The notes beneath the pieces are model-generated. The model made no database searches. It worked only from the letters and a program-made list of their open reading frames with translations, and was not told the DNA's origin. A stretch of 60,743 nucleotides of DNA, filler included, from Nemertoderma westbladi (lineage: Eukaryota > Animalia > Xenacoelomorpha), in assembly GCA_032718475.1 (NCBI GenBank). It is 3 parts of 3 records of this genome, joined end to end, with 100 filler letters (N's around TTAATTAATTAA, not from the genome) between each part and the next. Parts side by side here need not be neighbours in the genome. Positions count along the whole stretch, not along the records: positions 21,937 to 50,731 come from JAUCBJ010002222.1; 2 more parts are not named here. One strand, written 5' to 3'. Below, piece by piece: positions 1 through 60,743 of the stretch. The position numbers were made by a program, and so were the translations under genes. Each line of letters starts with the position of its first letter. Within the stretch, counting starts at the first letter, position 1.

Positions 1-407
1 TGCAGCATTGTGTATGAGTGAGTCTGTTAAAGAAGCAATTCCTAAAGAATGCGCCATATATGTGAATTATAATTAAGCCATATCGTTGTGAGTAGTTTAA
101 GTCATAACTCTGTTTATATAGATAAAGCGCCACGTCCTAAAGGAACTGTTAATATTCCCGAAGGTGAATAATATTGTCAGAGATTATATAATACTGTCAG
201 TCGAATAATACATTAGGCTTACATAGCAATAAAATTAAACCGTCGAACCCAATCTCCCGGGAATATCCAGCGGGTGAATGATCGCGCACAGATTGGTTTC
301 GACTAGTGTAGTGAATCAAATATTTGTCATAGGCTAAAAAGCGATTTAATATCTAGAAGACATCCTAATTTGGCGGGTTAAACTGCCAAAGGTCTGAAAG
401 CGCGAAC
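1..407 (+). mobile_element. 3' part of an LTR (family 2), truncated by the window start
   Basis: Near-identical to the reverse complement of 19277-19684. Ends ...GCGCGAACA at the same point as the copies at 19277 and 50885. Confidence 0.8.
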
Positions 408-723
408 AAAAACTATTCTGGAACATCAGTTTCTTTCACAATTGCTCTAAAAAACGACTTTAACATATTTCTTGTTGCTTTGGGCGAAACTGCACACTTA
501 AATTCGAATAAAAATAATGTGCTCAACTAATAGTTCGGAAATTGCTCGAATTGGTATTGGGTCATTACAAACTATCATTGAAAAAAAATGCTACTTTATA
601 GTTGTTGTATTGGGTGATTAAGGGCGTTTCCTGGACTAAAATATCAGGTTACAGTTTTATTTTTGAGAGTCTAATTAACAATTATTTGCGTCGATTTTCC
701 TGTTGAAAGGGATGAATTTTGAT

Positions 724-1020
724 TGCGTCGAAAGATCCCCCCCCCCCCCCCCCCCCTCCGCGTCGAAAGATCCCCCCCCCCCCCTCCGCGTCGAAAGATC
801 CCCCCCCCCCTCCGCGTCGAAAGATCCCCCCCCCTCCTCCGCGTCGAAAGATCCCCCCCCCCCTCCGCGTCGAAAGATCCCCCCCCCCTCCGCGTCGAAA
901 GATCCCCCCCCCCGCTCCGCGTCGAAAGATCCCCCCCCTCCGCGTCGAAAGATCCCCCCCCCCCTCCGCGTCGAAAGATCCCCCCCCCCCCCCCTCCGCG
1001 TCGAATGACCCCCCCCCCCT
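724..1020. repeat. Minisatellite, unit CTCCGCGTCGAAAGAT(C)n, about 10-11 copies
   Basis: Directly visible tandem unit with a variable poly-C tract. It explains the Pro-rich and Gly-rich pseudo-ORFs at 682-1075. Confidence 0.95.
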
Positions 1021-1164
1021 CTCCCTATCTGGAATGATCCGCAAAGCGAGACCTATGATAACCACTTTCTACTAAAAAATAAAAAATTACGTTCAAAAAA
1101 AGTAAAGTTTGTTATTTTATTGAATACATACCGTATGTTTAGTATGTAGGGCAAATAAATCCTA

Positions 1165-1231
1165 GATGTAAACTTAAAACCTAGATATGAATTTAGATCC
1201 TAGACGCGAACATAGAACCTAGACGCGAACA
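1165..1231. repeat. Short tandem repeat of about 19 bp (CCTAGA...), 4 copies
   Basis: cctagatgtaaac / cctagatatgaat / cctagacgcgaac x2. Confidence 0.6.
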
Positions 1232-1330
1232 GGGTGGTTTGGTTACTATATATAGAAGTAGCTAATAACTATATACGTCATTGTTCATAAAATAGCACTT
1301 TTAGCTTTACGACACGTGATAATAGAACGA

Positions 1331-1446
1331 GTGCCAATTATGAACAATGGCGAATCTAATTTTATAGATTTGTGGGGAATTATAAGTTGTTATGCTCTTA
1401 AACTTTCTAGAACAACCTAATAATGACGCGGTGACATACTGGATAT
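1331..1446 (-). repeat. Fragment of the interspersed repeat also found in the hAT MITE at 54718-56286
   Basis: Reverse complement of about 55860-55976 and about 35340-35451 (CCAGTATGTCACC...GAAAGTTTAAGAGCATAAC...CCATTGTTCATAATT). Confidence 0.7.
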
Positions 1447-2213
1447 TGGGGGCCTACTGGAAATACATAGTAAAATGTATGGCGCAGGGACATACCGAGA
1501 AATAATGTCGCACTGCGATGTAAAGCTGCGAAAATATGTCGCCCTGGCGATTTGGTAAGTGCGAAATGGGAAATGAATTCCATACAAATAAATAAATATT
1601 AATATTTCCTTTTGACTTTAACTAGTCAAAATAAGTAGGGTAGGGGCACTTTCATTTCAATAGGCATTGAAAGTTTTGATATATTTACTTGTATTTTGAT
1701 AAGCTGTACCTGTTTTCTAGGTTTTTCAGCAGTTTACCCCTGGTGCCATGGTAACCAGTAATTTTCAAGGTAATCAAAATTTTGATTCCGTGTTCGAGCT
1801 ATTTCGAGCTAAGCTTATCGAGCTGTACATAATATTTAATGAGTTTTTCCCGGATATACCACGAATACCTCGGGCCTATTGGAGACCAACATTATGTTCA
1901 AGTTCTAATTAAGGAATTATATGGAACCGTTTAAATTTTAGCGCATATTTTAGAATTCAAGAAGGAAAATCAAGTTTTAAGCTAATTGCGATGGAAATAG
2001 CCAAAAATGCTTTGAAAACTTGCCGTGGTAACCATAAAACCCTTCAAATGACCATCGGATATCAAAAATTTTGTATAATATACGGGTGGGGGGGGGGGGG
2101 GTTACTTCCTAGTTGGTATAATTAGTTGTAGTTTTAGATCTGTTTCCAACAAGCTAATAAAGATAAATATCACCCCCCCCCCCCCCCCCCCCCACCCCGC
2201 CACCTCAACCAAC

Positions 2214-3761
2214 CTCGGCTTTCCATTGTCCTCGTAGTTGCGGTCTTGGTTGCGTGGCAACGAGACGATACAAATTCCAATGCTGAGTCAATGTAGTATC
2301 AATATATTCCTTGAACTGTATTTTCGAACTATTGTTAACGTCTAACTCCGACAAAGTCCCATCGCAATGGCGTATAAACTCCTCGCGAGAATCACCTGAA
2401 AGGAAAACAATCAATTTTAAGAGAATCGACAAATATTTCAGGGTAGTGGCGATATGCGGCGTAAGCGAGAGATGTTAGCGGGGTGGTTAGGATGCCGACA
2501 ACAAAACATCTGAGGCAACCCAAATGGGAGGGCGTCACACTTACTCACAAGGTTGAACCCCCTCTATGGAAACAAAGATCATATACTCCCGAAATTATAA
2601 ATGGCTCGGCGTGGGATCGAACTCGAGACCTTCTACCAGAAGGAGATTGAGTTACCACTCCACCAACACGCTAACGACACGCCAAAATAATTGACCTTTC
2701 CTAAATTGTTATATTTATAAGTAAATATAAGTTATATTAACCCATCCCATACTCACTATCAGTTTATTATTACAACTACAGATCATATCAGACGGAAAGG
2801 TGAACAACATTTACATAAAAATAAATAAGTAAGTACCTGTGTTTATGATCAGCCAGCACTGACGCAATAAAAATTAGCCCTCTCCATGGGAAATTCGACT
2901 CAAATTAACAGCTGACTACTTCCAAAAATAAAACTGCAGAATAACGTGCCACTGTAATCTGCTCCTATCCCTAAATTGATATTTTAACATTGAGGCGAGA
3001 TATTACTTCGCCGAGATAAGATTTGCGTCCAGTCACCCACGCCCCCTCCCCTCCATCTTGATGATTGAATCCCGCTAAAGCCAAATAATATTTAAACGTA
3101 AAGTAATAACATAACCAGATACGCACCTATCCATTGGGCGATATTGTTTACCACCGTATTGACTAACACAACGCCATCCTTCCATGGTACCCCCTTATCA
3201 CCGCAATGTTGCACAGCATCACAAACAAACTCTAGCAGAATAAGGGAGTCGAGGTCATCGGCCTCTGTTAGAATAATAGACGGCCCAGTCCCGGTAAAGG
3301 CTTTAATAATCAAACGTTTACGCTGTTCATCCTAATAAACACAACGTAGTCAGTAGGAATAGGCCAACATCGGTAATTTATTGGTTATCAAATGACCACA
3401 TTAATGGTTTACTGTTAAACAGATTACCGGGTTAATCGTAATAATAAATATCGATGTTGACCGAATCATAGAGGATGTCGCGAATGATACAACCGGCATT
3501 GTAGCTTGTGATATCGTAACCCTACAGTACTGTTGTTTTACGTTACCGGTATTATTGTAAACATTTATACTGACAACAACTGAAACTTGGAGCATAAATT
3601 TTGAGACAATTCACGGCCCGTTTGAGGTTAAACATAATTATTACTAAGTAACTTACATCTTTGGTGCTATAAAGTTCCTTTAGTTGGGCCTCCGACAGAT
3701 TAACTTTCCGACAATTTAGTTTATAACCAAATAACCGTTGTCGATTCCTTGTTGGCGACAT
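2214..3761 (-). CDS. C8orf74-like (CLAMP / flagellar C1a-32 domain) ciliary protein; exons 3761-3657, 3331-3127, 2395-2214; 3'-partial
   Basis: Phase-compatible GT-AG exons: GAT|gtaagt, ttattag|GAT, ATAG|gtgcgt, ctttcag|GT, GAG|gttggt. The spliced product is MSPTRNRQRLFGYKLNCRKVNLSEAQLKELYSTKD-DEQRKRLIIKAF...DSLILLEFVCDAVQHCGDKGVPWKD...QWIG-DSREEF...EYIDTTLTQHWNLYRLVATQPR...KAE. It resembles, from recall, the C8orf74 pattern (SILLD..ES..FAVGKGFPW...DYF..TF..HYKLYQYV). No further exon found in the window. Confidence 0.7.
2602..2672 (-). mobile_element. tRNA-derived SINE head (family A), in intron 2 of the C8orf74-like gene; body probably extends to about 2476
   Basis: Minus strand GCGTGTTGGTGGAGTGGTAA...GAGTTCGATCCCACGCCGAGCCA has Pol III A and B boxes but no good anticodon arm. 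Confidence 0.6.
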
Positions 3762-3788
3762 CTTAGATTTTATTAATACTGTAGTTGT

Positions 3789-3801
3789 GTTGCTAGGCAA
3801 C
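3789..3801. promoter_or_regulatory. RFX X-box
   Basis: GTTGCTAGGCAAC, 28 bp upstream of the ATG (3761) of the putative ciliary gene. RFX control of ciliary genes is established knowledge. Confidence 0.65.
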
Positions 3802-6089
3802 GTCAGAATACATAGCGTGGGTTATTTGAATTAAAATTGAGTAAGTAGGAAGTGGAACAATTAAATAATGAGTGACGGTTAGTTTGTAGATGGGATTTAT
3901 ATAAAATAACATATCGAATGCGTTTACATGTAATTATTGATTAAATTTGTTTCATTTCCTTTCAGTGAGATGTAGCTTAGCCTATTTAATTGCGTACATT
4001 TTTTTAAATTTATTGTTTACCCAGCAAATAGGGTAAGCAATTCAATGTTTCCATGAATATTACGTGCAAAAAAAGCAAAATAATGGAATGTGGAAATATT
4101 TTTTGTGGAATAATATTCTAATGCATCTACATTTAAAAGTTATTTCAATTTTAGTGACTGTACGGCAAAAATCACCAAATATAACTCAATAATAACATCA
4201 TATATGTTATGTCTGTAGTAGTTGAGCTGCAATATAAGTCTAGGCGGCAATGCGTCAACGTTCTGTAAAGCTTACAACGCAGTGAAAGTCCCGAAAAGTC
4301 GAGGCATCGTAACATGTTCGGGGTTGATGGGACATATCGACAGGTTACTTGGAATTCGGCCGAATAAAAATAGGGACGATGATGAAATTTCGTTGAATCA
4401 ACAAAATTCTTATTCGAGACAACAGAACTGGAAGTTTACAAGAAAACTAACACGACATTTAGTAGTGCAAGTGCATATTCCATTACAAAATGAACTTAAA
4501 TCGAACAGACATTGAGACAAAGTATCAATAGCAGTAGCACATTAATCGCATGAGAGATAACATTACAATAATGAAAGCCATGGATGTTATTTATAAAGCA
4601 GAAGTTAACGGGATATAAAATCCATTATATTCCAATGTTAATAAAGGCCAGACAGAAACCATTGGACTGTTGTTACTATTACAAGGTTTCTGGCACTAAA
4701 AGTTCAAACACTCATCTCATCACTCAATATGTGTGAGTAAACGGTAAACCCAGTGTAATACTGTACCTACAACAGATCATCGGTACCGAATACTTTAAAT
4801 AATCACTCACACTACCAAAAGGTAACAGAACAACAACTGCATAAGGGTTGGGTGAAACCAAAGAGTTGGACGTACAGTAAGAAACCATAGGATACTAAAT
4901 GTAACCAAAGTGAACACGAAATGAGAACTAATAATTAATACACGACCAATATTCAACAAATAATATGTTTACGAAAATAAAATATATTGGTTATTGTATT
5001 AGAGGCATTTACATAAACCGCGGTCAAACAGACAGTTGGAACGATATTCAGACAGGGAATATTATTATCGGTAACTAAATATATATTTATTAAGATTAAT
5101 TCCGTACAGTTCTACTACAGTTACTGAATACGTTAAATCAATTGTTATAAATTATAGATCACCAGGAATACTGATTAATAATGAAGGTAGTACTAAAGTA
5201 AACAAATAATAGTAAAACAAAAACCCCAAAAATATATCCGCGGTCACTCCTTTAGAAACAGAGCGGCACAGAAACCACAAATATTAGATAAATTGAACGG
5301 GAATAGCTAATACCGACACAGTGTTATTAATGATTGCCCAGGTAGTCTAGTCACCCAGGCTATTTAGAGTCACCAAGTCTAACTGGCAGACCCACTAGAT
5401 GTATAAACTGCGAAATCTCGATAATTTCATTTATCATTCTTGTAGAAAAAAACGAGTTTATTTTAAGGAAAATAAATCGAATATCCAGAATTGTTCCATT
5501 TATAGTCTCCGATAATATCCGATTAATTTACCTGCCTGTCTGTCTGCCTGTCTGTCTGTCTCGGATTCCTTATGACATAGAAACTACATACGATACACAT
5601 ATAGAATATTTATGGTAATTGCATTGTAATTAGTTAATTACTTTCACTTTTAGTAAGGTGTTGTGCTGTCTATGTAAATAAATAATATTTAACTTTACCA
5701 TTGACCACCCAGCACCCTAACTACGTGCTGGAGTAGATAATCCTTACCTCCAACCCACGGAGGTATTGTAGCTTAAATTATAAGACTTCATAAATAAATA
5801 TATTTTAATACCGTCAATAATAAACTAAAATCCATTTAAATTCAATCCAAATTCCTAACCTTCAAGTTGAATATGAATAATATGGTGTAATAGGAATGAA
5901 TAACTGCACGTCTACAACGTTGTTATCAACCGTCAGCAATATGCATAAATTAATAAATATTAGCTTCATAGTTTTAAATGATTTGTTACAGAACTATAAA
6001 GTTTTCATAAAGAAAAAATAATTAACTTCTCTAGAACCCAATGAAGTGCGTTGCGATCGTATTAGTTGCCCCGAATCCGCGACGACCCC

Positions 6090-7706
6090 CTAGAGTTCGT
6101 CCTTCCCGGTTACCTTAGTCGACGAACTCTTTATGAAACTAATAAAGTCGGACTCCTCGCGACCCCCCTTGTAGGACTGGGGGACCTTGGGACCCCCAGC
6201 GGAGGCGGCGGGCACCCAGTATATGGTCGGGAATCCCTTCACATCGAACTGCGGGGGCACGTCGTTAGCTGTCGCGTCCATCTTGGCGATGACGACGTTC
6301 TTCTGATCCTGGAGTTTCTCCCCGACTTTCTCGTAGATCGGGGCGAGGGACTTACAGTGGCCGCACCTAGAAGAATAAACGCAGGTAGCGGTGAAAATGG
6401 TCGCAAATATCTTCCTATGGATTTCCTAATTTAACAAAGATTAATAAAATAAATTTGAACAAGGAAATAAACTACTTTTTTAACCTGAATGACATGATTG
6501 TGCAAAGTACCGATAGTATCCGCTAATACGCACTAACCATGGAGCGTAGAACTCGATAAGGACATCGTCATCGGGGTTCATAACGATCTCCTGGAAGTTC
6601 TTGGCGACGACAACCTTAACGGGCCCATCGTTATCAGCCGGAACCGGTTCGCTCTTCAGATAGGCCTCGAGTTTACCAGCGAGGAAGTCCTTAACGAACG
6701 CGTCGAGGTTGTCCACGGAGAACTCCGCGGCCATCGGGAACTTACCGGAAGCGGCCCAGATCGCCGCCACGGGTTTTCCGTTGTCCGAGAGACGGAGTCC
6801 CAACTCGGATATCTCGTGGGCGAAGTCGTCCGCGTTGGCGACGGCCGCGGCGATCGGGGTCCGGGAGACGACCTTGAGGACACGGTTGCGCCAGTAGTTG
6901 GAGCCCTTGGCGTTCCGCGCGTAGTCGATCTTGTAGTAGACGACGAGGGTCGGTTGCGCGAAGCTGCCGGCGTTGTCCGCGGTTCGGACTCCCGCCAAAC
7001 CCAACGCGTTATCCTCAACAAATCGCGAGATCTCTGAGTGCTCCGACGCCCCGGAATAAACCACGACGCTCTCCTCGAACTTATTCGCCAACTTGTTCGG
7101 TCGGAACAGCACCACGGATCCAACGGAATTCCCCGCCAGCTGGGCGACCTCCTCGCTGTGGCTGTGCGCGTAGGAATGTTGTTTGGCGCGATCGGCCGCG
7201 GTTTGGAAGGCCTTGTGGAGCTCGGAATCTCTCTCGAACAACCCGAAGACGACGACGTTCTCGGAGCGACGGAGTTTCTCCCATCCGGTGGCGTCCCGCA
7301 CCTCCAACGAGGAGGGACCGGCGCTCTTCTTCATCTGCGAGACGATTCCGTCGGCGGTTCGCGGTCCGTCGTAGTCCGTCACCACCGAGCCGCCTGCTTT
7401 GAAGACCTTGAGGGTCGGGTAACCCGAGACGCCGTGTTTCCCGCAGGTTTCCTTCCCGGCCTCGGTGCAGTCGACCTTGGCGAGCGGCACCGGGGGGTCG
7501 TTGTTTCGCAGCGTCGTCGCCGCCTTCTCGTACTCCGGGGCTAGACGCTTACAGTGGCCGCACCACGGAGCGAAAAACTCGACGAGCACGAGGTCGTGCT
7601 TGGCGACCTGTCCAACGAAGTCACTGTCCGACAACTCTAGGACATCGCTGGCGATTGCACCGAGAGTAAATCCGAAAATAAATAACAATATATAATGACG
7701 TGCCAT
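6090..7706 (-). CDS. PDIA3: Protein disulfide-isomerase A3 (ERp57-like), 481 aa; exon 1 7706-6538, exon 2 6366-6090
   Basis: Signal peptide, then SDVLEL, VEFFAPWCGHCKRLAPEYE, NAKGSNYWRNRVLKV, YLKSEPVP..NDGPVKVVVAKNF. The second WCGHC is split by a 171-bp intron (TG|gttagt...ttctag|G). C-terminal KDEL then TAG. Confidence 0.95.
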
Positions 7707-7917
7707 ATTATATTAGTGATATTTCCGTTTCTCAGTGCGTCAAGCTCAGATCGTACTGTAGTAGACTTATTCCAGTATTCCTTCCTACTGCTGTACTGCT
7801 GTACTGCGGTCTGTCCTGCTACAAATCACATATGAAACAACAGAGCTGTATTTTGTTCGATTCTGCTATTGTCTGATTGTATGTGTTGGAAGCCGCTATT
7901 GTAAATTACATTGCCGC

Positions 7918-7930
7918 ATTGGCAGATTGG
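7918..7930 (-). promoter_or_regulatory. Tandem CCAAT boxes upstream of PDIA3
   Basis: ATTGG at 7918 and 7926 on +, about 215 bp upstream of the ATG. No complete ERSE (CCAAT-N9-CCACG). Confidence 0.3.
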
Positions 7931-9250
7931 GCAGTTGGGCTGTTGGGTATTGATTTAATGATGTTCAAAGTAAAAAATAACATTAAAATGAACAATAAAA
8001 TAACACAAGCAAACACTAAAACATACATGAAATTACAGCATTAGATAGGCCTACAGCTTTTAACAATGATTTACAATATTAATTTGGCGCTATAAAATGG
8101 TATTGCTACTAAAGTTATTTATTCATATTACATTACGATACATTGCGCACCGGGGGCGGGGATGATAGCCCCTAAGCCTAAGGCGAACTTTGTTTCCGGG
8201 TAATATCACATTTCACATTCCTGAGATCCTGACATTGATTGAGGATCAGTGGGAAGTAATTTTTTGATCGATTCCCTATTGATCGATTCGTGGCGAAATA
8301 CTAATACTTTTTTCAAACTTTCGTGTTTCCGACGTGTTTCTTTCGTGTTAAATACCCGACGATAATCGATATAAGCCTACAGTTAAGCTAACAGACGACC
8401 ACAGATACCTCTAATCTGCTAGTACACAGACAAACACACGCTAGAGATTTGTATATAGTAAAGTAGGCCTACTAGAAGATAAAAAAAAATACACCGGGCA
8501 GCCGGGACCCGGGAGTGAGAATAGACTAGGGAAATTTAACCGGGAATGGAGTTACAGTTAAAATTGATAAATGGCGGGGTGAGTTTTCACTGGAAGGGTT
8601 AAAATACACTAGGGGAAATACACGAGGTAGAATAAAACGTCTGTCCTTATCTGATCTGATCTGACAGCATCTGATTCTATAACCAATCAGGAGAAAGAGA
8701 TATAATATTTACCTAACTGTCTGTTAGGTAAATAGCCAATAGCTGAATAGGGGATCACGTTTCAGGTTGCCTGTTACGTATTATCATCATATGAAGTACC
8801 AGAGCAGTACAGGCATACCGGTATGCATCTAATGCATAAAGGCATGTTATTGTATATTAAAAAAGCGATATAGGATGAAGGATGGCGGGTATGAAAGTTG
8901 TGTGATTGTCCCAGCAAGATGGATAGTTTCAGATGTAAACAACTTTCGTAGATTTAGTTGGTGTTGAAACAGTGTGTGCAAGCAGACAATAGGACAAGGA
9001 AATTGCCATAAAGGGTGAAGGAATATTGTAAGGGGCAGGTGATGTTTTTGATGGAAATAGACAACCTCTGATTAAAAGTAAATGACTGCAGTGTAGGTAG
9101 TGTACCAATATTCATTATTCAATATATTTTGAATCATAGCACTTAATAGTTAATATTATTCATTATTATTAAAACAGTATTACAGGAAATGTATAGTCTA
9201 AATTAAATAAAAATAATGTAAAATTAATTAAAAACTAAGATATTGCATAA

Positions 9251-9332
9251 TTTCCTTATAGGGAAAGCTGTAATTTCCTTATAGGGAAACACAAATTTCC
9301 CTATAGGGAAATAAATAAGTTTCCCTATAGGG
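9251..9332. repeat. Four tandem palindromes TTTCC(C/T)TATAGGGAAA
   Basis: Direct reading; the fourth copy is partial. Confidence 0.85.
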
Positions 9333-9507
9333 CTAATTTCCCAGACTGCATGGACCGGCACCAAAAATTTGGCACCAGCCGCTAAAAACAAATTTAAAAT
9401 TTCTAGCTTATTTTATTTGAATTCCCTTTAGTTCGTTTCAGTTAGTCTTTTAGTTAGTATCGTTAGTTTCAAAGCGGGAGGTATTATATTGACCCCCCCC
9501 CCCCCCC

Positions 9508-9722
9508 CCCGGGTTTAAGGGGAATACCGGGGAAACTTCACATGCTGACATAGGCAGAAAGTCCAGTACTCATTTAGCTACCATTTAAGGATGCAAGGCA
9601 GAGATGCCTCGCTAAACCCTTCAAAACATTCGTGCCAAAACGAAAACTACCTTGGCCCCCATGCCGGGGTTGAACCCACATCCTCCGTGAGATGTGAATT
9701 CAATATAACCACTACACCACGA
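9508..9722 (-). mobile_element. tRNA-derived SINE (family B)
   Basis: Minus strand GTGGTGTAGTGGTTA...GGGTTCAACCCC (A and B boxes) followed by a conserved core. Further copies at about 11118-11333 and 18757-18912. Confidence 0.75.
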
Positions 9723-10339
9723 GGTAGAATAAAACGTCTGTCCTTATCTGATCTGATCTGATCTGACAGCATCTGATCCTATAACCAATCAGGAGAAAGA
9801 GATATAATATTTACCTAACTGTCTGTTAGGTAAATAGCCAATAGCTGAATAGGGGATCACGTTTCAGGTTGCCTGTTACGTATCAGTATCATCATATGAA
9901 GTAGCAGTACAGGCATATCGGTATGCATCTAAATGCACAAAGGCATGTTATTATATATTAAAAATGCGATATACAGTAGGATGAAGGATGGTGGGTATGA
10001 AAGTTGTGTGATTGTCCCAACAAGATGGATAATTTCAGATGTAAACAACTTTCGTAGATTTAGTCTGTTAGTTGGTGTTGAAATATTAAACTTTTATTAA
10101 AAACAATACAGCATTTGCTGCAATATTTTTCTCGTAAATCTTTCTTGTTAATAGTTATCATTATTAATAGTTAAAGTTAATTATATTAATTATAATTAAT
10201 ATTATTAATTAAGTACGGTAATGATTCTTATTAATATATTACATTTAAAATATGTATGAAATTTAAGAAATTTATTAATTTTACTATTTATTAAAGAATA
10301 GGGGAAGGTGGATGGGAATGTGGGAATTTATAAACACTT

Positions 10340-10500
10340 ATTACCTTCCAATTGAAGGAAAAGAGCAGGTTACAGCGGCTGTAATTTCTAACCAAAACAA
10401 TAAACGACGTTGTTACCTACAAATTGGGAAAGGAGCAGGTTACCGAGACAGGGTTTTCTAACCAAAACAATAAACGATTTTGTTACCTACCAATTGAGGG
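10340..10500. repeat. Tandem repeat of about 69 bp, 2+ copies; related motif at about 17695-17745
   Basis: GAGCAGGTTAC...TTTCTAACCAAAACAATAAACGA...TTGTTACCTAC repeated. Confidence 0.6.
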
Positions 10501-10973
10501 AAAGTAGAATATGTTACCGCGGCGGCTTGTTTACACAGTTACACCGGTCACCTTCTTACTAACCGTCCTACTGACTGATCAATAGATCATCCCCCTCAAA
10601 AAATAAAGGACATCGCGCACGCGCATAAAACACTTAATAAAGACAAATTTAATAAAAAATATCGACCGAAAAATGAAATCCTTGTATTCTTCACATGGGC
10701 GAAGAATACCAGACTTTCTGCCGTTTTATTTCACTTTGCAGTTACCCCTATGTGAAGAATACCAGGTTTTCACCAAAAACACAGGTTACACTGAATATAA
10801 CCAAAACAATAAACGAATTAGTATATGTGCAGGTTATAAGACATAAATAAGCTCTATAATACACTCAATAAAGATAAATTAAAAAAGAATTAAAACCTTC
10901 AAATATAAAATTCCAATAAAAGTCAACCGAAAAGTGAAATCCTGGTATGCTTCACATGGGCGGTATTCTTCAC

Positions 10974-11333
10974 ATGGACCGACACCAAAATTTGGCACCA
11001 GCCGCTAAAAACAAATTTAAAATTTCTAGCTTATTTTATTTGAATTCCTTTTAGTTAGTTTCAGTTAGTATTTTAGTTAGTATCGTTAGTTTCAGAGCGG
11101 GAAGTATTATATTGACACCCCCCGGGTTTAAGGGGAATACCGGGGAAACTTCACATGCTGACATAGGCAGAAAGTCCAGTACTCATTTAGCTACCATTTA
11201 AGGATGCAAGGCAGAGATGCCTCGCTAAACCCTTCAAAACATTCGTGCCGAAACGAACACTACCTTGGCCCCATGCCGGGGTTGAACCCACAACCTCCGA
11301 GAGATGTGAATTCAATATAACCACTACACCAAG
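10974..11333 (-). mobile_element. Duplicate of 9350-9720, including a SINE family B copy (about 11118-11333)
   Basis: Near-identical from CATGGACCG..CACCAAAA through AACCACTACACCA. Confidence 0.85.
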
Positions 11334-11523
11334 GTGCGCTCTGAACCAAGGTGGAACAAGTGTCAGATACCGTCAGATCAGATCAGATCAGATCAGATAA
11401 GGACAGACGTTTTAGCCATCCTACTACACCACGGTGCGCTCTGAACCAAGGTGGAACAAGTGTCAGATACCGTCAGATAAGATCAGATCAGATCAGATAA
11501 GGACAGACGTTTTAGCCATCCTA
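11323..11523. repeat. 120-bp tandem duplication containing (GATCA)n
   Basis: CTACACCA.GGTGCGCTCTGAACC...GACGTTTTAGCCATCCTA occurs twice. Confidence 0.8.
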
Positions 11524-12174
11524 GAAATACACCCCGGGAGTGAGAATACATTCTGACATTAGGGAATTTTAACCGGGGAGTGATTTTGCATGGGGAGTGA
11601 AAATTCTCTGTTACACAGGGGTGTCTCTCTGAACTGCACATTTAAAAACAGGAAAAAGTGACATTTCAAGAAAAAAAACCATAAACTCAGTATTTTAATT
11701 AATCATGCTCGAAGCGGAAAATTCATTAATTGCTATGAAGTTTCTATGAAGTTACACTACACATAGGTCAGAGAATGTCTGTTTAAAAATTCAGACAAAT
11801 CGGTACAAAAATGGCCTTATAGGAAAGGTGTTAGTCACTGAGAACCAAATCCAAATGTGATAGAAGAACCTTGTTTGAGAGATAACGCGTAAGTAGTTTT
11901 TAAAAACAAGTACATTAGGCATATATACAATTTACAATATGGTAATATGGATTACGTTTACATAAATATAAGATCTGGAGATTTGTATTTAAATTTCTTA
12001 CCTAAACTACGGTAACAAAAATTTGATTTGGTGCTGTACCTAGTCAGTAGTAAAAATCGTAAAAATCAGTTGAATTTATTATTTAAATATCTGAATATAC
12101 CATCTGGGGTGCATCTCCCTTAACAGCTTAGCTTAATACAACAACCGTTTTTAGCAAGTCGGATCAATTAGACA

Positions 12175-12686
12175 GTCAGTCAGTGAGAAGTCAAAAATTG
12201 GACTTGAGTCCAAAATTGGACTTCGACTCCAGTTCAGGTCCAAAATTGGACTTCTGTGAGTCCAATATCGGTCTTCAAATCAGCCAATTGTTCCAGGGCC
12301 TTGGGTATTTGGATCGGGCGGTATTTTTTATTTAATCGAAAGTATATCAAAAAATAAGAGTTTTGAACAGGGGGACCTGAAATTCACCAGGGGGAACTTT
12401 TTTAATAAGGCTTTGAATTTTTACAAAAGTCCAATATTGGACTTGAAGTCCAATTTTGGACGTGACATTGAGAATCAAACTTAAACTGTTAAAGGTAGGC
12501 TACATGAAGCATGACAAATGAGAGACAGCAATTAAGTTATGGAAAGTTACCTTTGCTGCTCTGTATATATCTTCAGTGTACTGTACTTAGAATAGAATGG
12601 TACATTCTAGCATTCTAGGTACTTTGTACTTTACTTTTAGCAAAATTGAACTTGAAGTCCAATTTTTGACTTCTCACCGACTGACA
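12175..12686. mobile_element. MITE-like element with about 31-bp TIRs and internal AAGTCC/GGACTT palindromic motifs
   Basis: GTCAGTCAGTGAGAAGTCAAAAATTGGACTT vs AAGTCCAATTTTTGACTTCTCACCGACTGAC. TSD not resolved. Confidence 0.6.
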
Positions 12687-14289
12687 GTAAGAACAGTGGC
12701 CTAGCCTCCTGCCTGCCTGCTGACCTGCCTGCATGTGCCTTAGCCTGCTACGCAACCTGCTCACTGCCTGACTGTGGACTGCAGTTAAATATAATGTCTG
12801 GTGAGCCTACACAACTCAGCAATGTACCGGACCGCTACTGCTGTGCTCTCCAGCGCTAAGTGCTTAAGTACTGCTGTACGCTTACGATATAGATGTATAC
12901 AGGTATAGCAGGCTATGGGCTAGTCAGCTAGTTGTCAGGCTGTAGCCTGTCTGCCTGCAGCCTGTAGATACTGCCTTGCTACACTGTACTCTACTGCAGT
13001 AACGGTACTGGTCTCTAACATTATGATTATAGGCCCCTCCCTGCCCTACCTGCCTGCTGCCTACAGATGTGCCGGCCCGACTGCCCGGGAGAAACTTTCA
13101 ACTTTTGACTTTGAGACTATTTTGACTTTCGGCACCCGGAACCTGACACATACAGACGACATACGGCAGTACATCAGTACAGTATGCAGTAGTACGGTAC
13201 CGGCAGACCGGTAACCTGGTGCTGGCAGGCTGGCACATTCACAAAATGACACGTGAGTCATGAGTTTGGGATTAGACATGGGTAGCCTATGTCCAGGTAC
13301 CAGCTGTATTGATTTGATTGGGCAAATTATCCTGGGCAGCTGTGTTGTACAAGGCTTGTCAAGGCGTACTACTGTATATACTGATATAGTACGCCCCGAC
13401 AAAAAAGTAATTTACAACTTAGGTATTTTAACAGTATGTTAACACCTCGAATTTTAATTAAATGGTTTAAAAAAGAATCAACGATATTAGTTCCTGCGGA
13501 GGCTGCGATTTATTTTTTTTCAGATAATTTCTGCATGGCGTCATAATTTATGGACGACCATAAATTAAATTATGATTGTTGTTAAAAATAATTGTTATAT
13601 TTGTCCGGCAGCAAAATGCATAGATTTTGGTGAACAGTGATTTTTTATACCCATAAAATGTTTAATCGGTTTAGTACTCATTAGCCCTACTAAACAATAA
13701 TTATAATTATATTTCTCATAAATCGTGTTACCATGTCTACAGGGGTGTTTATCTACATCTGCCGTTTTAAACACACAATTGTTACAGGATTTTCCCCAAA
13801 CTTAACTAAACCAATGATTGTGAGTTTGATAAGGTCATTCTCAAATCACTGTTAACCTGGCAACCGTTGCTAGGGGCAGTATAATCTTCGGTTCACGCCG
13901 TAGCAAACACCAACTTAGTAATGCATTATACGATCTTAGTATCAACATATTCCCTCAGTATATCGCGTATTGAACTTGAATTAGGGTCACAGTTATTATG
14001 AAAACCGCGTTGCTAAGGGAACTACTGTAAGTCTATCATAGCAACCACCGACCTAAGCATTCTATGACTATATGATAATACTGTTTTGACATACACCCGC
14101 TGTATCGTATATTGTGTGTTAATTTAAAGTGTTTCCAGTCACAGTTACCATGACAACCGTTGCTAGATAAATAAATAGATATTCATTGACAGCACATTTG
14201 ATTTAGGTAATGTTACTGCAAGCTTAATATATTATTATTATGTGTCTAATTGTGTTTGCTATTTATTAAGTACAATAATATGTGATATT

Positions 14290-14742
14290 TCAAGGCCAGT
14301 GCCCTTTAAGGGGTCTCAAGAAAGTCATGGGCTGTCCACCATGCCTCGTTCCATTAGGCCGCCAAAGCACAAGATTATGCACTGGCTGGTCCTCACGGCG
14401 AAAGCAATTTCCTGTGAAGCGGAGGCGGTTCCGTTCAAGTGTCAAGCTAGGGGAGACGAATGGAACACCTCCAATGTTGTACTGTAGAGTCTGATTGGAG
14501 ATGTGTTCATTGTAGTTGACGCAATGAACCCGGCCTAGCATTCTTGTGAAAATGCCATCCAGAGATTTGGTATCCTCTGAAGTTATAGCCCAGCATGGAC
14601 TCCCATATGAGAGTAGTACTGGTACTACTGCTGCCATAAATAATCGAACCTTAAGGTTCCTTTGATTCTATGAGAATTCCAAATCATCACCATTTTAATG
14701 CTGCCCATATGCCTTCCACTTACGTATCCGAAGGTCTTCACC
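14290..14742 (-). mobile_element. Diverged RTE-clade LINE fragment (C-terminal part of the RT ORF)
   Basis: AAVVPVLLSYGSPCW...RNRLRFTGNCFRREDQPVHNLVLW, homologous to 15512-16222. Confidence 0.85.
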
Positions 14743-15065
14743 TTCGTAAAGTATTGTATTATTTATATGTTGGGTGCGATGTCTATATCTTGACTGGTCG
14801 GGGTAACAATCACTCAAAAAAGATCAGTATATTGATATCATAGTATATCATATAATGCTTATATCGCTGGTTGATAGGGGTCCTATGGAGTACTACTGTG
14901 ACTCGAAACCAATTTGAATAACCTCGATATACTGGGAGTAGAGTCACAGTAGTCCTATAATGCATAAATTATTGTTACTTATGGCGATTACTGCCCCTAA
15001 CAACGGTTGCCTTGGCAACATTGCTTCTGTCTGGACTGAGTAGGCCCTAAGAGGCTGAGTAGGCC

Positions 15066-16259
15066 TTGAAGAGTTATCAAAAAAGAAAGACAGGCATCTG
15101 GCTGTTATCTTTGTTGACTTCTTGTTGATTCAGTCTCTCGCTCACGTATGTTCAGCATACTTTCATTATATGGGATTCCTGATGAAATTATTGCAGCAAT
15201 CAGATCAGTATACGATGGTTCGACAACATTTGTGTCTACTGTTGACGGTGACACATAACCATTTGAAGTGTTATGGGGCGTCCTCCAGGGAGACACACTT
15301 GCACCATTCTTATTCATAATTGTTGTTGACTATGTTCTACGCGTGTCCTTAGATTATCATAATGATGATGGGGTGATGATAACTCCACCTACTGGCTCCA
15401 GAAGTCGAGGAAATCCTGCCAAGTACCTAACTGATCAAGATTTTGCTGATGACTTAGGAGTACTCTCAGAATCACTAGAGGGAGCCCAACGGCTCCTCAG
15501 CTCATTAGAACATGCTGCTTCTAGTGTTGGTCTTTTTATTAACTCGAGAAAGACCACAAATTTTGACAGTTAACTTTGAAAGTCCTCAGCAAGTCTCTGA
15601 TCGGATGAGCATAAGCTCAAAGGATGGTATGCTTGAGCATGTGGACGACTTCTGTTACCTGGGATCATGGATCCGGAAGTCAGGTGAGGACCTTCGAATA
15701 CGTAAGGGAAAGGCATGGGCAGCCTTGAATAGGCTTTCCAGGATTTGGAAGTCACCGAGAATTAATCGGAAACTTAAGGTCCGATTATTTAGAGCAGCAG
15801 TAGTTCCAGTACTCCTCTATGGGAGTCCATGCTGGGCTCTAACTGCTGAGGACACCAAATCTCTGGATGGCACATTCACAAGAATGCTACGCCGGGTCCA
15901 TTGTGTCAAGTACAATGCACACATCTCCAACCAGACACTATATAACATTGGAGGTGTCTCATTGGTTCCCCCAAGCTTGACACTAGAACAAAATCGCCTC
16001 CGCTTTGCAGGACATTGCTTTCGCCGTGAGGACCAGCCAGTGCATAATCTTGTACTTTGGCAGCCTCATGGAGTGAATAAGCATGGTGGACAGCCCATGA
16101 CTTTCTTGAGACGCATCTTAAAGGACACTGGCCTTAAAGATGCGGATGATCTAGCAAATGTCATGGGTGATAGGGAGTTGTGGTGGCGCAATTTTGTTGA
16201 CAAGCCGGCACAGCATTCTTAAAAATGCAGCTGCAATGCAGCATGCCGATCCTAGTAGT
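15066..16259 (+). mobile_element. 5'-truncated RTE-clade LINE (family A), frameshifted RT
   Basis: GVLQGDTLAP, DFADD, FCYLGS, RLRFAGHCFR. Short 3' UTR with a TAGTAG tail. Close copy of 35652-37102. Confidence 0.9.
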
Positions 16260-17639
16260 CTCTCTCTCTGCCCTTGATTCTAAACTTCCATAGCATCTTA
16301 ATATTAATTTTTGCTCCTTCCCATAGTTGTGCTTTACTTATTTATAATATTATAATAATTGTAATATAATTTGAAGGCTCGTCGGCTAATTTTATTGAAT
16401 TTTTTGGAGTCGACATCGAGATAAGTAGCGGTGTGTCTGTCGTCTTCTTGTGTGGCCACACAAAGCCCTGACGAATGGCGTGTTCCCACGAGTATGAACT
16501 ATCGAATGGTCAATATTACGAATTCGTGTTACCATAGCAACGGCAGTTGTTATTGGTGTCATTGAAAAAACGAATACACCTCGGGTCATGGAACAGCACT
16601 TACCCCCCTCTATATCGATTATGGGATTTCGAATGGTATGTTTTTTTAATTTTTGTTACCATAGCAACGAGGTGATACTGTAATTATTAATATATTTTTC
16701 AAGTACTGTACGAACATACTGTATGTATCCTTACAAAAACATGAAACCAGCCCATATTGCGGTTTCACAGCTGTAATTAGTATTATAACGAAATTCGAAC
16801 AATAAAACTTTTATCTCAAGAAACTGAACATCGAAGGAGACAAGTGGTAACGGTAAGTTATATTTTATTTTAAACTCACACATTACTTAAATAGCTACTG
16901 TAATATAAAGTTACTTTAAGTAAATACATTCAAATAATCGTGCCATTGGATAGTTTCCCACTACGCTAACCAATGAATGGCCTGTCCAAATCTCGCCCTA
17001 CAATAGCATTAACAATAGCAATAACACAGATGAAAATATCCAATATTTTCTTTGTATTTTCCCTTAAAAAATAAGAGAAATAAGAGAAATATTATGAACT
17101 GTTTAATAAAAAAACTAGGCGAAGTTTATCGAAACTTATGAAATATATAAAGCGAAAATTAAAAAGAAAATGGTTAATAAATGGAAATGGTTAAGAAGGT
17201 GCAGGGGCCCAGTGTTTTTTGTATAAATACAGTACATTTTCATTTCGAGATAGTTTGGTATCAAAGTTCAAACCTTACCACGCACACCTGCCTGTATGTG
17301 GTCTGGTTGTTTAATCTGACATGGACGGAGCACAACACAGAGCTAAAATTTCTTTAGATGGTTTTCGAGGAAGGAGATTTCATTTCTGAGGTCAGTTTAA
17401 TATTTGGATGAATCTAGTACTGTACTGTATGTCCATCTGTTGGTGTCTTTTATTTTAACGGAAAGGCAGCGCGGCAGACATGGAGATAACGATAGAGCTG
17501 TCTCCATGTTATATGAACTAAGATATCTCGCTAAGCAGTATTCAAATTTGAGATCCTCAATAAATTGCTCTAGATGAAATAAAAAAAATACAGTAATGTG
17601 AAATTTTGACGCGAAGGGGGGGGGGGGGGTGGGTGCAAT

Positions 17640-17830
17640 CTAAGCCCGCAGGAAATCTTCGCCCGTGTCCAATCTTCGCCCGATTGGGGGAAATGAGCAG
17701 GTTACAGAGAGAGACTGCTTTTTTTTAAACAAAAACAATAAACGATGTACTGTAGTTAACACGCATTTTGAGGGCGCAGATTGCTCCGGGCGAAGGTTAG
17801 ATGCGGGCGAAGCTTTCTTGCGGGGGAAGT
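17640..17830. repeat. Inverted-repeat, MITE-like remnant
   Basis: CCCGCAGGAAATCTTCGCCCG ... CGGGCGAAGCTTTCTTGCGGG. Confidence 0.4.
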
Positions 17831-18756
17831 TTGCTGCGTACCGGTGGAGGGGTTTTTATAATAATTTTATAATATTTAATAGAGCAAGTTCCAGTATTAA
17901 GTTCCAGTAGCCATTTATAACATTATAATATTATATTATAGTACTGTATAGTATACTGTAGTACTATAATATAATGTTTGGATTAATTTTGGCCAATTTT
18001 CGTAAATTTTGGAACAAAGTTTATAAATAGTTATATGTTTTATATCTATGTAATACAAGTACAGTTGGCCTACCTATTTATTTACTTGCTTGCGACTATA
18101 ATGATGACTGCCTAATTGAATTTGAACTAACTATACAAAATCCTTTGCAAGTAACCGTCAAATCCATACAAAATCCTATGCAAATAATAATACTGTAAGT
18201 ATATAATTCGCACATAGAAAATTATTTAAATCACAGAGACTTTTCGAGTGTTTCTTTGTAAATGGTTACCGGTATTGGATTTACGCAAATTTTGTAAGTT
18301 CTGTGAATAGGGTAGGCCTATGTACTTCGATATGTACGATAATACTATTATATTGCGGGAACTACCAGAAAATGCACAAAGAGGAACATAGGAACATACA
18401 TAGGAAGAGTGCATGGTGTTTGTTTATCTTGCACTCGTCACATACTAGCGCTACTACGTGCGAGGAAAGATTCAATTGCGTGCAAGCGAAACGATGTTTG
18501 TCTATGAGGGAGGATGTTATATTATATGGCATTTATTGTCAATGTTGGGTTGATTGATACGTTGGTGCGTTACTAGGCGAGATTTTTCCGATTTCATAAC
18601 TATGGTTCTAATACTGTCTAAATCGTCGGCTACAATATTGGTTAAAGTAGAAAGTAAATTTTCTTCGGCCGCTAGGCCAGGGATTACGCACAAAGTCTGA
18701 CGACTTATTTCCAGTGCGGTCCCCCCAGAACTTTACTCCCCAGAGGAAACTCCACT

Positions 18757-18912
18757 ACTCATTTAGCTACCACTTAAGGATGCAAGGCAGAGCTGCGCCC
18801 TGGCTGGTCCCTTTAAAGCATTCGTGCCGAAACGAAAATTGCCCTGGCCCATGTGAGGATCGAACCCACGACCTACGGGAGATGTGAATTCTATGCAACC
18901 ACTACACCAAGG
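18757..18912 (-). mobile_element. SINE family B variant (same tRNA head and core, different 3' part)
   Basis: TACTCATTTAGCTACCA.TTAAGGATGCAAGGCAGAG...AACCACTACACCAAGG is shared with 9508-9722; B box GGGTTCGATCC on the minus strand. Confidence 0.7.
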
Positions 18913-19276
18913 TGGAACCTTGGTGTTGGACGAACGCACGCGTAAATCTCGTCGTAATTTTTACTGTACTTCCTTTAGTTATAGTTAGTGCCCTCCTTAG
19001 AGGGCAGACTCTGGAATACATTATGTCTGTATGTCGGCCGAGCCACTAAGTGAGCGAAGCCTAAGCAGGGCATAGGGGTACCATTAACAGTAATGCATTT
19101 ATACAGTGCTACAGTACCTACAGTTTAGGTCCTATGATAAGACTGTATATGACTGTATGATAAGATAAGATTAAATAACATAAATTAAGTATTTTTCTGA
19201 TTGGTTGGAAAAATAAATAAACTAAATTAATGAGGTTTCTGATTGGTTTAATAAAAGAAAGCAAAATTATACAGTC

Positions 19277-20485
19277 TGTTCGCGCTTTCAGACCTTTGGC
19301 AGTTTAACCCACCAAATTAAGATGTCTTCTAGATATTAAATCGGTTTTTAGTCTATGACAAGTATTTGATTCACTACACTAGTCGAAACCAATCTGTGCG
19401 CGATCATTCACCCGCTGGATATTCCCGGGAGATTGGGTTCGACGGTTTAATTTTATTGCTATGTAAGCCTAATGTATTATTCGACTGACAGTATTATATA
19501 ATCTCTGACAATATTATTCACCTTCGGGAATATTAACAGTTCCTTTAGGACGTGGCGCTTTATCTATATAAACAGAGTTATGACTTAAACTACTCACAAC
19601 GATATGGCTCAATTATAATTCACATATATGGCGCATTCTTTAGGAATTGCTTCTTTAACAGACTCGCTCATACACAATGCTGCACAATACTGCACACTAA
19701 TCTGCCAATCTTCACTGATTTTAGTCACATATAAAAGGAACACAGACTGACTCATGTAGGGTCTATCAAATAACATTAGATTCACTTCAAACCACTTTAA
19801 CATAAGTCACAATCGTTATTGGTAACCTTTCTCTCTTACCTTCGGTATATCAAGAATATTGGGTTTCGGGGTTATTTATCGTTATTCCAAATATAATAAT
19901 TCATCAACCATATTATGAAGAACTGACAGTAAATAGCAGTATAAAACAACAATGAAAACACTGATTGTTATGAGTTTGCAATGTTTCAGCAGTCAGTATG
20001 TGTGATCAGTTAGCAGTAGTCGTTAGGTGCGTTAAAGGATATATGTCCTTATAATTAAACCTACTAGTGTAAAACTAAAAACTGAAAACACGGAGGTGCC
20101 AAAAGCCGGTTCTTAGGCTCTGGGCAAAAACATAACACTGAACTACTGAGTTTCTGTATATACCTCCAACACAGAGACAACAAACGCTCTGATTGGTCAA
20201 CCTGAACAACGAGAGAACAAAGAAACAAAGAAACGTCGACGTGGCAATATCAGCTGCTAGCCGTCGTCATGGTAGCGACACTGTTTTCAAAAGTATCCAG
20301 CTATTGCGTCACGAGATTGTGGATTATGTCCTCTAAAGTACAAATACAGTACAAATACATAAGAAATGACTTTTATGTCCTCTAAAACACCAGTACAGCA
20401 AGGACACGGCCCTTTTATGCCTGGCAAACCAACTACAGAGTACTTTAAGGGAAAATAACCGGCTAATTACGCAAAAGCTTTTACA
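19277..20485 (-). mobile_element. 3' LTR of LTR-retrotransposon family 2 (about 1.2 kb, TG...CA)
   Basis: Element sense starts TGTAAAAG after a PPT-like TGGGAGCGG (compare TAGGAGCGG in the BEL element) and ends ...GCGAACA. That end is shared with 1-407 and 50832-50885. The 20485 boundary is inferred from the PPT only. Confidence 0.65.
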
Positions 20486-20511
20486 CCGCTCCCAGAAAAT
20501 GGGATTTAAGT

Positions 20512-21836
20512 CTATAAAATATAACAAATCACAGTTTCTAAAATATAAAGATACTCTAAACAGTTAGCCTTTCTTACGCAGACGGCGTTTACGCAGTTTT
20601 TTGAGGCTAGCAAGAGTCTTTTTCTCTTTGGGGGGAGCCACTTTACTAGGAGGGCCATAACTCCTGGGTGAAGGGTGCAATATGATTGCATCAGAAGGTG
20701 TAGGATTGTGGTCGAGGTATCTGCCGTTTCGATATGCTTCTCCTCGAGCTGATTTTCCTCCGCTCGTAGCTGGATACGTTCATCCAAAAACTCTCGCAGA
20801 GAATAGGATCGTCCAAGTTCGATAACTTCTTAGAGATTCTGGATTTCCCAATCGAACTGAGAGAAGGCCAATTTGTTTATCGATTGGACTTACTGTTGTA
20901 ACTTACGTTTATCTGAACAAACGCAGGTTTCTTTTTGATCTTTATAGAATAGCGTTTATCTCGTTTCGTACAACGCTCTCCTTCACCTTGATGAAGGGTT
21001 GTATCGCGTTAAACGGGACGACCATACGGTTGGATAGTGATATTAGGTGTCTGCGTCATAATCCAGCTAGGTAAGATGGGCGGCTAGCTAGAAATCACTG
21101 TCGGAGTGTTACCGATTAATTGTTAGGGTAGCACTAGATCTTGAACAGTGAATACTGTCCGCGAGGATCCGCGACACCACCAGGATCGCAGGTCTGAGGT
21201 CCAACTAAGGAATGAGGAGGTTTGACCGAGTATTCCGGGACTCTGATCGTAGGTTTACTCTAGGATCGTTAGAGCCGAGTGAGCATAGGTGATACGTCAA
21301 ACAAGTTTCGCTCGAAACTCCAGTAAATATAACGAACACAACTGTGTTTAACACAACGTTTCCGTGGATGTTTATGTCTTTCCGTTTATTGGCTGGGTCT
21401 AGGGCATTTACCGTAATAATACCCAAAAACGTACGTCTTGTAGGGGAAACGCGAGTGATTTTTCTCCAGCTTACAATATTCCTCCATCCGTTCGAAGCTA
21501 TTCGGTACAACAGGTAGCGGTCGATCGGCGGTAAGATACATCATAGGGGAATCGAGCCGTTTGAGTTCTACCATGCGGTCATGATGTATACCTTGAGGAT
21601 ATCGAGTTTCTAGATTTTGTTGACTGGCAATATTGAGATATGTTTCTATCAGGAATTCCAGATAATCGTTGAAGTCGCTGCGTTTATCCGGCTCCTCAAC
21701 GTCTTCTCTTTCGAGTCTGTTTCGAATAGAATTCTCGTGTTCCATTCTTGGTTTATCGTTCCGCCTCCGCTGGGTAGGATATTTCAATCGTACCATTTCC
21801 CTTTTGGTGTCGACATTGTCCGTATCGTGTAAATCG
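20512..21836 (-). pseudogene. Degraded, unidentified ORF(s) in the 3' internal region of LTR family 2
   Basis: Protein-like frames (21386-21835; about 20512-20940 with in-frame stops) directly upstream of the PPT and LTR. No recognisable motif. Cut by the gap. Confidence 0.35.
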
Positions 21837-21936
21837 NNNNNNNNNNNNNNNNNNNNNNNNNNNNNNNNNNNNNNNNNNNNTTAATTAATTAANNNNNNNN
21901 NNNNNNNNNNNNNNNNNNNNNNNNNNNNNNNNNNNN
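21837..21936. other. Assembly gap with artificial TTAATTAATTAA linker
   Basis: N44-TTAATTAATTAA-N44. Confidence 0.97.
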
Positions 21937-22260
21937 CTTTTTGAGCAGGTCGGATTTTTAAATAAATTCTATAAATTTTGAGGCATTTACTGTATATGTA
22001 AATTAGCTCATGTTTAAGGATCTGTAATACCACCTGCATTGAAGTTCTTGCTCCAGACTTTGGTAAAATGGACCTAGATAGGTAGGTACTGTAAATCTTC
22101 TTTGACAATTTTAGCACAAAATTATTGTTTTTGAAAAATTTATGGGGGTTTTAGTAAGTGCGGGCTCTATTTTGGGAATCAAATATTTTGTGATAGACAA
22201 AGTATAGCAGTGTAGCATGTAATATTTCTGATCTAGATTAGGACTTGATGAGAAAGTAAT

Positions 22261-23022
22261 TATAAGAATGGCCACCTGGGTTTGATCCGCAGGAAACACA
22301 AACTCGGGGGAGAGACGAAAGACTCTCTCTTTAAATCGGGATTTGGCTAACCCAAAATGGAAGGTTCCGTTAAACTCACGGGTTCTGGCTGTCTGATTTG
22401 GAACTTACCTCTTACCTGAAGAAAAAATGTCTGTATCTACTAATTCCGAAAGTATGGTCGGTAACTGTTCAGACACAAGAGCTGAGGATACAAATAAACA
22501 ACATAAAAAGGTGTCTGGCTTCCGCTAACTCGTAGAGAGAACGGGGACAGAGCAAAAATGCACCTCAAAACCGAGACTGTAACCAGGTAACCGAGCACTT
22601 CAATAAACGCTCCGCCAACGTCGTCACGTTATTGGCTAATTGGCGGAAGGGGAAAAACGTAAATAACAAACCAAAGATCAATGATAAGCTAGGCTTTATT
22701 CACTATTCAGTCAGTCAGTTATTATCAGATTATCAACGATAGACTGCAATTTACAGAGTGCTTTAACGAAGGCCAAGCCTTGCACTGCAATTTACCCGTG
22801 AACACGTTAACAAAGGACTAGTTCCTCCCGACATCAATAACAACAATATTCCAAAATACTGAAACACCGGTAGTGTACTACCTACCACAGTATTGCTGTA
22901 CTGAACAAACAAAGTCAGATAGTGCTTTAACGAAGGCCAAGCCTTACACTGCAATACCGGTATCGGACATTTTGTCATCTAAGATACAGTAGAAAGTGGA
23001 CGAATAGGCAGATATTTTCATA
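22261..23022 (-). repeat. 3' LTR (762 bp)
   Basis: Differs from the 5' LTR by 4 substitutions and 1 indel (read by eye). Confidence 0.95.
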
Positions 23023-23037
23023 CCGCTCCTATTTATT
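23023..23037 (-). other. Polypurine tract
   Basis: AATAAATAGGAGCGG directly precedes the 3' LTR in element sense. Confidence 0.75.
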
Positions 23038-24513
23038 GCGACCAAAAAGAGCAATAAATACATAACAAAAATACAGGCTGGCCGTTGTAACAAATCATAT
23101 CTAGCACATATGTCGGGACGATAAAAGAAAAATAGAATTGTTTAACATATATACAACACACATGGTCAAGTGGCACATATAAAAACACAAAAATTAACCA
23201 TTAATTACCAATATTACAAACAGCACAAGAAGGTTGCTATATTTGGGTCCACTTCAGATTATAAAAATAAAGAACGTAAATTTTTTGATTCAAAGAGATA
23301 CACAAAATATAACCATCAATAAAAGTTACATAAATTTATGAAATCCACAAGTACTTGTTAAGCATTTTCAAAACGTAATAACAATGTAATTCTCAACTAA
23401 TAACAAGAAAATACGAGATTACTGAAAGAAGATAGATCAGGATCAGGGACTTTGGTTCAGCTTCATCTGAACGCTTCACCCAAAGAATCACTGAGGTCTC
23501 CACATTGACATTGAACGATAAGTTACTCTGCCGAGTATATAGAACTTCATTAACATCCCAAAAATCATCAACTGCGACCCAAGATGACGCAAACTGATCA
23601 AGGAAATGAAAGAGTTGAATCTGTCGTGTTCTTTCAAAGAGCAGATATTCCAATTTATGAACGACCTCCTAGTCAGAAGGGCAGTTCATTGATGTAACCA
23701 ACAGGGCCGGCGTGAGGGTCTGCGGGGTCTCTAAACTGGTACCGGTACACGAGAAAGGTGAGAGAATTCCCTATGGCGACTGAGATATAGACATAGAGGT
23801 GAGTAGTCGATCATCGAAGTTGATTATCAATGTGACAAATTAACAACCCGGCAGCAAATAGATCAAATGGGCGTGTAAATACATAATCTTGGTTCATCAA
23901 TGATTGTTTCCGCGAGTTAATTCTCTCGGGTTCTACAGTTCGACATAGATCCATAGTGAAGCTAATTTCCACATATTAAGGACTCAACCCAGAAAACAAT
24001 ATATTGGTATTGACCCATATGTGGCGTCATAATTATCCAGACTCAGATATAATGGTACCCGAAAATTTGCATGATGGCTTCATGATGGCATGAAGCAATT
24101 GGAATCTTGTCGGTGTCGGTAAAATCAGTAAGTCAGTTAGTCAGTCGTCAAACCAAACTATTTAATTGACCCAAAATCAATTAGCCAGAATCCATGTGTT
24201 GAACCTTAACTACTGTGACAAAGGGCATATATACATGGTTAACGATAACAAACATACACACAACCTTTCCATATATACAATTTTTAGGCGGATTAGTACT
24301 TGGATGATCAGGAGCTAATAATCCCACAAGGTTGAACAACAAATGTGCCATTCCTTTCTGCAGGTTAATAAGTACTGGTACATATCCAAATCCATATCAT
24401 ACTGTAGATATATAACTAACTAAGTAAGATAAGTTCCTAAGTTCTAATCACACAAAGTGTTTCTACAAATTTTCTGATATCATGTATAAATAAAATATCA
24501 GCTCGACTTTAAA

Positions 24514-27500
24514 TCATGCAATGGTAAGAGAAGGATTGGGCGAATGGGCACCGTAGTCCCCAGACCTTTCACGCTCACATTCGATTAAACAAAGTTTCTG
24601 TATAGGTCTATTAATCAGACGGCGGTCTTTCAGTCGTAAGGTAGCTGACCGCACTAGATTATCAACACTACAATGAACTTCCTGAACGACACCAGTGACC
24701 CATGAGCGTCGAGGTAAGCTTTCATCAACTAGAAGTACCAAATCTCCAACACAGAGGTTCTTCTTTTGAGATAACCATTTCGTTCGAATTTGAATAGAAG
24801 GAAGATAGTACTTTAGCCAATGGTCCCAGAAGATATCGCTCAACACCTGCATCACCTTCCAAGTTTTACTGCAATTAATATCTCGGGAATCGGGTTCAGA
24901 AATAGGAATCATCGCTGCTGGGCGGAGATAGAGGAAGTGAGATGGTGTGAGAGCTTCACAAGCACTAGGGTCGGCAGACAATCTAGTGAGAGGTCTACTG
25001 TTGATTATAGCCTCAATCTCCATTAGCAGAGTGCGTAGGGTTTCATCTGTCATATATATGTGTGCTGGTAGAACTTTGTATAGAGAGTTTTTGACGCTCT
25101 TAATTAAGCGCTCATAAGCGCCTCCATACCATGGTGTGTGTGGTGGGTTGAATGTCCAGTCTTGCCATTCAATCCCAATCTGATGGCAACTGGGTTACCA
25201 CGACGAGCAATAAACCGTCGAAGAGCCAGAATGAAGCAGTCCATCGACAGGCTACTTAATATGTCCAAGTGAACAGCTCGGGTTGTAAAACATGTGAATA
25301 TTATTCCCCAACGTTTTACATCAGTTCGATAACGTTTCACCATAAAAGGCCCAAATAAATCGGCTCCAGTCCGTGAAAATGCAGGCTGAAACATGGCTAA
25401 ACGTTCCTTCGGAAGAGGGCCTTCCTGTTGCGACATCAATGGAGCATTCACCTTCTGAAAAGCATGGCAACTCCTGATCGTACGCTTGAGATGCTTCCAT
25501 GGACTTATCATCAGATACTGAGTCCTGAGGTAACTGAGTATGTGGTCTTGACCAGCATGAAGCAATTTGTGATGAGCATCATGTATCAGTTGCCGCATAA
25601 GGTCTTGGTTTCGGATAATGATTGGAAATTTGCAATCATAATCAACTGGGGCAAAAGCAGTGCGACTCCCAACTCTAAGAAGGCCATCAGGGGCCATAAA
25701 GGTTGAAAATCTATCATTCGATGGTACCTGCTCCTCCTTGTAACATCTGAAATACTCTGGATGATGTATTGCTTGGGTCAATCTAATGATTTGCAATCTA
25801 GTCACATTGACCTCCTTCCTCAATAGTGGTCTAAAATTGATGTGTGAGTTATCCACTGGCTTCTGTAAAGATTTGTTTGCTATGCGCCAACAATGAAGTT
25901 TATTTAAGTATCCAACTCTCATTACATGCCAATGATAAAGTCTTTTCAACCAAGTGAAGTTATGAAAAAGCTTATCAGCTGAACTGCAGCGATGAAGCAT
26001 TCTTGGGATCAAAGGACTGATACCTTGTGAGGTCACAGGAAGGCAGATGGTTGGATTCAACTTAACCATCTCTACACTTTCTGATGTCGATACTGTTTTG
26101 GGGAGCTTGGATTTAAGAGTTTTTGGAACGGTGAGCTCTGCTCCCTTGCCAAGTTGAAGATCTTCAATCATTGGAGGCCATTCGTCTTCACTACCTTTTA
26201 AGAAATCAGGACCTTGGAGCCATGTTGGAGTGTTCAAGAGTTCAGCAACAGTGGCTCCACGAGATGCTATATCAGCTGGGTTGATCAGCCCGGGTACATG
26301 TCTCCACTGGAGCTTACTTGATCGGCGCAGGATGGTGACAACGCGGTTGACTACATATACAACAAAATGCTGCCTCTCATTGTGCAAGTACTGCAGCACT
26401 AGAGCAGCATCTGTCCAATATACAGTTTCAAATCTCGTTGAGAACTCTCTATACAGCAGCTGTGCAAGTTGTGTGGCTAATGTTGCAGCTTGGAGTTCAG
26501 CTCGAGGGATAGTGAGAGGGGGGTTTGGCATTATGTAAGAACGTGCAGTAACAAAAGATGTTTCGAACCCATTAGGAATGGCTCTCCTGAAATATGCAAC
26601 CGCTCCTAACCCAATCTTGCTAGCATCAGCAAATAGATGCAATTGCAATTTCTCTGATGGTAGTAGATGTTGAAAGTAAGTTCGATTAATACCGAATGAG
26701 TTTAGATCAGAAATTTCCTGCTCCCAACATTTCCACTGGCTGTTGAGATCATCGGGCAGAGGCTCATCCCACTCTAAATCACGCTGCCAACATTCCTTGA
26801 AAAGTACTTTGGCTCTCAATATAACTGGGGTTATGAAACAAATGGGGTCATAGAGGCTAGCCATAATGGAAGAGCATATCCTCTTTGTGCGAATCTCACC
26901 ACGATCCTTGAGCTTGATGTTAAAGAAAAACCTATCCTTCTCAGTATTCCAATATAGCCCCAATGTTTTGGTTGTTGGTAGAGGTTCAATATTGAGATCA
27001 ATATCAGGCTTTGCCCGATCTTTTGAATCGAATGACTGAAGTAATTGTCGGCTGTTGCTTGCAAACTTTGTAAGGTTAAATCCACCTCGTCTTAAGCAAT
27101 CTTTTATACCATGGGCAGTTTCAATAGCAGTGTATTCCGCAGGGGTTGATTTCACAATGTCATCCATCAATATATCATTCTTGATAGTATCATGAACATC
27201 AGCACTAAAGTCTAATGCATTATCCTCACATGTTCTTCTAACTGCCGCAATAGCGTTAGATGGCGAAGAGTTTATACCGAAGGCATTACAGCACATGCGG
27301 TACTGTTGTGGTTCACCTTGAAGGTCTTCGTTATTCCACCAATAAAAACGCAGGCTGTCCTTGTCTTCAGGGTTGACACGTACCTGCAGGAACATACCCT
27401 CTATATCTGAGGTGAAAGCATAATCATATAGTCGAAATCGGTAAAGTATACCAAATAAATAACGAAGAAGATTAGGTCCAGTTAAGAGTTCTGTATTCAA

Positions 27501-27721
27501 CGAATGCCCTTTATAGAGGGCAGCACAGTCATTAAAGACTCCACCTTTCCAGGCTTATCATCCCGAGTTACATAATGATGGGGCATGTAGTATGTCCGTG
27601 GGCCTGGTGTCAATTCTGATTCTGGAATCTCCTCAGCAGCCCCAATTTTCAAATAGTGGTCGATTTGAAACCGATACTTCTTATGAATGTCATCATTCCG
27701 CAACAACCTCTTTCTTAGCAT
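24514..27721 (-). pseudogene. pol: BEL pol: RT, RNase H, integrase and C-terminal DUF5641-like domain; frameshifts near 27730, 27540 and 25180
   Basis: YYMPHH, LLTGPNLL, DIEGMFLQV, FGINSSP, LMDD, LYDPICF, LHLFADAS, TIPRAELQAA, HKLLHAG, TGADLFGP, FTCFTTRAVHLD, PWYGGAYERLIKSVK (alternative frame), IEAIINSRPL, VGDLVLL...RPIQKL. Confidence 0.93.
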
Positions 27722-27730
27722 CAGACAACG

Positions 27731-30700
27731 TCATTTGGCCATTGGTTCATTACAAGGAGGTGGGTGTTCAAAGTCTCTCCATAAAAGGCCCACTTTGTAA
27801 TGCCCATCCGGGAGAAGTTGCAAAGAGGAATGCTGCATTTCTATTGCACGTTTTTCTTCCACAGAAAACCCAACTTCATCTTCTTCTGCCAATGCAGTAT
27901 ATTGTTTAAACCACTGAGACAGTTGCTCCTCAGAACTAGCTCCATACTCCTTACTTAAGGCAAGTTCATCTTCATCTTCCTCATGTAGCGATTTTATCAA
28001 ATCAAGATGGCAATCTTCTGCATGTGCATTATGTGGGTCATTTCTGATCATCTGTCGAAGCAACATTGGATCTTCTAGACCTTGAGGATCTTTGGATTGA
28101 TCAGGAAATCCATCTATACGTATGTCTCTAATCTTAAATGCAAGATGTTGTATCTGAATCTCAGCTTCCAGTTGATCTATTGAACATTCCAGTGGGTCAT
28201 CCGAAACATTATCAGAACTACTAATTGCAACACATGATATTGCCTTTCGTTCAACCAAAGTGCGCCTTGATGGTCCAGTAAAATACCATCCCAATGGAGT
28301 ACATATAGCGCGTGGTTCGAGAGGCTCTGGTGCTGTGGGTATGGATTTCAGCTGTATGAATGCCTCGTGGCAATTTTGACCGATGAGCATATTAACAGTT
28401 GCATAATCTGCTTCCGGAACTTTGAGATTGCACTTTGCTACAAAGGGATCATCACTCCAATCATAAGCATTGTCAGAAGAGGTTGCAAAATTCGCCAGGC
28501 TAAATACCTTGACATTTTCCAATGGTTTGGTAGCATAGGAGTCCTCGGCAGCAGAAATAGTAACCCTTGCTTCCTTCATGGTGAAATTTGTGTTCCAGGC
28601 TATTCCTGAGAGGTCAACTTTGACTGGGTTCGAGACTGAGCAGATCTTGTTGAAAACAGTTTCGTCTAGGAACGTCGCAGTGCTGCCAGAATCAAGTAGA
28701 GCTTTTACAGTCACCATGCCATTATCTCCCTGGACTTTAACTGTGAGAATAGGAAACTCCCTTACAGCTCTTTGGTTACTTAAGCCTGTGGTCAAAGTAG
28801 ATATGCTGCTGACAAGATTAACAGTTTCTGGTACATTATCCACAATAAGAGATTGTTCACTATCGGACTCATAATGATCCACCATATCAGGTGGTCCATC
28901 ATAGTTGTCTTCAACTAACAACTGCACAGTCTCATTGAAAGGGTGTTTAGAATCCACACGGTGGACCAATGAGTGATGTGGCTTCCCACAGTGCCGACAT
29001 CTATATTGGCTGCGGCATGTCTGTCGGCGATGATTGGCTAATAAACAGTTATAGCACAATTTAAAATCAGAAACTACCTTTCTACGCTCATCTACAGTAG
29101 CAGAAAGGAACTTTTCACATTTTTGCAATAGGTGCCTACCTTTACAAAGAGGACACTCAATAATAACTGGTTTTGGGTTATCAACTGGTGAGGGTAAATT
29201 ATCAGAATTGTCATTAAATTCAACCCGAAAATTTCGTTCATTATTATTATGAGAACTTAATTTTTGAACATTTTTATTTCCATTCAACTTCGTTTTACTA
29301 TTACTATGGTTAGTGCTACTAGGCTGTTTCTTTGTAAAATTAGCACTAATATGCTGATCTGTAGCACTTTCAAGAGCATCTTCCATAACAGTTGTCAGCC
29401 TAGATTTAATTTCTATTCTTTTGTGATCCGAAAATGGTTGAACATTTTTTCGACAACTTACAGGAAGACACAGCTGCATTTGGGTTTGGCGCTCTAAAAA
29501 TTCCAAAAAGTCCTTTACAGATGGATCTGTAGGGTCCTCTTTATTATACCTCATTTTGTAAACAATTTTAGCCCATGCTCTTTGTAATGCAGGTTCAAGT
29601 TTAGTAGCCAAGTCATTCAAAAGCTTAAGATTACTCAGTTGAGATTCCTGGGACAAGTATTCTAATTGTGAATGAATTTGACCTAATTCATCAAACATTC
29701 GGCTGGCAGATAGAGACTTAGGTAAATCATCTAGGCACTGCAATAACGACATGACTATACTGGATGGGTTGCCAAATCGTTGTACTAAAGCATTCCAAGC
29801 TTTATTATATCCATCAGGTATACCTACATAACGTTCAACTAGGCTACGTGGTGGACCTTCTAAAGCTACAATAAGATAACGCAATTTTTCTTCTTCTGAT
29901 AACGCCAAGCCACTCACACTAGATTTAAAATAATATTCAAATATAATCCATTCATTTGGCTTACCGCCATACTTTTTATACTCAGTCTTAGGTAGCGTTC
30001 TCTCCGCTCCAAGGCGTGACAAAACTCTAGCTACAGAATCATTCATTGAATCGCTTAAGGTGTCATTTCTATTCAAAATTCTAGGCGTAGTGACATTCCC
30101 AGGATTACATTTCACTGTATCTCTTAAAATGTTAATTAATTGTGCTTGGGCATCGAGCTGCTTTTCCATCTCATTAACCTTGGCATTTATATCATGTGTA
30201 TAATTAGGTTCACCGTTCGAATATTGAAGACCATTCCCTTCCTGGTGAACTTCAGTTCCTTTTGTGTTCATTGGTATTCTGGGCATATTAAACCGCACTT
30301 CTTGAGTTCCCTTGGGCACAAAGCTCGCATTTACCTCGAGGGAATGTGCCCGAGGATCAGTTGGGTAAACTCTATGAGAGTCACCAAAAAGTCGATTTTC
30401 CTTAAGAGGTTGAGTCTGATAAAAATACTTTGGCCGAGTGGTGCGAGACCTGGTGGTATCATTCCAATCAGAACTTCCCAAAGGCATCTTTGAAGCTTCA
30501 TTGGTGGCATTCTCTGCCACATCTTTATGACTCCTGGTCTCCCTATCATCCTCTCTTACTGTAACTTCCACCTGATTAATAGAAACTTGTGGACTCGCCA
30601 CTTTCCATGGTGTAGAATCGACTACTGCAGTTACTGGTAATAAATCACCTAACCGGGTTGAAGCAAAGTTAGGGACAGCAGTTTTTAACTCTTGGGAGAG

Positions 30701-31708
30701 TCGCAGTTCTTGACTGGGTTGTTGAGCTAGTTTGTCTCTCACTCCTATTAATGTCCTTTCTGTGCTTTGTCTCCGCTTTCTAGGAGTTGACCCAACTGAG
30801 TTGGCGCTGGAACAATGACTAGATTGAACACAATATGATAGTGCAAGTTCCTTTTCTAATTTCAAGGAGTTTAACTTCTTCCGGGATTCCAGCTCATCAC
30901 GTTCCTCCTGCATACGACGCTCAATATCGGCTTGTCGCTTCCTTTCAATATTTTCTCGAAGTCTCTCCTCGCTTTCACATTGCTCTATTTCCTGGGTGAG
31001 TGCCAATTTTTCTTTCTCATATCGTTTCCGAATAGCCTCGGCTTCGATTTCTGCTTCTATTTCCGCTTGTAATCGAGCAGCTTCCTTTAGCTGCTGTCTT
31101 TGTAAACGAGAAGCAGATGATACCATGGATCCATCACTTGATTCGATATTGTTAATGGGCGTTTGAATTCTTTCGCTCTCAAAATGTGGTAACTCAGGTG
31201 GAGTAACTCCTGTTCGGCCAAGTATAGTGTTATAAACTGAATGTGTTCGTTGTAACTGCCTTCTGACATGAGATCGTGCTTTATCAACCAAGGCTGGCAG
31301 TTCCATGTATTTGCCATACCGCTCAAAGAGTTGGACAGTACACAAAGCTCTATCGAACCTTGGTTGTATCGCCGCATAAAGCCGTTTGCCTGTTTCTGGT
31401 GAGAGAGAGGTTGGCGAAGATGACAAGTTTACACTGTGTCGTTGGATGTAGCGTGTGTATGCTGCTGAATAACCGCCTAGTGAACGAGTAATAGACTCAA
31501 TATCTTTGTCTGGGTCGAATCCGGCGGCACGCATTTCAGACAGAATCACAGTAATTTCATCACAATAATGGGATGATAAATTGTCTAAAGAAGGCTGGAC
31601 AGAGACAGGAGGGATTGTTTCAACAATTGATGAATCATGGGGACCTAGCTGTTCATCCACCTCAACCTCAATTTCACTAAAAGAAAGGCCAGATTCATTC
31701 GTGGCCAT
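27731..31708 (-). CDS. gag: BEL gag-protease, 1325 aa (originally one ORF with pol)
   Basis: Coiled coil; DUF1759-like LPKTEYKKYGGKPNEW..F; three BEL zinc knuckles CPLCKGRHLLQKC, CYNCLLANHRRQTC, CRHCGKPHHSLVH; protease ALLDSGS. Confidence 0.93.
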   Translation of the reverse strand: MATNESGLSFSEIEVEVDEQLGPHDSSIVETIPPVSVQPSLDNLSSHYCDEITVILSEMRAAGFDPDKDIESITRSLGGYSAAYTRYIQRHSVNLSSSPTSLSPETGKRLYAAIQPRFDRALCTVQLFERYGKYMELPALVDKARSHVRRQLQRTHSVYNTILGRTGVTPPELPHFESERIQTPINNIESSDGSMVSSASRLQRQQLKEAARLQAEIEAEIEAEAIRKRYEKEKLALTQEIEQCESEERLRENIERKRQADIERRMQEERDELESRKKLNSLKLEKELALSYCVQSSHCSSANSVGSTPRKRRQSTERTLIGVRDKLAQQPSQELRLSQELKTAVPNFASTRLGDLLPVTAVVDSTPWKVASPQVSINQVEVTVREDDRETRSHKDVAENATNEASKMPLGSSDWNDTTRSRTTRPKYFYQTQPLKENRLFGDSHRVYPTDPRAHSLEVNASFVPKGTQEVRFNMPRIPMNTKGTEVHQEGNGLQYSNGEPNYTHDINAKVNEMEKQLDAQAQLINILRDTVKCNPGNVTTPRILNRNDTLSDSMNDSVARVLSRLGAERTLPKTEYKKYGGKPNEWIIFEYYFKSSVSGLALSEEEKLRYLIVALEGPPRSLVERYVGIPDGYNKAWNALVQRFGNPSSIVMSLLQCLDDLPKSLSASRMFDELGQIHSQLEYLSQESQLSNLKLLNDLATKLEPALQRAWAKIVYKMRYNKEDPTDPSVKDFLEFLERQTQMQLCLPVSCRKNVQPFSDHKRIEIKSRLTTVMEDALESATDQHISANFTKKQPSSTNHSNSKTKLNGNKNVQKLSSHNNNERNFRVEFNDNSDNLPSPVDNPKPVIIECPLCKGRHLLQKCEKFLSATVDERRKVVSDFKLCYNCLLANHRRQTCRSQYRCRHCGKPHHSLVHRVDSKHPFNETVQLLVEDNYDGPPDMVDHYESDSEQSLIVDNVPETVNLVSSISTLTTGLSNQRAVREFPILTVKVQGDNGMVTVKALLDSGSTATFLDETVFNKICSVSNPVKVDLSGIAWNTNFTMKEARVTISAAEDSYATKPLENVKVFSLANFATSSDNAYDWSDDPFVAKCNLKVPEADYATVNMLIGQNCHEAFIQLKSIPTAPEPLEPRAICTPLGWYFTGPSRRTLVERKAISCVAISSSDNVSDDPLECSIDQLEAEIQIQHLAFKIRDIRIDGFPDQSKDPQGLEDPMLLRQMIRNDPHNAHAEDCHLDLIKSLHEEDEDELALSKEYGASSEEQLSQWFKQYTALAEEDEVGFSVEEKRAIEMQHSSLQLLPDGHYKVGLLWRDFEHPPPCNEPMAK

Positions 31709-31800
31709 TTTGTTTAATTACTGATTTATAAGGTTAAATTAGGTAAGGCCTATGTTAAATACAGTACCGGTAGTAACAGGCCTAAAATATTATGTATATA

Positions 31801-33524
31801 GGGTAAACTGGGGTAATTTGGGACATGGGGGAATTTGGGACAGGCTGGGGTAATTTGGGACAAGTCTTTTCTTAACTGTAAGTGCAGTGGGGTTTGGTGG
31901 GTTGTTTAAATTATAGGCCTACACTTAGCTTCATACTTTCTCTAGCTCTTTTAAATGCTGTAGGGCTGTCGGGTAGACTAGCCGTCACAGGTAAGTCGCA
32001 AGTGTAAGGTGTTCGCTTTCAGATATTTCGCCCTCTAGCAGCAGACTGGAGAACTGCAGCAGCAGCAGATTAATCACCTTCCTCAAAAAGACACAGCATG
32101 TAGTAGTAGTGATGTAGTAGGTCAGTAGGTACTTATATTCCAAGACTCAGCTTAAACAGATTAAGATGAAGAAAATGGAGACATGGGTAAGCGGAAGATC
32201 ACTTTCATACATTTTGCCCTCTAGGAGCAGACTGGAGAACAGAACTGCAGACCAATTTCCGACCCCACCAAGACTGCAAGACACACTACTGACGCAGGAT
32301 GCATTCTAAAGAGAGCACATATATACTGATACATACAGACAGACAGACAACATATTTGACAAGTTTCAGCTAGGACGGATCATAAATAATGGAATGAGTC
32401 AAGGATGTCACTTTCAGACATTTTTGCCCTCTAGCGGCAGACTGGAGAACAGATGACCGACAACCTTCTTCCCAAAGTTTCAACATGTGGTATAGTAGGG
32501 CCTATCAAATAGCCTAAGGCAGTAAGGTAATCGAATTAGAATCACGGAAATGGGAGAAGGTTTTCACTTTCAGACATTTCGCCCTCTAGGAGCAGACTGG
32601 AGAACTGCAGATGAATCACCTTCCTCAAAAAGACACATCATGTAGTCGTGATCTGGTACTATATTCCAAGACTCAACTTAAACAGATTAAGGTCAAGTAA
32701 ATGGCAGAATGGGTACAGGGGAAGTGGAAGGATCACTTGTATACATTTTGCCCTCTAGTCAGCTAGTGGTAGACTGAAGAAATGCAGACCACTTACCGAC
32801 CCCTCCAAGACACAGCAGCAGCAGCACATTGATGCAGGATGTATTCTGGCTGAGCACATACTGGCATAAAGACAGACAAACATACAACATATTTTTGACA
32901 AGTTTCAGCTTGAACGGATCATAAATATCGGAATGAGCCAAGGATTTCACTTTCAGATATTCGGCCCTCTAGCGGCAGACTAAAGAACTGCATGCAGATT
33001 AGCCCCCTTTGAATGACACATGACAGCTATGAGCTAATGGTCGGTCTAATACAAGTATGACAAGTTTCAGCATTGTCTTTTGGTCGGATTAAATGCAGAG
33101 AGATCTGGAGATGGCAGATGGGATGACATTTATTAATGTTTGACATGTAGCCCTCTAGCGGGAGACTGTTGTACTGATGGTGTCGAACAGTCTCTAAAAT
33201 CCCAACTTTTGGTCTTATTGATGCATTGTACAATTTCTCAACAAAGTTTGTGTCAATTACAATGGGCTACTACTGTTCGTTTTATGTTATGTCCCAAATT
33301 CCCCCAACTGTCCCAAATTACCCCATGCTGGGGTAATTTGGGACACTGATGAATATTAATTAAAAAAGGGTAATTAATTATTTGAAAATAAAAATTAAGT
33401 AATTAGTTTGATAGAATGGGTACATGGTGCATACTTGATAAGGTCGGATTATCAAAAAAATGTTTTTAAGATTCTGAAAAAAGCTTTAAAGGACGATTTT
33501 GTCCCAAATTACCCCAGTTTACCC
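31801..33524. mobile_element. Non-autonomous Tc1/mariner(pogo)-like DNA transposon in the BEL leader
   Basis: Perfect 25-bp TIR GGGTAAACTGGGGTAATTTGGGACA, TA TSD (31799-31800, 33525-33526), subterminal GGGGTAATTTGGGACA repeats, internal repeat array of about 187 bp. Confidence 0.88.
32029..33161 (-). promoter_or_regulatory. Array of seven CTCF-like motifs
   Basis: GCCCTCTAG-based cores on + at 32029, 32215, 32425, 32580, 32749, 32963, 33149. The reverse complement CCGCTAGAGGGC resembles the CTCF core CCASYAGRKGGC. Confidence 0.55.
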
Positions 33525-34209
33525 TACCAGTATATTGATATATAGTAGGCCTAGGCCTAAAGCAGTAAAGTACCAATACTAATAACTAAAATAGTACCGG
33601 TAGGCCCAAGGTACAAAGTTACCGGTACCGGTATGATCTGATATATATATATAGTATGCAGGCAGGCCTAATTAGAAGTACAGAACTACAGAAGTAATCA
33701 AATGGAAGCTTAATTTAATATTATAATACCGGTAGTTTATTACTAGGCTCACAGATTTCAAATACCAGTAGCGCCACCAGCACAATTCTGCAATTTGCCG
33801 CCTGTTACAGTCGTACAGTGTTATACGTACCGGTAATATATTTAACTTTGAATTATTACCGGTATAAATAAATAAATTTTGTCACCCGATCAGAACTGAC
33901 TCGGCAAAATGATTTAATAAATAGAACCCCACACACACTCCAGATAAACACATAAAATGTACCGGTATCGGTCTGCTGGTATGGTACAGAAACTGGAGAG
34001 CAAAAGCTGAAAGTGGGTCGCCCAACGCTGCAACGTATGTCAGTATGGCGTATGGCTAACTAGCACCATGTAGGCCTACAGCAGTAGGTATCCGGTACGG
34101 TACCATATGTAACCTAGTGTCAGTATCAGTACACACACACAGACACACGCAGGGCAGTTCTTTATTTATGGCAGGCTATAGAAGAACAAAAGAACTGCTA
34201 AATCAGAAC

Positions 34210-34220
34210 TCCTTTGTTAA
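34210..34220 (-). other. Putative self-priming primer-binding site
   Basis: Element sense TTAACAAAGGA directly after the 5' LTR. It is complementary to LTR-internal TCCTTTGTTAA (34768-34778; 22807-22817). No TGG tRNA-type PBS. Confidence 0.6.
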
Positions 34221-34983
34221 TATAAGAATGGCCACCTGGGTTTGATCCGCAGGAAACACAAACTCGGGGGAGAGACGAAAGACTCTCTCTTTAAATCGGG
34301 ATTTGGCTAACCCAAAATGGAAGGTTCCGTTAAACTCACGGGTTCTGGCTGTCTGATTTGGAACTTACCTCTTACCTGAAGAAAAAATGTCTGTATCTAC
34401 TAATTCCGAAAGTATGGTCGGTAACTGTTCAGACACAAGAGCTGAGGATACAAATAAACAACAGAAAAAGGTGTCTGGCTTCCGCTAACTCGTAGAGAGA
34501 ACGGGGACAGAGCAAAAATGCACCTCAAAACCGAGACTGTAACCAGGTAACCGAGCACTTCAATAAACACTCCGTCAACGTCGTCACGTTATTGGCTAAT
34601 TGGCGGAAGGGGAAAAACGTAAATAACAAACCAAAGATCAATGATAAGCTAGGCTTTATTCACTATTCAGTCAGTCAGTTATTATCAGATTATCAACGAT
34701 AAGACTGCAATTTACAGAGTGCTTTAACGAAGGCCAAGCCTTGCACTGCAATTTACCCGTGAACACGTTAACAAAGGACTAGTTCCTCCCGACATCAATA
34801 ACAACAATATTCCAAAATACTGAAACACCGGTAGTGTACTACCTACCACAGTATTGCTGTACTGAACAAACAAAGTCAGATAGTGCTTTAACGAAGGCCA
34901 AGCCTTACACTGCAATACCGGTATCGGACATTTTGTCATCTAAGATACAGTAGAAAGTGGACGGATAGGCAGATATTTTCATA
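34221..34983 (-). repeat. 5' LTR (763 bp), termini TATGAA...CTTATA; AATAAA at 34655-34660
   Basis: Boundaries fixed by LTR-LTR identity and the TSD. Confidence 0.95.
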
Positions 34984-35651
34984 GTAATGTTCTTCGATAA
35001 GATAACAGTCTCGGAAATAAGCACTTTTTTGTCACTAATTTTAGTTTACTAAAATTCCATTATGCTGTCCGATTTTAGTTTTTGCAGGAATTACACCTAA
35101 AATGCCATCGAATGCAAAATTCAATACACGAGGGCAGTACATCTGAATTTCGGTTAAATTAAATTACAGTAGAAGTTATTTCTGACACGTTTTTTTTTAT
35201 CAACAACTATTTTATCTACAACTAATTTATCCTTTTTTTTTTTTCTATTAGGGCCTATATTATTATAAAACTCGTTTCCGGTAACAAAAAATTAATTTCG
35301 AACTACCATATCTCCACGCCATACATTAACTATGAACAGTATTTCCAGTATGTCACCACGTCATTTTTTGGTTGTTCCAGAAAGTTTAAGAGCATAACTA
35401 CAAATAATTCCCCACAAATAAATAAAATTAAATTCTCCATTGTTCATAATTACTGTAGCTCTTTAAAGCTTTACTGCCCATGTTTTATTATTTTCCTGTC
35501 ATCAGGTCTCTAACTAATAACACAGCACCTGTCGGTCGACAGGAGTATTTTTTCACAGGAATGACTCGCTGAAAAAAATGGCCCGTATTATCGGCTGGCC
35601 GTAAGGCCCGTGCCTTATGTGCCTTAAGGTAAATCCGGCACTGCAATTTGT

Positions 35652-37102
35652 AAATGTCAATTCAAAATGAAATGAAAACAAATAAGTTGGTGCCAGTTCC
35701 CAAGAAGGGGGTTGAAGTGTTAGGGTTCCCCCTAACACTCTATGGTTCTTTTCGGGGAAACTCATTGATCTCGATTGCTGCTAAGCTATACAATAGGATT
35801 CTATTAAATCGCATCAGGGATCCCATTGAGAGACTGCTCCGTGGAAATCAGAATGGGTTCCGTAAAGGTCGTGGGACCATGGAGCCCATTTTGGCACTTA
35901 GAAGGATAATTGAAGAATTATATCAAAAAAGAAAGACAGGCATCTATCTGGCTGTTATCTTTGTTGACTTCTTCAAGGCTTTTGATTCAGTCTCTCGCTC
36001 ACGTATGTTCAGCATACTTTCATTATATGGGATTCCTGATGAAATCATTGCAGCAATTAGATCAGTATACGATGGTTCGACAACATTTGTGTCTGCTGTT
36101 GACGGTAACACAGAACCATTTGAAGTGTTATGGGGCGTCCTCCAAGGAGAAACACTTGCACCATTCATGTTCATTATTATGGTTGACTATGTTCTACGCA
36201 TGTCCTTAGATCATCATAATGATGATGGGGTGATGATAACTCCACCTACTGGCTCCAGAAGTCGAGGAAATCCTGCCAAGTACCTAACTGATCTAGACTT
36301 TGCTGATGACTTAGGAGTACTCTCAGAATCATTAGAGGGAGCCCAACGGCTCCTCAGCTCATTAGAACATGCTGCTTCTAGTGTTGGTCTTTTTATTAAC
36401 TACAGAAAGACCAAAATTCTGACAGTTAACTTTGAAAGTCCTCAGCAAGTCTCTGATCGGATAATCATAAGCTCAAAGGATGGTATGCTTGAGCATGTGG
36501 ACGACTTCTGTTACCTGGGATCATGGTTCCGGAAGTCAGGTGAGGACCTTCGAATACGTAAGGGAAAGGCATGGGCAGCCTTGAATAGGCTTTCCAGGAT
36601 TTGGAAGTCACCGAGAATTAATCGGAAACTTAAGGTCCGATTATTTAGGCTCCTCTACGGGAGTCCATGCTGGGCTCTAACTGCTGAGGACACCAAATCT
36701 CTGGATGGCACATTCACTAGAATGCTACGGCGGGTTCATTGTGTCAAGTACAATGCACACATCTCCAACCAGACACTATATAACATTGGAGGTGTCTCAT
36801 TGGTTCCCCCAAGCTTGACACTAGAACAAAATCGCCTCCGCTTTGCGGGACATTGCTTTCGCCGTGAGGACCAGCCAGTGCATAATCTTGTACTTTGGCA
36901 GCCCCATGGAGTGAATAAGCATGGTGGACAGCCCATGACTTTCTTGAGACGCATCTTAATGGACACTGGCCTTAAAGATGCGGATGATCTAGCAAATGTC
37001 ATGGGTGATAGGGAGTTGTGGCGGTGCAATTTTGTTGACAAGCCGGCACAGCATTCTTAAAAATGCAGCTGCAATGCAGCATGCCGATCGTAGTAGTAGT
37101 AG
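35652..37102 (+). mobile_element. 5'-truncated RTE-clade LINE (family A) with open RT frame 35654-37060
   Basis: LVPVPKKG, AAKLYNRILLNRI, QNGFR, FVDFFKAFDSV, GVLQGETLAP, DFADD. (TAG)4 tail. Probable TSD CAATTTGT (35644-35651, 37103-37110). Confidence 0.92.
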
Positions 37103-37944
37103 CAATTTGTCACAAATTTATCCCTCCCCCCCCCCCGCCCCCATGTTCCAAATATCATCTGCACTTGGGCCCTGGGGGTCAACCACTTGGAGCCTTGGGG
37201 TTCCAACAACGAGGATCTGAGGAAATCATAGGGTGGAGACCGTTAGATAGATATTGAGCTACTATCCACCGACTGTATCAACTAGCCGTTGTAACAGACT
37301 CCACATTATTAAGACCGCGGATTGAACTACGCAATTAAACCCAACACATAACTTCCTACACCAGTGAAACAGTCAAGGATGTAATGCAATGATGCTGCGA
37401 CAGTGACGTATAAACGGCAGCGACGTGGAGCTGTAAATGGCGCACACAGAATTATATCGCCACGTTGCAGCCATAATGTAACCGCTCGCTCTATTGGAGC
37501 TACAGTATTGTTTGCTGCTTTCAGCTCAATATCCCACGTGTCTTTGTTTTATGGAAAACACAAATGCCGGCCGATACAGCTGGTTTTTGTCGGCTACCCT
37601 CCCCCCCCCCCCTCCCTCATAGTATTACAGTGAGAACAGCTGGACTCCACTAGCCTGGCTGTGATTGTATTAAATACCATTTATTTTGTGCAGTAAATGA
37701 ATGTAATGCTCTGGATGTAATATATATTATTATTAGTTCTTCTAATAATTCCTAATAATTATAATAAGTTCTAGTAATAATTATTATTAATTGTTCTAAT
37801 TTATTGCTCTAAGGATGTACTGATATATTTGTATGCCTATACAACTTGAATGAATGAAGAAATTTTACAATAATGTATAGAGCCTAATACTTAAATAAAT
37901 ATAACACAATGAAAAATCATTGATAAATAATAATATGTTTTTAA

Positions 37945-39290
37945 CCCTTTCCACCCTACCGTATACATTTGTATACATTACTTTATGATTTGCTATAACA
38001 ACATCAATTATTCTTCGAATCTTCTAATTTTACTTTGATTAATATCTTTTTAGACAGTTTTGAAGCCCCTATGTAAGATACTTTGCTTAGGAAAGGCGCC
38101 ACTTAACCAGAGCAGGCCTTGACACAAAGTACAAATTACAGAACTATGACATATTGATATAAGGGAAAAAATTATTATTTACATATAAATTGAATGTCCA
38201 ATCACATGTTTTTCAAACAGGTTCTCTGGGGCGCTGAATCCATTGGAAAGTATTTAAAAATTGTGTGATTACTATAAGTGGCAGCTATAGTCCTCTATGT
38301 AGGAAAAAAATGAAAAAAAACAAGTAAACCAGCACTTATAAGTTTTAACACAAATTTTGGTGCAGTACCAAATTTCGTACTCATCACCAAAAAGTACAAG
38401 TTTGAGATGTCCAGCGCTGTTTTTATTGATTCCATCGGATTTATGACTCTCGAAAACAAGATGAAACAAGATGAAACTATCTATTGATAAAATTGCTTAT
38501 TTTCAAAAATTTGGTGCTGGCACAACAATTTTCACCAACCCGCAATACATGCTTGAAAACTCTTATGCAGTTTTTTCTTATTCCATTGAATTTAGAACCC
38601 TCACAAACCTGTGTGACACAATGTGACACAATCAAATGATATATTTGATGAAGCCACTTCCGAAAAATACAAGTTTGAGATATCTAGTTAGAGAATTATT
38701 TATTCCATTGAATTCAGAACCGCTATAAACCTCTAAAACGCGAGAAATAAGTTGTAACAAGCAATTGAACTATTGAATGGATTTTCAAAATTTCGTGCTG
38801 GCACCAAAATTTGCCACCCTCCGAAAAAACGCAACTTTGAAAATTCAAGCTCATTTTATATGAATTCCATCTAATGTAATTTTCAATAAACGTCTAAAAA
38901 ATGCCAAAAGTACGGTTAAAAAATGGTGCGATAACTCGAAAACTTACCAATATCTTTAAAAACAGTTTTTACTATTTCAGGAAGATTTTAGTAAAAGCCA
39001 TAAAATTTCAGATAAAAACAACTATATACTACGTCACGAGCCGACTTAGTGACATGTTATATTGTACACAGTCTGGCATTCCGTAAATAATATATTATTT
39101 TTAATTTTTAAAAATTTAATTCTTATTATTATAATATTATAATATTATTTTTTATTTTTAACTTTTTTATTTTTTTTTCTAATTAGTTAGTATAATTTTG
39201 TTTCTAATTAGTAGTAAATTCTAATTTAGTACAGAAATGCATTTGAAATATTTTTTTTTTGGTATCGAACGTAATTCAGGGTGGAAAGGG
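37945..39290. mobile_element. piggyBac-like MITE
   Basis: TTAA|CCCTTTCCACCCT ... AGGGTGGAAAGGG (13-bp TIR). Right TTAA degenerate; no ORF. Confidence 0.6.
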
Positions 39291-39628
39291 ACTAATAACG
39301 TTACTAGTGTAGACCTACTGTATAACTATAGATAAACTTTCTATATAATTTTCACAGTACAGTATTTTCGAAATTATATGTGATATTGTTTTATTTCACA
39401 TCAACTTCTCAAGCAATCTTCTTCTTATTGGCCTCGTCTCATTAATATTCAAAGTAAATCACAAAGAATTTACTATGTAGCGGTCCACCTAAAAATATAA
39501 ATATTGTGGTTATATTTAATTGTATTTAATGTGTTTTACGTTGGCCTACTATTACATTTGTGTACTGGTACAACCTATAAACAGCTACTCTAATATTTTT
39601 CTACAGTAAAGAGATTGAACATGAACAT

Positions 39629-42444
39629 TAGGGTGTTACAAAAATCACTTTTTTGCCCCAATTGCTTGGAAACTTCGACATGTTTTGCCATTTTAATGTA
39701 GAAGTACAATGCAAAAAACCGCTTTGAAAAATATTTAGTGGAAGAAGTGTCACACGAGTCACAAAATCTGAGAAATTTAACAAAATATAGCAGTTTTAAT
39801 TTACCGATAAATCTAGCGATAGATGATTGCAATGATCTGAAACTCATGTTATGTAATGCATTTATGATGGGCTTTCCAATAACGTTTTTGGCATTGTGAA
39901 ATTGACAAGATCAGATGTGTCACATTGAGTTTGAAAAATTGAATTTTTTTAAAAAATCTAAGAAATTTAACAAAATATAGCAGTTTTAATTTACTGCTAA
40001 ATCTAGCGATAGATGATTGCAATGATCTGAAACTCATGTTATGTAATGCATTTATCATGGGCTTTCCAATAACGTTTTTGGCAATGTGAAATTGACAAGA
40101 TCAGATGTGTCACATTGAGTTTGAAAACTTAACTAATTCTATATGGGAATGTGCTGGTCCCCCCTGAGTTAGTTCAACTATTACTGACGTGGCCATCTTT
40201 ACATTGCCGCGATACACAGTAACTAACCTGTCATAAGCCCCCTCAGAGGCATTGTCATCACCTATAAACGTACTTACCAATTCCTTCAGTTGACCTCTCA
40301 ACTGTTGGTATAAGTAGTTGAATTTCTCAGTCGGTGAGAAATCCTGTTGAGCGACATTAGTCTTGATATAGTTGATGAAGGTTCTCCAATGTTTAGATAA
40401 ACCAGTGAAGTGCGGAGGATGTAATGGTGGAAGACTGTGTCTCGGACTGAACTTAGAAAACTCCACTGTGATTGAGTTGACCATAGTATTGTCTTCCCTT
40501 CCTACCCGTTGATGGACATAAGTTGGAATCGGTTCCAACTGATGAGTAGGATAACTTACCTGTGGACGAGTACGCGAATTCGTCCTGTGATAGGCTACCT
40601 TCTCACTGACTGGTGATCTATAGTCAGTCTCAAACTCTGAGTCTGCCTGAATATTTATAACTGGGCATTCTTGCCATTGTGGTGGTTTAAACTTGGGATG
40701 GTCTTCAGGACATTGGTACTGTTGTTCCTGTACTCTAAGCTTTTCATTCTCATGTTGAGCTCGTTCTACATTGTCATTGACCTCAGGGATATTACACCTA
40801 ACATGGTCGAACTCCTTATCCACCTGCACTTTGACCATGACGTACTGAATTCTTTGCTGCACTTCTTGCACAACACCACATAGTGACAGTTTGAACTTGT
40901 TCCTGCACCTGTTGGACGGACTTGTGACTGAATATGTTGGACTTTACCTTTTTCTATGGATGACTTCATCCCACACATCCTTATTACCTTCCCTAATTGC
41001 TAAATTTAATTGATACATATGGATGTTGGGCTTACCTGGAGTAGGACTTGGATTAAACCGCTCACTGTCTCGAGCTCCATCCCACTCGGCTTGATCGCCT
41101 TCGTTAGTCACAAATCTTTATCGAGACTCTACTTGAGGTCGTATGGGATTCAAGACAAAGGGTGTTACCTGAAGTGTGGTTGGTTCTACTTGGTGTCTAG
41201 GTTCGGGCTCATGGCAACCTCCGGGGTGACTTACCTGGTTTCCAGGAGTCCCTGCATCAACTGGGTCCACCCAATCCTTGGCAACCAGTCTATAGATTTA
41301 TTGCGCATAATGTTGATGTGCTTCTATGGTGTCGGCTCCATGTATCTCGTTGAAACGCACAATCGATGGTTCAGGCTGCTGATTAGTGACTCAGCGCCGT
41401 CATTGTTTAGCAGGGATTGAGCCTGCTCGAGTTCTTGAGCAGTCCGTTGCTGTCGATCCTCCAATTCATAGGCCTTCTGTTGCGATTTGGCCGCAGCCAA
41501 CTGTCTTTGTTGTTCTAGAATTTATGCCTCCTTGTGTTGTTCCATCTCGAGTTTCTTCCTGGTGATGTCGCGTTGATGAGGCAAATGTTTGTTCTCTTCA
41601 TTGACTGCTCACATTGAGTCGGGCTTACCGACTGCCTTCCAGCCTACCGATTTTAGCAGTCTTCCGACATTGGCAGTTTTCCATCCAAAAATTGGTAGTA
41701 GGCCTACCGGATCGGTTTAACTGTACGAATTTAACAAAATCACCTATTATTAAATTTGTAATTTTAAAATATATGTAATTGTGGAAATGCTGCAATTTAA
41801 TATTATTGTACTGTTGTTGTTGTAGTAACACACCTTACTGCCCTACTTCAGTACTATGTTGCATGGCCTTTATGAATGAAGCAAAACAAAAGGGTCATGG
41901 AGTAACTTAGTAGTAGATGAAGTAGTAGTGTAGAAGTACATACAGTAGTACTGGTAAGGAGAGGAACACACTCAGTTTTCATACATTTTGATCTTCAATT
42001 TTGAAATTGTAGAAATGATAAATGCATTACATAACATGAGTTTCAGATCATTGCAATCATCTATCGCTAGATTTATCAGTAAATTAAAACTGCTATATTT
42101 TGTTAAATTTCTTAGATTTTTTAAAAAAATTCAATTTTTCAAACTCAATGTGACACATCTGATCTTGTCAATTTCACAATGCCAAAAACGTTATTGGAAA
42201 GCCCATCATAAATGCATTACATAACATGAGTTTCAGACCATTGCAATCATCTATCGCTAGATTTATCTGTAAATTAAAACTGCTATATTTTGTTAAATTT
42301 CTCAGATTTTGTGACTCGTGTGACACCTCTTCCACTAAATATTTTTCAAAACGGTTTTTTGCATTCTACTTCTACATTAAAATGGCAAAACATGTCGACG
42401 TTTCCAAGCAATTGGGGCAAAAAAGTGATTTTTGTAACACCCTA
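39629..42444. mobile_element. Foldback hAT-like element: 430-bp inverted arms, 8-bp TSD, enclosing a BEL gag fragment
   Basis: TAGGG...CCCTA ends; TSD ATGAACAT (39621-39628, 42445-42452). Arms 39629-40058 and 42015-42444 contain a 189-bp repeat unit. Confidence 0.9.
40110..41620 (-). pseudogene. gag: Fragment of a different BEL/Pao gag (coiled coil plus DUF1759-like region)
   Basis: SLPPLHPPHFTGLSKHWRTF...EKFNYLYQQLRGQLKELV...AYDRL parallels the gag at 27731-31708. Stops upstream. Confidence 0.75.
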
Positions 42445-42768
42445 ATGAACATGTAGGCCTACTGTGTACAGTACATACCGTACAGTCATACCGGTAACGA
42501 CTGAATCACGGTAACAGCTGACACAAGCTGCCAAGCCTGAAGGATTCATGGTCCTACTTATATCAGAATAAAAACAATAATACTGTCAGACTTTACCGGC
42601 ACCATTATATTACAGTATTCTGGTATTACCAGACTGCAGTACTAATGTTTTCATTTAAGCTAATTCATTTATTTTTTTTTATTCACACAACAGACATTAC
42701 AATAATAGTGTTAAAATTGTTTTTTTTTAATTGACGCCTCCATAATAGGCAAGTTTATTTGCTTTTAA

Positions 42769-43424
42769 GGGGGGGGGGGGGGGGGGGGGGGGTAAAAATG
42801 TTTTCCTCAAATGCTCTGGAGCCTATTTAGAACAAAAAGGCCCAAAAAGGAGCCTTTTTTTATTTTTTGGGCCTTTTTGATATAAAAAGGCTCCAGGGCA
42901 TTTCCAACCAAATTTGTTCAGAAGAAGTATGGGGAAAGGTATTCTGAAGTGAACCAAATTTTAACTCATTTCAGTTCAAATTGGCGGAAAATAGCCTTTT
43001 TCATGAAAAAACGTCATTATGATATATGTGTGATTAAAGTTTAAGGAACAATTGAAACATTCCCGCTAATTTAGATAATACCATTTTTCTATGTTCAGCA
43101 TTAACTTTTTCAAAAATGAATGAAATTCGACGAAATTTTTCATGTTTGATAAACAGATAACTAGTAAAACAACGTTTTATCAATTTTATTCATATCTGTA
43201 ACATGAGAGACTTTTTATGAAAAGGGCCCCATACAATTCTAAAATATAGTGCTGCTCGAAGGCTTGTCAAAAATCAGACGTTTTGGGTAATAACATGAGT
43301 TTGAGAAAAGGTATGAGAAAACGGCTTGTAGATTTGAAATCTCCATTAAATTCGGCACATAATCATGATAGAATAAAAAATGTTTTTTTTTGTCAATTTC
43401 CAGAATAGAGGGGTTCTACCCCCC
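42769..43424. mobile_element. Kolobok-like MITE
   Basis: TTAA|GGG...GGTAAAA ... TTCTACCCCCC|TTAA: TTAA TSD with purine 5' end. The right end recurs at 44105-44186. Confidence 0.6.
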
Positions 43425-43567
43425 TTAATATATATTAAAATAAAATAACGTGTTACAATATAATATAATATACAGTATATAAAAATGTTATAGATTGAAA
43501 GTTAACTGGTATAGATTAAAATAATTTAAAAGGTTGGATAAAGAATCACGGATCACGGATCCGAAAG

Positions 43568-44104
43568 ATCACGGCGTAAGCAATGTCCTTCAAAGCGGAG
43601 GCGATTTTGTTCTAGTGTCAAGCTTGGGGGAACCAATGAGACACCTCCAATGTTATATAGTGTCTGGTTGGAGATGTGTGCATTGTACTTGACACAATGA
43701 ACCCGGCGTAGCATTCTTGTGAATGTGCCATCCAGAGATTTGGCGTCCTCAGCATTTAGAGCCCAGCATGGACTCCTATAGAGGAGTACTGGAACTACTG
43801 CTGCTCTAAATAATCGGACCTTAAGTTTCCGATTAATTCTCGGTGACTTCCAAATCCTGGAAAGCCTATTCAATGCTGCCCATGCCTTTCCCTTACGTAT
43901 TCGAAGGTCCTCACCTGACTTCCGGATCCATGATCCCAGGTAACAGAAGTCGTCCACATGCTCAAGCATACCATCTTTTGAGCTTATGCTCATCCGATCA
44001 GGGACTTGCTGAAGACTTTCAAAGTTAACTGTCAGAATTTTGGTCTTTCTGGAGTTAATAAAAAGACCAACACTAGAAGCAGCATGTTCTAATGAGCTGA
44101 GGAG
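43568..44104 (-). mobile_element. Internal RTE family A fragment
   Basis: LLSSLEHAASSVGL...RLRFEGHCLR, near-identical to about 15494-16030. Confidence 0.9.
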
Positions 44105-44559
44105 TCCATTAAATTCGGCACATGATAATGATAGAATAAAAAACGTTTTTTTTGTCAATTTCCAGAATAGAGGGGTTCTACCCCCCTTAATTATTACATG
44201 ACGGTTTCACTGACAGGGTTGACACCAAGAATTAGATTGGAAGGCAGGACCCGCGAAGTAATTTATTTTCAGAAAATTAACTTCCCGTTTTTCTCTGTAA
44301 ATTCTGTAATGTTCTAAAACGTTACTGTTTATTATATTCGGATATTTTAAGAATATATCTTCTATTAATGTTTTATTATTTGTCAGTTGGAGAGTTAACG
44401 TTGATGATGAGATTCTTGGAAGCGATGAAGCCGTATTAGGAAAGTAAACTTGATCTTATCGAGTTCTTTCAAGATAGTCATAGTGTTGAGCTACTTCAGG
44501 CAGAGCGTATGATAAAGCTGGTAGGATTTTCATGTCAAATATATACATAACTTAACTTT

Positions 44560-45420
44560 TTTCCATGTTTAAGTCCAATTCCAAACTGAGATCTTATTTT
44601 AAACAAAAGAATATCTCTATTACCTACACCAAAAGTATTTTAAAGTCAATAAATGCGGCATACAGGTGTAGAGTTTTGATTGGTCAAGCTAAGCTATTAT
44701 TGATATATGTAACAAATTTTTTATCGCTTGTTGAGTTGACCTACCAGTAATAAAACCCTATTGTTCGGCTAGTATTAAGTGTCTTATATTCATCATAATT
44801 CTGGCATTATTTATCATGGATGTTAATATCTTCAACAGAACACATATCATAGCTATGCCACGACGGTAGTTGTTGGGGTCAATTATGCTTCCCTTCCCTT
44901 TACAGAGGATCTTGATAATGCTCTTTTTTTCAAACAAGTGGAATGCATCGGAGCTTTAAACAGGTGATAAAAAGAGAATAAAAGTAGAGTGATACTTAAT
45001 GCTAAAGCCTGATTAAATACTCGTAGAAGATACCGTCTGCTCCACACGCTTTCCCGCTAGACACTTTATTTACTGCCTCAGTAACTTCTGATTTCTTGAA
45101 TGGTTGATTGTACCACGATTCTACGTCATCGTTTTCTGATACCTGAGCATCAGTTGGTATGTCTGAATTATCACGAATATGACTTTATCAAAGTGTGACT
45201 CTAATTTATTGAGTTCTATTAGCGCTATATATGCCGGCTTTCGATTTCTCCATAATGACCGAGAGAAAGCCGCCCCAATATTAGATTATTACAACAACAT
45301 ATCCATTGGGTAAGAAAGTGGAGGAGAGCCAGCCCGTCTCTTAATTTTTTACTTTATATTACGCGATCAATTTTCACTCATCTCGTCATGAACCCAACAT
45401 GTATGTAACCTTTTGTTAAA
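44560..45420 (-). pseudogene. Old, heavily degraded non-LTR retrotransposon RT fragment (not in the ORF track)
   Basis: Manual translation across stops and frameshifts: NQPFKKSEVTEAVNKVSSGKACGADGIFYEYL...KGKGSIIDPNNYR.GIAMICVLLKILTSMINN...EQ*GFITGRST. Confidence 0.75.
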
Positions 45421-46767
45421 TTTGTTGGCTATGCGTTTGCGGTTGTTTGGGCGGAGTGTGGTAGGCCTACACTTTTCACACTTAAATATTTTGGTTGTGA
45501 AATGTTACAGGGCATAGCGTTCTGAGATATTTCATTTATATTTTATTATGAGAGGAAGAAGAACATACAACGTTATTTACTATATATGTAACAAAATAAT
45601 TGTTTTCGGGTTTAACTTGGAAGCCTCCCCAAATAGTTGATATACAATTATATTTAAAATTATTTCCATGGTCATGGTCATTCACCCGTCTTTGTTAGAA
45701 ATTTGTTTGCATGAAAGACAGTTTAGTTTAGTTTTTAGTGATTTATTATCTCTTATCTGACTGGGGTAATAATAAAGGATAGGATAAATGGAAGCAAAGT
45801 GTGACAGTAACAATTATTTCCCTGAGAACCGAGCATGTCTTAAGTATACGATATCTAAAAGGGGGAAGTTTGGATTCACTGCATAAATGCAGTTCACCAA
45901 ACTTCCCCCGAATGCACACTGTTAACTTCCCCCTTCCCACAAATATCCACTGTTGAATTAATTTGAAGCGATATAATAAGTACAAAATTGTGCGAGTTTT
46001 TAATTGTGTGGTCCAATTGTTATTTGATTTCTATTTATTATTTAAAGTGCATTTAATATCACACTGGTTTTTAGAATATTATACTATACAACCTTATGTT
46101 TTATTAATTTACCCAATCGAAGCCTCATAAGGGCCGGTTATTTGTACGCATATCCCCTAATGCGCTCAGTAAGGTTCAAAAAACATATTAATATGAAAAT
46201 AAAGTATCTGCAAAGAAAAGAACCCAATACTATATAATTTGACCTTATTAAAAAATTTGCACTTTTGCACACTTATTTGTACAAATGCACTTTAGTAGAT
46301 CGTAATGGTGGCTCTTATTTAACAAACTTATGTTTATCCTCTACCGATCTACGATGGTGTATGATCAAGTGTCAGTCGCTAAAAGTGTCAAAAAACCAAT
46401 TTAATAAATCTGGATTTGCGATTTTGGACCATATTCATGGACATTTTTAAGTCACTTTATAGACATAAAAAGTTAAACAAATGTTACGATTATAGTTAGA
46501 AAACATTCCAAACTACATTTTAATCCAAAAAATAACATTCTACGATGAATAGAACTGGAAATAATAGTGTTTGAAATATCGAAAAAATGTTCACTATTTA
46601 AGTGAATTTTGCACTAAGTGCACTTAAGTCTTTTCCCAAGTTGTATCCTATTTCACACACTACAATCTATCCTCTATCCAATGAAAAAAGTTTCAGGTTA
46701 AACGGCCCTGTAGAACCGAAGTTATTTATGTTTAAAAATAGTCACTCGAAAATTTCAAATTCTCTTG

Positions 46768-46840
46768 GTCACATAGTCTAGTGGTTATCAATCACGTTAA
46801 TGAAACCTAAGTTCGCGGGTTCGAAATCCAATATTGACCT
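46768..46840 (+). pseudogene. Degenerate tRNA-like sequence
   Basis: GGTCA...TGACC ends, TAGTCTAGTGG A box, GGTTCGAAATCC B-box-like; anticodon arm broken. Confidence 0.4.
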
Positions 46841-49660
46841 GACCATTCTTAATTTTTTGCAAAAAAAATTATTTTTATTTTTTCACTAAAATCGCTCTAA
46901 CTTCGGTTCTGGTGGTCCAAATTCAATAAAATTGGTATATTCTTTGCCGTAATTTTTTTCTTAATCTTTTGAGAAGGGGTTATTTTTGGCCCCAAAAAAA
47001 TTAAAAAAAAGGGCCAAAATAACGCGATATTTTTCGACCCTTAAAATTCGTAATTTTAATTATATATGTTAAGATAAAAGATAGCGGAGTTAATTTGATA
47101 CTTTTTACAGGTACTTTTGGCGCAATACGCTAAATTATAATGGAATAGCGATTTGTTAAAAAAAAAATTTGTCGTCCCTTTTTATAAATATTATATTTCA
47201 CACGATCGCCTGCCGCTCCAGTTTTATAATACCTCCGGCGCTGTGATTAACGCTGTTAGATAGATAATTTAACGCACTATAAGTCTGTGTAAACAAATCT
47301 CCCGTAAGTTAAGTAGTTTTCGAGCTAGACGATTTCCCGCGAAGCAAGTTTGAAGCGCGAAATTATAATTTTGGCCCTCATTTTTTTAATATCATCCTTG
47401 GAGCAAAACCGATAGCATATTTGAATTCCCCGTATGGATATTGACTGTATAGAATGTACCTTAACCAACTAAAGTTAAAAATAAAAAATTATTCGATAAA
47501 AACTACTTTACAAATTCTGGCCCTTTTTGGCCCCTATTGCCGACATATTTTTTGTTCGAATTAAACATTTCGGAAATAAGTTTTCCAAAAAAGACGGACA
47601 AAAACGTACAAATTTACAGCCCCTTTTTCCACCCGAAATTTTAATAAATATCTTACCCCCATTCGATACGAAGGTAGTACCACTCTTCTCCTTTCCAACC
47701 GCGTTACTTTCGTCCCCGTACGATTAATATTAGCCGAGTTATAGCGGATCCCGCAAAGTCATTTTGTCCGTTTTTTCAACTTTGACGGACATTTTCGGAA
47801 AAAAGGCGTGGTAATCTTTTTTGAAAAAAAAAACTAATTCACTAATTAATCCCTTCTATCGTATCCCGGCGTCGGCTAAGCAATAACCTAGGGTTTTTTC
47901 GAGCCACTGTAGAGCGCCTTTCAAAAAATTTTTAAAATTGTCGAAAAAATGACGGATTTTTGACCGCCGTGTCCGTCGAAGGGTTAGATTTAATAATGTT
48001 AGAGTTGCTAATATCTTAGAATTCCGAGCCGCTCCCCTGGTGAGAAAATAAAAAAATTTGGTCTGTTCCTTCATCGAAAAGTCCCCCAGAATCCCAAGTT
48101 AACCTATATAGTTAGCGATGGCCTGCGGCTTTAGGAGCGGCCGCGGTATTCACCTCCCTCATAGCGGCCGCGGCGGTGTTGCGTCAAATGGAGAAATATT
48201 TATCCCACCAAAGTGTTGTATCGGTTTGTTTTAGTTTCTCAAGTAGTTGGTTCTCCTCATGTGTTGTTCTCTTTTGCTTTATCAATTGCTTATATTCTGA
48301 CTGTAACTACCAAAATCGACTTTTATCATTATCAGAGGTATCACTTTGTAGGTTGTGTAGGCTGGTTAATAGTTCTCGTTTTGTAGCTTTGCATTCATCA
48401 TGAAACCAGGTCTGGTGGTTAGTGAGTTTGTGCTGTTTCTTTTGTGCAGATTCATTGATGATTACATGGTTAATAAAATGAAGAACCTTTTTACATTTAT
48501 GTTTTCTCTTCTTAGCATTGAAGCTATCCCTGTTTTAGGCCAGATAGCTTGGAAACAATACGCAATGACGCTACGTCATAATTACAGATACCAAAACCCA
48601 TGACTTGGCCTCAGTCGTCACACTTGCCGCTTTACATTCCAGATGAACGATCCCGAAAGGGGTCGCGGAGGGCGGGTGGACACGTTCAGGGTCGGATGAC
48701 TTGACTGGGTTGGACTTGGACTGTCCTGAGTGGTCCTTGTCGCCTGCGTGATTATGAGTCTGAAAGAGATTCGGAAGTGTTGGCAGCAGTTGGCTTGCAG
48801 GGAACTGACAGATTCCTGAGTCAAGCCGCTTTGAATTCCTGATGACCGATTCCAAAATGGATTTGGAAGGGCGAGTAGACACGCATAGGGTATATCAACT
48901 GAGTGGTCTCGTGCTGCAACACGTGGCTATGAGCCTGAAAATGACTCAGAAAGCGCTGGTAGTAGCGTGGACCGCTCTGGACACGACGGACAGGCAGACA
49001 CTGACCAGTGACCAGACATGGGTATCAAAATTAGATAGAGTAGGGCAAAATCCAACAAAGTAAAGTAATCTGTCGCATAAAGTAAAATACTCATCCTATC
49101 ATATTGTATAGTAGGTTTATAAATGTGTTATCTATAAATTTGTGAATATTTGGGGTATTATTATTATACACTTGTGGGGAGGCCCACAAGTTCTGTCTCA
49201 GATCATATAAGATAACTGCAGAGGAATAAACTGATTTCCAACCAATGCTGGTGTTTTCTTTATGATTTGCATTACCTTTACGTCTCCCTACTGCAAATAA
49301 TCCAGCGACTAGTTTTGGGAATTTTGTGGTTTAACCATCAACTTACATCGCGCATCTGCGTCCATTCACACACATGCTGGTTGAGGTTTGACGGCAACAT
49401 ACAGTATTAAAAACATTCAGAATGCCTGTAGTTTTCTCTAGCTCTACGCCTGCCCTGCATGTTTGTCAGGCTGCCGCTGTCTGTTGTTTACAAGGCTGCG
49501 TGGTAACCACCAAAAAACAAATGTTACTCTATTTGCTTAACTACATAAAAAAATTAGTTTGGTTTTGTTTTTGGAGATATTGTTTAAAAATACATTATTG
49601 CTTCTTAAAGCTGTATCTTTCGTCATTCGGTGTAAAGTTTATAATTATTTTATAACTTAC

Positions 49661-49815
49661 TATTCCAATTGCCTCCGCCCCCATTGTGTGATAGTATGGC
49701 AGGACATTGACGTGTCTGCCAGTCGCATGAGGGATCATTACAACCCGTAATCACAAACCAACCGTAGTCTGCTCCGCAACCAGCGTATCCTCCATTAATA
49801 AACCAATGACGTCCC
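49661..49815 (-). CDS. Putative internal exon of an uncharacterised Cys-rich protein
   Basis: tatttag|G...AATA|gtaagt, 155 nt, open frame GRHWFINGGYAGCGADYGWFVITGCNDPSCDWQTRQCPAILSHNGGGGNWN. Confidence 0.5.
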
Positions 49816-50731
49816 CTAAATAGAATTGAATACAATAGATTTATAAGCCGGTAAGGGTAGCAACAGGTGAATGACATTGCAGATCATTGCGTGATCATAA
49901 TCCGATGCTGCAAATTCGCAAAAGCGACAACTGCATGTAGGATCTGGCCGCCAGCATTTTACATCATTGCACAAGTTGTGGTGGTAGGCATTCGAAAGTA
50001 ACAGACTGGCCGGCCACACGACGACATTATTGGTGAGATAAACAGTTAGGTTAAAAGTGGAGCTATCTGGATAATCCACCGCTTGCTTGATCCTCACACA
50101 TAGGTAATGGGAGTTTAATTAATTAAGGTATGTCTTTTAACTAGTTAATAAACCAATGAACTTGTGAATCAAAGTGTGTTAAATGTTCCTTAGCTTCGCG
50201 GTTGCATTTCCTTTATGAAATGTCTTTCTATTAAGGCAAGGAGGATGCAACAATTTCTCCATAACATCCTCAATAACTCCTCAACTATATTCAATTATTT
50301 ACTACCACAGCAGAAGCCAGGTTTACATTATTGCACCGCTTGATTTGTGTAATAAGCACTAATGTTTAAAGTGCTCACTGAAACAACAATGCGGCATGTA
50401 TACAGGTTGTAGTCGGATATCGTACAATTTGCTAGGTAGGTAGGAAAATCGATTACTTTCGCCAAGAAAGATTTTTTAGCTGACATGGTTTTCTCATAGT
50501 GGGCCCTTTTCATTATGTGGAGCGGATGTGGCCCTTTTTTATCGCCACCAAAACTAGCCTTTTAAAGTAACCTTATATTTTGCATGTATATAAATATAGT
50601 ACTCACCAACTCATCAACTTTTGGCCTGGGTATCTCTACCTGGGAAAAATCTGGCTTCCATTGCAGTGGAGTTAGAAAAAAGTCTATGTAATTCAAGACA
50701 AAATTTCTAAATCTATTTCTCAACTCAACAT

Positions 50732-50831
50732 NNNNNNNNNNNNNNNNNNNNNNNNNNNNNNNNNNNNNNNNNNNNTTAATTAATTAANNNNNNNNNNNNN
50801 NNNNNNNNNNNNNNNNNNNNNNNNNNNNNNN
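50732..50831. other. Assembly gap with artificial TTAATTAATTAA linker
   Basis: N44-TTAATTAATTAA-N44. Confidence 0.97.
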
Positions 50832-50885
50832 AGAAGACATCCTAATTTGGCGGGTTAAACTGCCAAAGGTCTGAAAGCGCGAACA
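50832..50885 (+). mobile_element. Terminal 54 bp of LTR family 2
   Basis: Matches about 354-407. Confidence 0.8.
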
Positions 50886-51194
50886 GATTGGTTATGGTTA
50901 GGTATTAAAATAAGCATTAAATAATAATAATAAATAAATAATAATAATAATAATAATAAATAATAATAAACATATAGAGCACTACTGTAATAATAGAGAT
51001 TATCATTAATTCTCGCTTTTTGTTTACACATTGTTGGGGCAACAAACCGTATTATATCCGTATAATCCTGAGTTTTTGAGGTAATATACTCGAAACATGA
51101 ATTTATTCAAGATTGTGGGAAATATTATGAGAATATACTAGCTAGTAATCGATTGTACTGAAAAACTATATATTTAAAGCGCAGCTGACATGAC

Positions 51195-53468
51195 ATGGTC
51201 GCTCTGGCAATAGAAAATAACATCGACATCATCTGCATCCAAGAACATCGGATTTGTCATGAAGACACTGCCATGAAGTACAATGACATTGGAAATGGAT
51301 GGACGTTAGTAACAAGCTCAGCAGTAAGAAACTCGGCCAATGCATCAATTGGTGGGGTAGGAATTCTGCTAAGTCCATTTGCACTTAAGACCCTAAACAA
51401 CATCAAATCTATAAATTCCAGGGTTATGATCGCATCATTTGATGGGAATCCAAAAGCAACAGTTATATTTTTGCTCCAGTCCAACCAATGCCTCAGAGCC
51501 AGAACAAGCAGTAAAGTTTTATGAAGAACTGACTGGACTTATAAAGGACATTCCGAAACACAATGTTAAAGTCATTGCTGGTGACCTGAATGCGCAAATT
51601 GGCCCAGAAGACATCAAGGGTTACACACCTATAACACCAGTTCTAACAGAAATGGGTACTTACTTTTAGACCTAATGGAAGAATGTGAATTGATACCAAA
51701 AAACAACACATTCGAAAAGAGTAAGGGGATGCTATGGACCTTTCAATGCCCTAATGGAACCAAAGCACAACTGGATTACATCCTTATAAACAAAAAGTGG
51801 AGAAACAGCATGATCAACTGCGAGGCATACAGCTCGTTCGACCTAATTGGTTCGGACCACAGAATTGTGACTGCAGAGATCAGACTCAGTTTGAGAGCCA
51901 GCAAACCCAGGACAAGCAAGCAAATCAACTATGACTGGGAGAAACTAAGAAGTGACAATGCTGTAGAGGATGCTTACACAGTAGAAGTTCAAAACCGCTT
52001 TGAAGCACTTCAGGCAATGGATGTAGACCAATCCACCGATTCAATATACCAGAATATAATAACAGCCCACAAGGAATCAGCTAAGAGGCATATCCCCCAT
52101 AAACCCAAACGAAAACAGTATGTGCCATGGCAAAACTCTGAGGTTACTTGTAAAAGAGAATATCTTAAGATAGCCTACAAAGTTAAAACCGAACAACCAA
52201 CAACCGAAAACATTAACAAGGTTGAGAAAGCTAAGGACGATCTTAAATTGGCCTACAACATCAGCCAGGAAGAGTACATACAGGATAAAATTGAAGCAAT
52301 TACAACTGCTCACATAAAACAATAATCAAGACTTACCTGGCAAACTGTAAATGAGGTATCTGGTCGGAAAAGTTGTGCAACGGGGCGCCTAAAAGCCGAT
52401 AGTCCTGAAGAACGTGTTGGGAAGTGGAAAAATCACTTCAGCAACTTGCTTGGGCAGCCACCAAACATCGAGGTCAGCCCTACAAAGAAAATATATGACA
52501 AGACACTACCTATAGAAACAGGGGAGTTCACACCTGCCGAACTCCAAAGAATCATTAAAAGCATGGCCAATAATAAAGCGAGTGGATTAGATGAAATCCC
52601 AGCGGAGGTATGGAAAACCGGAGTGCTAAACAGACCATTATTGAATGTTTGCAACCGGATGTTAAAAGGGGAAAAGTCACCACCAATTTGGACTAAAGGT
52701 CAACTAAAGCCTCTCCCCAAGAAAGAAGACCTCGGCATACCAACAAACTATCGTGGGATCTGTCTGCTTGTGGTAGCTGCCAAAATATACAATAAAATGA
52801 TTCTATATAGGATTAGGCCTCACATAGAGAAACTACTGCGTAGCGTAAGAGCTAAAACGGATTTCGACCAAGTAGATCAACAATAGCTCAGATACTTGCA
52901 ATACGGAGACTGATTGAAGGAATTAAGTCAAATAATCTCCCCGCAGTCATGACTTTTGTGGACTTCAAGAAGGCATTCGACTCCATCCATAGAAGTAAAA
53001 TGCTTGAAATCTTAAGAGCTTATGGAATACCAGAAGTAATTGTTTCTGGCATTGGATTGTTATATTGTGACACAGAAGCGCAGGTACTCTCACCAGATGG
53101 TGAAACTGAGTTTTTCTCAATCCTGGCTGGCGTACTGCAAGGTGACACATTAGCACCATTACTATTTGTAATTGTGCTGGATTATGCAATGAGGACGGCC
53201 ACAAAGGGTGAAGATCTGGGATTCACACTTCAAGAACGCAGAAGTAGTAGATATCCAGCAACTACAGTCACAGACACCGACTTTGCGGATGACATCGCCC
53301 TGCTCTCTAATACGCTAGCAGATGCATAGCTTCTACTAAATAAAGTGGAGAGGGCTGCTAAGGAGGTTGGATTGCATATAAATGCTACCAAGACCGAATT
53401 CATGACCTTTAATGTTGATGGAAACTTGACAACCATTGATAATAATCAACTAAGGAAGGTCGACGACG
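51195..53468 (+). mobile_element. RTE-clade LINE (family B), APE endonuclease plus RT, disrupted and truncated at both ends
   Basis: IDIICIQEHR, GVG, AGDLNAQIG, QLDYIL, GSDHRIV; NYRGICLL, FVDFKKAFDSI, GVLQGDTLAP, DFADD. Several frameshifts and stops. Confidence 0.92.
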
Positions 53469-53470
53469 GA

Positions 53471-54213
53471 TTTTTTTGTAGTAGATAGTTTTTGCTACTT
53501 TCTTTTTTTTAATGTTCTATGTGATGTTAGCTATAGTTTTACAAAAAAACATGTTCTAGAACAAATCTTTTTTGTTCTAGAACATTTTTTCTAAAAATGT
53601 ATAATTCGTAATATTACACCTTAAAATGTTAATCTGTTGCCTTTAAATACTTCAAAATATTATTCTATAATGTTTTTTAATGTTTACAGTAGTAGGTTCA
53701 CTTTAACTGTTTTCATTAAATAAAATGCCACGTCACGAAAACAAAAAGTGCTTTAAAGATCCAAATATTATTGAGATTTCCAAATAATGGAATAAAAGAA
53801 AACTATATAATTTTGAAAAACATTTTTTTTTATAATAGCTAACTTGGAAAATCACTAGCTAGCCTTATAATTTGTATTTTTTTCAAAAAATGTTAAAAGT
53901 TTATAGATAAATAAACTATTTATTACACATAATTACTAATTTTTAAGAAATTTTTTTCATTTAATTTTTTTTTAAATAATAGCTAATTTGGATAATCACT
54001 AGCTAGCCTGATAATCTGTATTTTTTAATGTTTATAGATAAATAAAAAATTTATTACACATAATAATAAATTTTTAATAATTTTTTTTTATATAAAAATG
54101 TTCTAGAACAAAAAATATTTGTTCTAGATCATAATTTTTTTACCTAACAATAGCTAACATTAAATAGAATAGTTCGAAAAAAAAGTAGCAAAAACTAGTT
54201 ATAGTAAAAAAAA
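53471..54213. mobile_element. AT-rich foldback/MITE with imperfect inverted arms of about 130 bp and an internal duplication
   Basis: TAGTTTTTGCTACTTT...TGTTAGCTAT...TGTTCTAGAACA vs TGTTCTAGAACA...ATAGCTAACA...AAAGTAGCAAAAACTA. Abuts the RTE break point. Confidence 0.55.
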
Positions 54214-54717
54214 ATATGGTCATAGGTACACATACTGTAGTAGTGCCTCGTAAAAATGCGAAATTAAAATCATATTTGAAAAGAAATTGAGATGCATTAC
54301 TGTATGCCAAAAAAAAGAATTATTTTCAAAAATTATTGTTGCTTTTTACTGTAGCCGGAGAGAGGCGAACTTGTAGTATTGGAGGCGGTCAACAATGGTT
54401 ATAATATAACCTCCCGTATTGTCTATGTAAGGGGCTTTTTGAGTCGAAACTATAAAGATGAAAGTTTGTAATAATATGATATGTGGAAACAAAACGACAG
54501 TGGGTGTTGTTGAGCATCGAACATAATTACAAACTAATTGATTTATTGTGTTAATAAATACTAAGTAGTGTACAGCAAAATTCTGCGCATGAAAGTAAAT
54601 AATTTCTTACCCACCCTCGGCAAAAACTAATTATTGTCTGTTCGAGAACGGAATATACATACAATATTGCAATGTAGCAAATACGGCTATAATACCTTAA
54701 GCATACCTTCAGCAAAT

Positions 54718-56286
54718 CAGTGCCGGATTAAGCCTCTGGTGGCCCTAAGGCACATTTTAGTAATTTTCAAAAATGGCCCGAAAATTGATATTTTTCCGCA
54801 AACCCTTTCAAAAGAAAAAGCTGCTAAAAACAACTGAAATTGTGAAAATGTTGTGAAGGAAATATAAAGTATTTTCGTTGGATGACTGTGTGCAAATAAG
54901 TACTTTAATAATAAGTACTTTGAAAAAATAGTTTTAATCAAACATTACGCCTACTAAGCGGCTTATGCCTATAAAACCTTTGCTATAAAAAGTGTAATGA
55001 TTTTGGTAGAATTTCTCTAGCTTTAATTTTTAATATATTAATGGGACCATTACCCCAATTATCTTTGTTTTATATATAAAGCTACTACTCTGAAACTTTA
55101 ACACAATGATCTGTGATCTTTTATATACTATAAAAAATGAGTATAGATAGCTTCATAAACCGTTTGTTCGAAAAATATGGCACTTTTTGAGCAGGTCGGT
55201 TTTATTTTAAAATTATATGAATTTTGAGGTATTTATATGTAAATAATAAACTGTATGTCCGGGCTATATTTTTGGAATCAAACATTTTGTGATAGACAAA
55301 GGGTAGCTGTTACAAAATCTGTTCTAGAAGATCCAAATTGCCATATTTTACAAAACCAATACTCAGGATTGTACCCCTAAAGCTGCTGAACATTTTGGTA
55401 TAGGTTTGATGGCAATTGAGTAAAAAATAAAATAGTAGTTTTAGGGAATTTAGTGATAAAAAAAGTCAACAAAAAAAACATTAGAATTATAGCGATTTAC
55501 GTCACAAAAATTTACACCTTAGTATTTTGATAATATCTCCGGAAGTTCTTGGTGAAATTTTCAACGGGTTTCAGATGAAGATGAAGGCGGTTCTAATGAT
55601 ATCTAGATTTCATTCCAAAGACGAAAAATAAAGCTGACGGAGGTGGCTAAATATTGCGAAATAGAGTATTTTTAACGGCTTGTTGTATCGAAATAGCTCA
55701 TAAATTAAAAATCCGGCCAGGCCAGCAGTAAGAAAAGGTATCGATCTATCATCATACCAAATTTCGCAGCATTTTATTGAAATTTGAAAAAAATTAGGGG
55801 GGGGGGGGCTCCGACCCCCTAAAAATGGTTGTTGTGGTGTTCTATGTATGTATACTATTTATTTCCAGTATGTCACCACGTCGTTATTTGGTTGTTCTAG
55901 AAAGTTTAAGAGCATAACTACAAATAATTCCCCACAAATAAATAAAATTAAATTCTCCATTGTTCATAATTAGCACTTTAAAGTTTTACTACATGTCTTA
56001 TTATTTCCCTGCCATCAGGTCTCGAACTAAACACAGCACCTGTCGGTCGACTGACTGAGCTAGAATTTTGCACTTTATACAGTATCACAAATGTAGGAAT
56101 AGAAAGTAGTCGAAAAATGCACTTTCTTGCTCTGTTTTCTACAAATTTTAGTGAGAAAAAATGTGGACTTTTCAGATAAAATATTTCTTTTCACAGGAAT
56201 GACTCACTGAGAAAAAATGGGCTGTATTTTCGGCTGGCCCTAAGGCACGTACGTGCCTTATATGCCTTGGGGTTAATCCGGCAATG
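54718..56286 (+). mobile_element. hAT-type MITE
   Basis: TIR CAGTGCCGGATTAA ... TTAATCCGGCAATG; 8-bp TSD CAGCAAAT/CTGCAAAT (7 of 8 match). Confidence 0.8.
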
Positions 56287-56424
56287 CTGCAAATAAATAA
56301 TGTACAGGGCCTATAACTACTTCGACCTACGGCCTCAGTAGTTATACAGATTAATTGGCAAGATTACAGATTTGGTATTATATTGAAGAATAAACGTCCT
56401 GCTGGTCACCGTTATAACTTATAA

Positions 56425-59400
56425 CGTTTATTCGAGTGTATATCGTGGTGGACGGGGGGGGGGGGGGGCGTTTATTCGAGTGTATGTCGTGGGGGACGGG
56501 GGGCGTTTATTCGAGTGTATGTCGTGGGGGACGGGGTGCGTTTATTCGAGTGTATATCGTGGGGGACGGGGGGCGTTTATTCGAGTGTATGTCGTGGGGG
56601 GCGGGGGGCGTTTATTCGAGTGTATATCGTGGTGGACGGGGGGGGGGGGCGTTTATTCGAGTGTATGTCGTGGGGGACGGGGGGCGTTTATTCGAGTGTA
56701 TGTCGTGGGGGACGGGGTGCGTTTATTCGAGTGTATATCGTGGGGGACGGGGGGCGTTTATTCGAGTGTATGTCGTGGGGGGCGGGGGGCGTTTATTCGA
56801 GTGTATATCGTGGTGGACGGGGGGTGTTTATTCGAGTGTATATCGTGGGGGACGGGGTGCGTTTATTCGAGTGTATGTCGTGGGGGACGGGGGCGTTTAT
56901 TCGAGTGTATGTCGTGGGGGGCGGGGGGCGTTTATTCGAGTGTATATCGTGGGGGGCGGGGGGCGTTTATTCGAGTGTATGTCGTGGTCGACGGGGGGCG
57001 TTTATTCGAGTGTATGTCGTGGGGGACGGGGTGCGTTTATTCGAGTGTATGTCGTGGGGGACGGGGGACGTTTATTCGAGTGTATGTCGTGGGGGACGGG
57101 GGGCGTTTATTCGAGTGTATGTCGTGGGGGACGGGGGGCGTTTATTCGAGTGTATATCGTGGGGGACGGGGGGCGTTTATTCGAGTGTATATCGTGGGGG
57201 GCGGGGGGCGTTTATTCGAGTGTATGTCGTGGGGGGCGGGGGGCGTTTATTCGAGTGTATGTCGTGGGGGACGGGGGGCGTTTATTCGAGTGTATGTCGT
57301 GGGGGACGGGGGACGTTTATTCGAGTGTATGTCGTGGGGGACGGGGGGCGTTTATTCGAGTGTATGTCGTGGGGGACGGGGGCGTTTATTCGAGTGTATG
57401 TCGTGGGGGACGGGGGGCGTTTATTCGAGTGTATATCGTGGGGGACGGGGGGCGTTTATTCGAGTGTATGTCGTGGGGGACGGGGGACGTTTATTCGAGT
57501 GTATGTCGTGGGGGACGGGGGGCGTTTATTCGAGTGTATGTCGTGGGGGACGGGGGCGTTTATTCGAGTGTATGTCGTGGGGGACGGGGGGCGTTTATTC
57601 GAGTGTATATCGTGGGGGGCGGGGGGCGTTTATTCGAGTGTATGTCGTGGTCGACGGGGGGCGTTTATTCGAGTGTATGTCGTGGGGGACGGGGTGCGTT
57701 TATTCGAGTGTATGTCGTGGGGGACGGGGGACGTTTATTCGAGTGTATGTCGTGGGGGACGGGGGGCGTTTATTCGAGTGTATGTCGTGGGGGACGGGGG
57801 GCGTTTATTCGAGTGTATATCGTGGGGGACGGGGGGCGTTTATTCGAGTGTATATCGTGGGGGGCGGGGGGCGTTTATTCGAGTGTATGTCGTGGGGGAC
57901 GGGGTGCGTTTATTCGAGTGTATGTCGTGGGGGACGGGGGACGTTTATTCGAGTGTATATCGTGGGGGACGGGGTGCGTTTATTCGAGTGTATATCGTGG
58001 GGGGCGGGGGGCGTTTATTCGAGTGTATGTCGTGGGGGACGGGGGGCGTTTATTCGAGTGTATGTCGTGGGGGACGGGGGGCGTTTATTCGAGTGTATGT
58101 CGTGGGGGACGGGGTGCGTTTATTCGAGTGTATGTCGTGGGGGACGGGGGGCGTTTATTCGAGTGTATATCGTGGGGGGTTTATTCGAGTGTATATCGTG
58201 GGGGACGGGGTGCGTTTATTCGAGTGTATGTCGTGGGGGACGGGGGGCGTTTATTCGAGTGTATATCGTGGGGGCGGGGGGCGTTTATTCAAGTGTATGT
58301 CGTGGGGGACGGGGGACGTTTATTCGAGTGTATGTCGTGGGGGACGGGGGGCGTTTATTCGAGTGTATGTCGTGGGGGACGGGGTGCGTTTATTCGAGTG
58401 TATGTCGTGGGGGACGGGGGGGCGTTTATTCGAGTGTATATCGTGGGGGGCGGGGGGTGTTTATTCGAGTGTATATCGTGGGGGACGGGGTGCGTTTATT
58501 CGAGTGTATGTCGTGGGGGACGGGGGGCGTTTATTCGAGTGTATATCGTGGGGGGCGGGGGGCGTTTATTCGAGTGTATGTCGTGGGGGACGGGGTGCGT
58601 TTATTCGAGTGTATGTCGTGGGGGACGGGGGACGTTTATTCGAGTGTATGTCGTGGGGGACGGGGGGCGTTTATTCGAGTGTATGTCGTGGGGGACGGGG
58701 GACGTTTATTCGAGTGTATGTCGTGGGGGACGGGGGGCGTTTATTCGAGTGTATGTCGTGGGGGACGGGGGGCGTTTATTCGAGTGTATATCGTGGGGGG
58801 CGGGGGGCGTTTATTCGAGTGTATGTCGTGGGGGACGGGGTGCGTTTATTCGAGTGTATGTCGTGGGGGACGGGGGACGTTTATTCGAGTGTATGTCGTG
58901 GGGGACGGGGGGCGTTTATTCGAGTGTATGTCGTGGGGGACGGGGTGCGTTTATTCGAGTGTATGTCGTGGGGGACGGGGGGCGTTTATTCGAGTGTATA
59001 TCGTGGGGGGCGGGGGGTGTTTATTCGAGTGTATATCGTGGGGGACGGGGTGCGTTTATTCGAGTGTATGTCGTGGGGGACGGGGGGCGTTTATTCGAGT
59101 GTATGTCGTGGGGGACGGGGGGCGTTTATTCGAGTGTATGTCGTGGGGGACGGGGTGCGTTTATTCGAGTGTATGTCGTGGGGGACGGGGGGCGTTTATT
59201 CGAGTGTATATCGTGGGGGGCGGGGGGCGTTTATTCGAGTGTATGTCGTGGGGGACGGGGTGCGTTTATTCGAGTGTATGTCGTGGGGGACGGGGTGCGT
59301 TTATTCGAGTGTATGTCGTGGGGGACGGGGGGCGTTTATTCGAGTGTATGTCGTGGGGGACGGGGTGCGTTTATTCGAGTGTATGTCGTGGGGGACGGGG

Positions 59401-60743
59401 TGCGTTTATTCGAGTGTATGTCGTGGGGGACGGGGGGGCGTTTATTCGAGTGTATATCGTGGGGGGCGGGGGGTGTTTATTCGAGTGTATATCGTGGGGG
59501 ACGGGGTGCGTTTATTCGAGTGTATGTCGTGGGGGACGGGGGGCGTTTATTCGAGTGTATATCGTGGGGGGCGGGGGGCGTTTATTCGAGTGTATGTCGT
59601 GGGGGACGGGGTGCGTTTATTCGAGTGTATGTCGTGGGGGACGGGGGACGTTTATTCGAGTGTATGTCGTGGGGGACGGGGGGCGTTTATTCGAGTGTAT
59701 GTCGTGGGGGACGGGGGACGTTTATTCGAGTGTATGTCGTGGGGGACGGGGGGCGTTTATTCGAGTGTATGTCGTGGGGGACGGGGGGCGTTTATTCGAG
59801 TGTATATCGTGGGGGGCGGGGGGCGTTTATTCGAGTGTATGTCGTGGGGGACGGGGTGCGTTTATTCGAGTGTATGTCGTGGGGGACGGGGGGACGTTTA
59901 TTCGAGTGTATGTCGTGGGGGACGGGGGGCGTTTATTCGAGTGTATGTCGTGGGGGACGGGGTGCGTTTATTCGAGTGTATGTCGTGGGGGACGGGGGGC
60001 GTTTATTCGAGTGTATATCGTGGGGGGCGGGGGGTGTTTATTCGAGTGTATATCGTGGGGGACGGGGTGCGTTTATTCGAGTGTATGTCGTGGGGGACGG
60101 GGGGCGTTTATTCGAGTGTATGTCGTGGGGGACGGGGGGCGTTTATTCGAGTGTATGTCGTGGGGGACGGGGTGCGTTTATTCGAGTGTATGTCGTGGGG
60201 GACGGGGAGCGTTTATTCGAGTGTATATCGTGGGGGGCGGGGGCGTTTATTCGAGTGTATGTCGTGGGGGACGGGGTGCGTTTATTCGAGTGTATGTCGT
60301 GGGGGACGGGGTGCGTTTATTCGAGTGTATGTCGTGGGGGACGGGGGGCGTTTATTCGAGTGTATGTCGTGGGGGACGGGGTGCGTTTATTCGAGTGTAT
60401 GTCGTGGGGGACGGGGGGCGTTTATTCGAGTGTATATCGTGGGGGCGGGGGTGTTTATTCGAGTGTATATCGTGGGGGACGGGGTGCGTTTATTCGAGTG
60501 TATATCGTGGGGGACGGGGTGCGTTTATTCGAGTGTATGTCGTGGGGGACGGGGGGCGTTTATTCGAGTGTATGTCGTGGGGGACGGGGTGCGTTTATTC
60601 GTGTGTATGTCGTGGGGGACGGGGGGCGTTTATTCGAGTGTATATCGTGGGGGGCGGGGGGTGTTTATTCGAGTGTATGTCGTGGGGGACGGGGTGCGTT
60701 TATGTCGAGTGTGATGTCGTGGTGGACGGGGGGCGTTTATTCG
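56425..60743. repeat. 35-bp G-rich satellite GTTTATTCGAGTGTAT(G/A)TCGTGGGGG(A/G)CGGGG(G/T)GC, about 120 copies, runs off the window
   Basis: Direct reading. It generates the spurious 1399-aa ORF with a 35-aa period. Confidence 0.97.

Follow-up and report, generated by a model that had tools for sequence, protein, structure and literature searches.

A BEL/Pao retrotransposon of Nemertoderma westbladi with a predicted self-primer in its LTR, and relatives whose primers may be assembled by splicing

Cer7-type BEL elements of C. elegans are reported to be independent of host tRNA; their primer is a separate tRNA-like RNA that derives from the internal region. In the BEL/Pao element described here, by contrast, the sequence that complements the primer-binding site (PBS) sits in the LTR, and no tRNA-like sequence was found. 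The family as a whole, Belpaoviridae, is described by the ICTV as primed by host tRNA, with an 18-nt PBS for tRNA-Arg or tRNA-Gly, and as poorly understood (PMC8742986). Self-priming is reported, in the accessible parts of the respective papers, for Tf1, in which RNase H cuts between bases 11 and 12 (PMC7175516), for Tj1 (PMC4600332) and for Tf2 (PMC5341516), and it has been predicted for Tcn1 and for the TAR lineage of plant Ty1/copia elements, which includes Houba and Osr-1 (PMC6317226).

The element lies on the minus strand of a stretch of N. westbladi DNA of 60,743 nucleotides, which is referred to here as the window. Like Tf1 and Tf2 of Schizosaccharomyces pombe, Tj1 and the Tf1/sushi-Tcn1 group of Ty3/gypsy elements, as far as the accessible texts describe these, it has no tRNA PBS, and about 11 nt of its own LTR RNA are complementary to a PBS directly after the 5' LTR. 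Unlike that group, it belongs to a different superfamily, with BEL/Pao domains and without the chromovirus-type Pol of Ty3/gypsy. The Tf1 primer consists of the first 11 nt of the transcript, whereas for the window element a start near 34778 is only proposed. The BEL/Pao relatives mostly have a primer split by a predicted spliceosomal intron, and the accessible texts on Tf1-type elements describe none. The TAR lineage represents a second superfamily in which, as here, self-priming has been predicted from complementarity, but with copia domain order, in plant hosts and with no mention of an intron-split primer in the accessible part of the source (PMC6317226). Compared with Belpaoviridae (Semotivirus) as defined by the ICTV, the element shares LTRs, PPT, a 5-bp target-site duplication (TSD), the order Gag-PR-RT-RH-IN and the typical Pfam domains; it departs in having no 18-nt tRNA PBS, in its length of 12.7 kb with a nested insertion, and in its TA...TA ends (PMC8742986). 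Literature searches, with Levin's primary papers, Repbase Reports, GyDB, subscription journals and supplements outside their scope, returned no paper on BEL/Pao self-priming or on a splice-built primer, and the accessible parts of PMC554778, PMC8220671, PMC12451622, PMC3118150, PMC6238403, PMC8672886 and PMC2774666 do not treat BEL/Pao priming.

The element measures 12,723 nt including the nested insertion and has the following parts, in the direction of its transcription.

34984-34988, minus strand: target-site duplication ATTAC, 5' copy, 5 bp
34221-34983, minus strand: 5' LTR, 763 nt, termini TA...TA
31799-33526, no strand given: nested insertion within the leader, bounded by terminal inverted repeats of 27 nt that match perfectly
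27731-31717, minus strand: Gag (DUF1759, three Cys/His knuckles) and protease frame, with an in-frame stop at its end
25104-27554, minus strand: frame for RT, RNase H (Pfam Peptidase_A17) and the N-terminal part of integrase; both ends are frame breaks
24514-25194, minus strand: frame for the C-terminal part of integrase, with DUF5641
23023-23037, minus strand: PPT, the purine-rich tract preceding the 3' LTR
22261-23022, minus strand: 3' LTR, 762 nt
22256-22260, minus strand: target-site duplication ATTAC, 3' copy, 5 bp

The insertion is a recent one, since its LTRs are only 4 substitutions and 1 indel apart, and it is by now broken: the coding region is interrupted in three places, namely at 27733-27731 (a stop) and near 27550 and 25150 (frame breaks). 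Both LTRs start and end with TA (34983, 34221; 23022, 22261) and not with TG...CA, though the TSD is perfect, and the LTRs of two relatives (L019 and L042) likewise end in ATA. Given the TA...TA termini, the end specificity of the window element's integrase may have shifted. The nested insertion (1.7 kb) contains 7 copies of a 42-nt repeat at a spacing of 155-214 nt; we take the core of this repeat to resemble the CTCF motif, with 4 copies matching a strict pattern.

Because its frames carry DUF1759, Peptidase_A17 (E 5e-39), integrase H2C2 and DUF5641, the element is assigned to BEL/Pao, and PF05380 is found in 120/120 of the best homologues listed. These homologues are BEL/Pao proteins from echinoderms, cnidarians, tunicates, nemerteans and fish that are about 35-43% identical to the window protein, and homologue searches with that protein returned none closer. 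The acidic motifs of RNase H are present by eye. The catalytic motif of RT reads LMDD (about 27120-27090, minus strand), where the homologue alignment has FYVDD. As membership rests on protein homology, the missing tRNA PBS is a departure from the family as described and not a ground for exclusion.

Other features of the window include a second BEL/Pao gag fragment (DUF1759, E 6e-5) at 40110-41700, between 440-nt inverted repeats (39619-40058 and 42015-42454), and three copies of an RVT_1-type, non-LTR-like element (35654-37060, 15125-16222 and 43553-44206). At 6480-7712, on the minus strand, there is an uninterrupted frame of 410 amino acids with thioredoxin domains, similar to protein disulfide isomerase. 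A G-rich 35-bp tandem array of more than 115 copies occupies 56316-60743 and reaches the end of the window.

The leader of the window element begins at 34220 with TTAACAAAGGAGTTC. No TGG occurs within its first 101 nt, in agreement with the original prediction that a tRNA-type PBS is missing after the 5' LTR. The sites concerned are these:

34210-34220, minus strand: PBS without TGG, directly after the 5' LTR
34206-34209, minus strand: PBS extension GTTC, pairing with 34785-34782 across a 3-nt bulge
34768-34778, minus strand: predicted self-primer of 11 nt (LTR nt 206-216), the complement of the PBS; the next two letters are CG
34779-34781, minus strand: 3-nt bulge TAG, at the position of the relatives' 3' splice site; may be what is left of an intron, a post hoc reading
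34655-34660, minus strand: the LTR's single AATAAA, a predicted poly(A) signal with a GT-rich stretch after it
22807-22817, minus strand: 3' LTR copy of the primer sequence

The perfect complement that had been claimed holds, 34778-34768 being the exact reverse complement of 34220-34210, and the 3' LTR carries the site as well (22817-22807). The 4-bp extension over the 3-nt bulge is real too (5 bp with G-U), and such a bulged extension of the duplex is reached in 0.8% of shuffles. The AATAAA, which had been placed about 110 nt from the site, is found at 34660-34655, 118 nt past the site's start. Downstream of this poly(A) signal, at 34605-34575 on the minus strand, two CCAAT boxes and two TGACG words are clustered, a possible antisense or internal promoter. 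The probability of a chance match had been set too low, at about 2e-4: 15 of 20,000 dinucleotide shuffles of the LTR gave an 11-nt match at offset 0 (7.5e-4, about four times higher), and 54 of 20,000 did so with offsets 0-3. When spliced alternatives were allowed, 7 of 1000 PBS shuffles sufficed; a chance count over window positions gave 20/108,486, and one other 11-mer complementary to the LTR occurs among 11,168 internal positions. The paired core, GTTAAC, is palindromic. Taken on its own, the 11-nt pairing of the window element is real but modest evidence, and it is not decisive.

In predicted folds, 9 inner pairs of the duplex form with a pairing probability of 0.97-1.0 when the RNA starts at 34800 or later, falling to 0.84 and 0.30 for starts at 34830 and 34900. 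An R:U5 stem is also present in the predicted fold of the window; across 29 LTRs such stems are not above chance (0/29 with p<0.05), so that a conserved stem beside the primer, as in Tf1, is unsupported in the BEL/Pao set. A tRNA gene search of the window returned none.

One part of the LTR is shared with other elements of the same species:

34757-34800, minus strand: island of 43-44 nt kept in two other LTR families of the same species, with flanks that are not alignable

The two families have 3 and 5 other letters within the island. Downstream of it, one family has 178 letters in place of 244, and upstream the letters are unalignable in both. Just upstream of the island the letters of both are rich in A and T, and as judged by eye a TATA-like word lies there, about 30 nt ahead of 34780, which lends weak support to a putative start site near 34778-34780. 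Contigs from two studies have no other letters at either pairing site in the main copy; they possibly represent the same locus, and one run is possibly the source of the window. A search of viral contigs with a single protein, an alignment and a 19-nt island motif found nothing.

The homologue alignment led to 80 metagenome loci and 10 loci from MAG assemblies, 90 in all. The latter (L081-L090) are BEL/Pao loci in bacterial MAG assemblies, several with paired LTRs, and are likely host contamination. Two sets were drawn from these loci, the others being near-duplicates of the same families or lacking an LTR or PBS. Set A comprises 17 LTR/PBS pairs in which the LTR end was fixed independently by the repeat boundary, and set B comprises 20 regions in which the LTR end was chosen within the test and is thus not independent. 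In set A, 15 of 17 PBSs pair over 10-15 bp with their own LTR, each score being matched by 0-7 of 1000 PBS shuffles. Three of the 17 are contiguous like the window (10-11 pairs), and 12 reach 10-15 perfect pairs only across a predicted GT-AG intron. As to the other two, L028 has a TGG-type PBS with no match to its own LTR; L041 was failed by the stricter acceptor filter, yet has 11 pairs in the blind split test described below and in the sister comparison. In set B, 14 of 20 regions reach at least 10 bp (12 spliced, 2 contiguous), each matched by 0-2 of 25 shuffles; L089 has just 8 bp of own-LTR pairing. The complements recur in distant BEL/Pao families with different letters, and foreign PBSs mostly fail: for 13 of 16 positive LTRs, the window's included, none of 17 foreign PBSs equals the own score. 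Many paired cores in the relatives are palindromic or nearly so, which raises the chance of pairing. At L034:56-60 and L070:56-60 a TGG stands at or near the start of the PBS, yet these pair over 14 and 10 bp with their own spliced LTRs, so TGG alone can mislabel a PBS as tRNA-type.

In relatives the complement of the PBS usually starts directly behind a pyrimidine tract with AG and is continued by the exon end of a GT donor that lies upstream. In a blind split test on 33 LTRs the best two-part complement was taken with no splice signal required; its borders were GT..AG in 20 of 33, against 0.38 expected, and GTRAG..AG in 16 of 33, against 0.015 expected. For set A together with the window, the tally was 9/18. 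Five set B regions to which no self-pairing end was assigned (L048, which is TGG-type, L012, L063, L080 and L022, which is without a donor region) were excluded from this test, from those on the base after the duplex and the stem, and from the sister comparison. The predicted introns measure 66-451 nt, and their donors are GTAAGT or GTGAGT in 20 of 26. The pyrimidine-tract-AG sites had also been considered as initiators, a candidate that was dropped since upstream GTRAG donors lengthen the duplexes. A precise intron-less copy of a predicted junction was found for 0/26 among the 90 loci.

Covariation, which had been put forward as a check in related BEL families, was assessed in eight sister pairs: their introns are only 37-62% identical and the pairing is kept, with changed letters on both sides of the duplex in 5 of 8 (between L081 and L083, for example, two paired positions have changed on either side). 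Counts across families do not represent independent origins, because the families share ancestry; their letters differ, however. Since the primer spans the predicted exon-exon junction, it ends downstream of the first exon in most relatives. Of 13 set A LTRs, only 4 have TATA-like words upstream of the donors, which does not allow start sites to be deduced. Judging by the relatives, the primer would not need to be the first nucleotides of the transcript. The original prediction of self-priming in a BEL element is well supported by the comparison with relatives, in which 15/17 of set A self-pair; the strict analogy with Tf1, with the first 11 nt as primer and a putative start at about 34778-34780, is not required by them.

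The window element itself is of the contiguous type, as are L019, L057, L068 and L088. Only 4 of 15 letters before its TAG are pyrimidines, compared with 8-13 in 26 relatives of the split type (8 being the filter floor). One candidate intron is present nearby:

34820-34908, minus strand: candidate intron upstream of the primer, with a GTAAG donor and a pyrimidine-rich CAG acceptor 41 nt before the site; clear of the primer

A spliced primer built from this donor (34908) is a weak candidate and was rejected: the gain from upstream GT donors is at most 3 pairs, G-U included, and the spliced score is 8 as against 11 for the contiguous primer. The LTR also contains a 35-nt direct repeat (34917-34883 and 34752-34718) with GT, a candidate donor, in the upstream copy and GC in the downstream copy.

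On a quick tree, contiguous types are scattered among split families (e.g. L088 with L081, L057 with L059), which suggests that contiguous primers arose by repeated loss of the intron. The first tree did not include eleven loci whose intact frames were short. One group of 41 rows (SH-aLRT 91, not starred) holds every self-pairing type, that of the window among them, and both TGG-type elements lie outside it. The window protein has a long branch (at most 44% identity) outside every starred group, which leaves it only loosely tied to the relatives. The window element is probably an intron-less form whose primer became ready-made by intron loss, and its TAG bulge, within the CTAGT that had been called initiator-like, stands where relatives have the AG of the 3' splice site and may be a remnant of the acceptor, a post hoc idea.

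What was found directly is that the complementarity exists, that it recurs and that it coincides with splice signals, and we suggest that the window element likely primes reverse transcription with its own LTR-derived RNA instead of a tRNA, as one member of a broad BEL/Pao lineage with Tf1-like self-priming. On the model of Tf1, the site would be transcribed and the 5' part of the genomic RNA would fold onto the PBS; the RNA would then be cut immediately 3' of the duplex, with the element's RNase H as the probable nuclease, and the new 3' end would be extended through U5 and the remaining R, after which the strong-stop DNA would jump to the 3' R. In the split-primer relatives, full pairing would be open only to a spliced 5' end. 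Reverse transcription would never copy the junction, as the cut would come a few bases beyond it, and an unspliced 3' LTR would be the source of the inherited intron. By this reasoning the LTR intron could survive reverse transcription, and splitting of the primer could spare the 3' R copy from cutting. It seems fairly likely that the host spliceosome builds the primer from an intron-split LTR in a large lineage of BEL/Pao elements from marine invertebrates that also has protein relatives in fish, such that only the spliced 5' end primes and the intron is handed on by the unspliced 3' copy, which is spared from cleavage, and that contiguous primers reflect repeated intron loss, the window keeping the acceptor triplet as a bulge.

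The duplex between LTR and PBS might instead be real and serve another purpose, such as genome dimerisation via palindromic cores, a restriction of packaging to spliced RNA or the masking of the PBS as a switch, with something else acting as primer. The frequent palindromes among the cores, GTTAAC in the window included, and the lack of a conserved Tf1-like R:U5 stem fit such a role. We nevertheless consider it unlikely, as the pairing always starts 0-5 nt after the LTR end, where the 3' end of a primer must lie, these elements have no TGG site available, and the duplex is followed by C in 22 of 29 cases and by CG in 15 of 29, the window among them, as expected of a cut site. A half of a host tRNA or another small host RNA might also prime at the PBS, leaving the LTR match secondary or fortuitous; priming by half-tRNAs at a PBS that lacks TGG is known for Ty1/copia lineages from the accessible part of PMC6317226, tRNA-Arg or tRNA-Gly is what the ICTV gives for the family (PMC8742986), and a chance of 7e-4 to 7e-3, which is that of the window alone, is not small for a genome scan. 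This is made quite improbable by PBS letters that differ among families and track each family's own LTR, and by the splice-site coincidence in 20/33, which it leaves unexplained; moreover, a search of 22000-35200 against Rfam with E up to 1 gave no match, so no element-encoded tRNA-like primer is seen.

Self-priming could, finally, occur in trans, with a short LTR-only transcript (spliced in relatives) that ends near the LTR poly(A) signal and primes a separate genomic RNA. Such transcripts would contain the site, which is upstream of that signal, and cis and trans are inseparable by sequence alone. Against this very improbable route stand the favourable folding predicted in cis, the cis route of Tf1 given in the accessible part of PMC7175516, and the need for a cut at the same place in either case.

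Priming by the element's own LTR RNA, as preferred here, would make the window element a self-priming form that is new for a family described as tRNA-primed, and the predicted splice-assembled form in its relatives is the most surprising part. If true, self-priming, which has been proven only in Tf1-type gypsy elements, would be extended to a third LTR superfamily, and it would account for the absence of a findable PBS from many BEL/Pao elements. A primer assembled by splicing, of which no description was found, would tie reverse transcription to pre-mRNA splicing; the model predicts the positions of junctions, the cut sites and an unspliced 3' LTR, and the window element would be useful to it as a natural intron-less counterpart.
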